Below are positions 1-64,000 of a stretch of 64,000 nucleotides of DNA, in pieces. The stretch spans positions 20,002,651 to 20,066,650 of the forward strand of contig CM120647.1 of NCBI GenBank assembly GCA_051362555.1, given 5' to 3'. Position 1 is the stretch's first letter. Each line of letters starts with the position of its first letter. The position numbers and the translations under genes are program-made. This DNA is from Lingula anatina. Taxonomy: Eukaryota; Animalia; Brachiopoda. The notes below the pieces were generated by a model that worked only from the letters and a program-made list of their open reading frames with translations, searched no databases and was not told the origin of the DNA.

Positions 1-687
1 TTCACCGAATACTTTTTCCATAATACTACGGGCTCTCTGGTATGTACTGAGGGCCTCTGCGTGGTTTCCCTGTGCAGATATGGCTCGAGCTAATTCATGT
101 ATTGTGACTGCTGTATGTTCGTCACATTCTCCCCGTAACTTCTCCTTCATTGCCAGAGCTCTCCTGAGGACATCCACAGCAGCGTCTGCACAACCAAGTT
201 CTAGCATTTCAAGACCTATGAAGAGTAGTGTGGTTGCTGTACTTTTATTTTCACCCAGGACTTGCTCTTTTACATGAAGTGCCCTTTTAAGTGTACTGAG
301 GGCTTCTGCGTGGTTTCCTTGTTCAGACATGGCACGTGCGAGCAGATGCATTGTTTCTGCTGTCTCTATGTGGCATTCCCCAAGGAACTTCAATCTGATA
401 TCCAGCGTGTTTTTCAGGATATTGATAGCACCCCCTGCGTCACCTAAAACTACCAAACAAGACGCCATGCCTTCTAGTAGGTCGATCATGTGAGCATTAT
501 ATGTCTTCGCCAATGACAAATATGTAGCTTCCTTCAGAACATGAGAATCTGCAGCTATGGCACTACTCACAGTTCCAAACTGTTTATCACAAAGAGCTTC
601 GAGACAGGTGAGTGCATGGGCGTATTCACGTATTCGAAGGAGTGTTTTTGCGAGTAGTTCCATGGTGGGGCAAAATTCTTCTTTAAG
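1..687 (-). pseudogene. NLR-like gene A, 3' part (helical linker + TPR array) in the -1 frame relative to the NB-ARC ORF; runs off the window
   Basis: The minus strand is open from 687 to 1 and reads LKEEFCPTMELLAKTLLRIREYAHALTCLEAL...GNHAEALSTLKRALHVKEQVLGE...TAVTIHELARAISAQGNHAEALSTYQRA, homologous to gene B. Adding 1 nt near 680-687 joins it to the upstream ORF. Confidence 0.85.
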
Positions 688-1960
688 TCATTCGACAATG
701 CACTGAAATAGTGTATGCAATTTACATAATTATCCCTCTTTTTTTCAAAATGTGTGAATGTGTTGCTTTCCTTGACAAGTCTTGTGATGCTGGGCTCCAT
801 ATATCTTATGAAATGTGTCATGAATCTATTTCTGTCTTCTTGTGAAGTTTTGTACTCGGCAAAGTCCCGAATTACACTGTGCATCACAAAACACTCCCTT
901 GCTTTATCAGCTGTCAACAAAGACTTGTCGCACAGCACACCAATAAAGTGTAGGTGTTTTAATTTCGTAACTGTTTTCAGTTCTTTGCTGACCAGCTGAA
1001 ACGCTTCGTCAGCGGTGAAGTACAATGGAAAAAGTGACAACAATAGATACAGTGTCCTCTCAGTTTGGCACAGACGGTTATATGTAAGGCTAATGCAAGC
1101 GTAGGGATCAAAAGGTTCAGCACTCAAAGTGAATAAGGACCTATCATTGGTAACACGTTCGTTAAGGAGATCGACAGCGTTGCAACCCTGACGCAGTAGG
1201 AAGCCAAAAAGGTGAAGCAATAGTGCCATAAACCCACATTTCATTGCTAGCTTGTCGCCTTCAACGCTATTCAAAGATGGCGAATACCAGCGTAACAAGG
1301 ACAATGATGCATCTTTTGATAAAGATTGAAGCTGATGTAATTCAACCTTTAAATTGGGTAAATGTATTGTGTCACGTGATGTACACAAAACATACGCGTT
1401 TCTGCAGTTCATGTTGATGTATCCCAAAAACGATTTCAATTGTTCATGGTTTTCACTACTTAGGATAGTCTCACAAGTGTCAAGAATAACCAAAATCTTC
1501 TTGCCGTATCCTGATATTTCCTGAAAGACTTTTCTGTTTAACTCGCTCAATCGTTTATTTTCGGTTTCAACGGCAGGTGCTATTTGCAACAATCCCCCAT
1601 CCTTGTGCTGCAGCCCTTTGTCATAATTTATGATCAAATCTGTGCTTGTAAAATCTGTACTTGACTTTAAAGCAATTAGAAGGCATTTTGCAATATCTTC
1701 CTGGTCAGACACGTACCTCATGTCAGCCATCACAGAACGGATGCCCCATCTCGAGACAAATTCATGACCAATTTCGGTTGCCAAAGCGGTCTTTCCTTGT
1801 CCCCCAAACGCCTGAATAATGACCAGCCGACATCCATTCATGAGAAACGCTTGGCAGATTTTTTCTACGTCTTCCTCACGACCTTCAAAGCACTCCGGCC
1901 GCTCTGGAATAGAGGAATCCTCGAGGATGGATGCTGAAAGGACGTTGGACAATTGATGTG
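567..1960 (-). CDS. NLR-like gene A coding exon 2: NB-ARC/STAND NTPase
   Basis: Walker A AFGGQGKT, Walker B ILVILDTCE, sensor-1 VLCTSR, GLPL-like CGFMALLL, MHD-like MHSVIR. The AG acceptor at 1962-1961 gives an in-frame phase-1 join with the CARD exon. The ORF-track start at 2009 is intronic, and the stop at 567 results from the frameshift. Confidence 0.9.
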
Positions 1961-2127
1961 CTATATATATATATATATATATACAATAAAAGAAAAAGAA
2001 GAACAGCAACTTTCTTGCCCCGACCGGTTTCTTTCTTTCTTCAGGGGGTTTTGTTTATTTGTTACTAGGTGATGTCATAAAGGCTTAAATGTGACGTCTT
2101 TAACAATGAGTGTTTAATTGTTACTTT

Positions 2128-2139
2128 TATATATATATA

Positions 2140-2184
<45 letters not shown>

Positions 2185-2190
2185 TTTTAC
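2128..2190. repeat. (TA)n microsatellite plus poly-T in gene A intron (second (TA)n at 1962-1984)
   Basis: Directly visible. Confidence 0.95.
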
Positions 2191-2332
2191 AACATCTGAC
2201 AAATGAAAGAAGAAAACCCATGCCACAGAGAAAATTCTAGAAACTCGAACAAAAGCACCTTTCAAATGAACCAAACCATGTTACAATCGTAGTAATCGTT
2301 CACTAAGACATTATCACATTCATATCATTTAC

Positions 2333-2645
2333 CTATGTGGGACCTTCGATCCTCCGCTGTGACAACATAAGCAGTCAGACCATCTGACAGCCAAGGGCAG
2401 TGATTTTGCAGACATGCTTGGAAACATTCAAAACGTTGGTTGTCTTTGGATAGCAAAAGTGACAGCAGCTTCTCCGTTTGCTCTGTACGTTTTTGACCCT
2501 TTAGCAAGGCATCGCGTTCTTTTGGGGTGATGACACCTCTTGTGATAAGTAAAGGTGAAATTTCTTTAACGTCAAGGTCATTGCAGATAGCTTCCCATGT
2601 TTTCTGGATCTTTATCTGGTTTTCTACGGTAATAGGGACTGACAT
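2333..2645 (-). CDS. NLR-like gene A coding exon 1: CARD (death-fold) domain
   Basis: MSVPITVENQIKIQKTWEAICNDLDVKEISPLLITRGVIT...KLLSLLLSKDNQRFECFQACLQNHCPWL fits the CARD pattern. 313 nt ending at a G|GTAAAT phase-1 donor; paralogous to 48327-48642. An AG acceptor at 2660-2659 suggests an upstream non-coding exon. Confidence 0.88.
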
Positions 2646-2995
2646 CTCTCCAGGATTACTGTAATAGAATAGTATTATCGTGTACCATATTTTTAAGAGA
2701 TAGGGGCTATTACCTGTTAATAAGAGGTAACGACTATTGCCTGGTTTTAGTTACCTAAAATATATCCGATACCGGTATATGCATTAGGTAAAATATGATT
2801 ATGTTTACCGTTGCTGAGTGAAACATGAAACCTGTGCATCACTATTCGGTAAGTGGTAAGTGGTCTTTGCTGACAAGTCGGTGTCTGGCCCAGCAGTATA
2901 GCACTGTTGACCGGTATTAATCGGAATATCGACCAGAAGTTTATTTCAAAGTTCTACCGTGATATCTTTGCAAATCATTTAGCAAGTATAGCAAG

Positions 2996-3983
2996 TTGAC
3001 AACGTTTAACGTCGCCATGGAACAAGTTCCAGTGACACTGCAGATAACAGGACAAGGAGCAGAGCTAGCGGGAATGGAAGCGTTGGTTACAGGTAACTCT
3101 CTGGTCATCGTAGCACAGCATCTAGAGTGTAAACAGATACGGCTAAGTCAAGATACTGGAGTATGTGGTGAACGGTAAATGTATTAACGAATGCGATGGA
3201 TCAGTGTTATTAGAGTAACATAACATACTGGCTCAGTCTATGTACAGAATTAAATTGACTCTTTTGTATTCATTCCAATTTTTATCTCTCAGAGCACCAA
3301 TCCTACACAACCAATCAAAAGATAAAATGCCTTTTGAACTGAAATAAAACCCATTTGCCAAAAAAATGGTATTTGAACAGAATTTTTTCTGCTTTTTTCT
3401 GTCCTATTTATTACGCAGTAAAATGTTATTTAAATAACCCTACAACCAAACAAATAAATGCAGTGATACTATGTTTTTTCTGCTTATTTTCTACAAATCG
3501 AGGGTCGAATTTAACCTATCTAGTTTATTTAAGTTATTTTGGGCTGTTTTTGAATCTGCTGTTTTTGTATTTCATGCTTAACCTGCTTTGTGTGCCTGTT
3601 AAACTTACAAAGTCAGCTACTACAGGACGGCACTGATGCTGCTACTAAGAACATGTGGTACAAGAATACCACACTTTTTTTCAGCACAGTTGACTACCCC
3701 GTAATTGCAACCCGATGCCGATGGTCATTGATACGGAAGACAAAGATAAAAAGGGTTGAGAATGAAATTCAGCGCTTGTTGGACAATCACGTTATTAGAC
3801 CAATCAGAGTCAGTGATGATCGCCCGCCCTCTAAACGCCCATACCGGATGGATGAATGAAATTCAGGTATATTACCATAAACAGAACGATATTCCGAAAG
3901 TGGACAGATATCCTTTACTTCTAATCAACAACGTATTTGAAGCATCGGAGGAGCTGCAGTTTACAGTGTTATTTAAAATCTGA
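2996..3983 (+). pseudogene. Degenerate Gypsy-like pol fragments (possible protease end and RT start)
   Basis: KRVENEIQRLLDNHVIRPI and KVDRYPLLLINNVF resemble Gypsy RT N-terminal motifs (KVExELxRLxxxGIIxPV; DxYPLPxIEDLF). QVPVTLQITGQGAELAG weakly resembles the protease C-terminus. Frames are broken. Confidence 0.55.
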
Positions 3984-4184
3984 TGCAGGGGTTCAATCTG
4001 CACTTGATAAAGCAGACGTTTATTTTTTTAAAAAAGCAAGGGAAATGGCCGCCATCTTAGATTCGGTCATCATCTTCAGAAATATAAAATGCCTGAAAAA
4101 ATTAAAGAATGACTAAGTACTCGTGGTCAATGCAAATTTTGTTAATTTTTAATTGTTAGTAAATTGTTTACATTGTTTACATAT

Positions 4185-4631
4185 TGTAATAACCAGTCCG
4201 TGGTTATACACTTTCTTTAAGTTACTTTTTCACCAATAAGTCAGCCGAGACAGGCAGGTATAGTTTTCTGTTACATGGTTTATTCAAGTGCCTGAAGACT
4301 CAGGACTCTTCTACCGTATCTATAACTATCTCTCACTCTCTCAGTCTGTCAGTCCTCTCTCTGTGGCTCAGTCACTGCCTTTATACTCTATCTTAATTTG
4401 CATTTCAAATTAGCTTTCATAACTGCCATGAAACATGCCATGCCTATGTACATTAACTTAATTGTAGATACATTTAAATTAAACCTTGATTTGCATTTTA
4501 AATGAACTTCTCTTAAACTGCCATGCAACATGTCATGTCTAAGTATATTTGAATAATTAAAACGTACAAATATATACATATCTGATGTATGCAAATTTAG
4601 AAGACTCAGTTCTAATTAACGGATCACTACA
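4185..4631 (-). repeat. 3' LTR
   Basis: Direct repeat of 6185-6631. On the minus strand it has TATAAA (about 4385-4380) followed by AATAAA (4284-4279). Confidence 0.95.
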
Positions 4632-4637
4632 CATATA

Positions 4638-4649
4638 TCTCCCTTTTTT
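4638..4649 (-). promoter_or_regulatory. Polypurine tract
   Basis: AAAAAAGGGAGA on the minus strand just before the 3' LTR. Confidence 0.8.
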
Positions 4650-5154
4650 ACCGAAAAAAATTAAGAAACTTAATTTTTTTAAAAAACCTATTTCACTGAC
4701 ACCTGTTTATACACTGTAATTAATAGAATGTTAAGCTATAATACAAAGTACATGAACATCTTCTAATCAAATTTAACCAATTTTTAACAATTTAAACAAT
4801 AATAAAACAACTATAGCTTCACATAAGCATTTAACATACTTTAGCTTTGCATAGACATTCACACCCATTTAAAAATATAATTATAAGACTGCTTTGTACA
4901 TGTTACTCAAATCAAATCAAATCAATATTTAGTACACATTTAACAACCTAAGAACTTATCTTTCACAAAGGGTATGCATTAAAAAAAATCAAATGCAAAT
5001 AAAGGAAAATGTGACATACAATAATTAACAGAAAATTTTAGGAAAAACAATTTTTGGACAATTTACTAACCTTATTGAAAAAAATTTCCAGTGAAGTGGA
5101 TACCTCCATTTTTCTATACATTGATTAAAAGAAAAAATAATTATTAAAAATTAC

Positions 5155-6123
5155 TCATGGACAACTTATCTCATTAAAAAAATGCCTTAGTTTGCAATGA
5201 GGTGGGTACCTCCATTTCTCTGTACCTTTCAAGTTCAAGTAAAGTTTTTCAGTTTTTTCTAACGCATCAAGGAACTCATCTGTTTTCTTCCCTTGTTTTT
5301 CATTTCTGTCTTTATCCTTGTAATAAGCAAGTATATTCAAATTCACCATATCATTGTCCCTTTCCTCAGTACGCAGATCATTCTCTTCCTTCACTTGTTC
5401 GTCATTTTCTTCGTTGTCCTCATGGTAACACACATTTTCAACCAGTTTGGTCTTATTGGTGGCCATTTTTTCAACACGCAGCATTTCAACATCAGGGGTT
5501 TTCATCATCTTATCACAGGGGAACTTCAACATCTTATCATCAGCGGACTTCAACAGTTCAGCATCACTGGGCGACGACCTCTCTTCATCAGGGAACTGCA
5601 AGATTTCTGCATCTGGGGACTTTAATACATCAGAATCGCCACTGGTCATAAGGGGTTTCAAAATCTCAAATTCGGGAGATTTTGCATTGTCAGCAACATC
5701 ACTGACCACATTATTGTTGCCTCCATCGGGGAGCTGCAACATCTCGGCACCAGGGAATTCTTCTTTTGCAGATTTGTCAGCAACGCCGCTGATCACAACC
5801 TCATTGCTCTGGATCCCCTCTCTAGCTTCTTTCCCTATTGCTGTCTCTTCATCGCAGCTGTCATCACCCACTGTGGTTCTCTGCCCCACTTCCAGCCGAA
5901 TGCTGCTTATTATTGCTTCAAAAGATAGTTCGTTTTCGTTGTCATACTCTGTTGTTTCTTCTTTCATTACTTCCCACAGATTTCTTAGGGAATTTGATAG
6001 TAAAAGTGCATCTCTTTTACTTGTTTCCTGCGTCTTCAGAACACTACTGATTCCACCCAGACAATCTAACAGCCTGCTGTAGATGTCTGGGTCTTCATAC
6101 TGGTCCTCGTCTTCATACAGCAT
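5155..6123 (-). CDS. 322-aa acidic ORF of the LTR element, unknown function
   Basis: Intact ORF starting about 45 nt after the PBS. D/E-rich, with about 8-aa repeats (SPDAEILQ, SADDKMLK, FPCDKMMK, TPDVEML). No RT, protease or Zn-knuckle motif recognised. Confidence 0.7.
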   Translation of the reverse strand: MLYEDEDQYEDPDIYSRLLDCLGGISSVLKTQETSKRDALLLSNSLRNLWEVMKEETTEYDNENELSFEAIISSIRLEVGQRTTVGDDSCDEETAIGKEAREGIQSNEVVISGVADKSAKEEFPGAEMLQLPDGGNNNVVSDVADNAKSPEFEILKPLMTSGDSDVLKSPDAEILQFPDEERSSPSDAELLKSADDKMLKFPCDKMMKTPDVEMLRVEKMATNKTKLVENVCYHEDNEENDEQVKEENDLRTEERDNDMVNLNILAYYKDKDRNEKQGKKTDEFLDALEKTEKLYLNLKGTEKWRYPPHCKLRHFFNEISCP

Positions 6124-6167
6124 CTTGACTATAAACTGCCTTTCTGTCTCAGCTGCTTAAGGTGAAA

Positions 6168-6182
6168 CCTGGGAGCTCGCCA
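6168..6182 (-). promoter_or_regulatory. Primer-binding site, tRNA-Arg-like
   Basis: TGGCGAGCTCCCAGG, 2 nt inside the 5' LTR; resembles the complement of the tRNA-Arg(ACG) 3' end (TGGCGAGCCAGCCAGG). Confidence 0.75.
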
Positions 6183-6184
6183 TT

Positions 6185-6631
6185 TGTAATAACCAGTCCG
6201 TGGTTATACACTTTCTTTAAGTTACTTTTTCACCAATAAGTCAGCCGAGACAGGCAGGTATAGTTTTCTGTTACATGGTTTATTCAAGTGCCTGAAGACT
6301 CAGGACTCTTCTACCGTATCTATAACTATCTCTCACTCTCTCAGTCTGTCAGTCCTCTCTCTGTGGCTCAGTCACTGCCTTTATACTCTATCTTAATTTG
6401 CATTTCAAATTAGCTTTCATAACTGCCATGAAACATGCCATGCCTATGTATATTAACTTAATTGTAGATACATTTAAATTAAACCTTGATTTGCATTTTA
6501 AATGAACTTCTCTTAAACTGCCATGCAACATGTCATGTCTAAGTATATTTGAATAATTAAAACGTACAAATATATACATATCTGATGTATGCAAATTTAG
6601 AAGACTCAGTTCTAATTAACGGATCACTACA
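6185..6631 (-). repeat. 5' LTR
   Basis: Direct repeat of 4185-4631. Confidence 0.95.
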
Positions 6632-6972
6632 ATATGACAAATGAATATGTTGCTTGTTTCGGGTACAAACGGGCATGTTTTAAAGCCGGAAACAAGCAAA
6701 AGTGAAGCATTAATTTGGGGGTGCAGTCAAATTCTTAAATAAGGCTCATAGACTGGTCTTTTTTTTTTTACGTGTGTGTGGTCACGTACCTCCGCGTTAT
6801 CTGATAATTGTTTATTTGCCAGTGATATCAGTCTCTACCCGGCTCTACTCGGACAGGTATTGTACATGGGGAATAATAGCTTTGAGGGTCTGCCGCTAGA
6901 TGGCGTGGGGGTGAAAGCAGTCCTTCTAAAATCTCGCAGAATCTCGCTCACGGCTTTACACCACAGTTTAAC

Positions 6973-7073
6973 ATGGAGCGTGTGCACGCGTCGCTGACAG
7001 TGAACCAACTCAAACGCAATTTACTTGAATGTGGTGCCATAACATCTGGATGAAAATGTGAACTGATTGAAAG
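6973..7073 (+). pseudogene. SAP-domain exon of the ISL2EU accessory gene
   Basis: MERVHASLTVNQLKRNLLECGAITSG*KCELIER followed by a GTATG donor; SAP consensus with an internal stop. Confidence 0.75.
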
Positions 7074-7217
7074 GTATGTGTTTTCTTTTCATTTAGTGCT
7101 TGAAAAACACGAATGCTAACTATTTTCCTTGAAAAAAATCAAAGATTAGTCAAGGTGTGTGTGTCAAATCTGTCATGTTATGTACATGTAGACTACTGTA
7201 GGTACGAGTAGGCCTAC

Positions 7218-8104
7218 TATGGGCGGCCAAAAGGGCAAAAATTCATGTCGTCGATTCAGTTATGTTTCGTCGATTCACTGCCTTCCCATCGATTCAGTTT
7301 CAAGTTTAAACGATCCTGTCATACATTCAACATCTACTTTCGTCAATTCAACTGTCAAACATTTCTCAACTACGGTGTATTAAAACCAATGCTGTCACTA
7401 TTTTCGTCAATCGTGTAACTATTCTCGTCGATTGTCTAATCTCGTCGATCGTCCAACTAATCTCGTCGATCGTGTAACTATTCTCGTCGATCGTCTAATC
7501 TCGTTGATCGTGTAACTATTCTCATCGATCGTCTCATCGATCGATCGCCAGAGGGCGCTGCGGTAGCAACACGTGCTTCTGTCTGTCAATCACGCGGTAA
7601 TTTTTAACTCAGCCAGCCATGGTCAGAGTTAAGCACAACTAGAAAATAATGTCCCTACAACCGAATATCTTTTTATTATTAACATCTAAAATTGAAATTG
7701 TTGAGAAAATGTTCTTATTTCACTAGCAATCATTTTGTTGTCTGCCATTTTGATAGTCATGTGATAGGCCAATGTGCTACCGCAGCGCCCTCTGGCGATC
7801 GATCGATGAGACGATCGAAGAGAATAGACGATCGATGAGAATAGTTACACGATCGACGAGATTAGACGAGCGATGAGAATAGTTACACGATCGACGAGAA
7901 TAGTTACACGATCGACGAAAATAGTGACAGCATTGGTTTTAATACACCGTAGATGAGAAATGTTTGACAGTTTAATTGACGAAAGTAGATGTTGAATTTA
8001 TGACAGGATCGTTTAAACTTGAAACTGAATCGATGGGAAGGCAGTGAATCGACGAAACATAACTGAATCGACGACATGATTTTTTGCCCTTTTGGCCGCC
8101 CATA
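7218..8104. mobile_element. Foldback MITE, IS3EU-like
   Basis: TATGGGCGGCC...GGCCGCCCATA termini, inverted arms of about 340 bp, 6-bp TSD GCCTAC (7212-7217, 8105-8110). Confidence 0.85.
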
Positions 8105-8602
8105 GCCTACGCTCATATTTTGTTTTAGTAGCACGAAAGACGAAGATTTTTATACTTAGTAAATGTACTTATTTATTTTCTTTATAAGGTTACCCAAAGA
8201 AGGCCCATATATTGGGGGCAAAGCCTGAAACTGTCGATTTCAGGACCCCAGGACAGCCAACTTCAAGAGCAGGATAAAATGATTACTTCAGCAATCTTAC
8301 CTATCACTTCACATCAGCGTCAAAGATTGATGTAGCCACCAGTTATGCCTACCCTAAAGCTGACTTACAGGTGGCTGTGATGGACAACAACTATTGCCAT
8401 GTGCCATGGACAGAATAAAGCATGGATAGAGGGAATGATGTAAGTGAAAACAGCTAGAGATCTAATATTAAGAATCAGGCCCAAATATGTTAAAGAATTA
8501 TCAAACTAAGTGATGTGTGACATCATAGAATTAGAATATTGTATCTAAACTATTTAATGCTGTAACCATCTACCATGCTTTAATGGGATATGAATATTTC
8601 AG

Positions 8603-9072
8603 GTTGAGGAACAAACAGCGAAGGACACTGAGCATAGCAAGTTATAACAAGGAAAGAGCGCAATCTGACACAAGAGAGACAATGGGGGATCACTGCTTCC
8701 AGATTTGGAGAGAAGAAGTATATGAACAAACTGTATGAATCATTGTTGTGTCCAAAACCATTGCAGACACATGACAGTTGGACCCGGACCTGATTTCCCC
8801 TTTTTGGAATGTGTATCTCGTGCTCGAATCTGCGCCTAAAGAAAACCCACAAATACTATACTCAGTTAGAAGGCAAGATGTTCATTACAAATCTCCCATT
8901 CTGCTATTTTGTTGTGTTTACATTCAAAGATCTGTTTGTGGGGCTGATCCATTCTGACACTGGATATTCTTCTACATGCATTTTGCCCAGGATAACTTTA
9001 TTTAATGAACAACACTATAGGAAGTATGTGTCACTAGTTTATAGAAAGTACCCCTGTATGAGATGGTTTTAG
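8603..9072 (+). pseudogene. YqaJ/lambda-exonuclease-like remnant
   Basis: ITASRFGE and LKKTHKYYTQLEGKMFITNLPFCYFVVFTFKDLFV match YqaJ motifs (TAS; HxYYxQxQGQMxIT...CxFVV). The central part is missing. Confidence 0.75.
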
Positions 9073-9426
9073 CTGCAATCACAATTTTGAAGTGCCATTT
9101 AAAAAAAAATGTTTTAACTAAAATGAAATAATTTGGTGGTGCAATCTTTAAGGCATTTTAGTGCAATGTAATAATTTTATGATGCTATATATTATTTACA
9201 ATACAGAACAAATATGGTTAAGCTGTTTTTTTTTCCATTTTTTACAGTAATTAAATAATTTGGTGGTGCTATATTCTTTACAAAAAGTACTTATGTGTTT
9301 ATGCCATTTTTAATAATATTTAACTGTAATGAAAAAAAATCCTATGAAGCTATTTTGTAAAGCATTTTTAGTGGGATGAAATAATTTGATAGTTGAATTT
9401 ACAGCAAATAATTTGGTTTTTCTGCT

Positions 9427-12027
9427 TTTTATGTACAGACACAGATGTGTCTGTACATATAGCCGTCATCTGCGTCTGTCTTCGCTGTCGTCGCCGTCGC
9501 CGTCGCCGTGCACTTTTACCGATAACACGATAAGTGGAAAACCATTTTACCTTTTCTCAGCATATATGCAGCACCGATAACACGATAAATGGAAAACCAT
9601 TTTACCTTTTGGCTTGAAACTTACAAAACTGATGAATATTCATAATACGCAGGTGAAGTTCGAAAATCAGCATGATTGGGCCATTTTTAGGGAAGTTATG
9701 CAGTTATTTCACTTTTTTCAACATATATGCAACATTGATAACACAATATAAGAAAAGATTGGCCAATTGTCATTATACTCACAGGAGGGGCCAATCTTAC
9801 TAAAACGCAGGTTGAGTTTGAAAATCAGCATAATCAGTCCATTATTTTAGAAGTTATGCTGTTTTTTCACATTTCCTCACATTCAATTCTTAGGCATGTT
9901 AACAGTCTCATTATTGAACTAACAAGATACGTAAAAGTGTTTGTTTGGTATTTCCTGCATCTTTACAACATTGTTAGTTGATTATGTAAAAATGATGGTA
10001 AACTTGTTATTATGTATTGCGTAATAAAGTGTTAAAAATGGAAATAAACTCATATCATTGCAGTTTGTCAGATTCAATCATCCACTATGTTCAGAATCTC
10101 AGAATGGAGGAAATTGGACATTTAACACTGTTCTATTGATACTTTTTCCATCTCATCAATTTTCTTACAGTAGTTGGTCATATAAAAATGGCAGTAAAAT
10201 GTTTATTTTGTTTTATGTTAAAAAAGTGTTAAAAATGGAAATAAACCCATTTCAGAACAGTGCTGTCTTGTTTACATTTTGGCATTTTCAAGATGTGACT
10301 TTGATGTTCCATGGGCCTGAAGACATTTTCTGAATATCTGTGATAATAATATTTTATAATTAAAAATTGATGGTCATTATGCTGTTAAGCATTATGTAAT
10401 GATGCATCAAAATAGAAGAAAACACAATTTTTGGTGCTGCTGCCATGATGACCATTATGGAAAAACAGTGTTACTTATGACTGTCAAACTTTCAAAAAAG
10501 AAACACAGGACTAAAATGCAGCCTGAGTTTGAAAAGCAAATTATTCTGTAATTTTTTATGAAATGTTAAATCAAAATTGATGAACATCTTTTTTGCACTG
10601 CTACTGCAAACATTATGAAAAGAAAACTTATTATTATTATTATTAACTCATGAGTATGATTTTTAGGATTGGCAGGCAGTTCAAATTAGAAAGCAAGGTC
10701 AATTGGGTTATCATTTATTATTGAATTTTATGCAATTTTGTGTGAAATTTTTATTTTTCTCATTCTGGCACTTTCTAAGTATAAACTTGAACTTTGATGG
10801 GCCTGAAGCCTTATGCTTTTACCTTCGTCGGTATTACCTGTTGTGCAAAATTAAAATTTGATGTTGACTGTGCAGTTAAACATAATGTATTATTGCATCA
10901 GAATTGGTAGTCTCCTATTTTGTGCATTATCGTTTTGTGCTTTTCTTAAGTTGTGACTTATGGGCCTGACAGACCTTTGAGAGGGTCAGTCTGTAAATTT
11001 CCCTTGGGTATCACTTAGCTAATTTCAGTGTTATAAACTCATGTGCCTAATTAATAGGCCATTGTATGAGATTACATAAAGCACACTTGTTGATATTTCC
11101 CTGTAAACTCCCAAAGGTTAAGCTCTCTGCTAGATTAATAATAAGGAAGCAGTGATAATTATGCAGGTAAATTTTGTTTAATATTGCAAATAAGTTATAT
11201 ATATATATTTATATAAAACTCAAAGATTAAAAGTTTGAATAGCAGCTTCACAGCTTCATTGGAATTATATTTACCTCTGCCAAGGAGGTTATATTTTCAC
11301 CCCTGTTTGTCTGTCATCAACATAACTCAAAAAGTTATGGACCAATTTTGCTGAAATGTTCAGGAACTGTCAGAAGTGGGCCAAAGAGGACAATAATCAA
11401 TTATAATCAACAATTTCTGCCTTGGCAGAGGTCTGCATTCTCGGAGCGCTTTTCTAGTTTTGTTATGTTTTCCTTTATAATTTTTTCTCAAGCACTTGCA
11501 TTTGTGACTTTTAACTCTCATCCGCCTGAGGCTCTGACATTTCTCTATTTCCACATAAGCAGTTGTATTGTTTTTTATGTCTTTAAACATTATGTTACTT
11601 ATGTAATATTATTTTATGTACTGTCATCATTTTTCAAATATTGAGGCTTTCATAATGTGAATTTGAACTCTCATGGTCCTCAAACTGTTATCTTATTGAA
11701 GGGGTGGATTGAGACCATCTTCTGGGTCTTCCGGAAGACAGTCAGGTTATTAAGTTTATATTTACTGGTATCTATTTTTTTCTGTTGGAAGACCTTCAAA
11801 ATGGAGGATGGATCAAAATAGATACTTTGGAATTCTGTCAGAAAATGTCTCTGGGTCCGCTCCTGTTATTGACCATGTTACCTGTTGTGCATGATTAAAA
11901 TTCAGTGTTGACTGACAGTGCTATTATAAGCATTATTTATTATTGCATCAAAATTGACAAAATGACCTTTTTTGCATCTTTATTTTCTGTTTTTTGTCTG
12001 TACATTTGACAGCTTTGCTACCTTGTT
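9427..12027 (+). mobile_element. Helentron/HINE-like non-autonomous element
   Basis: 5' T-run, hairpin ATGTACAGACAC-AGAT-GTGTCTGTACAT, (GTC/GCC)n tract and 161-bp-family units. 3' subterminal TGTCTGTACAT, small stem-loop and CTTGTT end. Confidence 0.8.
11265..11460 (+). mobile_element. Small HINE-like element nested in the larger family (copies at 16315-16556 and partial 29596-29750, minus strand)
   Basis: TTACCTCTGCCAAGGAGGT...CCTTGGCAGAGGT subterminal inverted repeat, then a stem-loop and CTAGT end. Confidence 0.75.
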
Positions 12028-12699
12028 AAAGAATTTTCAAATAAAGTGGTGGTTCTATTCAAGTAAAATAATTCATAAGTACTATTTTTGTAAAAAGGAA
12101 CAAAAAACTGTGTTCATTTGTAAAATGTTTGCTTCTTTAAATTTTATTTCTTAAACTGTTACAAAAAGTTTTCCATGCCTATAGTTATCCATTGGCTGAG
12201 AAATTGCAGCTATATATTAAGGAAAGTTATTGCACAAATAAATTATCTAAGTATTACATGGTTTCATGGTTCTTACTATGGACTTAATATATATATTTTT
12301 TTTAATAAAATATTTGGTTTTGCTGCTTTTTAATGAATTTTCAGAGCGATGAAATAATATGCTGTTTCTATTCAAGTAAAACAATTCAGAAGTGCTATTT
12401 TGTAAAAAAAAAAAGAAAAAAAAAAACTGTTCATTTTTAAATGTTTTCTTTCTTTAAATTTTATTTCTTAAACTGTTACAAAAATATTTCCAAACCTGCA
12501 TTATTCCATTGGCTAAGAAATTGCATCTATACATGTGCAAATAAATTATCTAACTATACCTAGTTTCATGATTCTTACGATGGACTGAATAATTATTTTA
12601 ATTAAAAATAATTATTTAATTAACATTACCGGCCATGCTCAATACATCAATAAAAAAGGATATTACTTAATGACACAACCTTATGCGGGTAGTAGGCTT

Positions 12700-13041
12700 A
12701 TGTATATTTACTGACAACTCTTCTGAAATTGCGGACATAAGAAAACGCACTTTGATAAATCATACTTCCTAGGGGCACTTTCTTGCTATGGAGCTCTCTT
12801 TCCAAAACTTTATAAGTTTTGCCAAGATCAATTAATCTTTCTACGTGTATTCTTTTTGAGGCAACTCGTCTATCTTTAGGGGCCTAATTACTGTGCCTGG
12901 GTCAAGTTGTAACTGTCCCTTTAACATGGAAGGTGTGTTGACATGGGCAACCCTTCACTTCAAACGAAGCCCTGAATCCTCAGGAAAATTATGCCCACCT
13001 TGCCGACTTTGACATTCAGGTACACAACAATACTGAGGCAT
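12700..13041 (-). pseudogene. THAP-DDE transposase remnant, N- and C-termini joined by deletion
   Basis: MPQYCCVPECQSRQGGHNFPEDSGLRLK*RVA (THAP start) is followed within about 100 nt by DRRVASKRIHVERLIDLGKTYKVL (Harbinger-type DDE C-terminal motif). Confidence 0.8.
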
Positions 13042-13259
13042 GTTTATTAAGGCAAGTGCCACAGTTCAACGTATGTTATTTCCAAAATGGCGACTGTGGA
13101 AGGACTGAATTCACACTAGCGACACCTGGCGCCAAGCGGGCTGGTATACCCCATTTGTAAATCAATAACCTAAACTCGCACTATTGATTTTATGAAAGAA
13201 CGGAAATTTGATCAATTTACGATCATTTTCGCTTTGACAAGGAAATGTGTAAAGGCAAC

Positions 13260-13298
13260 ACACACTCACACACACTCATATACGCAGACGTATACACA

Positions 13299-13328
<30 letters not shown>
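13260..13328. repeat. (CA)n microsatellite, imperfect
   Basis: Directly visible. Confidence 0.9.
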
Positions 13329-13332
<4 letters not shown>

Positions 13333-16300
13333 GAAGCTTGCATAATACAGATTACCTTACATAAAAACGTAAATAAACTGTATTTGAAAGGGTATAATAA
13401 AAACTGAAGTGAATTATCAAACTATCTTTCCACCAAATAGCACAAAAAATGAAAATTATATGTAATACTTTCTAAACTTTTAATGATCGCTTCGTATTTA
13501 CAGTCTATAAAGATATAATGCCAAAACGATTGTCAGTGGATAATTTACTAAATCTGCTTTAATAAGGCTCCCATATGGCATGCATTTTAACTATTGGAAA
13601 TTGCCTTTTTGGTGCAAAGGTAAAATTTTCACAATATTAAACAAGGCAGCAAAGCTGTCAAATGTACAGACAAAAAACAGGAAATAACTATGCACAAAAT
13701 AGGCTACTGTCAATTCTGATGCAAAAGTACATTATGTTAAACTGCAAATTCAACATCAAATTTTAATTATGCTCAACAGGTAATAACAATGTAAGTAAAA
13801 TGTGTAACAAGCATAAGGCTTCAGGCCCATGGGAGTTCAAGTTCACACTTTGAAAATGTATAACTTCCAGAAAAAAAAGCCAATTAGACTTCTTTTCCAA
13901 CTCAGGCTGCATTTTAGTCCTGTATTTCTTTTTTGAAAGTTTGGCAATCACAAGTAACATGGTTTTCCCATAATGGTCATCATGGCAGCAGCACCCAAAA
14001 TTGTGTTTTCTTCTATTCTGATGCAATATTACATAATGGTTAACAGCATAAAGACCGTCAATTTTTAAAAATAAAATATACGTATCATGGATTTTCAGAA
14101 AATGTGACTAGCACGGGTCTTCAAGCATATCTTGTGAAAAATTAAATTTTCACAAAAAAAACTGTTTAACTGGCAGTAAGAATTACCAAACAGGTTGCAT
14201 TGCCTACTGAGGCTGTATTTTAATTGCATGTTTCTTTCCTGTAAGTGTTAAATGTCCAATTTCTTCCATTCTGAGATTCTGAACATAGTGAATGATTGAA
14301 TCTGACAAACTGCTATGACATGAGCTTATTTCCATTTTTGAAACTTTATTACACAATACACGATAATAAGTTTACCATTATTTTTACAAAATCAACTAAC
14401 AATTTGTAAAGATGCAGGAAATGTCAAACAAACATTTTTACGTATCTTATTAGTTAACTAATGAAACTGTTAACATGCCTAAGAATTGAATCTGAGGAAA
14501 TATGAAAAAACAACATAACTTCTAAAATAATGGCACGATTATGCTGATTTTCAAACTCAACCTGTGTTTTAGCAGCATTGACCACTCCTCTGAGTTTAAT
14601 GACACTTGGCCTATCTGTTTTCCTTATATTGTGTTTATAGTGTTGCATATATGCTGAAAAGTGGGAAAAAAAAGCATAATTACTAAAATAGTGGCCTGAT
14701 GATGCCGCTTTTCGAACTTGACCTCAATTTAGTAAGATCGATTACCCCAGTGAGTTTCATGACAACAGGCCTATCAGTTTTCCTTGAAATGTGTTTACAG
14801 TGTTGCATATATGCTGAAAAGTGAAAACAACTTGAAAATACCAGTTTGAAAAATTAAAAATTAAAGAAAAAATTACAAAAATATTCCACTTAAGCTGCCA
14901 TTCAGTCTAGCTGCATAACCATGATATGAATCATCCAACTTGAGTTTAAACAGTGTAAACAACTCACAGAAATATAATATATTTTGTTTTACTACAAAAA
15001 GGGCAGTCATAACTATTATTCTGATATCTGAACTTGTCATCAGACCTTGTGACCTCCATAGATGGCTATACTTTGTAATAATTTCTTAAGAGATTATAAC
15101 AAAAAAAAAAAACTTTTTAGAAAAAAAAATTAATTATTTGACAAAAAGAAGAGTCAAGTTGCAAATATTGCACAACAGGTAGTATCAATAAAAGTTAAAT
15201 GTTACATGTCCTTGGGAGTTATAAGTCCCACAATGAAAATTCCAGTATGTGAAAGATAAAATTTCACAAATTGTACAACAGAATAACATGGTCAATAAGA
15301 TTACAGTTTCAGGACCATATGTGAGAGTTCATATTCACATAATGAAAATCCCAATATGTGAAAAAAGATGACAGTGCATAAAATAATATAATTACACAAT
15401 GTTTAAAGACATAAAAACCAACACAACTCCTTATGTGGAAAAACAGAAAATGCACAGTGCTTCTGGTGGATGGGAGTTGAAAGTGATATCTTGAAGATGC
15501 TAGTGTTTGATAAATAATTTAAAAAAAAATGTAAAATAAAACATAACAAAAAATTCCAATAAAGCTGCTATTCAAACTTTAAATCTAGCTGTGTAATTAC
15601 TAGCATGACTAACATTTACCTGCACAATAATCACTGATTCCTAATTATGTGACACAGTTAAGAGAGATATACCCAGGGGACTTTACAATGAAATCTCATC
15701 GTGTGTTTTATGTAATCTCATTTAATGGCCACTTGAAAATTAATTAAGCAAATTACTTTATGAACGTGTGTTTTATGTAATCTCATTTAATGGCCACTTG
15801 AAAATCAATTAAGCAAATTACTTTATGACCCTGAATTAATATACTGCCATATACATTTATTGCACCATTATCAGTCAACACTGAATTTTAATCTTGCACA
15901 ACGGGTAACATGGTCAATAACAGGAGCAGACCCAGAGATATTTTCTGACAGTATTACAAAGTATCTATGTTGATCCATCCTCCATTTTGATGGTCTTCCA
16001 ACAGAAAAAAATAGATACCAGTCAATATAAACTTAATAACCTGACTGTCTTCCGGAAGACCCAGAAGATGGTCTCAATCCACCCCTTCAATAAGATTACA
16101 GTTTCAGGACCATGAGAGTTCAAATTCACATTATGAAAGTCTCAATATTTGAAAAATGATGACAGTGCATAAAATAATATTACATAATGTTTAAAGGCAA
16201 AAAACAATACAACTGCTTATGTAGAAATACAGAAAATGTGCAGAGCCCCAGGCAGATGAGAGTTAAAAGTCACAAATGCAAGTGTTTGAGAAAAAATTAT

Positions 16301-16597
16301 AAAGGAAAACAACAAAACTAGAAAAGCACTTTGAGAGTGCAGACCTCTGCCAAGGCAGCAATTGTTGATTATTATTGATAATTGATTGATTATTGATCCG
16401 GACCACCACTCAAAATTAATCATTGTCCTCTTTGGCCCACTTCCGACAGTTCCTGAAAATTTCTGCAAAATTGGTCCATAACTTTTTGTGTTATGTGGAT
16501 GACAGACAAACAGGGGTGAAAATATAACCCCCTTGGCAGAGCTTGAGGTAAATATAATTCCAATGAAGATGCTATTCAAACTTTTAATCTTCCAGTT

Positions 16598-16599
<2 letters not shown>

Positions 16600-16673
<74 letters not shown>
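16600..16673. repeat. (AT)n microsatellite
   Basis: Directly visible. Confidence 0.97.
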
Positions 16674-16675
<2 letters not shown>

Positions 16676-16837
16676 CTTATTTGCAATATTAAACAAAATT
16701 TACCTGCATAATTATCACTGCTTCCTTATTATTAATCTAGCAGAGAGCTTTACCTTTGGGAGTTTACAGGGAAATATCAACAAGTGTGCTTTACGTAATC
16801 TCATTTAATGGCCTATTAAAGCAAATGACTTTATAAC

Positions 16838-19800
16838 AGCAAAGTGTTATCTTATCCACGTGACATCCAGCAGCACCAACGTCCCGTTGGGAGTGAACTG
16901 AAAATGCTGCATTTGGAAAGATGGCAAAATGACAGCAGAAACCTCCACATATATCCTCATTCCGACCAAAATAGGAACCACTACGGCCACAGTGAAAGAG
17001 AGGTGCCCCATAGACAACACACCGCTAACAACAGAGATGGACAGACACTGCAGCAGCCAAATACACCGGTACGCGATAGTGACAATAACACTTTCATAAT
17101 AGAAACGCTAAGGAATCTACTAAGCTACATTAACTAAAATATGAACTGCATAAACTATTGAACGATTCAGACGGACTTTAAAAGATAAAGTAAAACTGAG
17201 ACCTCTCAGTAACGAGGTCAATATATAACATACTGGTACCATATACATAATTAAGCCCCTCAAAAGCATTCAATAGAGAAGCCGAAGAAGATGGGCTGTG
17301 GTAAGTCACTGTAGACAGTTAAGTAATTGTAAAGCAATGTAGTTATTAAGCTGTTGTTTGTTATCAGTTGATAGAATTACATCCAAATAGATCATATGCA
17401 ATACTAGATTACTGAGTTAAAACAATTATAGTTATTACGCCAATGGAACTTGGAAGTTGATTTTAAATGCAATCAATACCTATAGTTTGAAAAATGGTAT
17501 AAACGCAGTAAACAATCCAGTCTAAAAGACTGAAAATGATACAATTGAATCTAGAAAGCTTGCATAGACGTAAGACAGTTAAAATAATAGAAGCTCTTAA
17601 GCATCCAATATTCAGAAGTATGTCTCAAAACCTTAGAATAGGAATGAGAAATGTTCATGGCCTTAGTGAAAAACTTAAGGACACTTACTTTGTAAATACA
17701 CTCTCTAAATATGATATAGTGGGTCTTGTAGAGACCTGGAGTAGCATTAGATCAAATGTCAATTTCCCCGGAAGTGATTATGTACATTTTCACCAAATTC
17801 GAAATAAGAAAAAAATGAAAGGTAGATCTTCAGGTGGCATAGTAGTATACTAGAGAAAAACTCTTAAGCAAGGTATCACAAGAGTAGATAGTAGTAGTGA
17901 AGATCTGTTATGGGTACGGCTAACAAGAGAGTTTTTCGGCTTTGAAAGAGATATTTTTGTTTGTTTTGTTTATATAAAACCACAGAATAGTACAAGTGGA
18001 ACAATTGAACAGAGCACTTATGACGTGCTAGAAAAGGAAATCGCTCTATATAGCCAGAAGGGAGATATAATGTTAGCTGGTGACTTTAACAGCCGTACCC
18101 ACAATATGAAAGATTACATAGAGAATGATGAAGTAAACAGAGTGCCACTTCCAAACACTTATACCTGTGATAAAAGAGTAAAGATAAGAAATAATCTGGA
18201 CCACAAAATTAACCCTTTTGGCTACTCACTGGTCAACCTATGCATCTCTGCACAGTTACGTATCTTAAATGGTAGAAAGCAGGGAGATACCCTCGGATAC
18301 TATACATGTCACAGTAATAATGGATATAGTGTGGTAGACTACATGGTGGTTGGTTCAGACCTATTCAAATCAATCAAAAATTTCTGTGTAAACCCCATTG
18401 ACTATATCTCAGACCATTGTTTACTGGAATGCATACTTGAAATGAAAACAACACAAGGTAAAAAAACAACAACATGAAACTACAAATATTAAAAGCAAAT
18501 TTATATGGGATAAAGACTCCAAAGTAGCCTTTGAAGAGGTTTTCATAAGTGCAGGAATAACACAAAAAATTATAGATTACGAATGCACCTCCTTTGCTAA
18601 TAACGAATCAGGAGTAAATGATGCAGTGAATGAGTTCACAAACATAATGGAATCAGCAGCAAACCGGGCACTCAAAAGAGGGCGTTCACATGTTAACAAA
18701 AAATCCAAACACAAAATGAAACAACCGTGGTTCGACCAGGACTGTAACATACTAAGAAAAGAAAGTATAGGACTAGGAAAAAAGCTGAGAAGAGACCCAT
18801 TTAATATGGCACTGAAAACTAGTTATCATCGAGCAACAAAAGAATACAAAAAAACTAGTAAAATATAAAAAGAAGCAAATGAAAAACAATATTTTGAACA
18901 ACCTATTACACATGGAAAATAAAAACCCTAAAGAATTTTGGGAAATCATAGGGCAACTGAAGGGGCAAATGAAAAGTGACTCATCGGAATACATTGAGTC
19001 CAATACTTGGTACAACTACTTTAAAAAATTAGGTGAGAGTCAGAAATCTCAAAATGATCAGAACTTACACGAAAGTCTAGCCAACCTAGAAAAACACTTA
19101 GACCAAGAACAATTCAAAAAGTTGGACTACCCCATTACCATCAAGGAAATTAAATCAGCTATCAGAGCTCTGAAAATCAGAAAATCATGCGGAGAAGATA
19201 CAATCTCTAATGAAATGCTAAAAACGTCTGCCGCATTCATAGCTAAATCACTGGCTAAACTATTCAATCTAATCCTAGGTAGTGGTAAATTCCCCTCTCT
19301 TTGGAATAAAGGTATGATAAAGCCACTGCTGAAGTCTGGAGATCCCTCGAACCCACAAAACTACCGAGGAATTTGTATAAACAGCTGTTTAGGAAAACTT
19401 TTCACTTCAATTCTAAACACCAGGCTTCTCTCCTACATCGAAGAATGTGAATCTCTTTCTAAAGAACAAGCAGGGTTCCGCCCTACATATAGAACCTCAG
19501 ACAATATGTTCATTCTAAACAGCCTTATTAACCAATTCATCAATAAGAATAATAAGTTATACGCATGTTTTATAGATCTTAAAAAAGCTTTTGATAGCGT
19601 GTGGATTGAAGGTCTATTCCTCAAAGTATTAACACAAAAATAGGAGGAAACTTTTATAGAACAATAAAACACATGTATCAAACTACAGAGCTGTGTGTCA
19701 AAATTGGCCAAAGACGCACAAACTACTTTAAGACAGATATAGGAATAAGGCAAGGTGACAGCTTGAGTCCAATGCTTTTTAATATTTACATAGATGATAT

Positions 19801-21256
19801 GAAAAATGTATTCAATAGCACATGTGATCCCGTAAAAGTTAATGCCAACACTACAATCAGTCACCTTTTATATGCTGATGACCTCGTTATTCTATCTAAA
19901 TCTGCAAAGGGCCTACAAAAAAGTCTTGACACTCTGGGGGACTACTGCAAAAAATGGAAGCTCACAGTCAATACCAACAAAACGAAAGTAATGATATTTA
20001 GTAAGTCAGGCAAAAAACCAAACATGAATTTCACAATAGACCATCAAACAATAGAAATAACACATGAATATAATTATTTAGGGATAAAATTCAAATCGAA
20101 TGGATCATTCAAAAGCGCACTTGATGATCTGAAAGGTAAAGCCATGAAGGCGGTTTTTGCAGTTAAGCAGGCTTTACAGTCCACCACCCACAATATGACC
20201 CAGACATATTTAAAACTCTTCGATATCCTTATAAAACCCATACTGATGTACGGATGCGAAATCTGGGGACCATCAATTGCATCTAAAAGCATAAAATCTC
20301 TTAAATACATGAATACTTTGCCATTCGAAGTAGTACAAAATAACTATTGCAAATACATTTTAGGTGTGAGGCGCAATGCCAGTAATATAGCAGCTAAAGC
20401 AGAACTAGGTAGATTCCCAATTACACATGACATAATGGGTCATGCTACATCCTACTGGCAAAGATTTTCTGAAATGCCAAAGCAGCGCTTGGCAAAAACA
20501 ATGTATGAATATGAAACAAAACAGGATACACAGGTAAAAAATTGGTCAAGCGAAATCAAATACATTACTCAAAATCTAACGAAAACACAGACTAATACCC
20601 CCTCGAAAGCAGAAGTAAAAAAAGCACTGGAAAGTCATTATACCCTTTTGTTTCTCAAAGAAATAGAGCGAGAAAACAGCATACTACGTACATATCGATT
20701 ATTTAAAACAAATTATGAAAGGGAAGCGTACACAACAGCACCTATACCAAAACATGAAATGCAAAATTTGGCAAAATATAGAACAGGGGCACATGACTTA
20801 GAAATCCAAAGAGGCAGATACCGAAAACCAAAATCAATACCCCCTGAAGAAAGGATCTGCAAGTTATGCTCAGATGAAGTGGAAAACGAAATACGCTTTC
20901 TTTTAAAATGCCCCTTACTCACCAAATACAGGGAGATCCTAAAACCAGATCCTACACAAACCCCAGAGGGTCAATTCAAATGCATAATGCAGTCAAACGA
21001 TTTACATGTTATAAAGAATGTGGCCCACTATATCACAATGTGTAATAAGGAAAGAAAAATATTCTCAACCAACCACCACCTAGTCAACCAAAGTAACGAG
21101 CGTATACTGCAATTGTAAAATCTGATCACAGTTATTGTATAAACAATATTGTAATTTACTATTGTAATTTTAGTTATATGATTATATTATGTATACTGAT
21201 AGGTCATAGTCATTGTAAAAAATGTACTTGAACCGCAATAAATAACAATAAAAAAT
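16838..21256 (+). mobile_element. 5'-truncated CR1/L2-group LINE
   Basis: Possible ORF1 tail (16844-17137), APE-RT ORF2 and an A-rich tail with AATAAA. The flanks rejoin to match the uninterrupted HINE copy near 11000-11060; possible TSD TAAC. Confidence 0.9.
17620..21118 (+). pseudogene. LINE ORF2 (APE endonuclease + RT + C-terminal Cys motif), disrupted
   Basis: NVHGL, LVETW, GDFN, VVDY, SDHC; NYRGI, QAGFR, FIDLKKAFDSV, GIRQGDSLSP, YADD; ICKLC...LLKCP. Stop at 17851 and frameshifts near 18465, 18855 and 19640. Confidence 0.92.
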
Positions 21257-23653
21257 TAACTCTGAAATTAATCTAGTGATACCCAAGGGTAATTTACAGA
21301 CTGACCCACTCAAAGGTCTTCAGGCCCATAAGTCACACCTTAAGAAAAGCACAAAACCATAATGCCCAAAATAGGAGACTACCAATCCTGATGCAATAAT
21401 ACATTATGTTTAACTGCACAGTCAACATCAACTTATGCACAACAGGTAACACAGACGAAAGTAAAAGCATAAGGCTCCAGGCCCATCAGAGTTCAAGTTT
21501 ATACTTAGAAAATGCCAGAATGAGAAAAATGAAAATTTCACAAAAAATGCATAAATACAATAAACATGATAATCCAATAGAGCTGGTTTTCTCATGAGCT
21601 GAAGGCCAATCCTAAAAATCGTACTTGTAAGTTTAAAATTATAATAAGTAGCACAGTTTTCTTTTCATAATGTTTGCAGTAGCAGTGCAAAAAGATTTTT
21701 GTCAATTTTGATGTAACATTACATAATAAATTAGAGAATAATTATCTCCAATTTTTGTTTATTGACTATAAATAGGATGGACATGTAGAAAATATGATTA
21801 CCATTTGGCTTCATGTCCATGGGAGCTCCGAGTCCCACAATGAATATGCCAACAAGATAATGAATATTACACTAAAATGTATAACTTCCAGAAAAAGAAG
21901 CAAATTAGACTACTTTTCTAACTCAGGCTGCATTTTAGTCCTGTGTTTCTTTTTTGAAAGTTTGACAGTCATAAGTAACACGGTTTTCCCATAATGGTCA
22001 TCAAGGCAGCAGCACCAAAAATTGTGTTTTCTTCTATTTTGATGCAACATTACATAATGCTTAACAGCATACTGACCATCGATTTTTAATAATAAAATAT
22101 AAGTGTCATGGATTTTCACAAAATGTGACTAGCATGGTCTTCAAGCCCGTGGAGGTTCTAAGTCACACCTTGGAAATGCCAATATGTGAAAAATTAAATT
22201 TTCACAAAAGACTGTTTAATTGCCAGAAAAATTTACCAAACAGACTGCATTGCCTACTGAAGCTGTATTTTAGTCCCATGTTTCTTTCCTGTAAGTTTGA
22301 GAACAGTAAGTGACATGATTTTCCTTAAATGGTCATCATGGGAGCACTGCCCAAAATAGGGGTTTCTTCAAATTTTGATGCAATATTACATAATGTTTTA
22401 CAGCATGATGACCATCAATTTTTAATTATAAAATATTAGTATCATGGTTATTCAGAAAATGTAACTAGCAAAAGTCTTCAGGCCCATGGAACTTCAAAGT
22501 CACATATTGAAAATGCCAAAATGTAAACAAGACAGCACTGTTCTGAAATGGGTTTATTTCCATTTTTAACACTTTTTTAACATAAAACAAAATAAACAGT
22601 TCACTGCCATTTTTATATGACCAATGAAGAAAATTGATGAGATGGGAAAAGTATCAATAGAACAGTGTTAAATGTCCAACTTCCTCCATTCTGAGATTCT
22701 GAACATAGTGGATGAATGCATCTGACAAACTGCAATGATACGAGTTTATTTCCATTTTTGACACTTTATTACACAATACATGATAACAAGTTTACCATCA
22801 TTTTTACAAAATCAACTAACAATGTTGTAAAGATGCAGGAAATGTCAAACAAACACTTTTCCGTATCTTATTAGTTCAATAATGAGACTGTTAACATGCC
22901 TAAGAATTGAATGTGAGGAAATGTGAAAAAACAGCATAACTTCTAAAATAATGGACTGATTATGCTGATTTTCAAACTCAACCTGCGTTTTAGTAAGATT
23001 GGCCCCTCCTGTGAGTATAATGACAATTGGCCAATCTGTTTTTCTTATATTGTGTTATCAGTGTTGCATATATACTGAAAAAAGTGAAAAAACAGCATAA
23101 ATTCCCTATAAGTGACCCGATTGTGCTGATTTTCGAACTTGACCTGCGTATTATGAATATTTATCAGTTCTGTAATTTTCAAGCCAAAAGATAAAATGGT
23201 TTTCCACTTATTGTGTTATCGGTGCTGCATATATGCTGAAAAAATAGAAAAAATAGCCTAAATTCACTAAAAATGACCCAATCACGCTGATTTTCGAACT
23301 TGACCTGCGTATTAAGTATATTCATCAGTTCTGTAAGTTTCAAGCCGAAAAGTAAAATGGTTTTCCACTTATCGTGTTATCGGTGCTGCATATATGCTGA
23401 AAAAAGTGAAAAAACAGCATAAATTCCCTATAAGTGACCCGATCATGCTGATTTTCGAACTCGACCTGCGTATTATGAATATTCATCAGTTCTGTAAGTT
23501 TCAAACAAAAAAAAAGCAGTTTTCCACTTATCGTGTTATCAGTAAAAGTGCATGGCGACGGCGACGACGGCGACGACAGCAACGACGGCGACGGCGACGA
23601 CAGACGCAGATGACGGCTATATGTACAGACACATCTGTGTCTGTACATAAAAA

Positions 23654-23952
23654 GGCTAATAACTTCATCAAAATTTAACTGATCAAGCTTATTTTCAAAC
23701 TTGATCTGTATACTAGTCAGACTAATCACTACTGTGAGTTGCAAGACAAAAGGCTGATTGGTTTTCCTTAAAATGTGTTATCAGTGTTGCATATATGCTG
23801 AATAAGGAAAAAAACAGCATAACAGTTGTAAATATAGTCCAATCAAGCCAATTTTCAAACTTGAAATGCGTATTATGAATATTCATCAGTTTCAATCCAA
23901 AAAGAAAAACATTTTTACACTGATCCTGTTTTCCGTGTTACAAAAATGCTGA

Positions 23953-23984
<32 letters not shown>

Positions 23985-26727
23985 CATCATAACTTCCCTA
24001 AAATTAGCCGGATCATGCTGAATTTCAAACTTGACCTGCATATTATAAATATTAATCAGTTCTGTAAGTTTCAAGCCAAAAAGTAAAACGGTATTTTACT
24101 TATCGTGTTATCGGTGCTACATAGATGCTGAAAAAAAATTGAAACAAGACAGCACTGTTCTGAAATGGGTTTATTACCATTTTTAAGACTTTTTAAACAT
24201 AAAACAAAATAAACAGTTTACTGCCATTTTTATATGACCAACTAAGAAAATTGATGAGATAGGAAAATACCAATAAGACAGTGTTATACGTCCAATTTCC
24301 TCCATTATGAGATTCTGAACATAGTGGATGATTGAATCTGACAAACTGCAATGATATGTGTTTATTTCCATTTTTGACACTTAATTAAACAATACACGAT
24401 AACAGGTTTACTATCATTTTTACAAAATCAACTAACAATGTTGTAAAGATGCAGGAAATGCCAAACAAACACTTTTCCGTATCTTATTAGTTAAATAATG
24501 AGACTGTTAACATGCCTAAGAATTGAATGTGAGGAAATGTGAAAAAACAGCATAACTTCTAAAATAATGGACCGATTATGCTGATTTTCCAACTCAACCT
24601 TCGTTTTAGTAAGATTGGCCACTCCTATGAGTATTATGACAATTGGCCTATCTGTTTTTCACTTATCGTATTATCAGTGTTGCATATATGCTGAAAAAAG
24701 TGAAAAAAACAGCTTGCTTAACCTCCATAAAAGTGGTCCAATCATGCTGATTTTCAAACTCGACCTGTGTGTTATGAATATTTATCAATTCTGTAAGTTT
24801 CAAGCCAAAGGGTAAAACAGCTTTTCATTTATTGTGTTATCGGTGTTGCAAAAATGCTGGAAAAAAGTGAAAAAAATAGCCTAAATTCAGTAAAAATGAC
24901 CCAATCATGCTGATTTTCAAACTTGACCTGCGTATTATGAATATTCATCAGTTCAGTAAGTTTCAAGCCAAAAGGTAAAATGGTTTTCCATTTATGGTGT
25001 TATCGGTGCTGTATATATGCTGAAAAGAGAGAAAAAAATAGCCTAAATTCACTAAAAATGACACAATCACGCTGATTTTCGAACTTGACCTGCGTATTAT
25101 AAATATTCATCAGTTCTGTAAGTTTCAAGCCAAAAGGTAAAATGGTTTTCCACTTATTGTGTTATCAGTGCTGCATATGTGCTGAAAAAAGTGAAAAAAC
25201 AGCATAAATTCCCTATAAGTGACCCGATCATGCTGATTTTCGAACTTGAACTGCATATTATGAATATTCATCAGTTCTGTAAGTTTCAAGCCAAAAGAAA
25301 AAACAGTTTTCCACTTATCGTGTTATCGGTAAAAGTGCACGGCGACGACGGCAATGACGGCGACGGCGACGACAGACGCAGATGACGGCTATATGTACAG
25401 ACACATCTGTATCTGTACATAAAAAGTGAAAAACAGCATAACTTCCCTAAAAATGACCCGATCATGCTGATTTTCGAACTTGACCTGCGTATTATGAATA
25501 TTCATCAGTTTTGTAAGTTTCAAGGGAAAAGGTAAAATGGTTTTCCACATATCGTGTTATCGGTGCTGCATATATGCTGAAACAAGACAGCACTGTTCTG
25601 CAATGGGTTTACTTCCATTTTTAAAACACTTTTTTAACATCAAACAAAATAAACAGTTTTCTACCATTTGTATATGATCAACTAAGAAAATTGATGAGAT
25701 GGGAAAAATATCAATAGAACAGTGTTAAATGTCCAATTTCCTCCATTCTGAGATAATGAATATAGTAGATGATTGAATCTGACAAACTGCAATGATATTT
25801 GTTTATTTCCATTTTGACACTTTATAACATAATACACAATAACAAGTTTACCATCGTTTTTACATAATCAACTAACAATGTTATTAAGATGCAGGAAATG
25901 TCAAACAAACACTTTTAGGTATCTTATTAGTTCAATAATGAGACTGTTAACATGCCTAACAATTGAATCTGAGGAAATAAGAAAAAACAGCATAACTTCT
26001 AAAAGAATGGCCCGATTATGCTGATTTTGGAACTCAACCTGCGTTTTAGTTAGTTTGACTACTCCTGTGAGTATAATGACAACTGGCCTGTCTGTTTTTC
26101 TTATATTGTGTTATTAGCGTTGCATATATGTTGAAAGAAGTGAAAAAACAGCATAACTTCCCTAAAAATGGCCCGATCATGCTGATTTTCGAACTTTACC
26201 TGTGTATTATGATTATTCATCAGTTCTGTAAGTTTCACGCCAAAAGGTAAAATGGTTTCCATTTATGGTGTTATCGGTGCTGCATATATGCTGAAAAAAG
26301 TGAAAAAATAGCCTAAATTCACTAAAAATGACCCAATCACGCTGATTTTCGAACTTGACCTGCGTATTATAAATATTCATCAGATCTGTAAGTTTCAAGC
26401 CAAAAGGTAAAATGATTTTCCACTTATCGTGTTATCGGTGCTGCATATATGCTGAAAAAAGTGAAAAAACAGCATAAATTCCCTATAAGTGACCCGATCA
26501 TGCTGATTTTCGAACTTGACCTGCGTATTATGAATATTCATCAGTTCTGTAAGTTTCAAGCCAAAAGGTAAAATGGTTTTCCACTTATCGTGTTATCGGT
26601 GCTGCATATATGCTGAAAAAAGTGAAAAAACAGCATAAATTCCCTATAAGTGACCCGATCATGCTGATTTTCGAACTTGACCTGCGTATTATGAATATTC
26701 ACCAGTTCTGTAAGTTTCAAGCCAAAA
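23654..26727 (-). repeat. Nested HINE fragments and 161-bp tandem arrays
   Basis: Unit GCTGAAAAAAGTGAAAAAACAGCAT...TGCATATAT recurs at 26291, 26452 and 26613; another 5' hairpin at 25393-25420. Confidence 0.85.
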
Positions 26728-29700
26728 GAAACAAGGCAGCAAAGCTGTCAAATTTTCAGATTTCAAATTTTCAAACTTTTAATCTTGCTGTATTAACATG
26801 ATATGAATAATCCCAATGTGTTTGAGGATGATAAGGCACTGTTATTCATCTATAGCATTAATGTTGGCATTGCACAATTTTTTTTTTTTTTTTTGTAAAC
26901 TTATTTGCAATATTAAACAACATTTACCTGCATAATTATCACCAATTCCTAATTATGTGACACAGTTAAGAGAGCTTAACCTATAGGACTTGAATGGGAA
27001 ATCTCAACGTGTGTTTTATGTAATCTTATTTAATGGGCACTTGAAAATCAATTAGGCAAGTAATTTTATAGCTCTGAATTTAGCTAGTGATTATCCCAAG
27101 GGACAATTACCACCATCCATAAACAGTAGCCCCATATAGCACTCCATAGAGCTGCATTGCTTCCAAAACAGAAAACAATCACACTGATTTCCAACACAAG
27201 CTACACTTCAGTCCTACGAAACTTTTCAGTAAGTTAGAATATCATAAGTAAAACGGTTTTTCCTTAATGGTCATCCCAGCAGCGATGTCCAAAAAAGTTT
27301 TTTTTTCATCTTTTATGCAATTTAACATAATGCTTAACAGCACAATGGCCATGAATTTTTAATAATAAAGAAAATGTATCATAGCTATTCAAAAGATGCG
27401 ACTAGCAATGGTATTCAAGCCAATGGAAGTTCAAAGACTAAGTCACACCTTGAAAATGTCCATATGTAAAAATTTTAATTGTAACAAAAAACTATATAAT
27501 TTCCAAGAAAGTTAACCGATATAACAGGTTTTCCAACTGAAGCTATAATTTAGTGCTATGCTACATTTCTGTAAGTTTGAGAAGAGTAAGTGACTTGGTT
27601 TTCCTTTAATGGTCACTATGGAGGCATCGTCTAAAATGGGGTTGTCTTCAATTTTGATGCAATATTACATAATGCTTAACAGCATAATGACCATCAATTT
27701 TTAATAATAAAATAAAAGTATCATGGATATTCAGAAAATTTGATATGGAAAGGTCTTCAGGGCCATGGAAGTTCAGAGTCACAACTTCAAAATGCCAAAA
27801 TGTACACAAGACTGAAATGAATTTCTTTCCACTTTCAACACTTTTTTTACATATATCAAAATAATCAATTTATTGTCGTTTTTAAATGATCAACTAAGAA
27901 AGTTGTTGACATAGGAAAAATATCAATAGAACAATTTTAAATGTCCAATTTGTTTCATTCTGAGATTCTGAACATGGTGAATGATTGAATCTGACAAACT
28001 GTAAAGATATGAGTTTATTTCCATTTTTGACACCTAATTACAAAATGCACAATAACAGGTTTACCATCATTTTTATATAATCAACTAACAATATTGTTAA
28101 GATGCAGAAAATGTCAAAAGAACACCTTTACATTACTAATTAGTTCACAAATGAGATTGTTAACATGCCTAAGAATTAAATCCGAGGAACAAAAGACTTA
28201 TATACAAAAAAAGGCACAATTTCACCAAAACTGAACCGATCAAGCTTATTTTCGAACCTCATCTGTATTTTAGTAAATCCGATCACCCCTGTGAATTTCA
28301 AGACGATTGGCCAATTGATTTTCCTTGAAATGTGTTATCGGTGTTGCAATATGCTGAAATAGTGAAAAAAACAGCATTACTTCCATAAAAATGACCCGAT
28401 CAGACTGATTTTCGAACTTGACCTGTGTATTATGAATATTCATCATTTCAGTAACTTATAAGCCAAAAAGTAAAACGATTTTTTCACTTATCGTGTTATC
28501 GGTGCTGCATTTATGCTGAAAAAAATGAAAAAATGGCATAACTTCCACAAACATAGTCCGATCATGCTGATTTTCGAACTTGACCTGCGTATTAAGAATA
28601 TTCATCAGTTCTGTAAGTTTCAAGCCAAAAGGTAAAACCGTTTTTCACTTATAGTGTTATCGGTGTTGCATTTATGCTGAAAAAAAGGAAAAAATGGCAT
28701 AACTTCCACAAATATGGCCCGATCATGCTGATTTTCGAACTTGACCTGCGTATTAAGAATATTCATCAGTTCTGTAAGTTTCAAGCCAAAAGGTAAAACG
28801 GTTTTTCACTTATCGTGTTATCGGTGTTGCATTTATGCTGAAAAAAATGAAAAAATAGCATAACTTCCACAAATATGGCCCGATCATGCTGATTTTCGAA
28901 CTTGACCTGCGTATTATGAATATTCATCAGTTTTGTAAGTTTCAAGCCAAAAAGTAAAATGGTTTTTCACTTATCGTGTTATCGGTGCTGCATATATGCT
29001 GAAAAAAGTGGAAAAAACGCATAAATTCTCTAAAAATGACCCGATCATGCTGATTTTCAAACTTGACTTGCTTATTATCAATATTTATCAGTTCTGTAAG
29101 TTTAAAGCTAAAAGGTACAATGGTTTTTCCACTTATCGTGTTGTTGGTGCTGCATATATGCTGAAAAAATTGAAATAAAAACAGCATAAATTCCCTAAAA
29201 GTGACCCGATCATGCTGATTTTTGAACTTGACCTGCGTATTAAGAATTTTCATCAGTTCTGTAAGTTTCAAGCCAAAAGGTAAAATGGTTTTCCACTTAT
29301 TGTGTTATCGGTGCTGCATATATGTAGAAAAAAGTGAAAAAACAGCATAAATTCCCTAAAAATGACCCGATCATGCTGATTTTCGAACTTGACCTGCGTA
29401 TTAAGAATTTTCATCAGTTTTGTAAGTTTCAAGCCAAAGGGTAAAATGGTTTTCCACTTATTGTGTTATCGGTGCTGCATATATGCTGAAAAAGTGAAAA
29501 AACAAGTAATTTTTTAAAAAATGGCCAGATCATGCTGATTTTCGAACTTGACCTGCATATTATGAATATTTATCAGTTCTGTAGGTTTAAAGCTACAAGG
29601 CAGCAATTGTTGATTATTATTATTGTCCTCTTTGGCCCACTTCTGACAGTTCCTGAAAATTTCAGCAAAATCGGTACATAACTTTTTGAGTTATGTTGAT

Positions 29701-31556
29701 GACAGACAAACAGGGGTGAAAATATAACCTCCTTGGCAGAGGTAAATATAATTCCAAAGAAGCTGCTATTCAAACTTTTAATCTTTGAGTTTATATATAT
29801 ATACAATCATAAGTAACACGGTTTTCCCATAATGGTCATCATGGCAGCAGCACCAAAATTGTGTTTTCTTCTATTTTGATGCAACATTACATACTGCTTA
29901 ACAGCAAAATGACCATCAATTTTTAATAATAAAATATACATGTCATGGATTTTCAGAAAATGTGACTAGTATGGGTCTTCAAGCCCGTGGAGGTTCTAAG
30001 TTGCACCTTGAAATTGCCAATAAGTGAAAAATTAAATTTTCACAAAAAACTGCCAGAGGAATTTACCAAACAGTATGCATTGCCTACTGAGGCTGTATGT
30101 TAGACCCATGTTTCTTTCTTGTAAGTTTGAGAACAGCAAGTGACATGTTTTCCCTTAAATGGTCATCATAGAAGCAGTGCCCTAAATAGGGGTTTCTTCA
30201 AATTTTGATGCAACGTTACATAATGTTTAATAGCATAATAACCATCAAATGTTATTAAAAAAATATTAGTAACATGGACATTCAGAAAACATGACAAACA
30301 AAAGTCTTCAGGCCCATGGAACTTCAAAGTCACATCTTGAAAATGCCAAAATGTAAACAAGACAGCACTGTCCTGAAATGGGTTTATTTCCATTTTTAAC
30401 ACTTTTTTAACATAAAACAAAATAAACATTTTACTGCCATTTTTATAAGACCAACTAAGAAAATTGATGAGATGGGAAAAGTATCAATAGAACAGTGTTA
30501 AATGTCCAATTTCCTCCATTCTGAGATTCTGAACATAGTGGATGATTGAATCTGACAAACTGCAATGATATGAGTTTATTTCCATTTTTGACACTTTATT
30601 ACACAATACATGATAACAAGTTTACCATGTTTTTTACATAATCAACTAACAATGTTTTAAAGATGCAGGAAATATCAAACAAACACTTTAACGCATCTAA
30701 TTAGTTCAATAATGAGACTGTTAACATGCCTAAAAATTGAATCTGAGGAAATGTGAAAAAACAGTATAACTTCTAAAATAATGGCCCGATTATGCTGATT
30801 TTCGAACTAAACCTGCGTTTTAGTAAGATTGACCACTCCTGTGAATATAATGCCAATTGGCCAATCCTTATATTGTGTTATGCTGATTTTCGAACTAAAC
30901 CTGCGTTTTAGTAAGATTGACCACTCCTGTGAATATAATGCCAATTGGCCTTTCTTATATTGTGTTATCAGTGTTGCATTTATATTGAAAAGTGAAAAAA
31001 CAGCATAAATTCCCTCAAAATGGCCCAATCATGCTGATTTTCGAACTTGACCTGCGTATAAAGAATTTTCATCAGTTCTGTAAGTTTCAAGCCAAAAGGT
31101 AAAATGGTTTTCCACTTACTGTGTTATCGGTGCTGCATATATGCTGAAAAAGTGAAAAAACAGCATAAATTCCCTAAAAATGGCCCAATCATGCCGATTT
31201 TCGAACTTGACCTGCATATTATGACTATTCATCAGTTCTGTAAGTTTCAAGTCGAAAGGTACAATGGTTTTCCACTTATCGTGTTATCGGTGCTGCATAT
31301 ATGTTGAAAAAAGTGAAAAAAAAGCATAAATTCCCTAAAAGTGACCCGATAATGCTGATTTTCGAACTTGACCTGCGTATTATGAATATTCATCAGTTCT
31401 GCAAGTTTCAAATCAAAAGGCAAAATGGTTTTCCACTTATCGTGTTATTATCGGTAAAAGTGCACGGCGACGGCGACGACGGCGACGACGGCGACGGCGA
31501 CGACAGACGCAGATGATGGCTATATGTACAGACACATCTGTGTCTGTACATAAAAA
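26728..31556 (-). mobile_element. Helentron/HINE-like element with 161-bp arrays
   Basis: 3' end motif at 26728, array at about 28350-29590 (28516, 28677, 28838, 28999), 5' hairpin at 31524-31551. Confidence 0.75.
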
Positions 31557-33569
31557 TGCCTTTCTTGACATTTAAGTTGGAGTATTTCAAGGAGAAAATA
31601 GGACGTCTAGGACCCCTGACATTCTTTAATAAGTTACACGAACATTGTACATGTGAACTTATTATTAAGTTTGTCCTTACCATTAGACTCCTACAGCGTA
31701 TGTATGACAATGGTGCAAATGATAGTGTCTGCGTTTTACTGTCTTCTCACATTCTCTTCCTCTCTTTAGTTCTCTACTCGATTGGGACTCTTTTCTTCAA
31801 CGCCTTGGGTGCAACTTTTCGAGAAGGAAGGTCATCTTAAAATGGCGTATTATGCAGTTACCTTTTAAATTGTTTGAGTATGTCAGGCATCCCTTTAGAG
31901 CCGTATTGACGCCTTATCAATAATTGTGTCAATGGGTTAAAGTACAAGGGTTAAAGTGAAGGCAGGTGCGCTGGTTTATCTAGTTAGTGGAGACTGTGCG
32001 CATGCGTATGTTAATGCTTTTCTGATAATATTTGTATCATGGGTAGATATTTGTGCGTCTCATATCACACTATTGCGACAAACCTGTGTAATTTGTTTAT
32101 TGGTTGTGGAACCGAAAAGGCACCTGACGACAAATGAATTTATTGTCGTTTAAAGAGTCAACGCAAAATGTGTTAGAGAAGCAATTCAGGTGAGGAAATG
32201 AGTTCATAGCGCGGGGAGTTTGACATGCGCAGATTGTGCATTGCGCAATAGTATAAAAGGAAATGTGAGATGAGCAGATTTCATTCGAGGCTGTTTTCAG
32301 CTTGCTGCGTCAGGTCCAAGTAAATCGCAAATATAAAACAAAGAATATTTTAAATGATATAGAAGTTTGGTCAAGAAAGTACTATATCAGAGAAGGCACA
32401 AAATGGAACAGTTGTAATAAGTTAATTGGAGTATTAAAGGGTATGTGCTTAGAAATAATTATGATTAATGAAGAAAACATAGATCAGTGTAAAATGTACA
32501 AAATTGGTAACAATTAAAAGAAGAGATAGTAGTTGGGATAAGACATTAGAAAATAGTGGTTTCTGATGTACAGTAAATTCTGGGCATTTACACATTCGGT
32601 AATATATTTATAAAAATGAAATAGTTCAAATATGGAACGAAAGAATTTATTGAAATATATAAAAGGTGGTTGAAAAGTGTATAAAAAAAAGGAAAGAAAA
32701 AGAAAAGAAGGGAAAGAAAATAGCAGAAGTAGAGGAAATAAGAGAAGTTTGTAAATGGTTATAGTCGGAGAGTTTGTGAAAGACAGTCAGTGCGTGGTGT
32801 GTACGCATTCTGTAACGCAGCCAAGCAAACAACAGCTCATAGCAAGGGTTAACGAAATAAATGATTTGAATTGGAAACGGTGGTTGGTGTTTTCGTTGCG
32901 AGTTATTAGACAATAAATGATTTATATGCGATTAAGTGAAACGAATAAGTATATAATAATTCTTACAGTTGGGTGATACCTGTATCTTCCATATGCAACG
33001 CCCATGATACAGTTGACAGTTAATTAAATCATAAAGCTTGAAATTATTTCACTACAACAGATAAATTACAACAGTTCATTTTAATGAAGGTATTTTTAAG
33101 TATCGACAAATGGTGTTCGACAAGTTTGGTAACAATTAAATGTTATTCATTTATTTAATATTATGTCAAAGTTGTTACGTTAGATATATTGGTAGCTTTA
33201 AAACAACCGTGTACTGTGGGAATTGGTGCACTTTAACAATCTGAGATAAAGTGACTACCCCACTCCCACTCGCCACTTAAACTGCGACTCAGCAGTAGCT
33301 CTCGGGAGGGGGGTGGTTAAATCAGTTCTGTGTAATCCCTCATCGGTGAACCTGGAGTAAATCTAAGCCCATTGCTTCAGATGCTTGACTTGCATTGCGT
33401 AAGGCAGACAGGGATATACGCAACTCAGCACCTAACTGTGATGTCGCCTCCACTGATATATACAAAATATATGTCAGGGGCTTTCTTTAACAATTATTTT
33501 GCTACTGTCAACATATTATTTCGCTGCAGGGGATTTGAAGCCCTGAAGCCCTGGCAGCGTAAAAGAGGC

Positions 33570-33700
33570 ATTCGTCTCCGGCGCTAGTCTTCCGGCTGCA
33601 TCTTTGTGGATCTATAAGAGCAATACCAGTGTCCTCCATCCTTCTGTAAATTCCGTACACAGTCTGTTCAGACATACCATAAGTGGTGGTCATCTGGGGG
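33570..33700 (-). pseudogene. Possible Tc1 transposase HTH remnant
   Basis: YGMSEQTVYGIYRRMEDTG...RKTSAGDE resembles the Tc1 N-terminus (SxxTVxxIxxRxxETG...RKTS). Confidence 0.4.
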
Positions 33701-34514
33701 GCATCTACTAGTATACCCTTCTCCCTCAGAGTAATATTTTTTTTTTTCTTTCGTCATGTGTGTTCTCCCCTGCCATCACCATGATAGCAAGTTGACAGTT
33801 AATAGAGTGCCAAACATTCAAAGACAGCCTTTGTGGTTTAAAATCCATCGCTGCTTACGCGAGCAATAAACTGGGAATCACTTTTTGCCATGTCACATGG
33901 CACGCTATTCACACAGATGACGCAGTGCTTTTGTCACCCCTCTGTACAAAGTAACTTGTTATTGTGAATATATTAAATGTATTTTTCTAATTCAAGGTGC
34001 AGTTACTTGGTCGAAATCTGTACTCATCGTAATGCATTTGTCCTTTCCTTCTATTTACTCATTGAATATCAACATAAACACGGTAAAATTAAAATTGTAT
34101 AATATTTGAATTTCGCCTGTTGTAATGTATATTGTGATGTACAGGAAACGTTGCTTTAATTCTTAAGGCTGTCTAAATGCCACAATGGGACTGGCAAAAA
34201 TACCTATTCATTTCCAATTATTTATTCAAAACTAAATCACAAATTTTCATTTCGTCACCATGCCCTACTAGTATTGCAGTGCTGTACATGTACGTGGCAA
34301 GAAAGGAGAGTAATCCATTTAAAAAATCAATATTCTCTAAAAAGTACTTTTATGTACTACACGTGTAGGTAGGGCTTTGTCAGATGACATAATTTGGCTG
34401 CTGTCCGGTTCTGGTATTACCTGTATTCCAAAGATTTCCACCTCATCAATATCGCCCTGAAGAAAGGGATAACAGCATCGTTCTCTTTGTCCAGCATTAT
34501 CATTTCTTGAACTA

Positions 34515-34529
34515 TGTAGTGTAGTGTAG

Positions 34530-34569
<40 letters not shown>
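34515..34569. repeat. (GTAGT)n/(GT)n microsatellite
   Basis: Directly visible. Confidence 0.95.
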
Positions 34570-34571
<2 letters not shown>

Positions 34572-36369
34572 CAGAAATCGAAGGAGGGGGTCAGGACCCC
34601 CCATGACACCTGAAATCCGCCACTGTAATTGCTCATGAACTTTGGTGCCTAACGCTTATGTAAACAAGAATTCGTTATTAAGTTTTGAAGTTGTTTTATC
34701 ATTTATGCATATTTCACAGTCATTAGCGAAAGTTGATTTGGGTCCAAAAATACCCACAAGCATAGTAGTTTTACATAATTTTTCGTCCGTGTTTAGTCCG
34801 TGGTTTTTATAAAAATCATAGTCAGATATTAAAAATAATAATGTGTCGTTGACAAGACCCATAACTTTAGGAAACATATTAAAAAAAGTAAAAGAGAAAT
34901 GTATTGATCAGCACTTCATACGTCCTTATTTTATTCCTTTTGTATATCATGCTTTGCATACTCGATTCTTACAATAGCGGGGGGGGAAAGATAAAAATAT
35001 AAGTAACTTCTCATTGTAAATTTTCAATATAGCCTGAGTTAAAATTCTAATAAATAAAGACGTTGTCTTTTAAGATGCCACGAGAATCAAAACACGTGAT
35101 ATGGGCGTGGCAGTTATCAGATTCAATAAAATTGACAAAACAAACCTATTTTATTTTACTGATTCATTAAAAATTAAATCAAATAACACCCAATTCTTTT
35201 CCATCTTGCCATCAAAAGAAATCAAACAATGTGGCATGCGGTGCTTACCTAGGTAAATACGTACGTGTAATAAATGAATGTCATCAATACAGCTGCAACC
35301 TTAGGACTTATAGTTTAATTAGAATGAAATGTTTCATAACATATTTTTATGTATATATTTAAGCATCCAATTGCAACATGGCTAAACTTTAAGTTAAGAA
35401 CACGTTTGAAAATGCAGTGACAATTTGTGGCCACTTTGCTCCTAAAATGATTCAATCGCAGTTTTGGGACTATTCCGCCTATTCCTGTCTTGCGAATTGG
35501 CGTAAAATCAAGTTAAGATTTGTGGAAATGTGATGAGAGAAGGGTCAGAGATATATTAAATGGCAGACTGGCGAGCTAACTGCGAGAGCGACTTAAGTCT
35601 ACCAGAAGATTTTCAAATTCTGCTGAATTGCAGCATATTGAAAACTAGTGCGCATCTAGACCAATTTCTAGTGCGAATATTTTGCGTGCCACGCAACGGG
35701 AACGTGTATTATTTTCTAAGCTACATTCCGTCCTATAGTTTCGCCTTAATCGCTCATAACTTAACCCCAATTCAAAAGGATTCTCTCAGCTTCTCTAGTC
35801 TTGAGTGTCGCTCAATACTGCAGACAGTCTCTTTTGGGCTTAGGCCACACTTTTTTTTATTTTTATGGATGACATCCTCTGGGGACCCCAAAATCGGTGC
35901 GAGCGGGCGAAAAAAAAACAGTCCCCCCCCAAAAAAAAACTGCCTAAGAAACACTAATTTACCACAGAAACACGTATCAAACTAACAACATGTCTTTATC
36001 CATGCTCTCAAAATATTAAAGCATTGTGAATAGGGCCTACTTCGTAGAAAGGTAAAAAGTCATGAATATACAGACTTGACATTTAATATGGAATATTTCA
36101 GTTTCGAAGGTATACCTAGGTAAAAATGCGTTCTTTTTTCAGAAAACTCCGATCTCATATAAAATTTGTGAATGGAGAAGTGTGTAGTCAGGTGTGTCGC
36201 TACCAATTAACTGACTTTCATGTCTGTTGCGCTGCTGCATTATGTAATATGCAGTGATTTAATTGGGTAGTGTTCCTATGGGCTGGTCAAAGATTGGCTT
36301 AGGCAAAGCTTGGTTCTGTCAAAAAAGTATCCATATGTCGGCAACTACTGCACATTACCAGTTTTGCAG

Positions 36370-37380
36370 TGCGTAAGATGAGTCAAGTATTGCATTACAA
36401 ATTTGTGAATCTATGGCAGAATAGCGCGAAAAAGACAGACATTACCAGACAGATCATAGCGCCAAACGTAACGGTCCCCACAGTTTTAAAGAGTAATGCC
36501 CAGACTGATGTACCTACACAGAAGTCACCTCCAATGTATCAAAATCTTACCTACAGGGTAAAGGACCCACTGTATTTCGGGATACGCTGCTGCAACTAAA
36601 CAAAAAAACCTAGTCCGTTCAGAACGAGGGGTAAATTGCCATCAAAGTGCGTTTTTTAAAGCCCTTAGCGAACACCAAACTGGTTTTAGCAGGTAAGAAC
36701 ACCAAACGACCTCCGAGGCACCCACTGTAAACAGCAAAACATCGTCGTCTGTTTCTCTAATGAATTGGGGACCATGACCGTTTCTGGGTAGAACAGTGAA
36801 ACTGCGTGGCTTTCTTTATTGAGGTCAGATTTCACCTGTACTGCCCAATAAGTCAAAACAGAGTTTACAGATATCCAGAAGAGGCCTACGACGAAGCATA
36901 TGCAGAGTCTAAAGTGACAAGGGTGATTGGCAGCGTCAGTATTTGGAGTGGATACCACATTGGTGCCAAAACACCAATGGTAGTCATCGACGAAAACCTG
37001 AACCAGATCAAATTAAGGAATAATCTCGGAACCACGTGACTATCATTTGAAAGGGGGCACTTTAGGAACAATTTTAGGTTGCACGGTGAGGTTGCCGTCT
37101 CACGCAGAGCACTTTTAATAGCAGATAACTAAAAGAACCAAGGGAATGAGCAGCTACCCTGGTCATCAAAATCGCCACATTTGAACCACATAGACAATAT
37201 TTCGGTAGGCCGTTACTCACCGAATCAACTGCCTACATGTCCTACAACAAAACTGGACCACATTGGCCAATTTTAGACCGATGTCTTGAATATTATTCCA
37301 GATTGAACTCTAAAAACCTACCCCAAGGAATGCCTTGCCGCTTGAAAGCGCTGGCAACAGCCAGAAGAGGCCAGGTGTAA
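36370..37380 (+). pseudogene. Degenerate Tc1/mariner transposase
   Basis: AFFIEVRFHL...RVYRYPEEAY...GSVSIWSG...KTPMVVIDENLN and LPWSSKSPHLNHIDNI (Tc1 WPxxSPDLNPIE); catalytic residues decayed. Confidence 0.8.
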
Positions 37381-38027
37381 CAGCGACCATTACTGTGAAT
37401 AGCAACTGACATGAGGGTCTTTTGTGGAGCGTTTGACTCTTTTACAGAGGATAATTTGGAAAATATGGAGGTCCAAAATATCTCTTTTAATGGAAGTCGT
37501 ATGACATAAAATGGGCAATGTGTTTTTGTTTGCTTCTCTGGCGAATTCCATTAATGAATTGATGTTACAATGACATCAAAGAGATAATTTAAAGTTATTA
37601 AAACACGATTTTAATCCTTATTTTCATTTATCAGTCAGCAAAATAGAAAAAAACTGATAAAAAATTACTTGGAAAAAAATATTCCATATTAAATGTCAAG
37701 TCTGTATATGCTGCATATTACCAAATCTATTTAAGGTTATTTCATGCATTCTGTTGGTATAGCAATCAATAAAACAAATATCAAATAAACAGCGTGTCTT
37801 TATTTGTACTCTCAGAAAATTAAAGCATTGTAAACACTTCACAGAATTGTTAAAAAATGAAGCAAAGATAGGCCTATGCTTCCTACTACCAAATCTAAAA
37901 AAGGTAATTTCGGTCGATGCCATTTTGTCTACTTCGACTCACACGTAGCAGCCAACTATCGGGTGGCCTGTCCGACTTTCAGTCCACCAAATACCACGAC
38001 GCTCTTGTCGACCCTTTTTTCGCTACA

Positions 38028-38059
<32 letters not shown>

Positions 38060-38544
38060 AAAAAAACTGGTAGGGGGCCTATTTTCCGGGCGATGATCGC
38101 TGGCCGCGGCCAGCCTTTGGTATAATTGTAAAAGGTTGATATCTCCATGTCCAATATCAATGACAAACCAATCCAAAACGACGGCCACCATTCTCTTTAT
38201 GACTTTAATTGTCATGTATTTTGAAATTAATGCTAGAGATGTATTTGACGGCAAAGCGACCATATTTCCACGTGGCGATAATACGCATGCGCAGAAAGCT
38301 CATTTTCCGCAATTGGAACTACTCGGATGTCTCCGCAGTCGACAATGACAGTATGGAGCTTGCGGAATTTGCCGAGGATTGCCGATTGCGTTTTCCGGCA
38401 AATTCAATAACGACGTTTGCGACAACCGACTTTCTTGGTTTTTTATTTATTTATTTATTTATTTATTTATTATTATTTTTTTTTAGAACAGACGAAAATC
38501 GGTGCGCGCGCAGGATGTCATCCATAAAAATAAAAAAGTGTGGC

Positions 38545-40875
38545 CAGTGGTGGGTGGAAGGGTATCACGTGATTTTCGGGAGCCAATGAAAAAAGCAGGA
38601 ATTTTACACTCCGTTATAGGTAAACAAAATGGCACGTTCGACGCACCGGAGGAGGATCGTTTATTTAGGAGGCATGCACATAAATTTGGTGGGTATTTGA
38701 AAAGCATTTTACTATTTACAACGATCAGTATTATCTCAACTTAACTCACGTGAAGTTATTTTCAAGTGTGTGGTCTGTTTATATTTTTATGACATTTTAA
38801 ACTAGGCATAGCTTCATATGTAGTTTGACAATAGTAAACTGAAGTTTTCACACCACAAGCCTTCTTTCAAGTGAAATATCTCGAAAAGCACTAGGACGAT
38901 TTTTTTCAAACTTCTCAGTAATGTTGTTCATTTATTTGTTGACAAAAAGTGCCGATGGCACCAGATGGCACCCCTGGATCTTTGGAGTTATAGACGGTAT
39001 AATCCTTCATACCCAATTAAGACCATTTTTGTAGGAATGCGTCTTTATAATGTTAAACTCCCTCATTAGAAAGCATATATCTGAAAAAGTAAACGGTAGA
39101 TTTTTTTCCAAATCTTAATCAGACGTTTTTCGTGTACCTTTTTACATAATATATGGCCTGCAACTGACAGCACCCCTGGGTCTTGGGATATATAGACAAT
39201 GCAGTATAACATGGCAAATTATGGTCATTTTTGTTTGAGTGAATTTTGGATCACGCAGACCCCGTCTTTCAAATCAAATATCTGAAAAAGCAATTGGACA
39301 ATTATTTTCAAAATTGTCAGAAATGTTGCTTAGATATTGGTAAGCAAAAAGAGCCTATGGCACCCAATGGCACTTCAGGATCTTGGGAATTATAGGCTGT
39401 ATATACTGCATGCCAAAGTACTGTTTTGGTTATCCCACAGCCAGCATTTATAACAATAGCATAATTGCACTTGTATATCACTTACATGCTTGTCTGTATT
39501 TTAAAGCATTTTGTGCAATCTGATCACTATACAAGCACATTCCTACAACTGTTGAAGGGCTAGCCATGGTATTAATCAGTTACAATTACTTGTCATTAAC
39601 TGCGTATGACGTACAAGAGCCTATTATATCTCAACTGTAGCTCCATATAATAGCCCTCTCTTATGCCACATACAGTAATTGGCTCAAGTACATATCAAAT
39701 AAACAATTTTTTTTTTTGTAAAATACTGATGATAAGTCTCATTTCTTTTTCAGCATGGACTACAATTTTTATTTTTGAAATGCTGTGCACTATAAAGGTG
39801 AGAAGTAATTCATTGGAATACCATAGTTGTAAACTTGTGACTTATGTTTCCATAGTTCATCTATTTCGTTAACATTGACAAAAACATGTTCTGTGTTTGT
39901 TTTGCCTAAACGTTCATTTTAATCCTACTATCATAAAAATTGAAATCATATTTAAGTATAATGGTAACAGGTTATCTAAAAAGTTGAAACCTTATCCAGT
40001 TAAATAATAATATAAAATATAAAACATTTACTGCTTTTTAATTTCAGAGAATGGTAACAGCTTATAACCTCATAATGGGATACCGCCTATGGATTGTAGC
40101 TGAAATTAGAGACCTGAGATAACAGGAATGATGTTTGTTATTTCCAAAATGTGTTCCTTCATGGAGTGTGACATTGTAATAAACATGATTGTTTTTTAAT
40201 TACTCAGTCATCAAATGTTAAATTAGTAGTTTGTCACAATATCAAATATTGTATTATCTACATAGAGAATTCCCCTCATCTTTTGTAAGTTAAGTTTTGA
40301 TTAATTAAGTAGAGGTGAGTAGTAAGTCTCATGAACTTGGAGAAAATTAAATACTGCAGATCTTGGAAAAACTTTGTTTATTGTGATTTCTGTCAGATAT
40401 GAGGATTTGTAAATGTTGATAATACATAACATTTTCTGTCTCTTATCATATGCATTTACCATGATTTCTGACTCTGAGTAATGTACGCATCTGGCAAACT
40501 AACTTGAAATTCAAGGCATATTTTATAGTTTTAAAAAAAGTGAAATTAAAATCTGACCAAGACGAATTTAAAGTAATCTGAATTCTATCAGGATTTCAGT
40601 CTTGCCTGTGCTATGTATGTAGGCTATTTGTAGGTTGTCACCCTTTTAAATCATTTAAAAAGTATTATTATATTATTTCAATATTTTGTGAATATTTAAA
40701 TGAGTTATAAAATTTATAAGAAAAATGTAGGAAATTAAATATACTGTTAATTATGTTTTTATGAAATATGTGAAATAAAAAGTTTATAATCATATCAAAG
40801 TTCTTCCATTTGTTTATGATAATTTTGTCATTTTACATTTTCTTTGCCTTAAACTTTGGTCAAGCTTACTTTCCA

Positions 40876-40910
<35 letters not shown>

Positions 40911-41476
40911 TTGTCACATGCCCTTCATTATAGTTATCTGAATTATCAACTTGTCATAATTTAATTATTATTTTCATTTCTAGAGTTGATTATTATTCTT
41001 ATTCAAACAAGAAATTATTAATAATACACAGAAAAATTAAAGTCAATAAAAAATCAACACTACCAGCAAATTTTACTTTGCCCAAACTACAGTCACTACA
41101 GGTATATAGGACAGTAGGCATACACTGACAGAGATGTGATACCTATGCCACGGTGACATTTTAAAACTCTACTCGTCGGTTTGTTGATCATAAATTGCAC
41201 ATTTTTTCAAGTGTTTTATTATTGGTTTGTAGCATCCATATTTATATTTATATACATTTATACAAATTCATTGAAACAAAGTCGGCGTAACGTTACGCAA
41301 ATGCCCCAATAAACAATGCATCGCACACAGTTGCGCGACCGTTACTGGACGAAGACGCAGCAAGACGTCGCCGGGAGCTCACTTTCGATGTTCACTCTTC
41401 GACGGCAAAACGTCAAATGACCGATGTGCGTGCGCATCTTTTGACGTATCACGTGATACCCTTCCAACCACCACTG
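38545..41476. mobile_element. Non-autonomous TIR element with 9-bp TSD (Mutator-like TSD length), inner element
   Basis: 29-bp TIR CAGTGGTGGGTGGAAGGGTATCACGTGAT with 1 mismatch; TSD AAGTGTGGC at 38536-38544 and 41477-41485; no coding capacity seen. Confidence 0.88.
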
Positions 41477-41867
41477 AAGTGTGGCCTTACTTAGATCATG
41501 GCCTCAGTCAAACCTCTAATAAGAACACCATCGCCTCTTTCTGCATTGTCCAGTCTTCTCGTCCAAGCACCAACCCTGCAATGAGCAACACCTGTAGCTG
41601 CACATGTCCCCAAAGTCAAACCTCTAATAAGGACATCATTGTCTGCACTGTCCAGTCTTCTCGTCAAATCAACCAACCCCGCACCGAGCACTAAATGTAG
41701 CCATGGGCGTCTGCAGAAAGTTTTCCGGGGGCGGGGGTCAAAGTCATTGAAGGGGGAGATAATGATTGGCTGGGTACCCGCAATAAAATGCAGTTCCAAA
41801 ATTCCGGGGGGGGGGGGGTCAAATGACCCCATTGACCCCTCAAAGTTTCACATAGAACCTATGTGCA

Positions 41868-42773
41868 CTACCTTGGTATTGTTTGGTGGCTGCTGCCCGG
41901 CTGTGGTATTATTCCAATAGTTTTCATCCCCATAACTATCGCCTTGATGAAAGCAGTCATGGCTTCGTCTTTTTTATCAAGCATACTCAATTCTTGGCCT
42001 ATACAGTGTAGTGTTTCGGCTGTACTGCGACTTTCACCCAGCACTAGTTCCTTTATACATAGAGCTCTTTGAAAAGTACTGAGAGCCTCTGCGTGATTTC
42101 CATGTGCAGATAGGGCACAAGCTAATTTATGTAATCTGGTTGCTGTAAACTCATGGTATTCCCCAACTTTTTCTTAATACAAAGACACCAGCATCCTAAG
42201 GATATCCACAGTATATATAACCATTGCATGAATCTTCGCAAGCATTTCACAACATATGACGTCGAGCGTTGGTGCTGTACTTAGACATTCATTTGAAACC
42301 TGCCCCTGTTTGCCTCTGACGGCCTCTACAAGTTTTCCCTGTATAAAAAGAGCAAGTAGCACCATTTGTTTTGTGGTTGATATCCATTCGCGCCCTCCTC
42401 CCGGTATCTTTTTCTTCATAGCAAGACATCTTTTAAATATTTCCAGAGCACCGTCCACATTCCCAATCAGGAACATTTCATTGTAGTGTATCGGTTGTTC
42501 TGAGACTTTCACCCAGCACTTCCTTCTTTCAACTGTAAGTAGAGTTCTCTGAAAAGTACATAGGGCCTCTACGTGGTTTCCCAGAACAGAAAGGGCACAT
42601 GTCATATCATTCATTGTGGTTGCTGTCTGCTCGTCCATTTCTCCCAGTATCTTCTCACTCATGGCTAGAGCTCTCCTCAGTACATCCACTGCACCGTCTG
42701 CATTGCCTAGATATATCATTTCCTGAACCACGCTGTGTAATGTCGAGGCTGTACTTTGGCTTTCCCCCATCAC
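41868..42773 (-). pseudogene. Decayed TPR-repeat tail of gene B
   Basis: About 3.5 more diverged units, out of frame after a 1-nt loss near 42779, with further indels. The last segment reads GEYHEFTATRLHKLACALSAHGNHAEALSTFQRAL...IPR*. Confidence 0.85.
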
Positions 42774-45700
42774 TTGTTCTGTATACGTAAAGACCTTTGA
42801 AATGTACTCAGAACATCAGCATGGTTTCCCTGTGCAGCTATGGCACGAACTAATTCATGTATTGTATCTGCTGTCTGTTCGTGATATTCTCCCAGTAACA
42901 TTTTCTCTATGACCAGAGCTCTCTTGAGGACATCCACGGCACCGTCTGCATTGCCCATCTCCAACATTTTTTTGCCTATGTTGTGCATCGTTATCGCTGT
43001 ACTTTCACTTTCACCCAGCACTTGTTCCTCTATACGTAGAGCTCTTTGGTATGTACTGAGGGCTTTTGCGTGGTTTCCCTGTGCAGATATAGCTTCAGCT
43101 AATTCATATACTGTGTCTGCTGTGCTTTTGTGATATTCTCCCAGTATCTTCTCCTTCATATCCAAAGCTCTCTTGAGGACGTCCACAGCACCGTCTGCAT
43201 TGCCCATCTCCATCATTTCCTGACCTATGCTGTGCAGTGTACTGGCTGTACTTTCACTTTCACCCAGCACTTGGTCCTCAATACGTAGAGCTCTTTGGTA
43301 TGTACTGAGGGCTTCTGCGTGGTTTCCCTGTGCAGATATGGCTTCAGCTAATTCATATACTGTGGCTGCTGTGCTTTTGTGATATTCTCCCAGTATCTTC
43401 TCCTTCATATCCAAAGCTCTCTTGAGGACGTCCACAGCACCGTCTGCATTGCCCATCTCCACCATTTCCTGACCTATGCTGTGCAGTGTACTGGCTGTAC
43501 TTTCACTTTCACCCAGCACTTGTTCCTCTATACGTAGAGCTCTTTGGTATGTACCGAGGGCTTCTGCGTGGTTTCCCTGTGCAGATATGGCTTCAGCTAA
43601 TTTATATATTGTGGCTGATGTGCTTTTGTGATATTCTCCCAGTATCTTCTCCTTCATAACCAGAGCTCTCCTGAGGACATCTACGGCACCGTCTGCATTG
43701 CCCATCTCCAACATTTCTTTGCCTATGCTGTGCATCGTAATCGCTGTACTTTCACTTTCACCCAGCACTTGTTCCTTTATATGCAGAGCTCTTTGGTATG
43801 TACTGAGGGCCTCTGCGTGGTTTCCCTGCGCAGATATGGCTTCAGCTAATTCATATATAGTGGCTGCTGTGCTTTTGTGATATTCTCCCAGTATCTTCTC
43901 CTTCATATCCAAAGCTCTCTTGAGGACGTCCACAGCACCGTCTGCATTGCCCATCTCCATCATTTCCTGACCTATGCTGTGCAGTGTACTGGCTGTACTT
44001 TCACTTTCACCCAGCACTTGTTCCTCTATACGTAGAGCTCTTTGGTATGTACCGAGGGCTTCTGCGTGGTTTCCCTGTGCAGATATGGCTTCAGCTAATT
44101 TATATATTGTGGCTGATGTGCTTTTGTGATATTCTCCCAGTATCGTCTCCTTCATATCCAGAGCTCTCCTGAGGACATCCGCAGCACCATCTGCATTGCC
44201 CATCTCTAACATTTTTTTGCCTATGTTGTGCATCGTAATCATTGTACTTTCGCTTTCACCCAGCACTTGTTCCTCTATACGTAGAGCTCTTTGGTATGTA
44301 CTGAGGGCTTCTGCGTGGTTTCCCTGTGCAGATATGGCACGAGCTAATTCATGTATTGTGACTGCTGTCTGTTCGTGATATTCTCCCAGTATCTTCTCCT
44401 TCATATCCAAAGCTCTCTTGAGGACATCCACGGCACCGTCTGCATTGCCCATCTCCATCATTTCCTGACCTATGCTGTGCAGTGTACTGGCTGTACTTTC
44501 ACTTTCACCCAGCACTTGTTCCTCTATATGTAGAGCTCTTTGGTATATACTGAGGGCTTCTGCGTGGTTTCCCTGTGCAGATTTGGCTTCAGCTATTTTT
44601 TTTATTGTGGCTGATGTGGTTTTGCGATATTCCCCTAGTATCTTCTCCTTCATATCCAGAGCTCTCCTGAGGACGTCCACAGCACCGTCTGCATTGCCCA
44701 TCTCCAACATTTTTTTGCCTATGTTGTGCATCGTAATAGCTGTACTTTCACTTTCACCCAGCACTTGTTCCTCTATACGTAGAGCTCTTTGGTATGTACT
44801 GAGGGCTTTTGCGTGGTTTCCCTGTGCAGATATGGCTTCAGCTAATTCATATACTGTGGCTGCTGTGCTTTTGTGATATTCTCCCAGTATCTTCTCCTTC
44901 ATATCCAAAGCTCTCATGAGGACGTCCACAGCACCGTCTGCATTGCCCATCTCCATCATTTCCTGACCTATGCTGTGCAGTGTACTGGCTGTACTTTCTT
45001 TTTCACCCAGCACTTGTTCCTCTATACGTAGAGCTCTTTGGTATGTACTGAGGGCTTCTGCGTGGTTTCCCTGTGCAGATATGGCTTCAGCTAATTCATA
45101 TATTGTGGCTGCTGTGCTTTTGTGATATTCTCCCAGTATCTTCTCCTTCATATCCAAAGCTCTCTTGAAGGCGTCCACAGCACCGTCTGCATTGTCCATC
45201 TTTAAATTTTTTTTGCCTATGTTGTGCATCGTAATCGCTGTACTTTCACTTTCACCCAGTACTCGTTCCTCTATACGTAGAGCTCTTTGGTATGTACTGA
45301 GGGCTTCTGCGTGGTTTCCCTGTGCAGATATGGCTTCAGCTAATTCATATATTGCGGCTGCTGTGTTTTTGTGATATTCTCCCAGTATCTTCTCTTTCAT
45401 AAGTAGAGCTCTCCTGAGGACGTCCACGGCACTGTCTGCATTGCCCATCTCTAAAATTTTTTTGCCTATGTTGTACATCGTAATCGCTGTACTTTCACTT
45501 TCACCCACCACTTGTTCCCATATACAAAGAGCTCTTTGGTATGTACTGAGGGCCTCTGCGTGGTTTCCCTGTGCAGATATGGCTTCAGCTAATTTATATA
45601 TTGTGGCTGCTGTACTTTTGTGATATTCTCCCAGAATATTCTCCTTCATAACTACAGCTCTCCTGAGGACATCCACGGCACCGTCTGCATTGCCCATCTC

Positions 45701-45991
45701 TAACATTTTTTTGCCTATGCTGTGCATCGTATTCGCTGTACTTTCACTTTCACCAACCACTTGTTCCTCTATACGAAGAGCTCTTTGGTATGTACTGAGG
45801 GCTTCTGCGTGGTTTCCCTGTGCAGATATGGCACGAGCTAATTCATGTATTGTGACTGCTGTCTGTTCGTGATATTCTCCCAGTATATTCTCTTCTATAG
45901 CCAGAGCTCTCCTGAGGACGTCCACAGCACCGTCTGCATTGCCCATCTCCATCATTTCCTGACCTATGCTGTGCAGCGTACTGGCTGTACT
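42756..45991 (-). repeat. Coding tandem array, 13 x 249 bp (83 aa = two TPRs)
   Basis: Exact 249-nt period; near-invariant GNADGAVDVL and AQGNHAEALSTYQRAL blocks. Confidence 0.97.
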
Positions 45992-48072
45992 GTCACTTTC
46001 ACCCAGCACTTGTTCCTCTATACGTAGAGCCCTTTGGTATGCACTGAGGGCCTCTGCGTGGTTTCCCTGTGCAGACTTGGCACAAGCAAGCACATGTAAT
46101 GTAATTGCCGTCCGTTCATGGTATTCTCCCAGTGTCTTATCCCTCATATCTACAGCTCTTTTAAGAGCATCCATTGCATTATTTACATCACCGGATGCCA
46201 TGTTTACCATACCCAGGTTTGTGAGAATTAAAGCAGTTACCGGGTGTTCACCATAACGGTCCTCTGCTACATCAAGTGCCCGTTTATATAATGACAAAGA
46301 TTCCTCTTCCTTGTCAATGTGACACAGAGCTTCGGCCGCATCATTCAAAGCATCCATACCCACTCCGTCTTCTTTACCATCTAACACAGGGCTTGCATTC
46401 AGCATGTCATGCAAAGTGGACATAACTCCTCCTTCGTCTCCTTGTCTGGCTTTTATTGCTGCAATTCCAGCCTGTGCGAGGTATTTCAGACTAAAATCGT
46501 TATGAACAGTAGCCTTGTCCAAACAGTTGTTCAGTAAATGGAGGAAGACTGCATTATTGCCTTCTAATGTGTTAAGCTGCCATGCTAAATAATAACAGCA
46601 TTTACAATAATCCTTGTAATTACATCCCACTTCTTGCGCCTCATACATGGCTACTGCAATAGGCAGATTCTCACAAGATGCTAACGAATCATCAAGTTCG
46701 CCCTGTAAATAGCCTATATTATAATACAAGAATGCCAGCTCAGAAGGATCACTTTGTTCAACGTGTTTTTCAATGGTTTCTAGTACTAGTTTGAAACAGT
46801 TAAGGGAATCAATGAACCTGCCAGTTTGCCGAAGGCTGAAAGCCAATTTTTTCATTATGTTGTATGTGGCTTTCATTGATTCTGATTGCATTGACTCAAA
46901 AATACCAATACACGCCAGAAGATTATCCTTGTGTCTTTCAAATATTGTGGATGCATCGCGACCATGATCTATTTCAGCAAAAGCGTACATCTTATAGATA
47001 GTTTGCTCCATAAATCCTATATACATCTCCTTGAAACGATCTCCATATTTGTGTGAAATCTGCTCGTGTGCAAATGCCTGTATAACACCATGCATGGTAT
47101 ACTTCTCACTTACTGCATCATACCCCAGAAACGAAGCATCACAGAGGGTTTGTAGACATGTGAGGCAATCCCACATGGTAAGACCACTTCGGTTCTTATT
47201 GATGAGATCAAATGCATCATCAACATTAAAGCTTGAAGGGAAAAGAGAAAGTATTTGGATTGTCTCTTGAATGTCCAGGTCCAACTGTTTAAAAGTCAGA
47301 TTAATACACGCTGTGGGGTTTAGGCACTGGGGGGTTAAGTGTGAAAGATTTAAGCCAAATACTGTTTTTTTAGTCAGCTCCGCGATTATATCTATTGCCT
47401 TGTGACCTTGGCGTAATAAGTAGCCGAGAATATGAAGCAGCAAAGCGACAAAGCCACATTTTGCAGCCAGCTGATTGCCATCTTCACGACTCAGATGTTG
47501 TGAAAATGACTGCAACACGTCGCATGATTCATCCTCTGTTAGAGAACCAAGATTGTGAATAGGTGCTTCTTCATTGGGTAACTGAATCGTATGCCGGGTT
47601 GTGCATAAAATGTAGGTTTTGTTACAGCAGGAAATCAAACGCTGTAGCATGGAATAGAAATGTTTCTGTGTACTTTCCCCAAGAGCGCTTTCACAGTTGT
47701 CTAAAATAATAAGCATTTTTTGGCCATACGACGATATGTCTTGGCAAGCTTTTGTTATAAGACGATCAATGTTGGATTTGCCACTGCTTAATCCTGCTGA
47801 AGACTCTAAAGCATGAAGAAGGGACAAGGGAATATCGTCAGCGAATGAAACATTCTTCATGTCAGCCATGACTGAACGTATTCCCCATTTTGACACGAAG
47901 GTGTGACCTATTACGGTCGCCAGGGCGGTCTTACCTTGTCCCCCAAAGGCTTTAATTATAGCAAGACGACGCCCATCAGTGAAAAAAATCTTGGTTATTT
48001 TTTGGATATCTCCATCGCGTCCGACAAAGCACTTCGGTTGTTGTGGAAGACAACATGTCTCAAGAATAGAAC
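42770..48072 (-). CDS. NLR-like gene B coding exon 2: NB-ARC/STAND NTPase, divergent TPRs and 26 conserved TPRs
   Basis: AFGGQGKT, LIILDNCE, ILCTTR, CGFVALLL, MHGVIQ. Acceptor TTTACAG at 48073 gives a phase-1 in-frame join. Spliced CDS is 316+5303 = 5619 nt (1872 aa). Confidence 0.93.
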
Positions 48073-48326
48073 CTGTAAATATAATGCAACCGGTTGTTGA
48101 ATTAATATAAAGCATTGACAATACAATTAGATGGAGCTATCTGCCTAGTTTAAAATTACATGACTGTCTAGACACAGGAAACTTAGATTAAAAAGTTGAC
48201 GTTGCTGCTGAAGAAAAAAACAGAAATGCAACTATTATCTTGATGACTAAAGATCTTCAGTCCAACGCAATTTGTAGAGGTAACGTTACGTTAACTCCAA
48301 TGTAATGTGTAAAAACAACCATTTAC

Positions 48327-48642
48327 TTATTCCCCTTTGTTTGTCTTCCTCTTTCACTACAGTGTCTACAAGTCCAGTCCTGAGCCAGGAGTAATGTTCC
48401 TCGAGACACGAGACAAAATTATCAAATTTCTGGTTGTCCCCATTAAGCAGAAGATTCAACAACTTTTGGTTTTGTTTCAAGTGCGTTGCTTCATTACGTA
48501 TGTCTTCGCATTGTCTTGGAGTTATCACGTGAGCTGTGATCAGTTTTTTTGATATTATCTTAACATCAAGGTCATCGCATATAGCTTCCCAGTTTTTCTG
48601 TATCTTAATCTGGTTCTCTAGTGTTACTGGACAGGAAGCCAT
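48327..48642 (-). CDS. NLR-like gene B coding exon 1: CARD domain
   Basis: GCCATGG start; MASCPVTLENQIKIQKNWEAICDDLD...NFVSCLEEHYSWL; 316 nt with a phase-1 donor A|GTAAAT at the same position as in gene A. Confidence 0.9.
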
Positions 48643-49246
48643 GGCTCTGGAATCCACAAACAGAAAGTTACTGACTTGCCTACAAATTCTTTGTATACAA
48701 CTCCAACTAGATAAATAGCATTTTACTTAGTTACTCTCATATTATTTATATACATTTTTTGAGAAACCTATTAAAGTACCCCCTCCAGATCCCAGGAATA
48801 AAATACTAAAATATATACTGTATTTATAAAATATAAACATAATATCGATGATAATTAGTGTTTTCTTCATACACTGATACCTCCTTCGACGAGCTAGGCA
48901 TTAAGAAAGGAGTGCTGTGAAAGTGAATGAAAATTCCCTGTAGATGACTTGATTTTGAATTGAAAAAATACCTGTACATGAATTGCTCTCGGATAGAGAT
49001 TAACTAACCCCCTCCCCACCCCTTTTGAAGTCACCAAACATATATCAGATGTATTTCTGCAAAGACAAAATACCTTCCACATAGTCAGTGCACGTCTTAA
49101 TATGATGTGCATAGTTATCCCATTTTTAAAGTTGTTAACTATATAACAATGTGTAAGACATCTACATTCAGGTCTATGTGAAACTTTTGCCCATTTTGCA
49201 AATATTTTATCCTGGACACAGTTTCTCTCACAATAACATGCATTTT

Positions 49247-51283
49247 AAACAAGGCAGCAAAGCTGTCAAATGTACAGACAAAAAAACAGAAAATAAAGAT
49301 GCAAATAAGTGAAAAATTAAATTTTCACAAAAAACTGTTAAATTGCCAGAAAAATTTACCAAACAAATTTACCAAACAAAATTTACCAATTTGCCTATTG
49401 AAGCTGTATGTTAGACCCATGTTTCTTTCCTGTTAGTTTGAGAACAGTAAGTGACATGATTTCCCTTAAATGGTCAACATAGGAGCAGTGCCCAAAATAG
49501 GGGTTTCTTCAAATTTTGATGCAACATTACATAATGTTGAACAGCATGATGACAATCAAATGTTATTAATAAAATATTAGTAACATGGACATTCAGAAAA
49601 TGTGACAAGCAAAAGTCTTCAGGATCATGGAACTTTAAAGTCACACCTTGTAAATGCCAATATGTGAAAAATTAAATTTTCACAAAAAACTGTTTAACTG
49701 CCAAAAAAAAAAGAAAAAAAATACCGAACAGACTGCATTGCCTACTGAAGCTGTATTTTAGTCCCAGGTTTCTTTCCTGTAAGTTTGAGAACAGTAAGTG
49801 ACATGATTTTCCTTAAATGGTCATCATGGAAGCAGTGCCCAAAAAAGGGGTTTCTTCAAATTTTGATGCAATATTACATAATGTTTAACAGCTTAATGAC
49901 CATCAATTTTTAATTATAAAATATTTGTATCACAGATATTCAGAAAATGTGACTAGCAAAGGTCTTCAGGCCCATGGAACTTCAAAGTCACACCTTGAAA
50001 ATGCCAAAATGTAAACAAGACAGCACTGTTCTGAAATGGGTTTCTTTCCATGTTTAACACTTTTTTAACATAAAACAAAATAAACATTTTACTGCCATTT
50101 TTATATGACCAACTAAGAAAATAGATGAGATGGGAAAACTATCAATAGAACAGTGTTAAATGTCCAATTTCCTCCATTCTGAGATTCTGAACATAGTGGA
50201 TGATTGAATCTGACAAACTGCAATGATATGAGTTTATTTCCATTTTTGACACTTTATTACACAATACATGATAACAAGTTTACCATGTTTTTTACATAAT
50301 CAACTAACAATGTTGTAAAGATGCAGGAAATATCAAACAAACACTTTTAGGCATCTTATTAGTTAAAAAATGAGACTGTTAACATGCCTAATAATTGAAT
50401 CTGAAGACATGTGAAAAAACAGAATAACTTCTAAAATAATGGCCCGATTATGCTGATTTTCGAACTCATCCTGCGTTTTAGTAAGATTGACCACTCCTGT
50501 GAGTATAATTACAATTGGCCAATCCGTTTTTCTTATATTGTGTTATAAGTGTTCCATTTATATTGAAAATAGTGAAAAAACAGCATAAATTCCCTAAAAA
50601 TGGCCAAATCATGCTGATTTTCGAACTTGACCTGCGTATTATAAATATTCATCAGTTCTGTAAGTTTCAAGTCAAAAGGTAAAATGGTTTTATACTTATC
50701 GTGTTATAGGTGCTGCATATATGCTGAAAAAAGTGAAAAAACAGCATAAATTCCCTAAAAGTGACCCAATCATGCTGATTTTCGAACTCGACCTGCGTAT
50801 TATGAATATTCATCAGTTCTGTAAGTTTCAAGTCAAAAGGTAAAATGGTTTTCCACTTATCGTGTTATCGGTGCTGCATATATGCTGAAAAAAGTGAAAA
50901 AACAGCATAAATTCCATAAAAATGGCCCAATCATGCTGATTTTCGAACTTGACCTGCGTATTATGAATATTCATCAGTTCTGTAAGTTTCAAGTCAAAAG
51001 GTAAAATGGTTTTCCACTTATCGTGTTATCGGTGCTGCATATATGCTGAAAAAAGTGAAAAAACAGCATAAATTCCCTAAAAGTGACCCGATCATGCTGA
51101 TTTTCGAACTTGACCTGCGTATTATGAATATTCATCAGTTCTGCAAGTTTCAAGTCAAAAGGTAAAATGGTTTTCCACTTATCGTGTTATCGGTAAAAGT
51201 GCACGGCGACGACGGCGACGACGGCGACGACAGACGCAGGTGATGGCTATATGTACAGACACATCTGTGTCTGTACATAAAAA
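49247..51283 (-). mobile_element. Complete Helentron/HINE-like element just upstream of the gene B CARD exon
   Basis: 3' end motif at 49247, 161-bp units (50724, 50885, 51046), 5' hairpin at 51251-51278. Confidence 0.82.
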
Positions 51284-51411
51284 GCAATCGTGACCTCTGC
51301 CTAATTCATTTGTACCTGGTAGTCTCTCTGTTGTGAGGTGCTTGTAGTCATAGACAGTTAGAAACCAATTTTTTCTCCTCCCCAACTTGCCTCTCTGGGA
51401 CTCGATTAACC

Positions 51412-52055
51412 TGTCAACTAACTGCGCAGTTTTGCGTTCTTGCACTGAAAAACTACCAGGTAAATAAAGGCTTTAATCATCCACCGACTCCATGGTATCA
51501 CGGCAAAGACGTTTCAATAAGCTAAACCTATTTATATTACCCTGACAAAAATCATAAAAGGGTTTACACTAAGCGGGGTTCTAGTGCGTTGCAAAAGCAG
51601 CATTTCTTCATAAAGACCAACAAAAGGGCCGGTTATTTACTCTTCCATTCATTTAGCAGTTGACGCGTATATCATAATGCAATAATGTATGCCCATAATC
51701 CCCTGTCAAAATCCTCTGGCAACCAAGACAGTTAATTGGCATACAGGTACATACAAATGCATGCATATTTGAAACGTGTATAAACGGTGATGCACCATTT
51801 CGCTGTTGACTAACCCACGACTTTCGTGTCAACTAACCGCGCAGTTTTGCCTCCTTGCACTGAAAAACTGCCAGGTAAAGAAAGGCTTAAATCAACCAGT
51901 GACTCCATGGTTTTAAGGCAAAGGTGTGTGAATAAGCTAACCCTATTTACATTACCCTGGCAAAACACATACAAAACATGTGCCTTACACTAAGAGGGGT
52001 ACCTGTGCGTTACGAAAACAGTATTTCTTTATAAAGACCAACAAAAGGACCGGTT
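51412..52055. repeat. Imperfect direct repeat, about 225 bp x2
   Basis: TGTCAACTAACYGCGCAGTTTTGC...AAAGACCAACAAAAGG starts at 51412 and 51827. Confidence 0.8.
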
Positions 52056-52696
52056 TTCCTTTTTATTTACTCTTTGTGCCTGTTACGTACAAAAGGAATA
52101 TTGATTGGCATTGCTAGGGTGTTGATGTTTTTCACAAAGCACAAACGGACAAAATGGTACTAGTATTGAATCCACTATGCAGGGCTCAGACAAACAAATG
52201 CACCGTCTGTAGAAAATGCAAAGTTGTCCTTGGGCCAAAGTTTTTAAAGGCACACAATAAGCATTTCAAGCATTTACAACATGGAATGTATTCATGTAGA
52301 AATTTCAACGACCTTCCCTTAATTACCACTGTGATATCCTTGGGATCAACTAACTTAACTATTAACATCTGTTTTTATAGATCTTTAAAACCAGTCCATA
52401 ATCGATCTCACCTCTTCAGGTGGGGTCCTCTCAAGCATACTTGACCCTCTATATTGATTAATTTCGCTTTAATTCTTTACTTTAATTCTTAACTGCAGTA
52501 CAATCCAGAAAGCGCATGAAACATGAAATATTTTGTTGACTTTTGGTTACCGTTATCGTAGAGACATTGCGATAACGGATTTAAGAATTTGGACCAGGGA
52601 GGGGGGCAAATATGAAAACTCAAAAAAAGCAGGTGAGTTTTGTCAGTTAATGCAGATCCCAAGGATTTTGCTGTCCTGATAGCAATACCTATATAC

Positions 52697-52735
<39 letters not shown>

Positions 52736-53424
52736 CGGGAGGAAGGGGGGTCGGGGGCGGGGAGGGAGGAGTAAAAATGGAGGAGAATCAGATATCTTTA
52801 AACTTGAAGGGGTCACATGACTTGCTTTGCATAGCACCCTGGACTGCCATTGTAATATTGATTTTGCTTGCATGGTAAACGATCTCAGCATTGAGACAAT
52901 AATCCAATACAAACTGCCGACCTAACGTGCACGCCTGTACACGACGTGGTGCTGATTATCTCGCAACTGAATATTCTGCAAACTTCATATGTCTGTCGTG
53001 TGTGTATTGTGCATGCAGACTGAGTAGACAGTTCTGAAAAGTTGGAAAATTACTGAAAATTGTGATTGTTTTTATTCCCATATTTTATGTTTTCATTTGT
53101 TTATATATTTATTGTCAAGTGGTTAATCCACAGCTGCGAAATGACTACGAATATAGATCAATAGATATTGTTGATTTTTTTATTTCTTTGTTGAGCATTT
53201 GGCTGGCGCGTTAACAGGAGCGAGCAATATTGATTTATCATAAATGTGAATTCCACCATAGAAATACAAATTCATGATATAAATGTATCCTAGAAAATAC
53301 GCTAAAATATGTTTTGGGAAATATCTTAAGTCACATAATCCCTTAATTTAGCATCTTTATTTTTAATTAATTTTACTATTAATTGACTGATACATAAAAG
53401 ACAATCATTGAATGCGGTGACATT

Positions 53425-53651
53425 TTAACAATGCTCCTGGTACGTAGCGACCTTAAAGTTATTCTTGGTGACAGTATCCCAAGAAATGAGACTCCCCTCG
53501 TTAGTATTGGCACATATTGCCAGGCCGGGGATGTCGACTTTATCATGGTCCCAGACGTTGACGCCGCCGACGAATCCGACAAATGAAGGGCGCTTCGCAT
53601 AACCCCCGGGTCTTGCTTCAAAGTGGGTGTGGCCGACTACCCAGTCACCGC
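53425..53651 (-). CDS. Pentraxin-like gene 1, last exon
   Basis: Phase-1 acceptor; GGDWVVGHTHFEARPGGYAKRPSFVGFVGGVNVWDHD...EGSLISWD...EHC*; 227 nt. Not in the ORF track in this frame. Confidence 0.9.
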
Positions 53652-53855
53652 CTGGAACAGTTTCAAATTGATGAAAAAGTGAAATAATAAAAAAACGCTT
53701 TTTTGATAAAAAATGAAATAATAGACATGGTACATAAGTTTACAACATAGAAATTGCCAAACAAATAAGCAGAACAAATCAATATGAAATATTTTGCTCT
53801 ATAAAATTAATATTAAGCCATAATGTTTTTTTTGATGTCTTTAGCACTCTCTTAC

Positions 53856-54245
53856 CACCGGGTATGTAAGAAGCATTCACAGGGCGACTCAGCGCGTGAA
53901 TACCATCCCTATACATATTAATCTCTCTCTTGACACCACTCCACATGACGCACCAGTGGTGCCAGTTCCCATCGGCCGGTAGGGGCGCTTCGGCATAGGA
54001 GCCCCCTTTCAGCACACGGACGCCATTCAATGCCACGGAGTATCCGTGACCATTAGGACTGTAGGCAAGCTCTATACTACGAGGATAGCGTTCTGAACCG
54101 TAGGATAAGATAGGGCCACTTGTAGTCCGGATGGTTTTAATCCAGATGCAGATAGTGAAAGCGTCCAAATTGGGCGTTGTTGCCTGCAGGTGTGACCAGC
54201 GGAGAACGTTCTCTGGTGCAGGAAAGTGGAGAACGCGGTTGCCAC
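53856..54245 (-). CDS. Pentraxin-like gene 1, internal exon
   Basis: 390 nt, phase 1-1. RVLHFP...PNLDAFTICIWIK...ILSY...DGNWHHWCVMWS...MYRDG carries the pentraxin HxCxxW signature; AG and GTAAG boundaries. Confidence 0.92.
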
Positions 54246-54776
54246 CTGAAAGTAAAATGTTTTTCTTCAGAGCGAGAAAATAATACTAAATTCGTCGTAG
54301 AAATCTCAATAATGTAGGTAAAATATGAAACAAGCACTTCTATTTTGTTCAATATTTTATTTTCCAGTATGGTATGAATACATTTCTACACGCATATACA
54401 TGTACAGTGTAGTCTACAGTAGCTCAGTGCCTTAAGTACAGAGAGAGTTATAGACAAACGTCACCGGTTATTTCATCTCATTCAGATTCCTTTTACGAAC
54501 GAGCTCGAGACGGCAGTTATGAATAAAAAATTATGAAAAAATAATAATAAAAGATGTACATGTATTTAGTTGTTATAGATTTTGTGCATAAAACGTGCTT
54601 GCAGTATACATGTATGTATGCATGCCTGCGTATATAATGCAAACATTAACGGTATAGTAATTAAGCCTCTATATACGTCTAGTATTTTTTCTTTTAATTT
54701 TTTTTTTTTTTACTTTTGTACCTCCTTATATTAAATGGTTATGTTATCACGTCGTATAACGAACAAAAGACGATTT

Positions 54777-54840
54777 CTACTACTACTACTACTACTACTT
54801 CTGAAAATCTCTCTCTCGCTTGCTCTCCAGTCTCTCTCTT

Positions 54841-54878
<38 letters not shown>
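54777..54878. repeat. (TAC)n and (CT)n microsatellites
   Basis: Directly visible. Confidence 0.93.
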
Positions 54879-56504
54879 CGCCTCGGCTTATATGTTATCG
54901 TAAAATAAAAGAAAAAAATTAAACAAAATAAAAAAGAAACATGTACAACTGTGACAAAATTGGAATAATTCACTCAGTATGTGATAACAGTTAAGCGGAC
55001 AGTACCCAAACTGACGGCATCAGAATATTAAAGCACAGATATCATAGGTGTGCTAATGATATCAAATTGTTGAGGCAACAGTTATAAAATAAAATACAAT
55101 CTTTAGCAGCTGATTGTTCGGCACAGAAATAGCAGCCATAAACAGCCATTTCTCTCCAACCATCTCTCCCCACCAAATGATCTTTCAGAGTAAAATGGAA
55201 TCATTTCTTCATTTTTTCCATAGACGACTGCTTTTCTTTAGATGAATGAATGGATTCTAGCGATTTCGTGATTGGCATCGGCCCCAAAGTCTTAAATAAA
55301 TACCAGAACAAAGATCATGTAGAAAACGTACCCATCGCTCTTTCGTGCTACAAAACAATTTTTCTTTTGTTTAACAAAAATGTATTTTCGTCTTTTCATC
55401 TTAAATGATATTCAAGACACAATTACATTTCCGTTGTTTTCTACAGCACCTGAATAGTATCCGGAATGACAGTGAGCTTTAAACCATAGGTGTGGTTTTT
55501 ACTGACCGTTTTATAATGAACTTAACCTTATTGCATGACTCATGAATATTAGTAGCGAGTAGAAGTTTCGACCTCATATCGCTGTAAACGTGTCCATAGT
55601 CTCTTATCTGTGTATAAGCAAAGATGTGACTTGACATTTTTCTTTAAATATGTCGCCAAGGTAATTCATTATTTTCGTGTAAAAGGCGCATGATATTCTC
55701 CACACAATCTATCAAGTAGTAAGCACTTACACAAAGGAGTAGTGTTTGTAATGTTTGTAGTCAGTGTTATAAATAATCTGTGTGGATCAAAATTTCTGAA
55801 TTTATCTATTTATCAATTTAATTTTGCTTGATTCTTTTTTTTTTCCTTTTCTTCTTGTCTTTCTTGAATTATTCAAATTATTCAAAGACGTGTAGATTGA
55901 CACTACATGTAGTATAACACGAACTGATGAAATGGACAAGCTTTTTGCTCAACCTGAGGTTAACTGTGTATACTTATACTGTAGCTGTTAAATGAACATA
56001 CAGATTTATCTGGTATAAACGTGTATCATAGAAAAAAAACAAATATAACTTCATGTAGTCTAGAAGAATAACGTAAGTGTAGTCACTGTACATGTATAGT
56101 ATACTTATTTTACTAGGTGTATCATATCTACATGTAAATGCTATATTGAATAAATGAGACAGATCATGAATGTTGGTGTCATTTTTTTCTGTCCACAAAG
56201 TGTAACTCAACTGCAATCTATCCTACCAAAATTTAGCCCATAAAGACAGACGCAGGCCACGATCAAACTAAGAAATACTCAATTTCTACGTATCCTCCTT
56301 CCCTACTATTGAGTACTACTCCCGACCCAAATAAAACCTTTGCATCACTGCTAACCGTCCATGCGTTACTAAGAATCCGTTCAGAGCTCCATAAACTTAT
56401 CTTTAATGGAATAGTTATAGAGAAAATAGTGGCTTCTTTAATACATCAAAATACCTTAAATATGGTTAACTTCTTAAAAAATATTTTGTTTATTAGGATA
56501 ACAC

Positions 56505-56551
<47 letters not shown>

Positions 56552-57451
56552 AGCCAGATTTTTTATAAGGTAATCAACGTGCAGCTACTGATTAATCTAT
56601 TGCATACACGACAAACGGCGACAAAAAGTACAGTACCTCTGTTTATTCATCATCATATTCCTCACGTAAATTCGCGTGAGAATATCACCCATGCCCCTGA
56701 AAATTGAGTTCTTTACTGCACTTTATTATTTCACTGCATACAATAAAAATAAATAAATAAATAAAAATTGTATGCGAATTATTTCTGAAAGGACTGTACG
56801 TCCAAATGACATTGTACATAACATGTTTGCAAAGCAGCTAATGTGACATTCATGTAATTAATGCATATACTTTAAATTATGCCAACAACAAAAACCGCAA
56901 TAAAAATCCCCATACTCTGTGAAGCAACCCCCCCCCCCCCACACACACACACACAAACAAGAAAACAACAAACTAAAACACCGTTGGTACTAACTCTCAT
57001 TCGACTTGCATCGACATTTTTACCAGATAAAAAGGACACAATCTTTATTTTACCTTAAGCTCTGCCGCTGTCAACAAACGTTGCGTGCGCCTGTCGCAAC
57101 TTTGAAATAAAATGTGTACTTAATATTCTGAAAATTCATCATAACATATCTTGTATATATCTTGTATGCAAGAAATAATTAAATTAGATTTAAGTGTGTC
57201 AATAAAGTACTATCGAGTTTGGTACAATGTCTGAGGTTTCGGCTTGCTGCCTTCTTCAGGGACTCAGAACTGTTTCTTTTTTTCGCCAAAAAGGGTCCAT
57301 TGGTGCATAAAATCAAACAAGCAAAAAAATGCGTTTCACAAATACCCCCCTGACTTACAGCGCTCGATCACATACAAAATACATTTGCTCTATCAGTAGA
57401 TCTAAATGTAGCGGGCAAAGCGCTAAAGATGGTTATCTAGAGTGACTTTAA

Positions 57452-59256
57452 GGTAGATCGGTCGTTACATGTTCCAACGTTCGAATTTTTTTAAAAATTT
57501 TTTTGTTTGAAGAGACACCCAAGTACATTAAAAATTTGCAAAAAAAATTGGGGGTCACCGACCAAATAAGAGAACTACGCCCAGATATGTTACACCCTGC
57601 ATATCGCACTAGTCCCCATTCAAATCAATGGGAAAATGGGTATTTTTTCACTAAAGCATTATTTTTTATGACTTTCTGACGTTTGAATTTTTTTAAAAAA
57701 CTTTTTGTGTAAAGAGGCTTCCAAGTACATTTAAATTTTGCAAAAAAAATTGGGGGTCACCGACCAAATAAGAGAACTACGCCAAGTTGAAGCGCATTAC
57801 ACCCTGCGTGACGCACTAATCCCCATTCAAATCACTGGGAAAATGGGTGTTTTTTCACTAAAGCATTATTTTTTATGACTTTCTGACGTTTGAATTTTTT
57901 TAAAAAACTTTTTGTGTAAAGAGGCATCCAAGTAGATTTTAATTTTGCCAAAAAAGTTGGGGGTCACCGACCAAATAAGAGAACTACGCCAAGTTGAAGC
58001 GCATTACACCCTGCGTGACGCTCTAATCCCCATTCAAATCACTGGGAAAATGGGTGTTTTTTCACTAAAGCATTATTTTTTATGACTTTCTGACGTTTGA
58101 ATTTTTTTAAAAAACTTTTTGTGTAAAGAGGCATCCAAGTAGATTTTAATTTTGCCAAAAAAGTTGGGGGTCACCGACCAAATAAGAGAACTACGCCAAG
58201 TTGAAGTGCGTTACACCCTGCGTGACGCAACAGTCGGAAGTCCCCATTCAAATCAATGGGAAAATGGGTGTTTTTACTAAATCGTTATTTTTTATGATTT
58301 CTTGTTTTGTGTGTGTGTGGAGAGACATCTAAGTACATTTAAAAATTTCATTATGTTTAACAGTTAAAGTGAGTATACTCAGCTATTTTCAGATTTGTCA
58401 TACTGATGAGGTGTAAGCCATTAACTTTACAACAAAATTATTGAAGAGAGTAATAAGGGAAATACTCATGCATATGAAAATAGTTTATTGTTGTCGCTGT
58501 TGTTAATTAATGAATATAACATGAACGTGACATCGTAAACACTGTGTTGTCAAGTAAAATGAAGCGTCTGATACAAAGTATCAAATGCGGCATTCACGTG
58601 CTTGCTTTCGATGCGTTCAGTACACTTTGTTTACACTGACAAGTCAAGGTCAGAAGTGCACAATTTTTCTGTATAATATAACGCAGTTTCAATTTTGATT
58701 AGTGAATTTTCTTCAAGCTGTATGGCCATTTTCTGAACATTTGTATAAGCTACGAAATATTCCTCAGCCCAAATTTTCTCTACTTCTATGGTCTAAATGA
58801 GTGGCGTTACGACGCACTTCCGGTTTTCGTCGAAATCTAAGCTACGGTATGCAGCACATTCAGGGCGTTCTACCTCAAAATGTACGCAGCCGCTTTGATT
58901 GGAATTTACAACACTTATTCTTTACATGATATAGCACCTACTGCATAATTTGTGAGCTTTAGCTGTCATACATTTTCTAGTGCCAAATCAAATTGGAGAA
59001 GGAGCTATTCCGACGATTTCTTGAAGGGCAAGTCTATGAACGTGCTACAGTTGTCGTATGGAATCATAGTCGACAAACGTTGTTGAAAATCTGTATCGAT
59101 CATACAGAGTTACATACAAGTTGATAATGTGTGTTTATCTTATAGATAACTGTTTTATTCCCTCAAATTGATAAAACAGACCGAAGTGTCGTTAGAGACG
59201 ATTGACGATGCGCTGAAATTGCGCAAATCGTCAAATTACGTAACGACCGATCTACC
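57452..59256. mobile_element. Kolobok-like non-autonomous DNA element with four internal 202-207 bp tandem units
   Basis: TTAA|GGTAGATCGGTCGTTAC ... GTAACGACCGATCTACC|TTAA; TCACCGACCAAATAAGAGAACTACGCC at 57555, 57757, 57964 and 58171. Confidence 0.88.
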
Positions 59257-59810
59257 TTAAACACAACAGTCCAGAAAAGTCCCTGCCCTGAGCATCTAAA
59301 TGGACCTCGAACTCGTATACTCCTTATCATTATCATCATGGTCATAAGTACTGATAGACACCAGACGTTGTTAACAGAGTCGGACATGGAAGCATTATTT
59401 CAATATCCAGATATGTATGAATCTAAGACTGCGTTCCCATAAACCCATCGTATTAGCCGGAGCTATCTATTTCTGCGAAGCTTCTTGCTAAAGTGCTTTC
59501 AGTGTTATCAGCTGTAACTAGGGGAAATTCACTATCGTTAATTACCTCCTTGCATCTTCAAAGTTCGCTTGCACTGAATGCGATTCGCTGAGTTAGATAG
59601 ATCCAGATAGTACAAGTTTCAAGTGTAGTTAGGTTCTACTGGAAGACCATACGTTCCGGTGTGGTCAAACTTAAAAAAAAAACCGCACTGCATCTTACTT
59701 GGAGTCCAACCGACGACTCTTATATTTTTAAAAATGCCACACTAAAACGTTTAAGCACGCTCCTTTTATGTAAGCGTTGATCGGTGATAAAGACCCCCCC
59801 CCCCTCTTAC

Positions 59811-59880
59811 CTGGCATACAAAGACACTGGGGGAATATACACAAACCCAGGATCAGGACAAACGGTATTCCCCGCAGCAT
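59811..59880 (-). CDS. Candidate signal-peptide first exon (proximal) of pentraxin gene 1
   Basis: MLRGIPFVLILGLCIFPQCLCMP, 70 nt, CAG|GTAAGA phase-1 donor compatible with the 54245 exon. Confidence 0.65.
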
Positions 59881-61664
59881 GGTGTCGTCCTCGCGTTGGA
59901 TCACTGCACAACGCAAAATGTGAAAAAAGCGCACTATAAAACTCTTTGTTTTGTTGTAACATCGAGAGATAACATCGCCTGCTTTATCTCTGTCCCTGAT
60001 TGATTGAGAAGGGTACAATATTTGTGGCAGCTAAAGGGAAGACATGTCACTTTTTGCGCCGCGGTTCATTTTTCAATTCCGCAGTAAGTTCCTATAACAT
60101 GTAACAGTCTGAGATAGCATTGAATGTAAAAAGGTAATTGCACTGTACATGTAGCTCTACCATTCAATGAATCCACTGAATGTAGAAATATATTACTAAA
60201 CGCAATGAATAAATCTGTTAAAATATTCATTAAAATATTGCAAATTAATAAATGAACGTATAATTAAATATGACAAAACGCATTAATTTTAATATATGAA
60301 TAAATAATACGTCTAAAACCACCTTTGTGTCGATGCCTGTTTTAATACTGAGATTATCAAAAGACTCTCAGGAACTAAAAGAAGCTAAAGTACTGAAGCA
60401 CTAGGCTTTTTCAGCACCACGCTTTTCAAGAGGAAAACATCTACTTGGAAAAGAACATGGGCTGAAAATTGCATGACTCGCACAAATCAAACGCTCGTAC
60501 ATTAACTTGAACATTAAAGAAAGGTCAAAGGCCATTTCAAGATTGGCAGATAGCACATGGGCATCAATATACGTGTATTTTGTGGATAAAAGTTTTAATG
60601 GAACAAAAGGTACAAACATATTTGCACGCCTGCTTTAACCTTCCAAGTGACGATTATTAACGGGCTATAAGACTAATAAACACAAAAAAAGAAAAGAAAA
60701 AAAGGCCACCACCTTGAATGCAACGCCACCTATCAATTATTCCTTCATGACATAAAGACCAAGAAGGCTGAGAACGTTGACTGATTTACTTTATCGACTT
60801 TATCTCGAACTGAATATTTTGTTTCAACACTATAAATAATAAATGACCTCTGGTTTTAATTTAAACTTGTTAGATCACGTGATGACAGCAGACAAATCAC
60901 ACTCAAACTCACTCCACTTACACTAAACGCCCTAGGCTACATCGTCCCAGTCATCTTTTGTGAATCCCACATCACTAGAAAACCTCGGTAAATTCTTTTG
61001 AAGTCCTCGTCTTTTTGAGTACAGGGAAATCATTTGGTTTTAATTTAGCGTGAAACGGGGTATATGAAATGGAACCGTGCCATTGGACCGGTATTTTGGT
61101 GGTTATCTCCCTTTTTATCACAAAAAATGTTTTACATAGTTTGCTGTTTCTGAATTGTACTGCTTATACAGCCAATGATGTTATTGACATCCCCGTTTTA
61201 GTGTTATTAGATTTTATTTTGTTTTTGTCTGTCTGGTTTTATCTAAGAGGACAAATCACGAAATATTGCATTGCGTATGAACAGAAACTTATTAATGTAC
61301 AAAAAGGTAGATGCAAGTTATCCATTGGGAAATCCACATGGTAGCGCATGTCAAGACAAATTGATCAAGTTGACCAGATTATGCAATCTATGGCTCTAAA
61401 TGAGACCTCTTTCTCTGGTCATCCAAGACCAAACTTGTTCATGTGCATTTTATTTTTGTAATGTGTCTCAAAATGAAACATAACGAACATAAAATATATT
61501 TTGCCTTCAAGTTTTTCTGCAACGGCACGGCACATATAATTAATAATGATGGAAATACGTTAGCCATCCACACTTTAGTCAATCAGGAAGATAAATAGAG
61601 ACCAATAAATGTAAACAAACCCTACCAAAGGGGTGACATTCACATACAAGGTACATGTATTTAC

Positions 61665-61734
61665 CTGGGGCCGCGTCTCCACAGCTGATGCAGAATGTCA
61701 AAGCCAACGCTGCAAGCAGTGAACGACCAAACAT
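61665..61734 (-). CDS. Candidate signal-peptide first exon (distal) of pentraxin gene 1
   Basis: MFGRSLLAALALTFCISCGDAAP, 70 nt, CAG|GTAAAT phase-1 donor, TATA box upstream. Confidence 0.7.
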
Positions 61735-61807
61735 GATTGCGTCTCTTACTGAAACTGGGAAGAAGATTCCAGTATACTGCAGTCTGACTCTAAACATTTG
61801 CTATCCC

Positions 61808-61814
61808 TTTTATA
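61808..61814 (-). promoter_or_regulatory. TATA box
   Basis: GGCTATAAAAGGG on the minus strand, about 75 nt upstream of the ATG at 61734. Confidence 0.6.
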
Positions 61815-63391
61815 GCCTAAGGCCAAGCTTTACGTACATTTTGTAATATGTCTCCGATGGTATCGAAAAACTGTTTAAATGCCCATTTGTATATGATGAT
61901 GATGGAAAATAGATCAGGGATATAATATGTCACAAATTTTACTAAGATGTTAACTGCAGCGTATCTGATATAATATCATAATCAATACTACATTTTTGAA
62001 AAGTAAACTCTCTATCGCATGCAGAATACCGTTAGCTGTTATTTTATGTACATATATGTGGTACTTTGGTGTCTTTTTAATGGTTTTAGGACAGAGAGAC
62101 ATTGTATTTATAGCATAACTTTTATCTAAAATACCCCTGTTTAGTGGACATCATGGTATTTTTGTCTCGATGTGAGCAATTTATTTCACAAAAGGCAGTT
62201 TTACATGCTGTATGACCATTGCAATATAGTGTTAAAGGTGTGTCCATGTCCCAGTTTGAGTGATATCAGAATTAATGTATTTTGAATAACCGTTTGAATA
62301 TAAATCTTCTTTTGAAAACAGAATTTCCGAATATATGATTCGCGGCTGCCTTTTGGAGTTGTCCTTTAACAAATACTTAACCTGAATAAAAATTTCGAAA
62401 TTTGGCTTTTCAGATTAAACAAAGCAGTCATTCTCTGTGATCTTAGCCTAAAGCCTTGCGTGCAGCCTTGATATGCCTCACGACAAAGCATATGGGGTTA
62501 ATTTTTCCACATTTCAATTGGGCGATGCATTTACATTTTAATGTAATTAAAATAACTTAGATTCAAACCAAATGAAATGATATACCTGTAATAATGAAAC
62601 AAATAGAGTGAATGAAGTTATTATCAAATTGGAGGAGGAACATTCAGAGACATGTAACGCAACTTAAAGTTACGCAAACTCAAGTATTTCTTTTAGGATC
62701 TGAAACCGATCCTTGTCTGGACCCAATACTGCGGAGTGGCACAGCTTTTACTCTTTCTTTGAGGATCTGAAGCCAAACTTGGGGATTCTGTATTCTGACC
62801 GCTCCCTGATGCTTTTCAAGAAAACATTTGGTAACGGCTGAAATGTCATTACCCTACATGTAGGTAATGGATTTTGATGGTGCGTATTCATTAACTTAAT
62901 GCAGTATTTAATTGTAATATTTAATCTATTTTTGTATTGACTCCATTATTTGAACACGAAAATTCGGTTGATACATTTATTACTGTGGATTAAGTTCAGC
63001 CATACTAAGATATGGGGCGACTTTTAAACATAGCACTTAATCTTTTGAAATATTCAGTTATTTTTATGTAAAAACGACTGTCCAAAAATGAAACAAAACT
63101 AAGAACACAATGATCAATGATCTTGTCACTTCCTGTATTTCTTTATTGAACACTTGACATCTGTTCATAATAAAAGTAATATTTATGCGGAGAAGAACAA
63201 AGTGATGTTGCTGTTTTAAGTTTGAGTCATAGAGGGCATTACCTCCATATTGCATGCAAAGATATCCAAGAAAAAGATAAGTAAAATGAGTTTTGAAACA
63301 AATGACTTTAGTCACAATATTCTAATTCTGAGACCCTTGAATTCTTAAAATATAAAAAACAGACGACATAGTTTAGAAAACTGTGTAAAAT

Positions 63392-63618
63392 TTAACAATG
63401 CTCCTCGTATGTTGCGACCTTGAAATTTAACTTGGTGACAGTATCCCACGACACGAGACTCCCCTCGTTACTATTGGCACATATTGCCAGACCGGGAATG
63501 TCGACTTTATCATGGTCCCAGACGTTGATACCGCCCACGAACCCGACAAACGAAGGGCGCTTCACATACCCCCCTTCCCGTGCTTCGGTATGGGTGTGAC
63601 CCACGATCCAGTCGCCAC
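63392..63618 (-). CDS. Pentraxin-like gene 2, last exon (rest lies beyond the window)
   Basis: 227 nt, near-identical in protein to 53425-53651: GGDWIVGHTHTEAREGGYVKRPSFVGFVGGINVWDHD...EEHC*. Confidence 0.9.
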
Positions 63619-64000
63619 CTGGAAAAATAATCAATGTTAATCAAAATATGTCATCAAAATTGGTACAGTAAATAGAAAACCACGTAGCGGATATAGCTAC
63701 GTGCTTAGATATACGGACAAGGAAATTATAAGATAAATATGTTTTAAAAAGAGAATGAACAATTAAATAAACGAACGTGCTTAAAAGGAAACACAGCAAA
63801 AAATGAATAATAATAATAAAGAAAGTATAACATTTATATAACCAAATATTTTATTGTTATGCTATGCTAACTCTCCGTGTTTGCTGGGGAATATGTCTTA
63901 TTTTTTATTTATTGTTCAATTTTATCGACTTCTCAAAAGTGAACACTCAATAGTTGTGAAGAATGTTTCATTTACAAAGAGATTGGCAGATTGTACTGTA

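What the first reader, a model, noticed from the sequence alone, without database searches (positions are those of the whole stretch)
42756..48642. Animal CARD-NB-ARC-TPR receptor with a mosaic, highly conserved TPR array: candidate recombination-diversified immune sensor
Seen: a CARD exon spliced to one 5.3-kb exon with 13 x 249-bp units. Scaffold residues are nearly invariant, while variation comes in interchangeable blocks: STASTLHSIGQE vs STAITMHNIGKK in TPR1, and EQTAVTIHELARA vs KSTAATIYELAEA vs KSTSATIYKLAEA in TPR2, in different combinations. Known: TPR helix A lines the ligand-binding groove, and fungal NLRs (Podospora HNWD/het-e, NB-ARC-TPR) change specificity by shuffling highly conserved repeats. 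Inference: an Apaf-1-like, CARD-signalling sensor whose specificity is rewritten by unequal crossover or conversion. The architecture itself is reported in some invertebrates, so novelty would lie in the diversification mechanism.
Basis: partly seen in the sequence, partly recalled or inferred. Interest (0 to 1): 0.9.

Follow-up and report, generated by a model that had tools for sequence, protein, structure and literature searches.

The report
Brachiopod sensor gene with shuffled repeats
This gene, likely from a lamp shell (brachiopod), encodes a predicted cell-death-signalling immune sensor whose 13 near-identical binding repeats have been mixed by DNA exchange within the gene and probably with a neighbouring gene, a habit well known from fungal sensors and only briefly noted in animals.

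Summary
This is an intact minus-strand gene of 1,872 aa: CARD, a divergent Apaf-1/plant-NLR-type ATPase, then 13 TPR doublets of 249 bp (82% alike in protein) and a decayed repeat tail. Its closest relatives are Lingula anatina proteins whose repeats are only 39-50% alike, so the expansion is recent. The units are true mosaics (PHI p<1e-4; 0 of 300 recombination-free simulations reach it). A paralog 40 kb away, 55% identical in its ATPase, shares a 96%-identical repeat patch, which points to exchange between genes. Variation is enriched at ligand-groove positions (p=0.002), and the same bias appears in 3 of 4 related arrays tested. Positive selection is not shown: groove dN/dS is 1.0-1.25 with an interval spanning 1, and site models are not significant. 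Polymorphism of unit order or number between individuals could not be tested. Expression has weak support, and no ligand or caspase partner is known. Best reading: an animal member of the fungal-type 'high internal conservation' NLR class, which a 2026 paper already says occurs in animals. It is a good test case rather than a new kind of system.

The parts
51316..51390 (-). Likely 5' UTR exon (3' end at 51316, donor GT 51315-51314; its 5' end is not determined, 51390 is a placeholder)
   Evidence: A contig of run X3 leaves the window exactly at the CARD-exon acceptor and continues in sequence matching 51320-51349 at 23 of 30 letters (count by eye). That contig comes from a paralog or a divergent allele.
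48327..48642 (-). Coding exon 1: CARD (aa 1-105)
   Evidence: Pfam PF00619 38.4 bits, cut-off 23.9; ATG and donor located
48073..48326 (-). 254-nt phase-1 GT-AG intron
   Evidence: Restores one open frame colinear with Lingula P0001-P0003
46990..48072 (-). Divergent STAND AP-ATPase (NB-ARC-like) with helical and winged-helix domains; lower bound approximate
   Evidence: Profile matches ZAR1, NRC1 and Apaf-1 along the domain, E 0.012-0.026; top fold hits Apaf-1 and plant NLRs, E about 7e-7 to 1e-6, from a model of pLDDT 63; Walker A Lys, Walker B Asp, sensor-1 Thr-Arg and the MHD-like His kept, GxP Pro replaced by Ala
46121..46989 (-). Helical linker with diverged TPRs; upper bound approximate
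   Evidence: Pfam TPR_12 E=5e-15; colinear with Lingula P0004
42884..46120 (-). Array of 13 mosaic 249-bp units, each a 41-aa plus a 42-aa kinesin-light-chain-type TPR
   Evidence: three-unit model pLDDT 92 with best folds KLC1/KLC2 TPR, TM 0.8-0.87
42770..42883 (-). Last coding TPR; a 1-base loss near 42780 brings the stop
41900..42769 (-). Decayed tail of about 3.5 older doublets with several indels and a stop; it ends in the same C-terminal motif as Lingula P0004
1..2645 (-). Paralog A: CARD exon 2645-2333, intron, ATPase exon from about 1933, frameshift near 680, TPRs running off the window; positions 181-32 hold a patch nearly identical to the array units
   Evidence: Pfam CARD E=3e-10, NB-ARC E=6e-4

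Best explanation
This is a likely intracellular sensor of the Apaf-1/NLR type in which one TPR doublet recently expanded to 13 copies that have been mixed by recombination, which would keep changing the predicted ligand-binding groove. Shown: the architecture, the recent expansion, the mosaic units and the excess of variation at groove positions. Inferred for the DNA: germline unequal crossover and gene conversion, with tracts of about 200-320 nt inside the array and at least one exchange with the paralog 40 kb away; the older C-terminal repeats were cut off by a frameshift and decayed while the new array stayed open under purifying selection. Inferred for the protein, from Apaf-1 and plant NLRs: the TPR superhelix holds the ATPase shut until a protein or peptide ligand binds the groove, nucleotide exchange drives oligomerisation, and the clustered CARDs recruit a CARD-bearing caspase or adaptor to trigger cell death or defence signalling.
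For: PHI p<1e-4 for 13 units, and p=0.004-0.014 at codon level; z=6.5 against a maximum of 3.7 in 300 recombination-free simulations with clustered rates. Near-identical tracts are shorter than the offsets that plain duplication needs, e.g. 320 of 498 nt at offset 2 and 260 of 1,743 at offset 7. Paralog A shares 46 of 59 same-residue codons exactly in the TPR stretch, against 62 of 154 in the ATPase and 23 of 52 in the CARD (Fisher p=7e-7; 74-81% against each of the 12 unit junctions). Groove positions 2, 5, 6, 9, 12, 13 (set from PMC1261162) have entropy 0.84 against 0.46 expected (p=0.002) and dN/dS 1.07-1.25 against 0.47-0.49 elsewhere (p=1e-4 to 4e-3); several changes switch charge and 12 of 13 units have a distinct groove code. 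Whole-array dN/dS of 0.54-0.58 and a 3.3-kb open frame beside a decayed tail argue for a working gene. Groove bias recurs in 3 of 4 related arrays tested, one a Lingula HEPN-NB-ARC-TPR protein. An X3 contig is joined at the predicted acceptor, and X3 and X4 contigs cover exon 2 with 0-2 differences each.
Against: No site class above dN/dS 1: M2a against M1a p=0.18, 0.30, 0.73; groove value not different from 1, p=0.39-0.88. Groove against outer-face positions is borderline: p=0.03, 0.17, 0.07, 0.30, and outer-face positions 33, 70, 74 are among the most variable. Groove positions vary in TPRs generally (PMC1261162), and young repeats generally evolve under relaxed selection (PMC5120217, abstract). 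One of 4 related arrays showed no groove bias (p=0.26). The ATPase lacks the GxP proline and the first P-loop glycine and misses the Pfam NB-ARC cut-off. None of 68 RNA reads from three runs was 99% or more alike. Only one haplotype of the array was seen.
Confidence: 0.6

Rival explanations
1. Neutral repeat turnover: the array expanded and recombines simply because it is a tandem array inside one exon; groove positions drift because they are the least constrained, and specificity is not being selected for change.
For: Groove dN/dS is about 1, not above it; relaxed selection on young repeats is general (PMC5120217 abstract); the four closest relatives manage with diverged repeats; the tail and paralog A show that such genes decay readily.
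Against: Shared multi-site blocks with charge switches persist at intermediate frequency in helix A of both TPR types; groove entropy exceeds other non-core positions (p=0.002); near-identical arrays with groove bias arose again in other members of the ATPase clade.
Confidence: 0.27
2. A non-immune role: the protein is a developmental or stress apoptosis regulator or a scaffold, and the TPR array binds a fixed host partner.
For: [quoted passage not shown]
Against: A lineage-specific multigene family with birth, decay and repeat exchange fits conflict genes better than a conserved apoptosis core; no ortholog outside Lingula was found among 1.84 billion representatives.
Confidence: 0.1
3. Assembly artefact: the array is a mis-joined or inflated repeat.
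For: No contig laid spans the array; X1 may be the source of the assembly and so is not independent.
Against: No two units are identical (1-50 differences); the frame stays open and codon-structured; in X1, summed depths of unit variants fit the window's counts in 3 of 5 rows (4.5 vs 5, 4.5 vs 5, 11.6 vs 13) and fall short in 2 (1.0 vs 7, 6.7 vs 9), with the tool's warning that depth is no copy number.
Confidence: 0.03

Closest known systems
Fungal NLRs with high internal conservation (Podospora HNWD het-d/het-e/het-r; NB-ARC-TPR genes Pa_2_10340, PaPnt1, Pa_7_3550); PMC4986451, PMC13449251
   Same: Effector + STAND ATPase + near-identical KLC-type TPRs; variation on the concave face; mosaic repeats; repeat sharing between otherwise divergent paralogs. 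The Podospora repeat structure 4Y6C is among the sequence and fold hits.
   Different: Animal host, CARD effector, a 41+42-aa doublet as the unit. Repeat-number polymorphism and positive selection are shown in Podospora and not here.
Apaf-1 / CED-4 / Dark apoptosome proteins
   Same: N-terminal CARD and AP-ATPase fold; top fold hits.
   Different: TPR instead of WD40 sensor; about 15% identity; multigene and lineage-specific; GxP proline lost.
Invertebrate death-fold-NB-ARC-TPR proteins (placozoans, Hydra: PMC6321704 passages; Lingula RefSeq LOC106167851, LOC106167867, LOC106165459, LOC106159931, LOC106162306)
   Same: Same architecture; the Lingula proteins share the ATPase clade (tree support 0.99-1.0), and the first four share the a/b doublet.
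   Different: Their doublets are only 39-50% alike on average and number 4-8, against 82% and 13 here.
Ectocarpus NB-ARC-TPR and ROCO genes (PMC3341825, abstract and outline seen)
   Same: NB-ARC-TPR candidates whose repeats are shuffled and under diversifying selection.
   Different: There each repeat is its own exon; here the whole array lies in one exon, so exchange is within coding DNA.

Membership tests
STAND AP-ATPase (NB-ARC) receptors | P-loop ATPase with Walker A, Walker B and sensor-1, followed by helical and winged-helix domains | tested here: met
   Motifs kept; profile hits to ZAR1, NRC1, Apaf-1; fold hits; model secondary structure
STAND AP-ATPase (NB-ARC) receptors | Pfam NB-ARC score above the curated cut-off | tested here: not met
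   No NB-ARC hit for this protein; 3 of 5 family members hit weakly, best E=3.5e-4; the nearest outgroup P0023 passes
STAND AP-ATPase (NB-ARC) receptors | GxP and MHD-type motifs | tested here: inconclusive
   His kept (MHG); Pro replaced by Ala, as in 10 of 164 aligned sequences including this subfamily
STAND AP-ATPase (NB-ARC) receptors | Nucleotide-dependent oligomerisation and effector recruitment | not testable with these tools
   Needs biochemistry
NLR in the strict sense (NACHT or NB-ARC plus LRR) | C-terminal leucine-rich repeats | tested here: not met
   Repeats are TPR
Apaf-1 orthologs | WD40 sensor | tested here: not met
   No WD40 among the Pfam hits shown; TPR array instead
High-internal-conservation (HIC) NLR-like receptors | Effector-ATPase-repeat layout with repeats at least 70-85% alike over 100 aa or more | tested here: met
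   Mean 82% between units; best 100-aa window 95%. T-REKS itself was not run.
High-internal-conservation (HIC) NLR-like receptors | Recombination among repeats within the gene | tested here: met
High-internal-conservation (HIC) NLR-like receptors | Repeat exchange between paralogs | tested here: met
   one paralog, of which only three TPRs lie in the window
High-internal-conservation (HIC) NLR-like receptors | Variable sites on the concave face | tested here: met
   p=0.002 by entropy; mapped by canonical numbering from the consensus-TPR alignment, not by surface calculation on the model
High-internal-conservation (HIC) NLR-like receptors | Positive selection at those sites | tested here: inconclusive
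   dN/dS 1.0-1.25, interval 0.6-1.75; site models not significant; 13 sequences give low power
High-internal-conservation (HIC) NLR-like receptors | Repeat number or order polymorphic among individuals | not testable with these tools
   Only short contigs of other samples were available
High-internal-conservation (HIC) NLR-like receptors | Non-self recognition leading to cell death | not testable with these tools
   No functional data

The most novel reading that the evidence does not exclude
Lingulid brachiopods, and probably other sessile marine animals, run a family-wide repeat-swapping system: paralogous CARD- and HEPN-NB-ARC-TPR genes trade TPR modules so that each individual carries its own set of groove codes, under diversifying or balancing selection, giving an invertebrate a fast-renewed intracellular recognition repertoire wired to caspase death, convergent with fungal allorecognition.
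Probability: 0.3. Interest if true: 0.8.

Novelty: new member of a known kind. Interest (0 to 1): 0.5.

Why it matters
How invertebrates without adaptive immunity renew recognition specificity is an open question. Repeat shuffling in intracellular sensors is documented with population data in fungi and proposed in brown algae; for animals the papers I read give only a database-level statement that such proteins exist. This locus shows the DNA footprints in an animal: mosaic units, exchange with a paralog, a recent 13-fold expansion and a discarded old tail. It sits in one exon that a single 3.5-kb amplicon can span, so the decisive population test is cheap.

Tried and rejected
No whole genome is held for this window, so paralogs could not be counted. 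No RNA holder was listed by the run search; five other contig runs with the same species label and sizeable data held next to none of the words, which is no proof of absence. RNA reads of X5, X8, X11 (4, 2 and 62 laid) were nearly all under 95% alike and cannot be assigned to this gene. X3 and X4 have no cover over the intron, but also none over parts of the exons, so that blank is not used. A lead that identical ATPase DNA is joined to different linkers (depth 18 against 65-85 in X2) was dropped: X2 contig ends fall on GATC sites (46747, 47206, 47764, 48252, 48538) and its loose ends finish in GATC, as in a restriction-ligation library, while X1 is even at 61-78. The four single-base differences in X3/X4 (3 silent, 1 missense, depth 2.5-6) are too few and shallow for a selection test. 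The dN/dS values came from a failed optimisation and were replaced by the grid; only its entropy results are used. A bacterial origin of the ATPase was considered after (next hits bacterial, E about 1e-9) but the wider search gave Lingula, soft-coral and other relatives, and deep tree nodes had support 0.02-0.33, so no claim is made. Single-sequence PDB search of the ATPase found nothing. No complex prediction was run, since no partner is known. Earlier scan notes: none by sequence or by the first word set.
Full report
Gene and source. The minus strand carries a CARD exon (48642-48327), a 254-nt phase-1 intron and a 5,303-nt exon ending at 42770, giving 1,872 aa with one stop. The only close relatives of the N-terminal 600 residues are Lingula anatina RefSeq proteins at 41-43% identity; a fourth, P0004, is 58% identical over the winged-helix and linker region. 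RNA reads of runs with the same species label as the best DNA holder are mostly under 95% alike. The window is therefore likely from a lingulid brachiopod other than the RefSeq animal; this is inference from homology. No whole genome is held.

The ATPase. It misses the Pfam NB-ARC cut-off, but a five-sequence profile aligns along ZAR1, NRC1 and Apaf-1 (E 0.012-0.026; its best hit was archaeal Cdc6, E 4e-4, over the first 150 positions only), and a modest model (pLDDT 63) has Apaf-1 and plant NLRs as best folds. The Walker A Lys, Walker B Asp, sensor-1 Thr-Arg and MHD-type His are kept; the first P-loop Gly and the GxP Pro are Ala, which is shared within the subfamily. The profile finds 15,117 representatives at E<=0.001; of the 10 top ones looked up, 3 are Lingula, 1 soft coral, 1 bacterial, 1 JGI and 4 unnamed. 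The window genes group with Lingula proteins at support 0.99-1.0; deeper nodes are unresolved.

The array. Thirteen 249-bp units (46120-42884) each encode a 41-aa and a 42-aa TPR; a three-unit model (pLDDT 92) matches kinesin-light-chain TPRs at TM 0.8-0.87 and the Podospora near-identical repeat structure 4Y6C. Units differ at 1-50 of 249 bases and are 82% alike in protein, whereas doublets within P0001-P0004 are 39-50% alike. A 1-base loss ends the frame in unit 14; about 3.5 older doublets follow with several indels and a stop, finishing in the C-terminal motif of P0004. So one doublet expanded recently and the old end was dropped, while the new array kept its frame at dN/dS 0.54-0.58.

Recombination. 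My own PHI implementation gives 0 of 10,000 permutations at windows 25 and 50 for all 13 units; it weakens without the edge units (p=0.002-0.10 for units 1-11) and holds at codon level (p=0.004-0.014). None of 300 simulations on one tree with clustered site rates reached the observed z of 6.5, although 19 reached the overall share of incompatible pairs. Near-identical tracts are 190-320 nt at offsets of 1-7 units, always shorter than the offset, which fits conversion or repeated unequal crossover; these tests cannot tell the two apart. Paralog A (2645-1, same strand, frameshift near 680) is 55% identical in ATPase DNA and 58% in CARD, yet carries a TPR patch 96% identical over 80 nt and 91% over 150 nt; identical codons at shared residues are 46 of 59 against 62 of 154 (p=7e-7), and 74-81% against each of the 12 unit junctions. 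Synonymous identity of that size is hard to get from protein constraint alone, so exchange between genes is likely. One unit variant in X1 at about three-copy depth is absent from the window's units, which hints at more loci sharing units.

Selection. With the ligand-contact positions of Magliery and Regan (PMC1261162, passages), 8 of 12 groove positions are polymorphic against 5 of 12 outer-face and 4 of 20 core positions (outer-face and core sets are from my own knowledge of TPR geometry); entropy p=0.002. Groove dN/dS is 1.07-1.25 against 0.47-0.49 for the rest, but is not above 1, and M2a does not beat M1a. Groove against outer face gives p=0.03-0.30 over four set-ups. These are my own codon models, not PAML or HyPhy, on 13 recombining sequences. 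Among 173 related proteins held, 9 have a 100-aa window at least 70% self-identical; I tested 4 of them with ten or more regular repeats, and 3 show groove bias (p=0.0003, <0.0001, 0.012; the fourth 0.26), one being Lingula LOC106163909, HEPN-NB-ARC-TPR. The pattern thus recurs, but groove variability is also the TPR norm.

Reality and expression. X1 contigs cover the unique part without differences at even depth, and variant depths fit the window's unit counts in 3 of 5 rows; X1 may be the source. X3 and X4 contigs cover parts of exon 2 with 0-2 differences; one X3 contig leaves the window exactly at the CARD-exon acceptor into sequence 23 of 30 alike to 51320-51349, directly behind a CCAG|GT donor. 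That marks X3 as likely RNA, defines a 5' UTR exon and shows splicing of a close family member; expression of this very gene is only weakly supported. Polymorphism of the array was not testable.

Mechanism. Shown: architecture, expansion, mosaicism, groove enrichment. Inferred: germline crossover and conversion renew the groove code; ligand binding releases the ATPase, oligomers form, CARDs recruit a caspase or adaptor. I put this at 0.6, neutral turnover at 0.27, a non-immune role at 0.1, artefact at 0.03.

What is known. Dyrka 2014 (PMC4986451; passages and section 17) shows repeat-number polymorphism and positive selection on the concave face of Podospora NB-ARC-TPR repeats. Ament-Velasquez and Saupe 2026 (PMC13449251; passages and section 12) show repeat exchange between TPR NLRs and state that such NLRs also occur in animals, plants and bacteria; its supplement could not be read and may list animal or Lingula examples. 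CARD-NB-ARC-TPR is reported in placozoans (PMC6321704, passages). Ectocarpus (PMC3341825) and Persi 2016 (PMC5120217) were seen as abstract and outline; PMC8195603 and PMC12314368 as passages, with no account of this family. Eight searches listed no paper on repeat recombination in an animal NB-ARC-TPR gene, judged from titles and abstract starts; the library lacks most subscription journals, and a 2018 survey of Lingula immune genes that I recall was not seen. Verdict: new member of a known kind, interest 0.5.

Noticed in passing
window 2645-1 (-): Paralogous CARD-ATPase-TPR gene with a roughly 25-aa insertion in the ATPase and a frameshift near 680 (pseudogene or sequence error); its TPR array runs off the window.
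   Followed up: partly
window 17854-21118 (+): LINE-type retroelement with endonuclease and reverse transcriptase pieces in three frames.
   Followed up: partly
window 6156-5155 (-): 333-aa acidic open frame with an internal 24-bp repeat and no Pfam hit, just upstream of paralog A.
   Followed up: no
window 54285-53779 (-): Exon of a pentraxin/laminin-G-like lectin domain, upstream of the receptor gene on the same strand.
   Followed up: no
window 23048-31448 and 50536-51194: Dispersed arrays of a 161-bp satellite, often ending in CGACGG-type triplet runs; one lies inside the inferred first intron.
   Followed up: no
P0163 (Lingula LOC106163909), P0127, P0154, P0090: Other NB-ARC-TPR proteins of the same ATPase clade with near-identical 41- or 42-aa repeats; P0127 repeats in threes. 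Taxa of the three unnamed ENA proteins are unknown.
   Followed up: partly
P0001 C-terminus: The Lingula relative LOC106167851 ends in a region that looks by eye like a trypsin-type peptidase domain after its TPRs; not tested.
   Followed up: no
window 51412-51479 and 51827-51894: A 68-bp direct repeat at 91% identity just upstream of the inferred 5' UTR exon.
   Followed up: no
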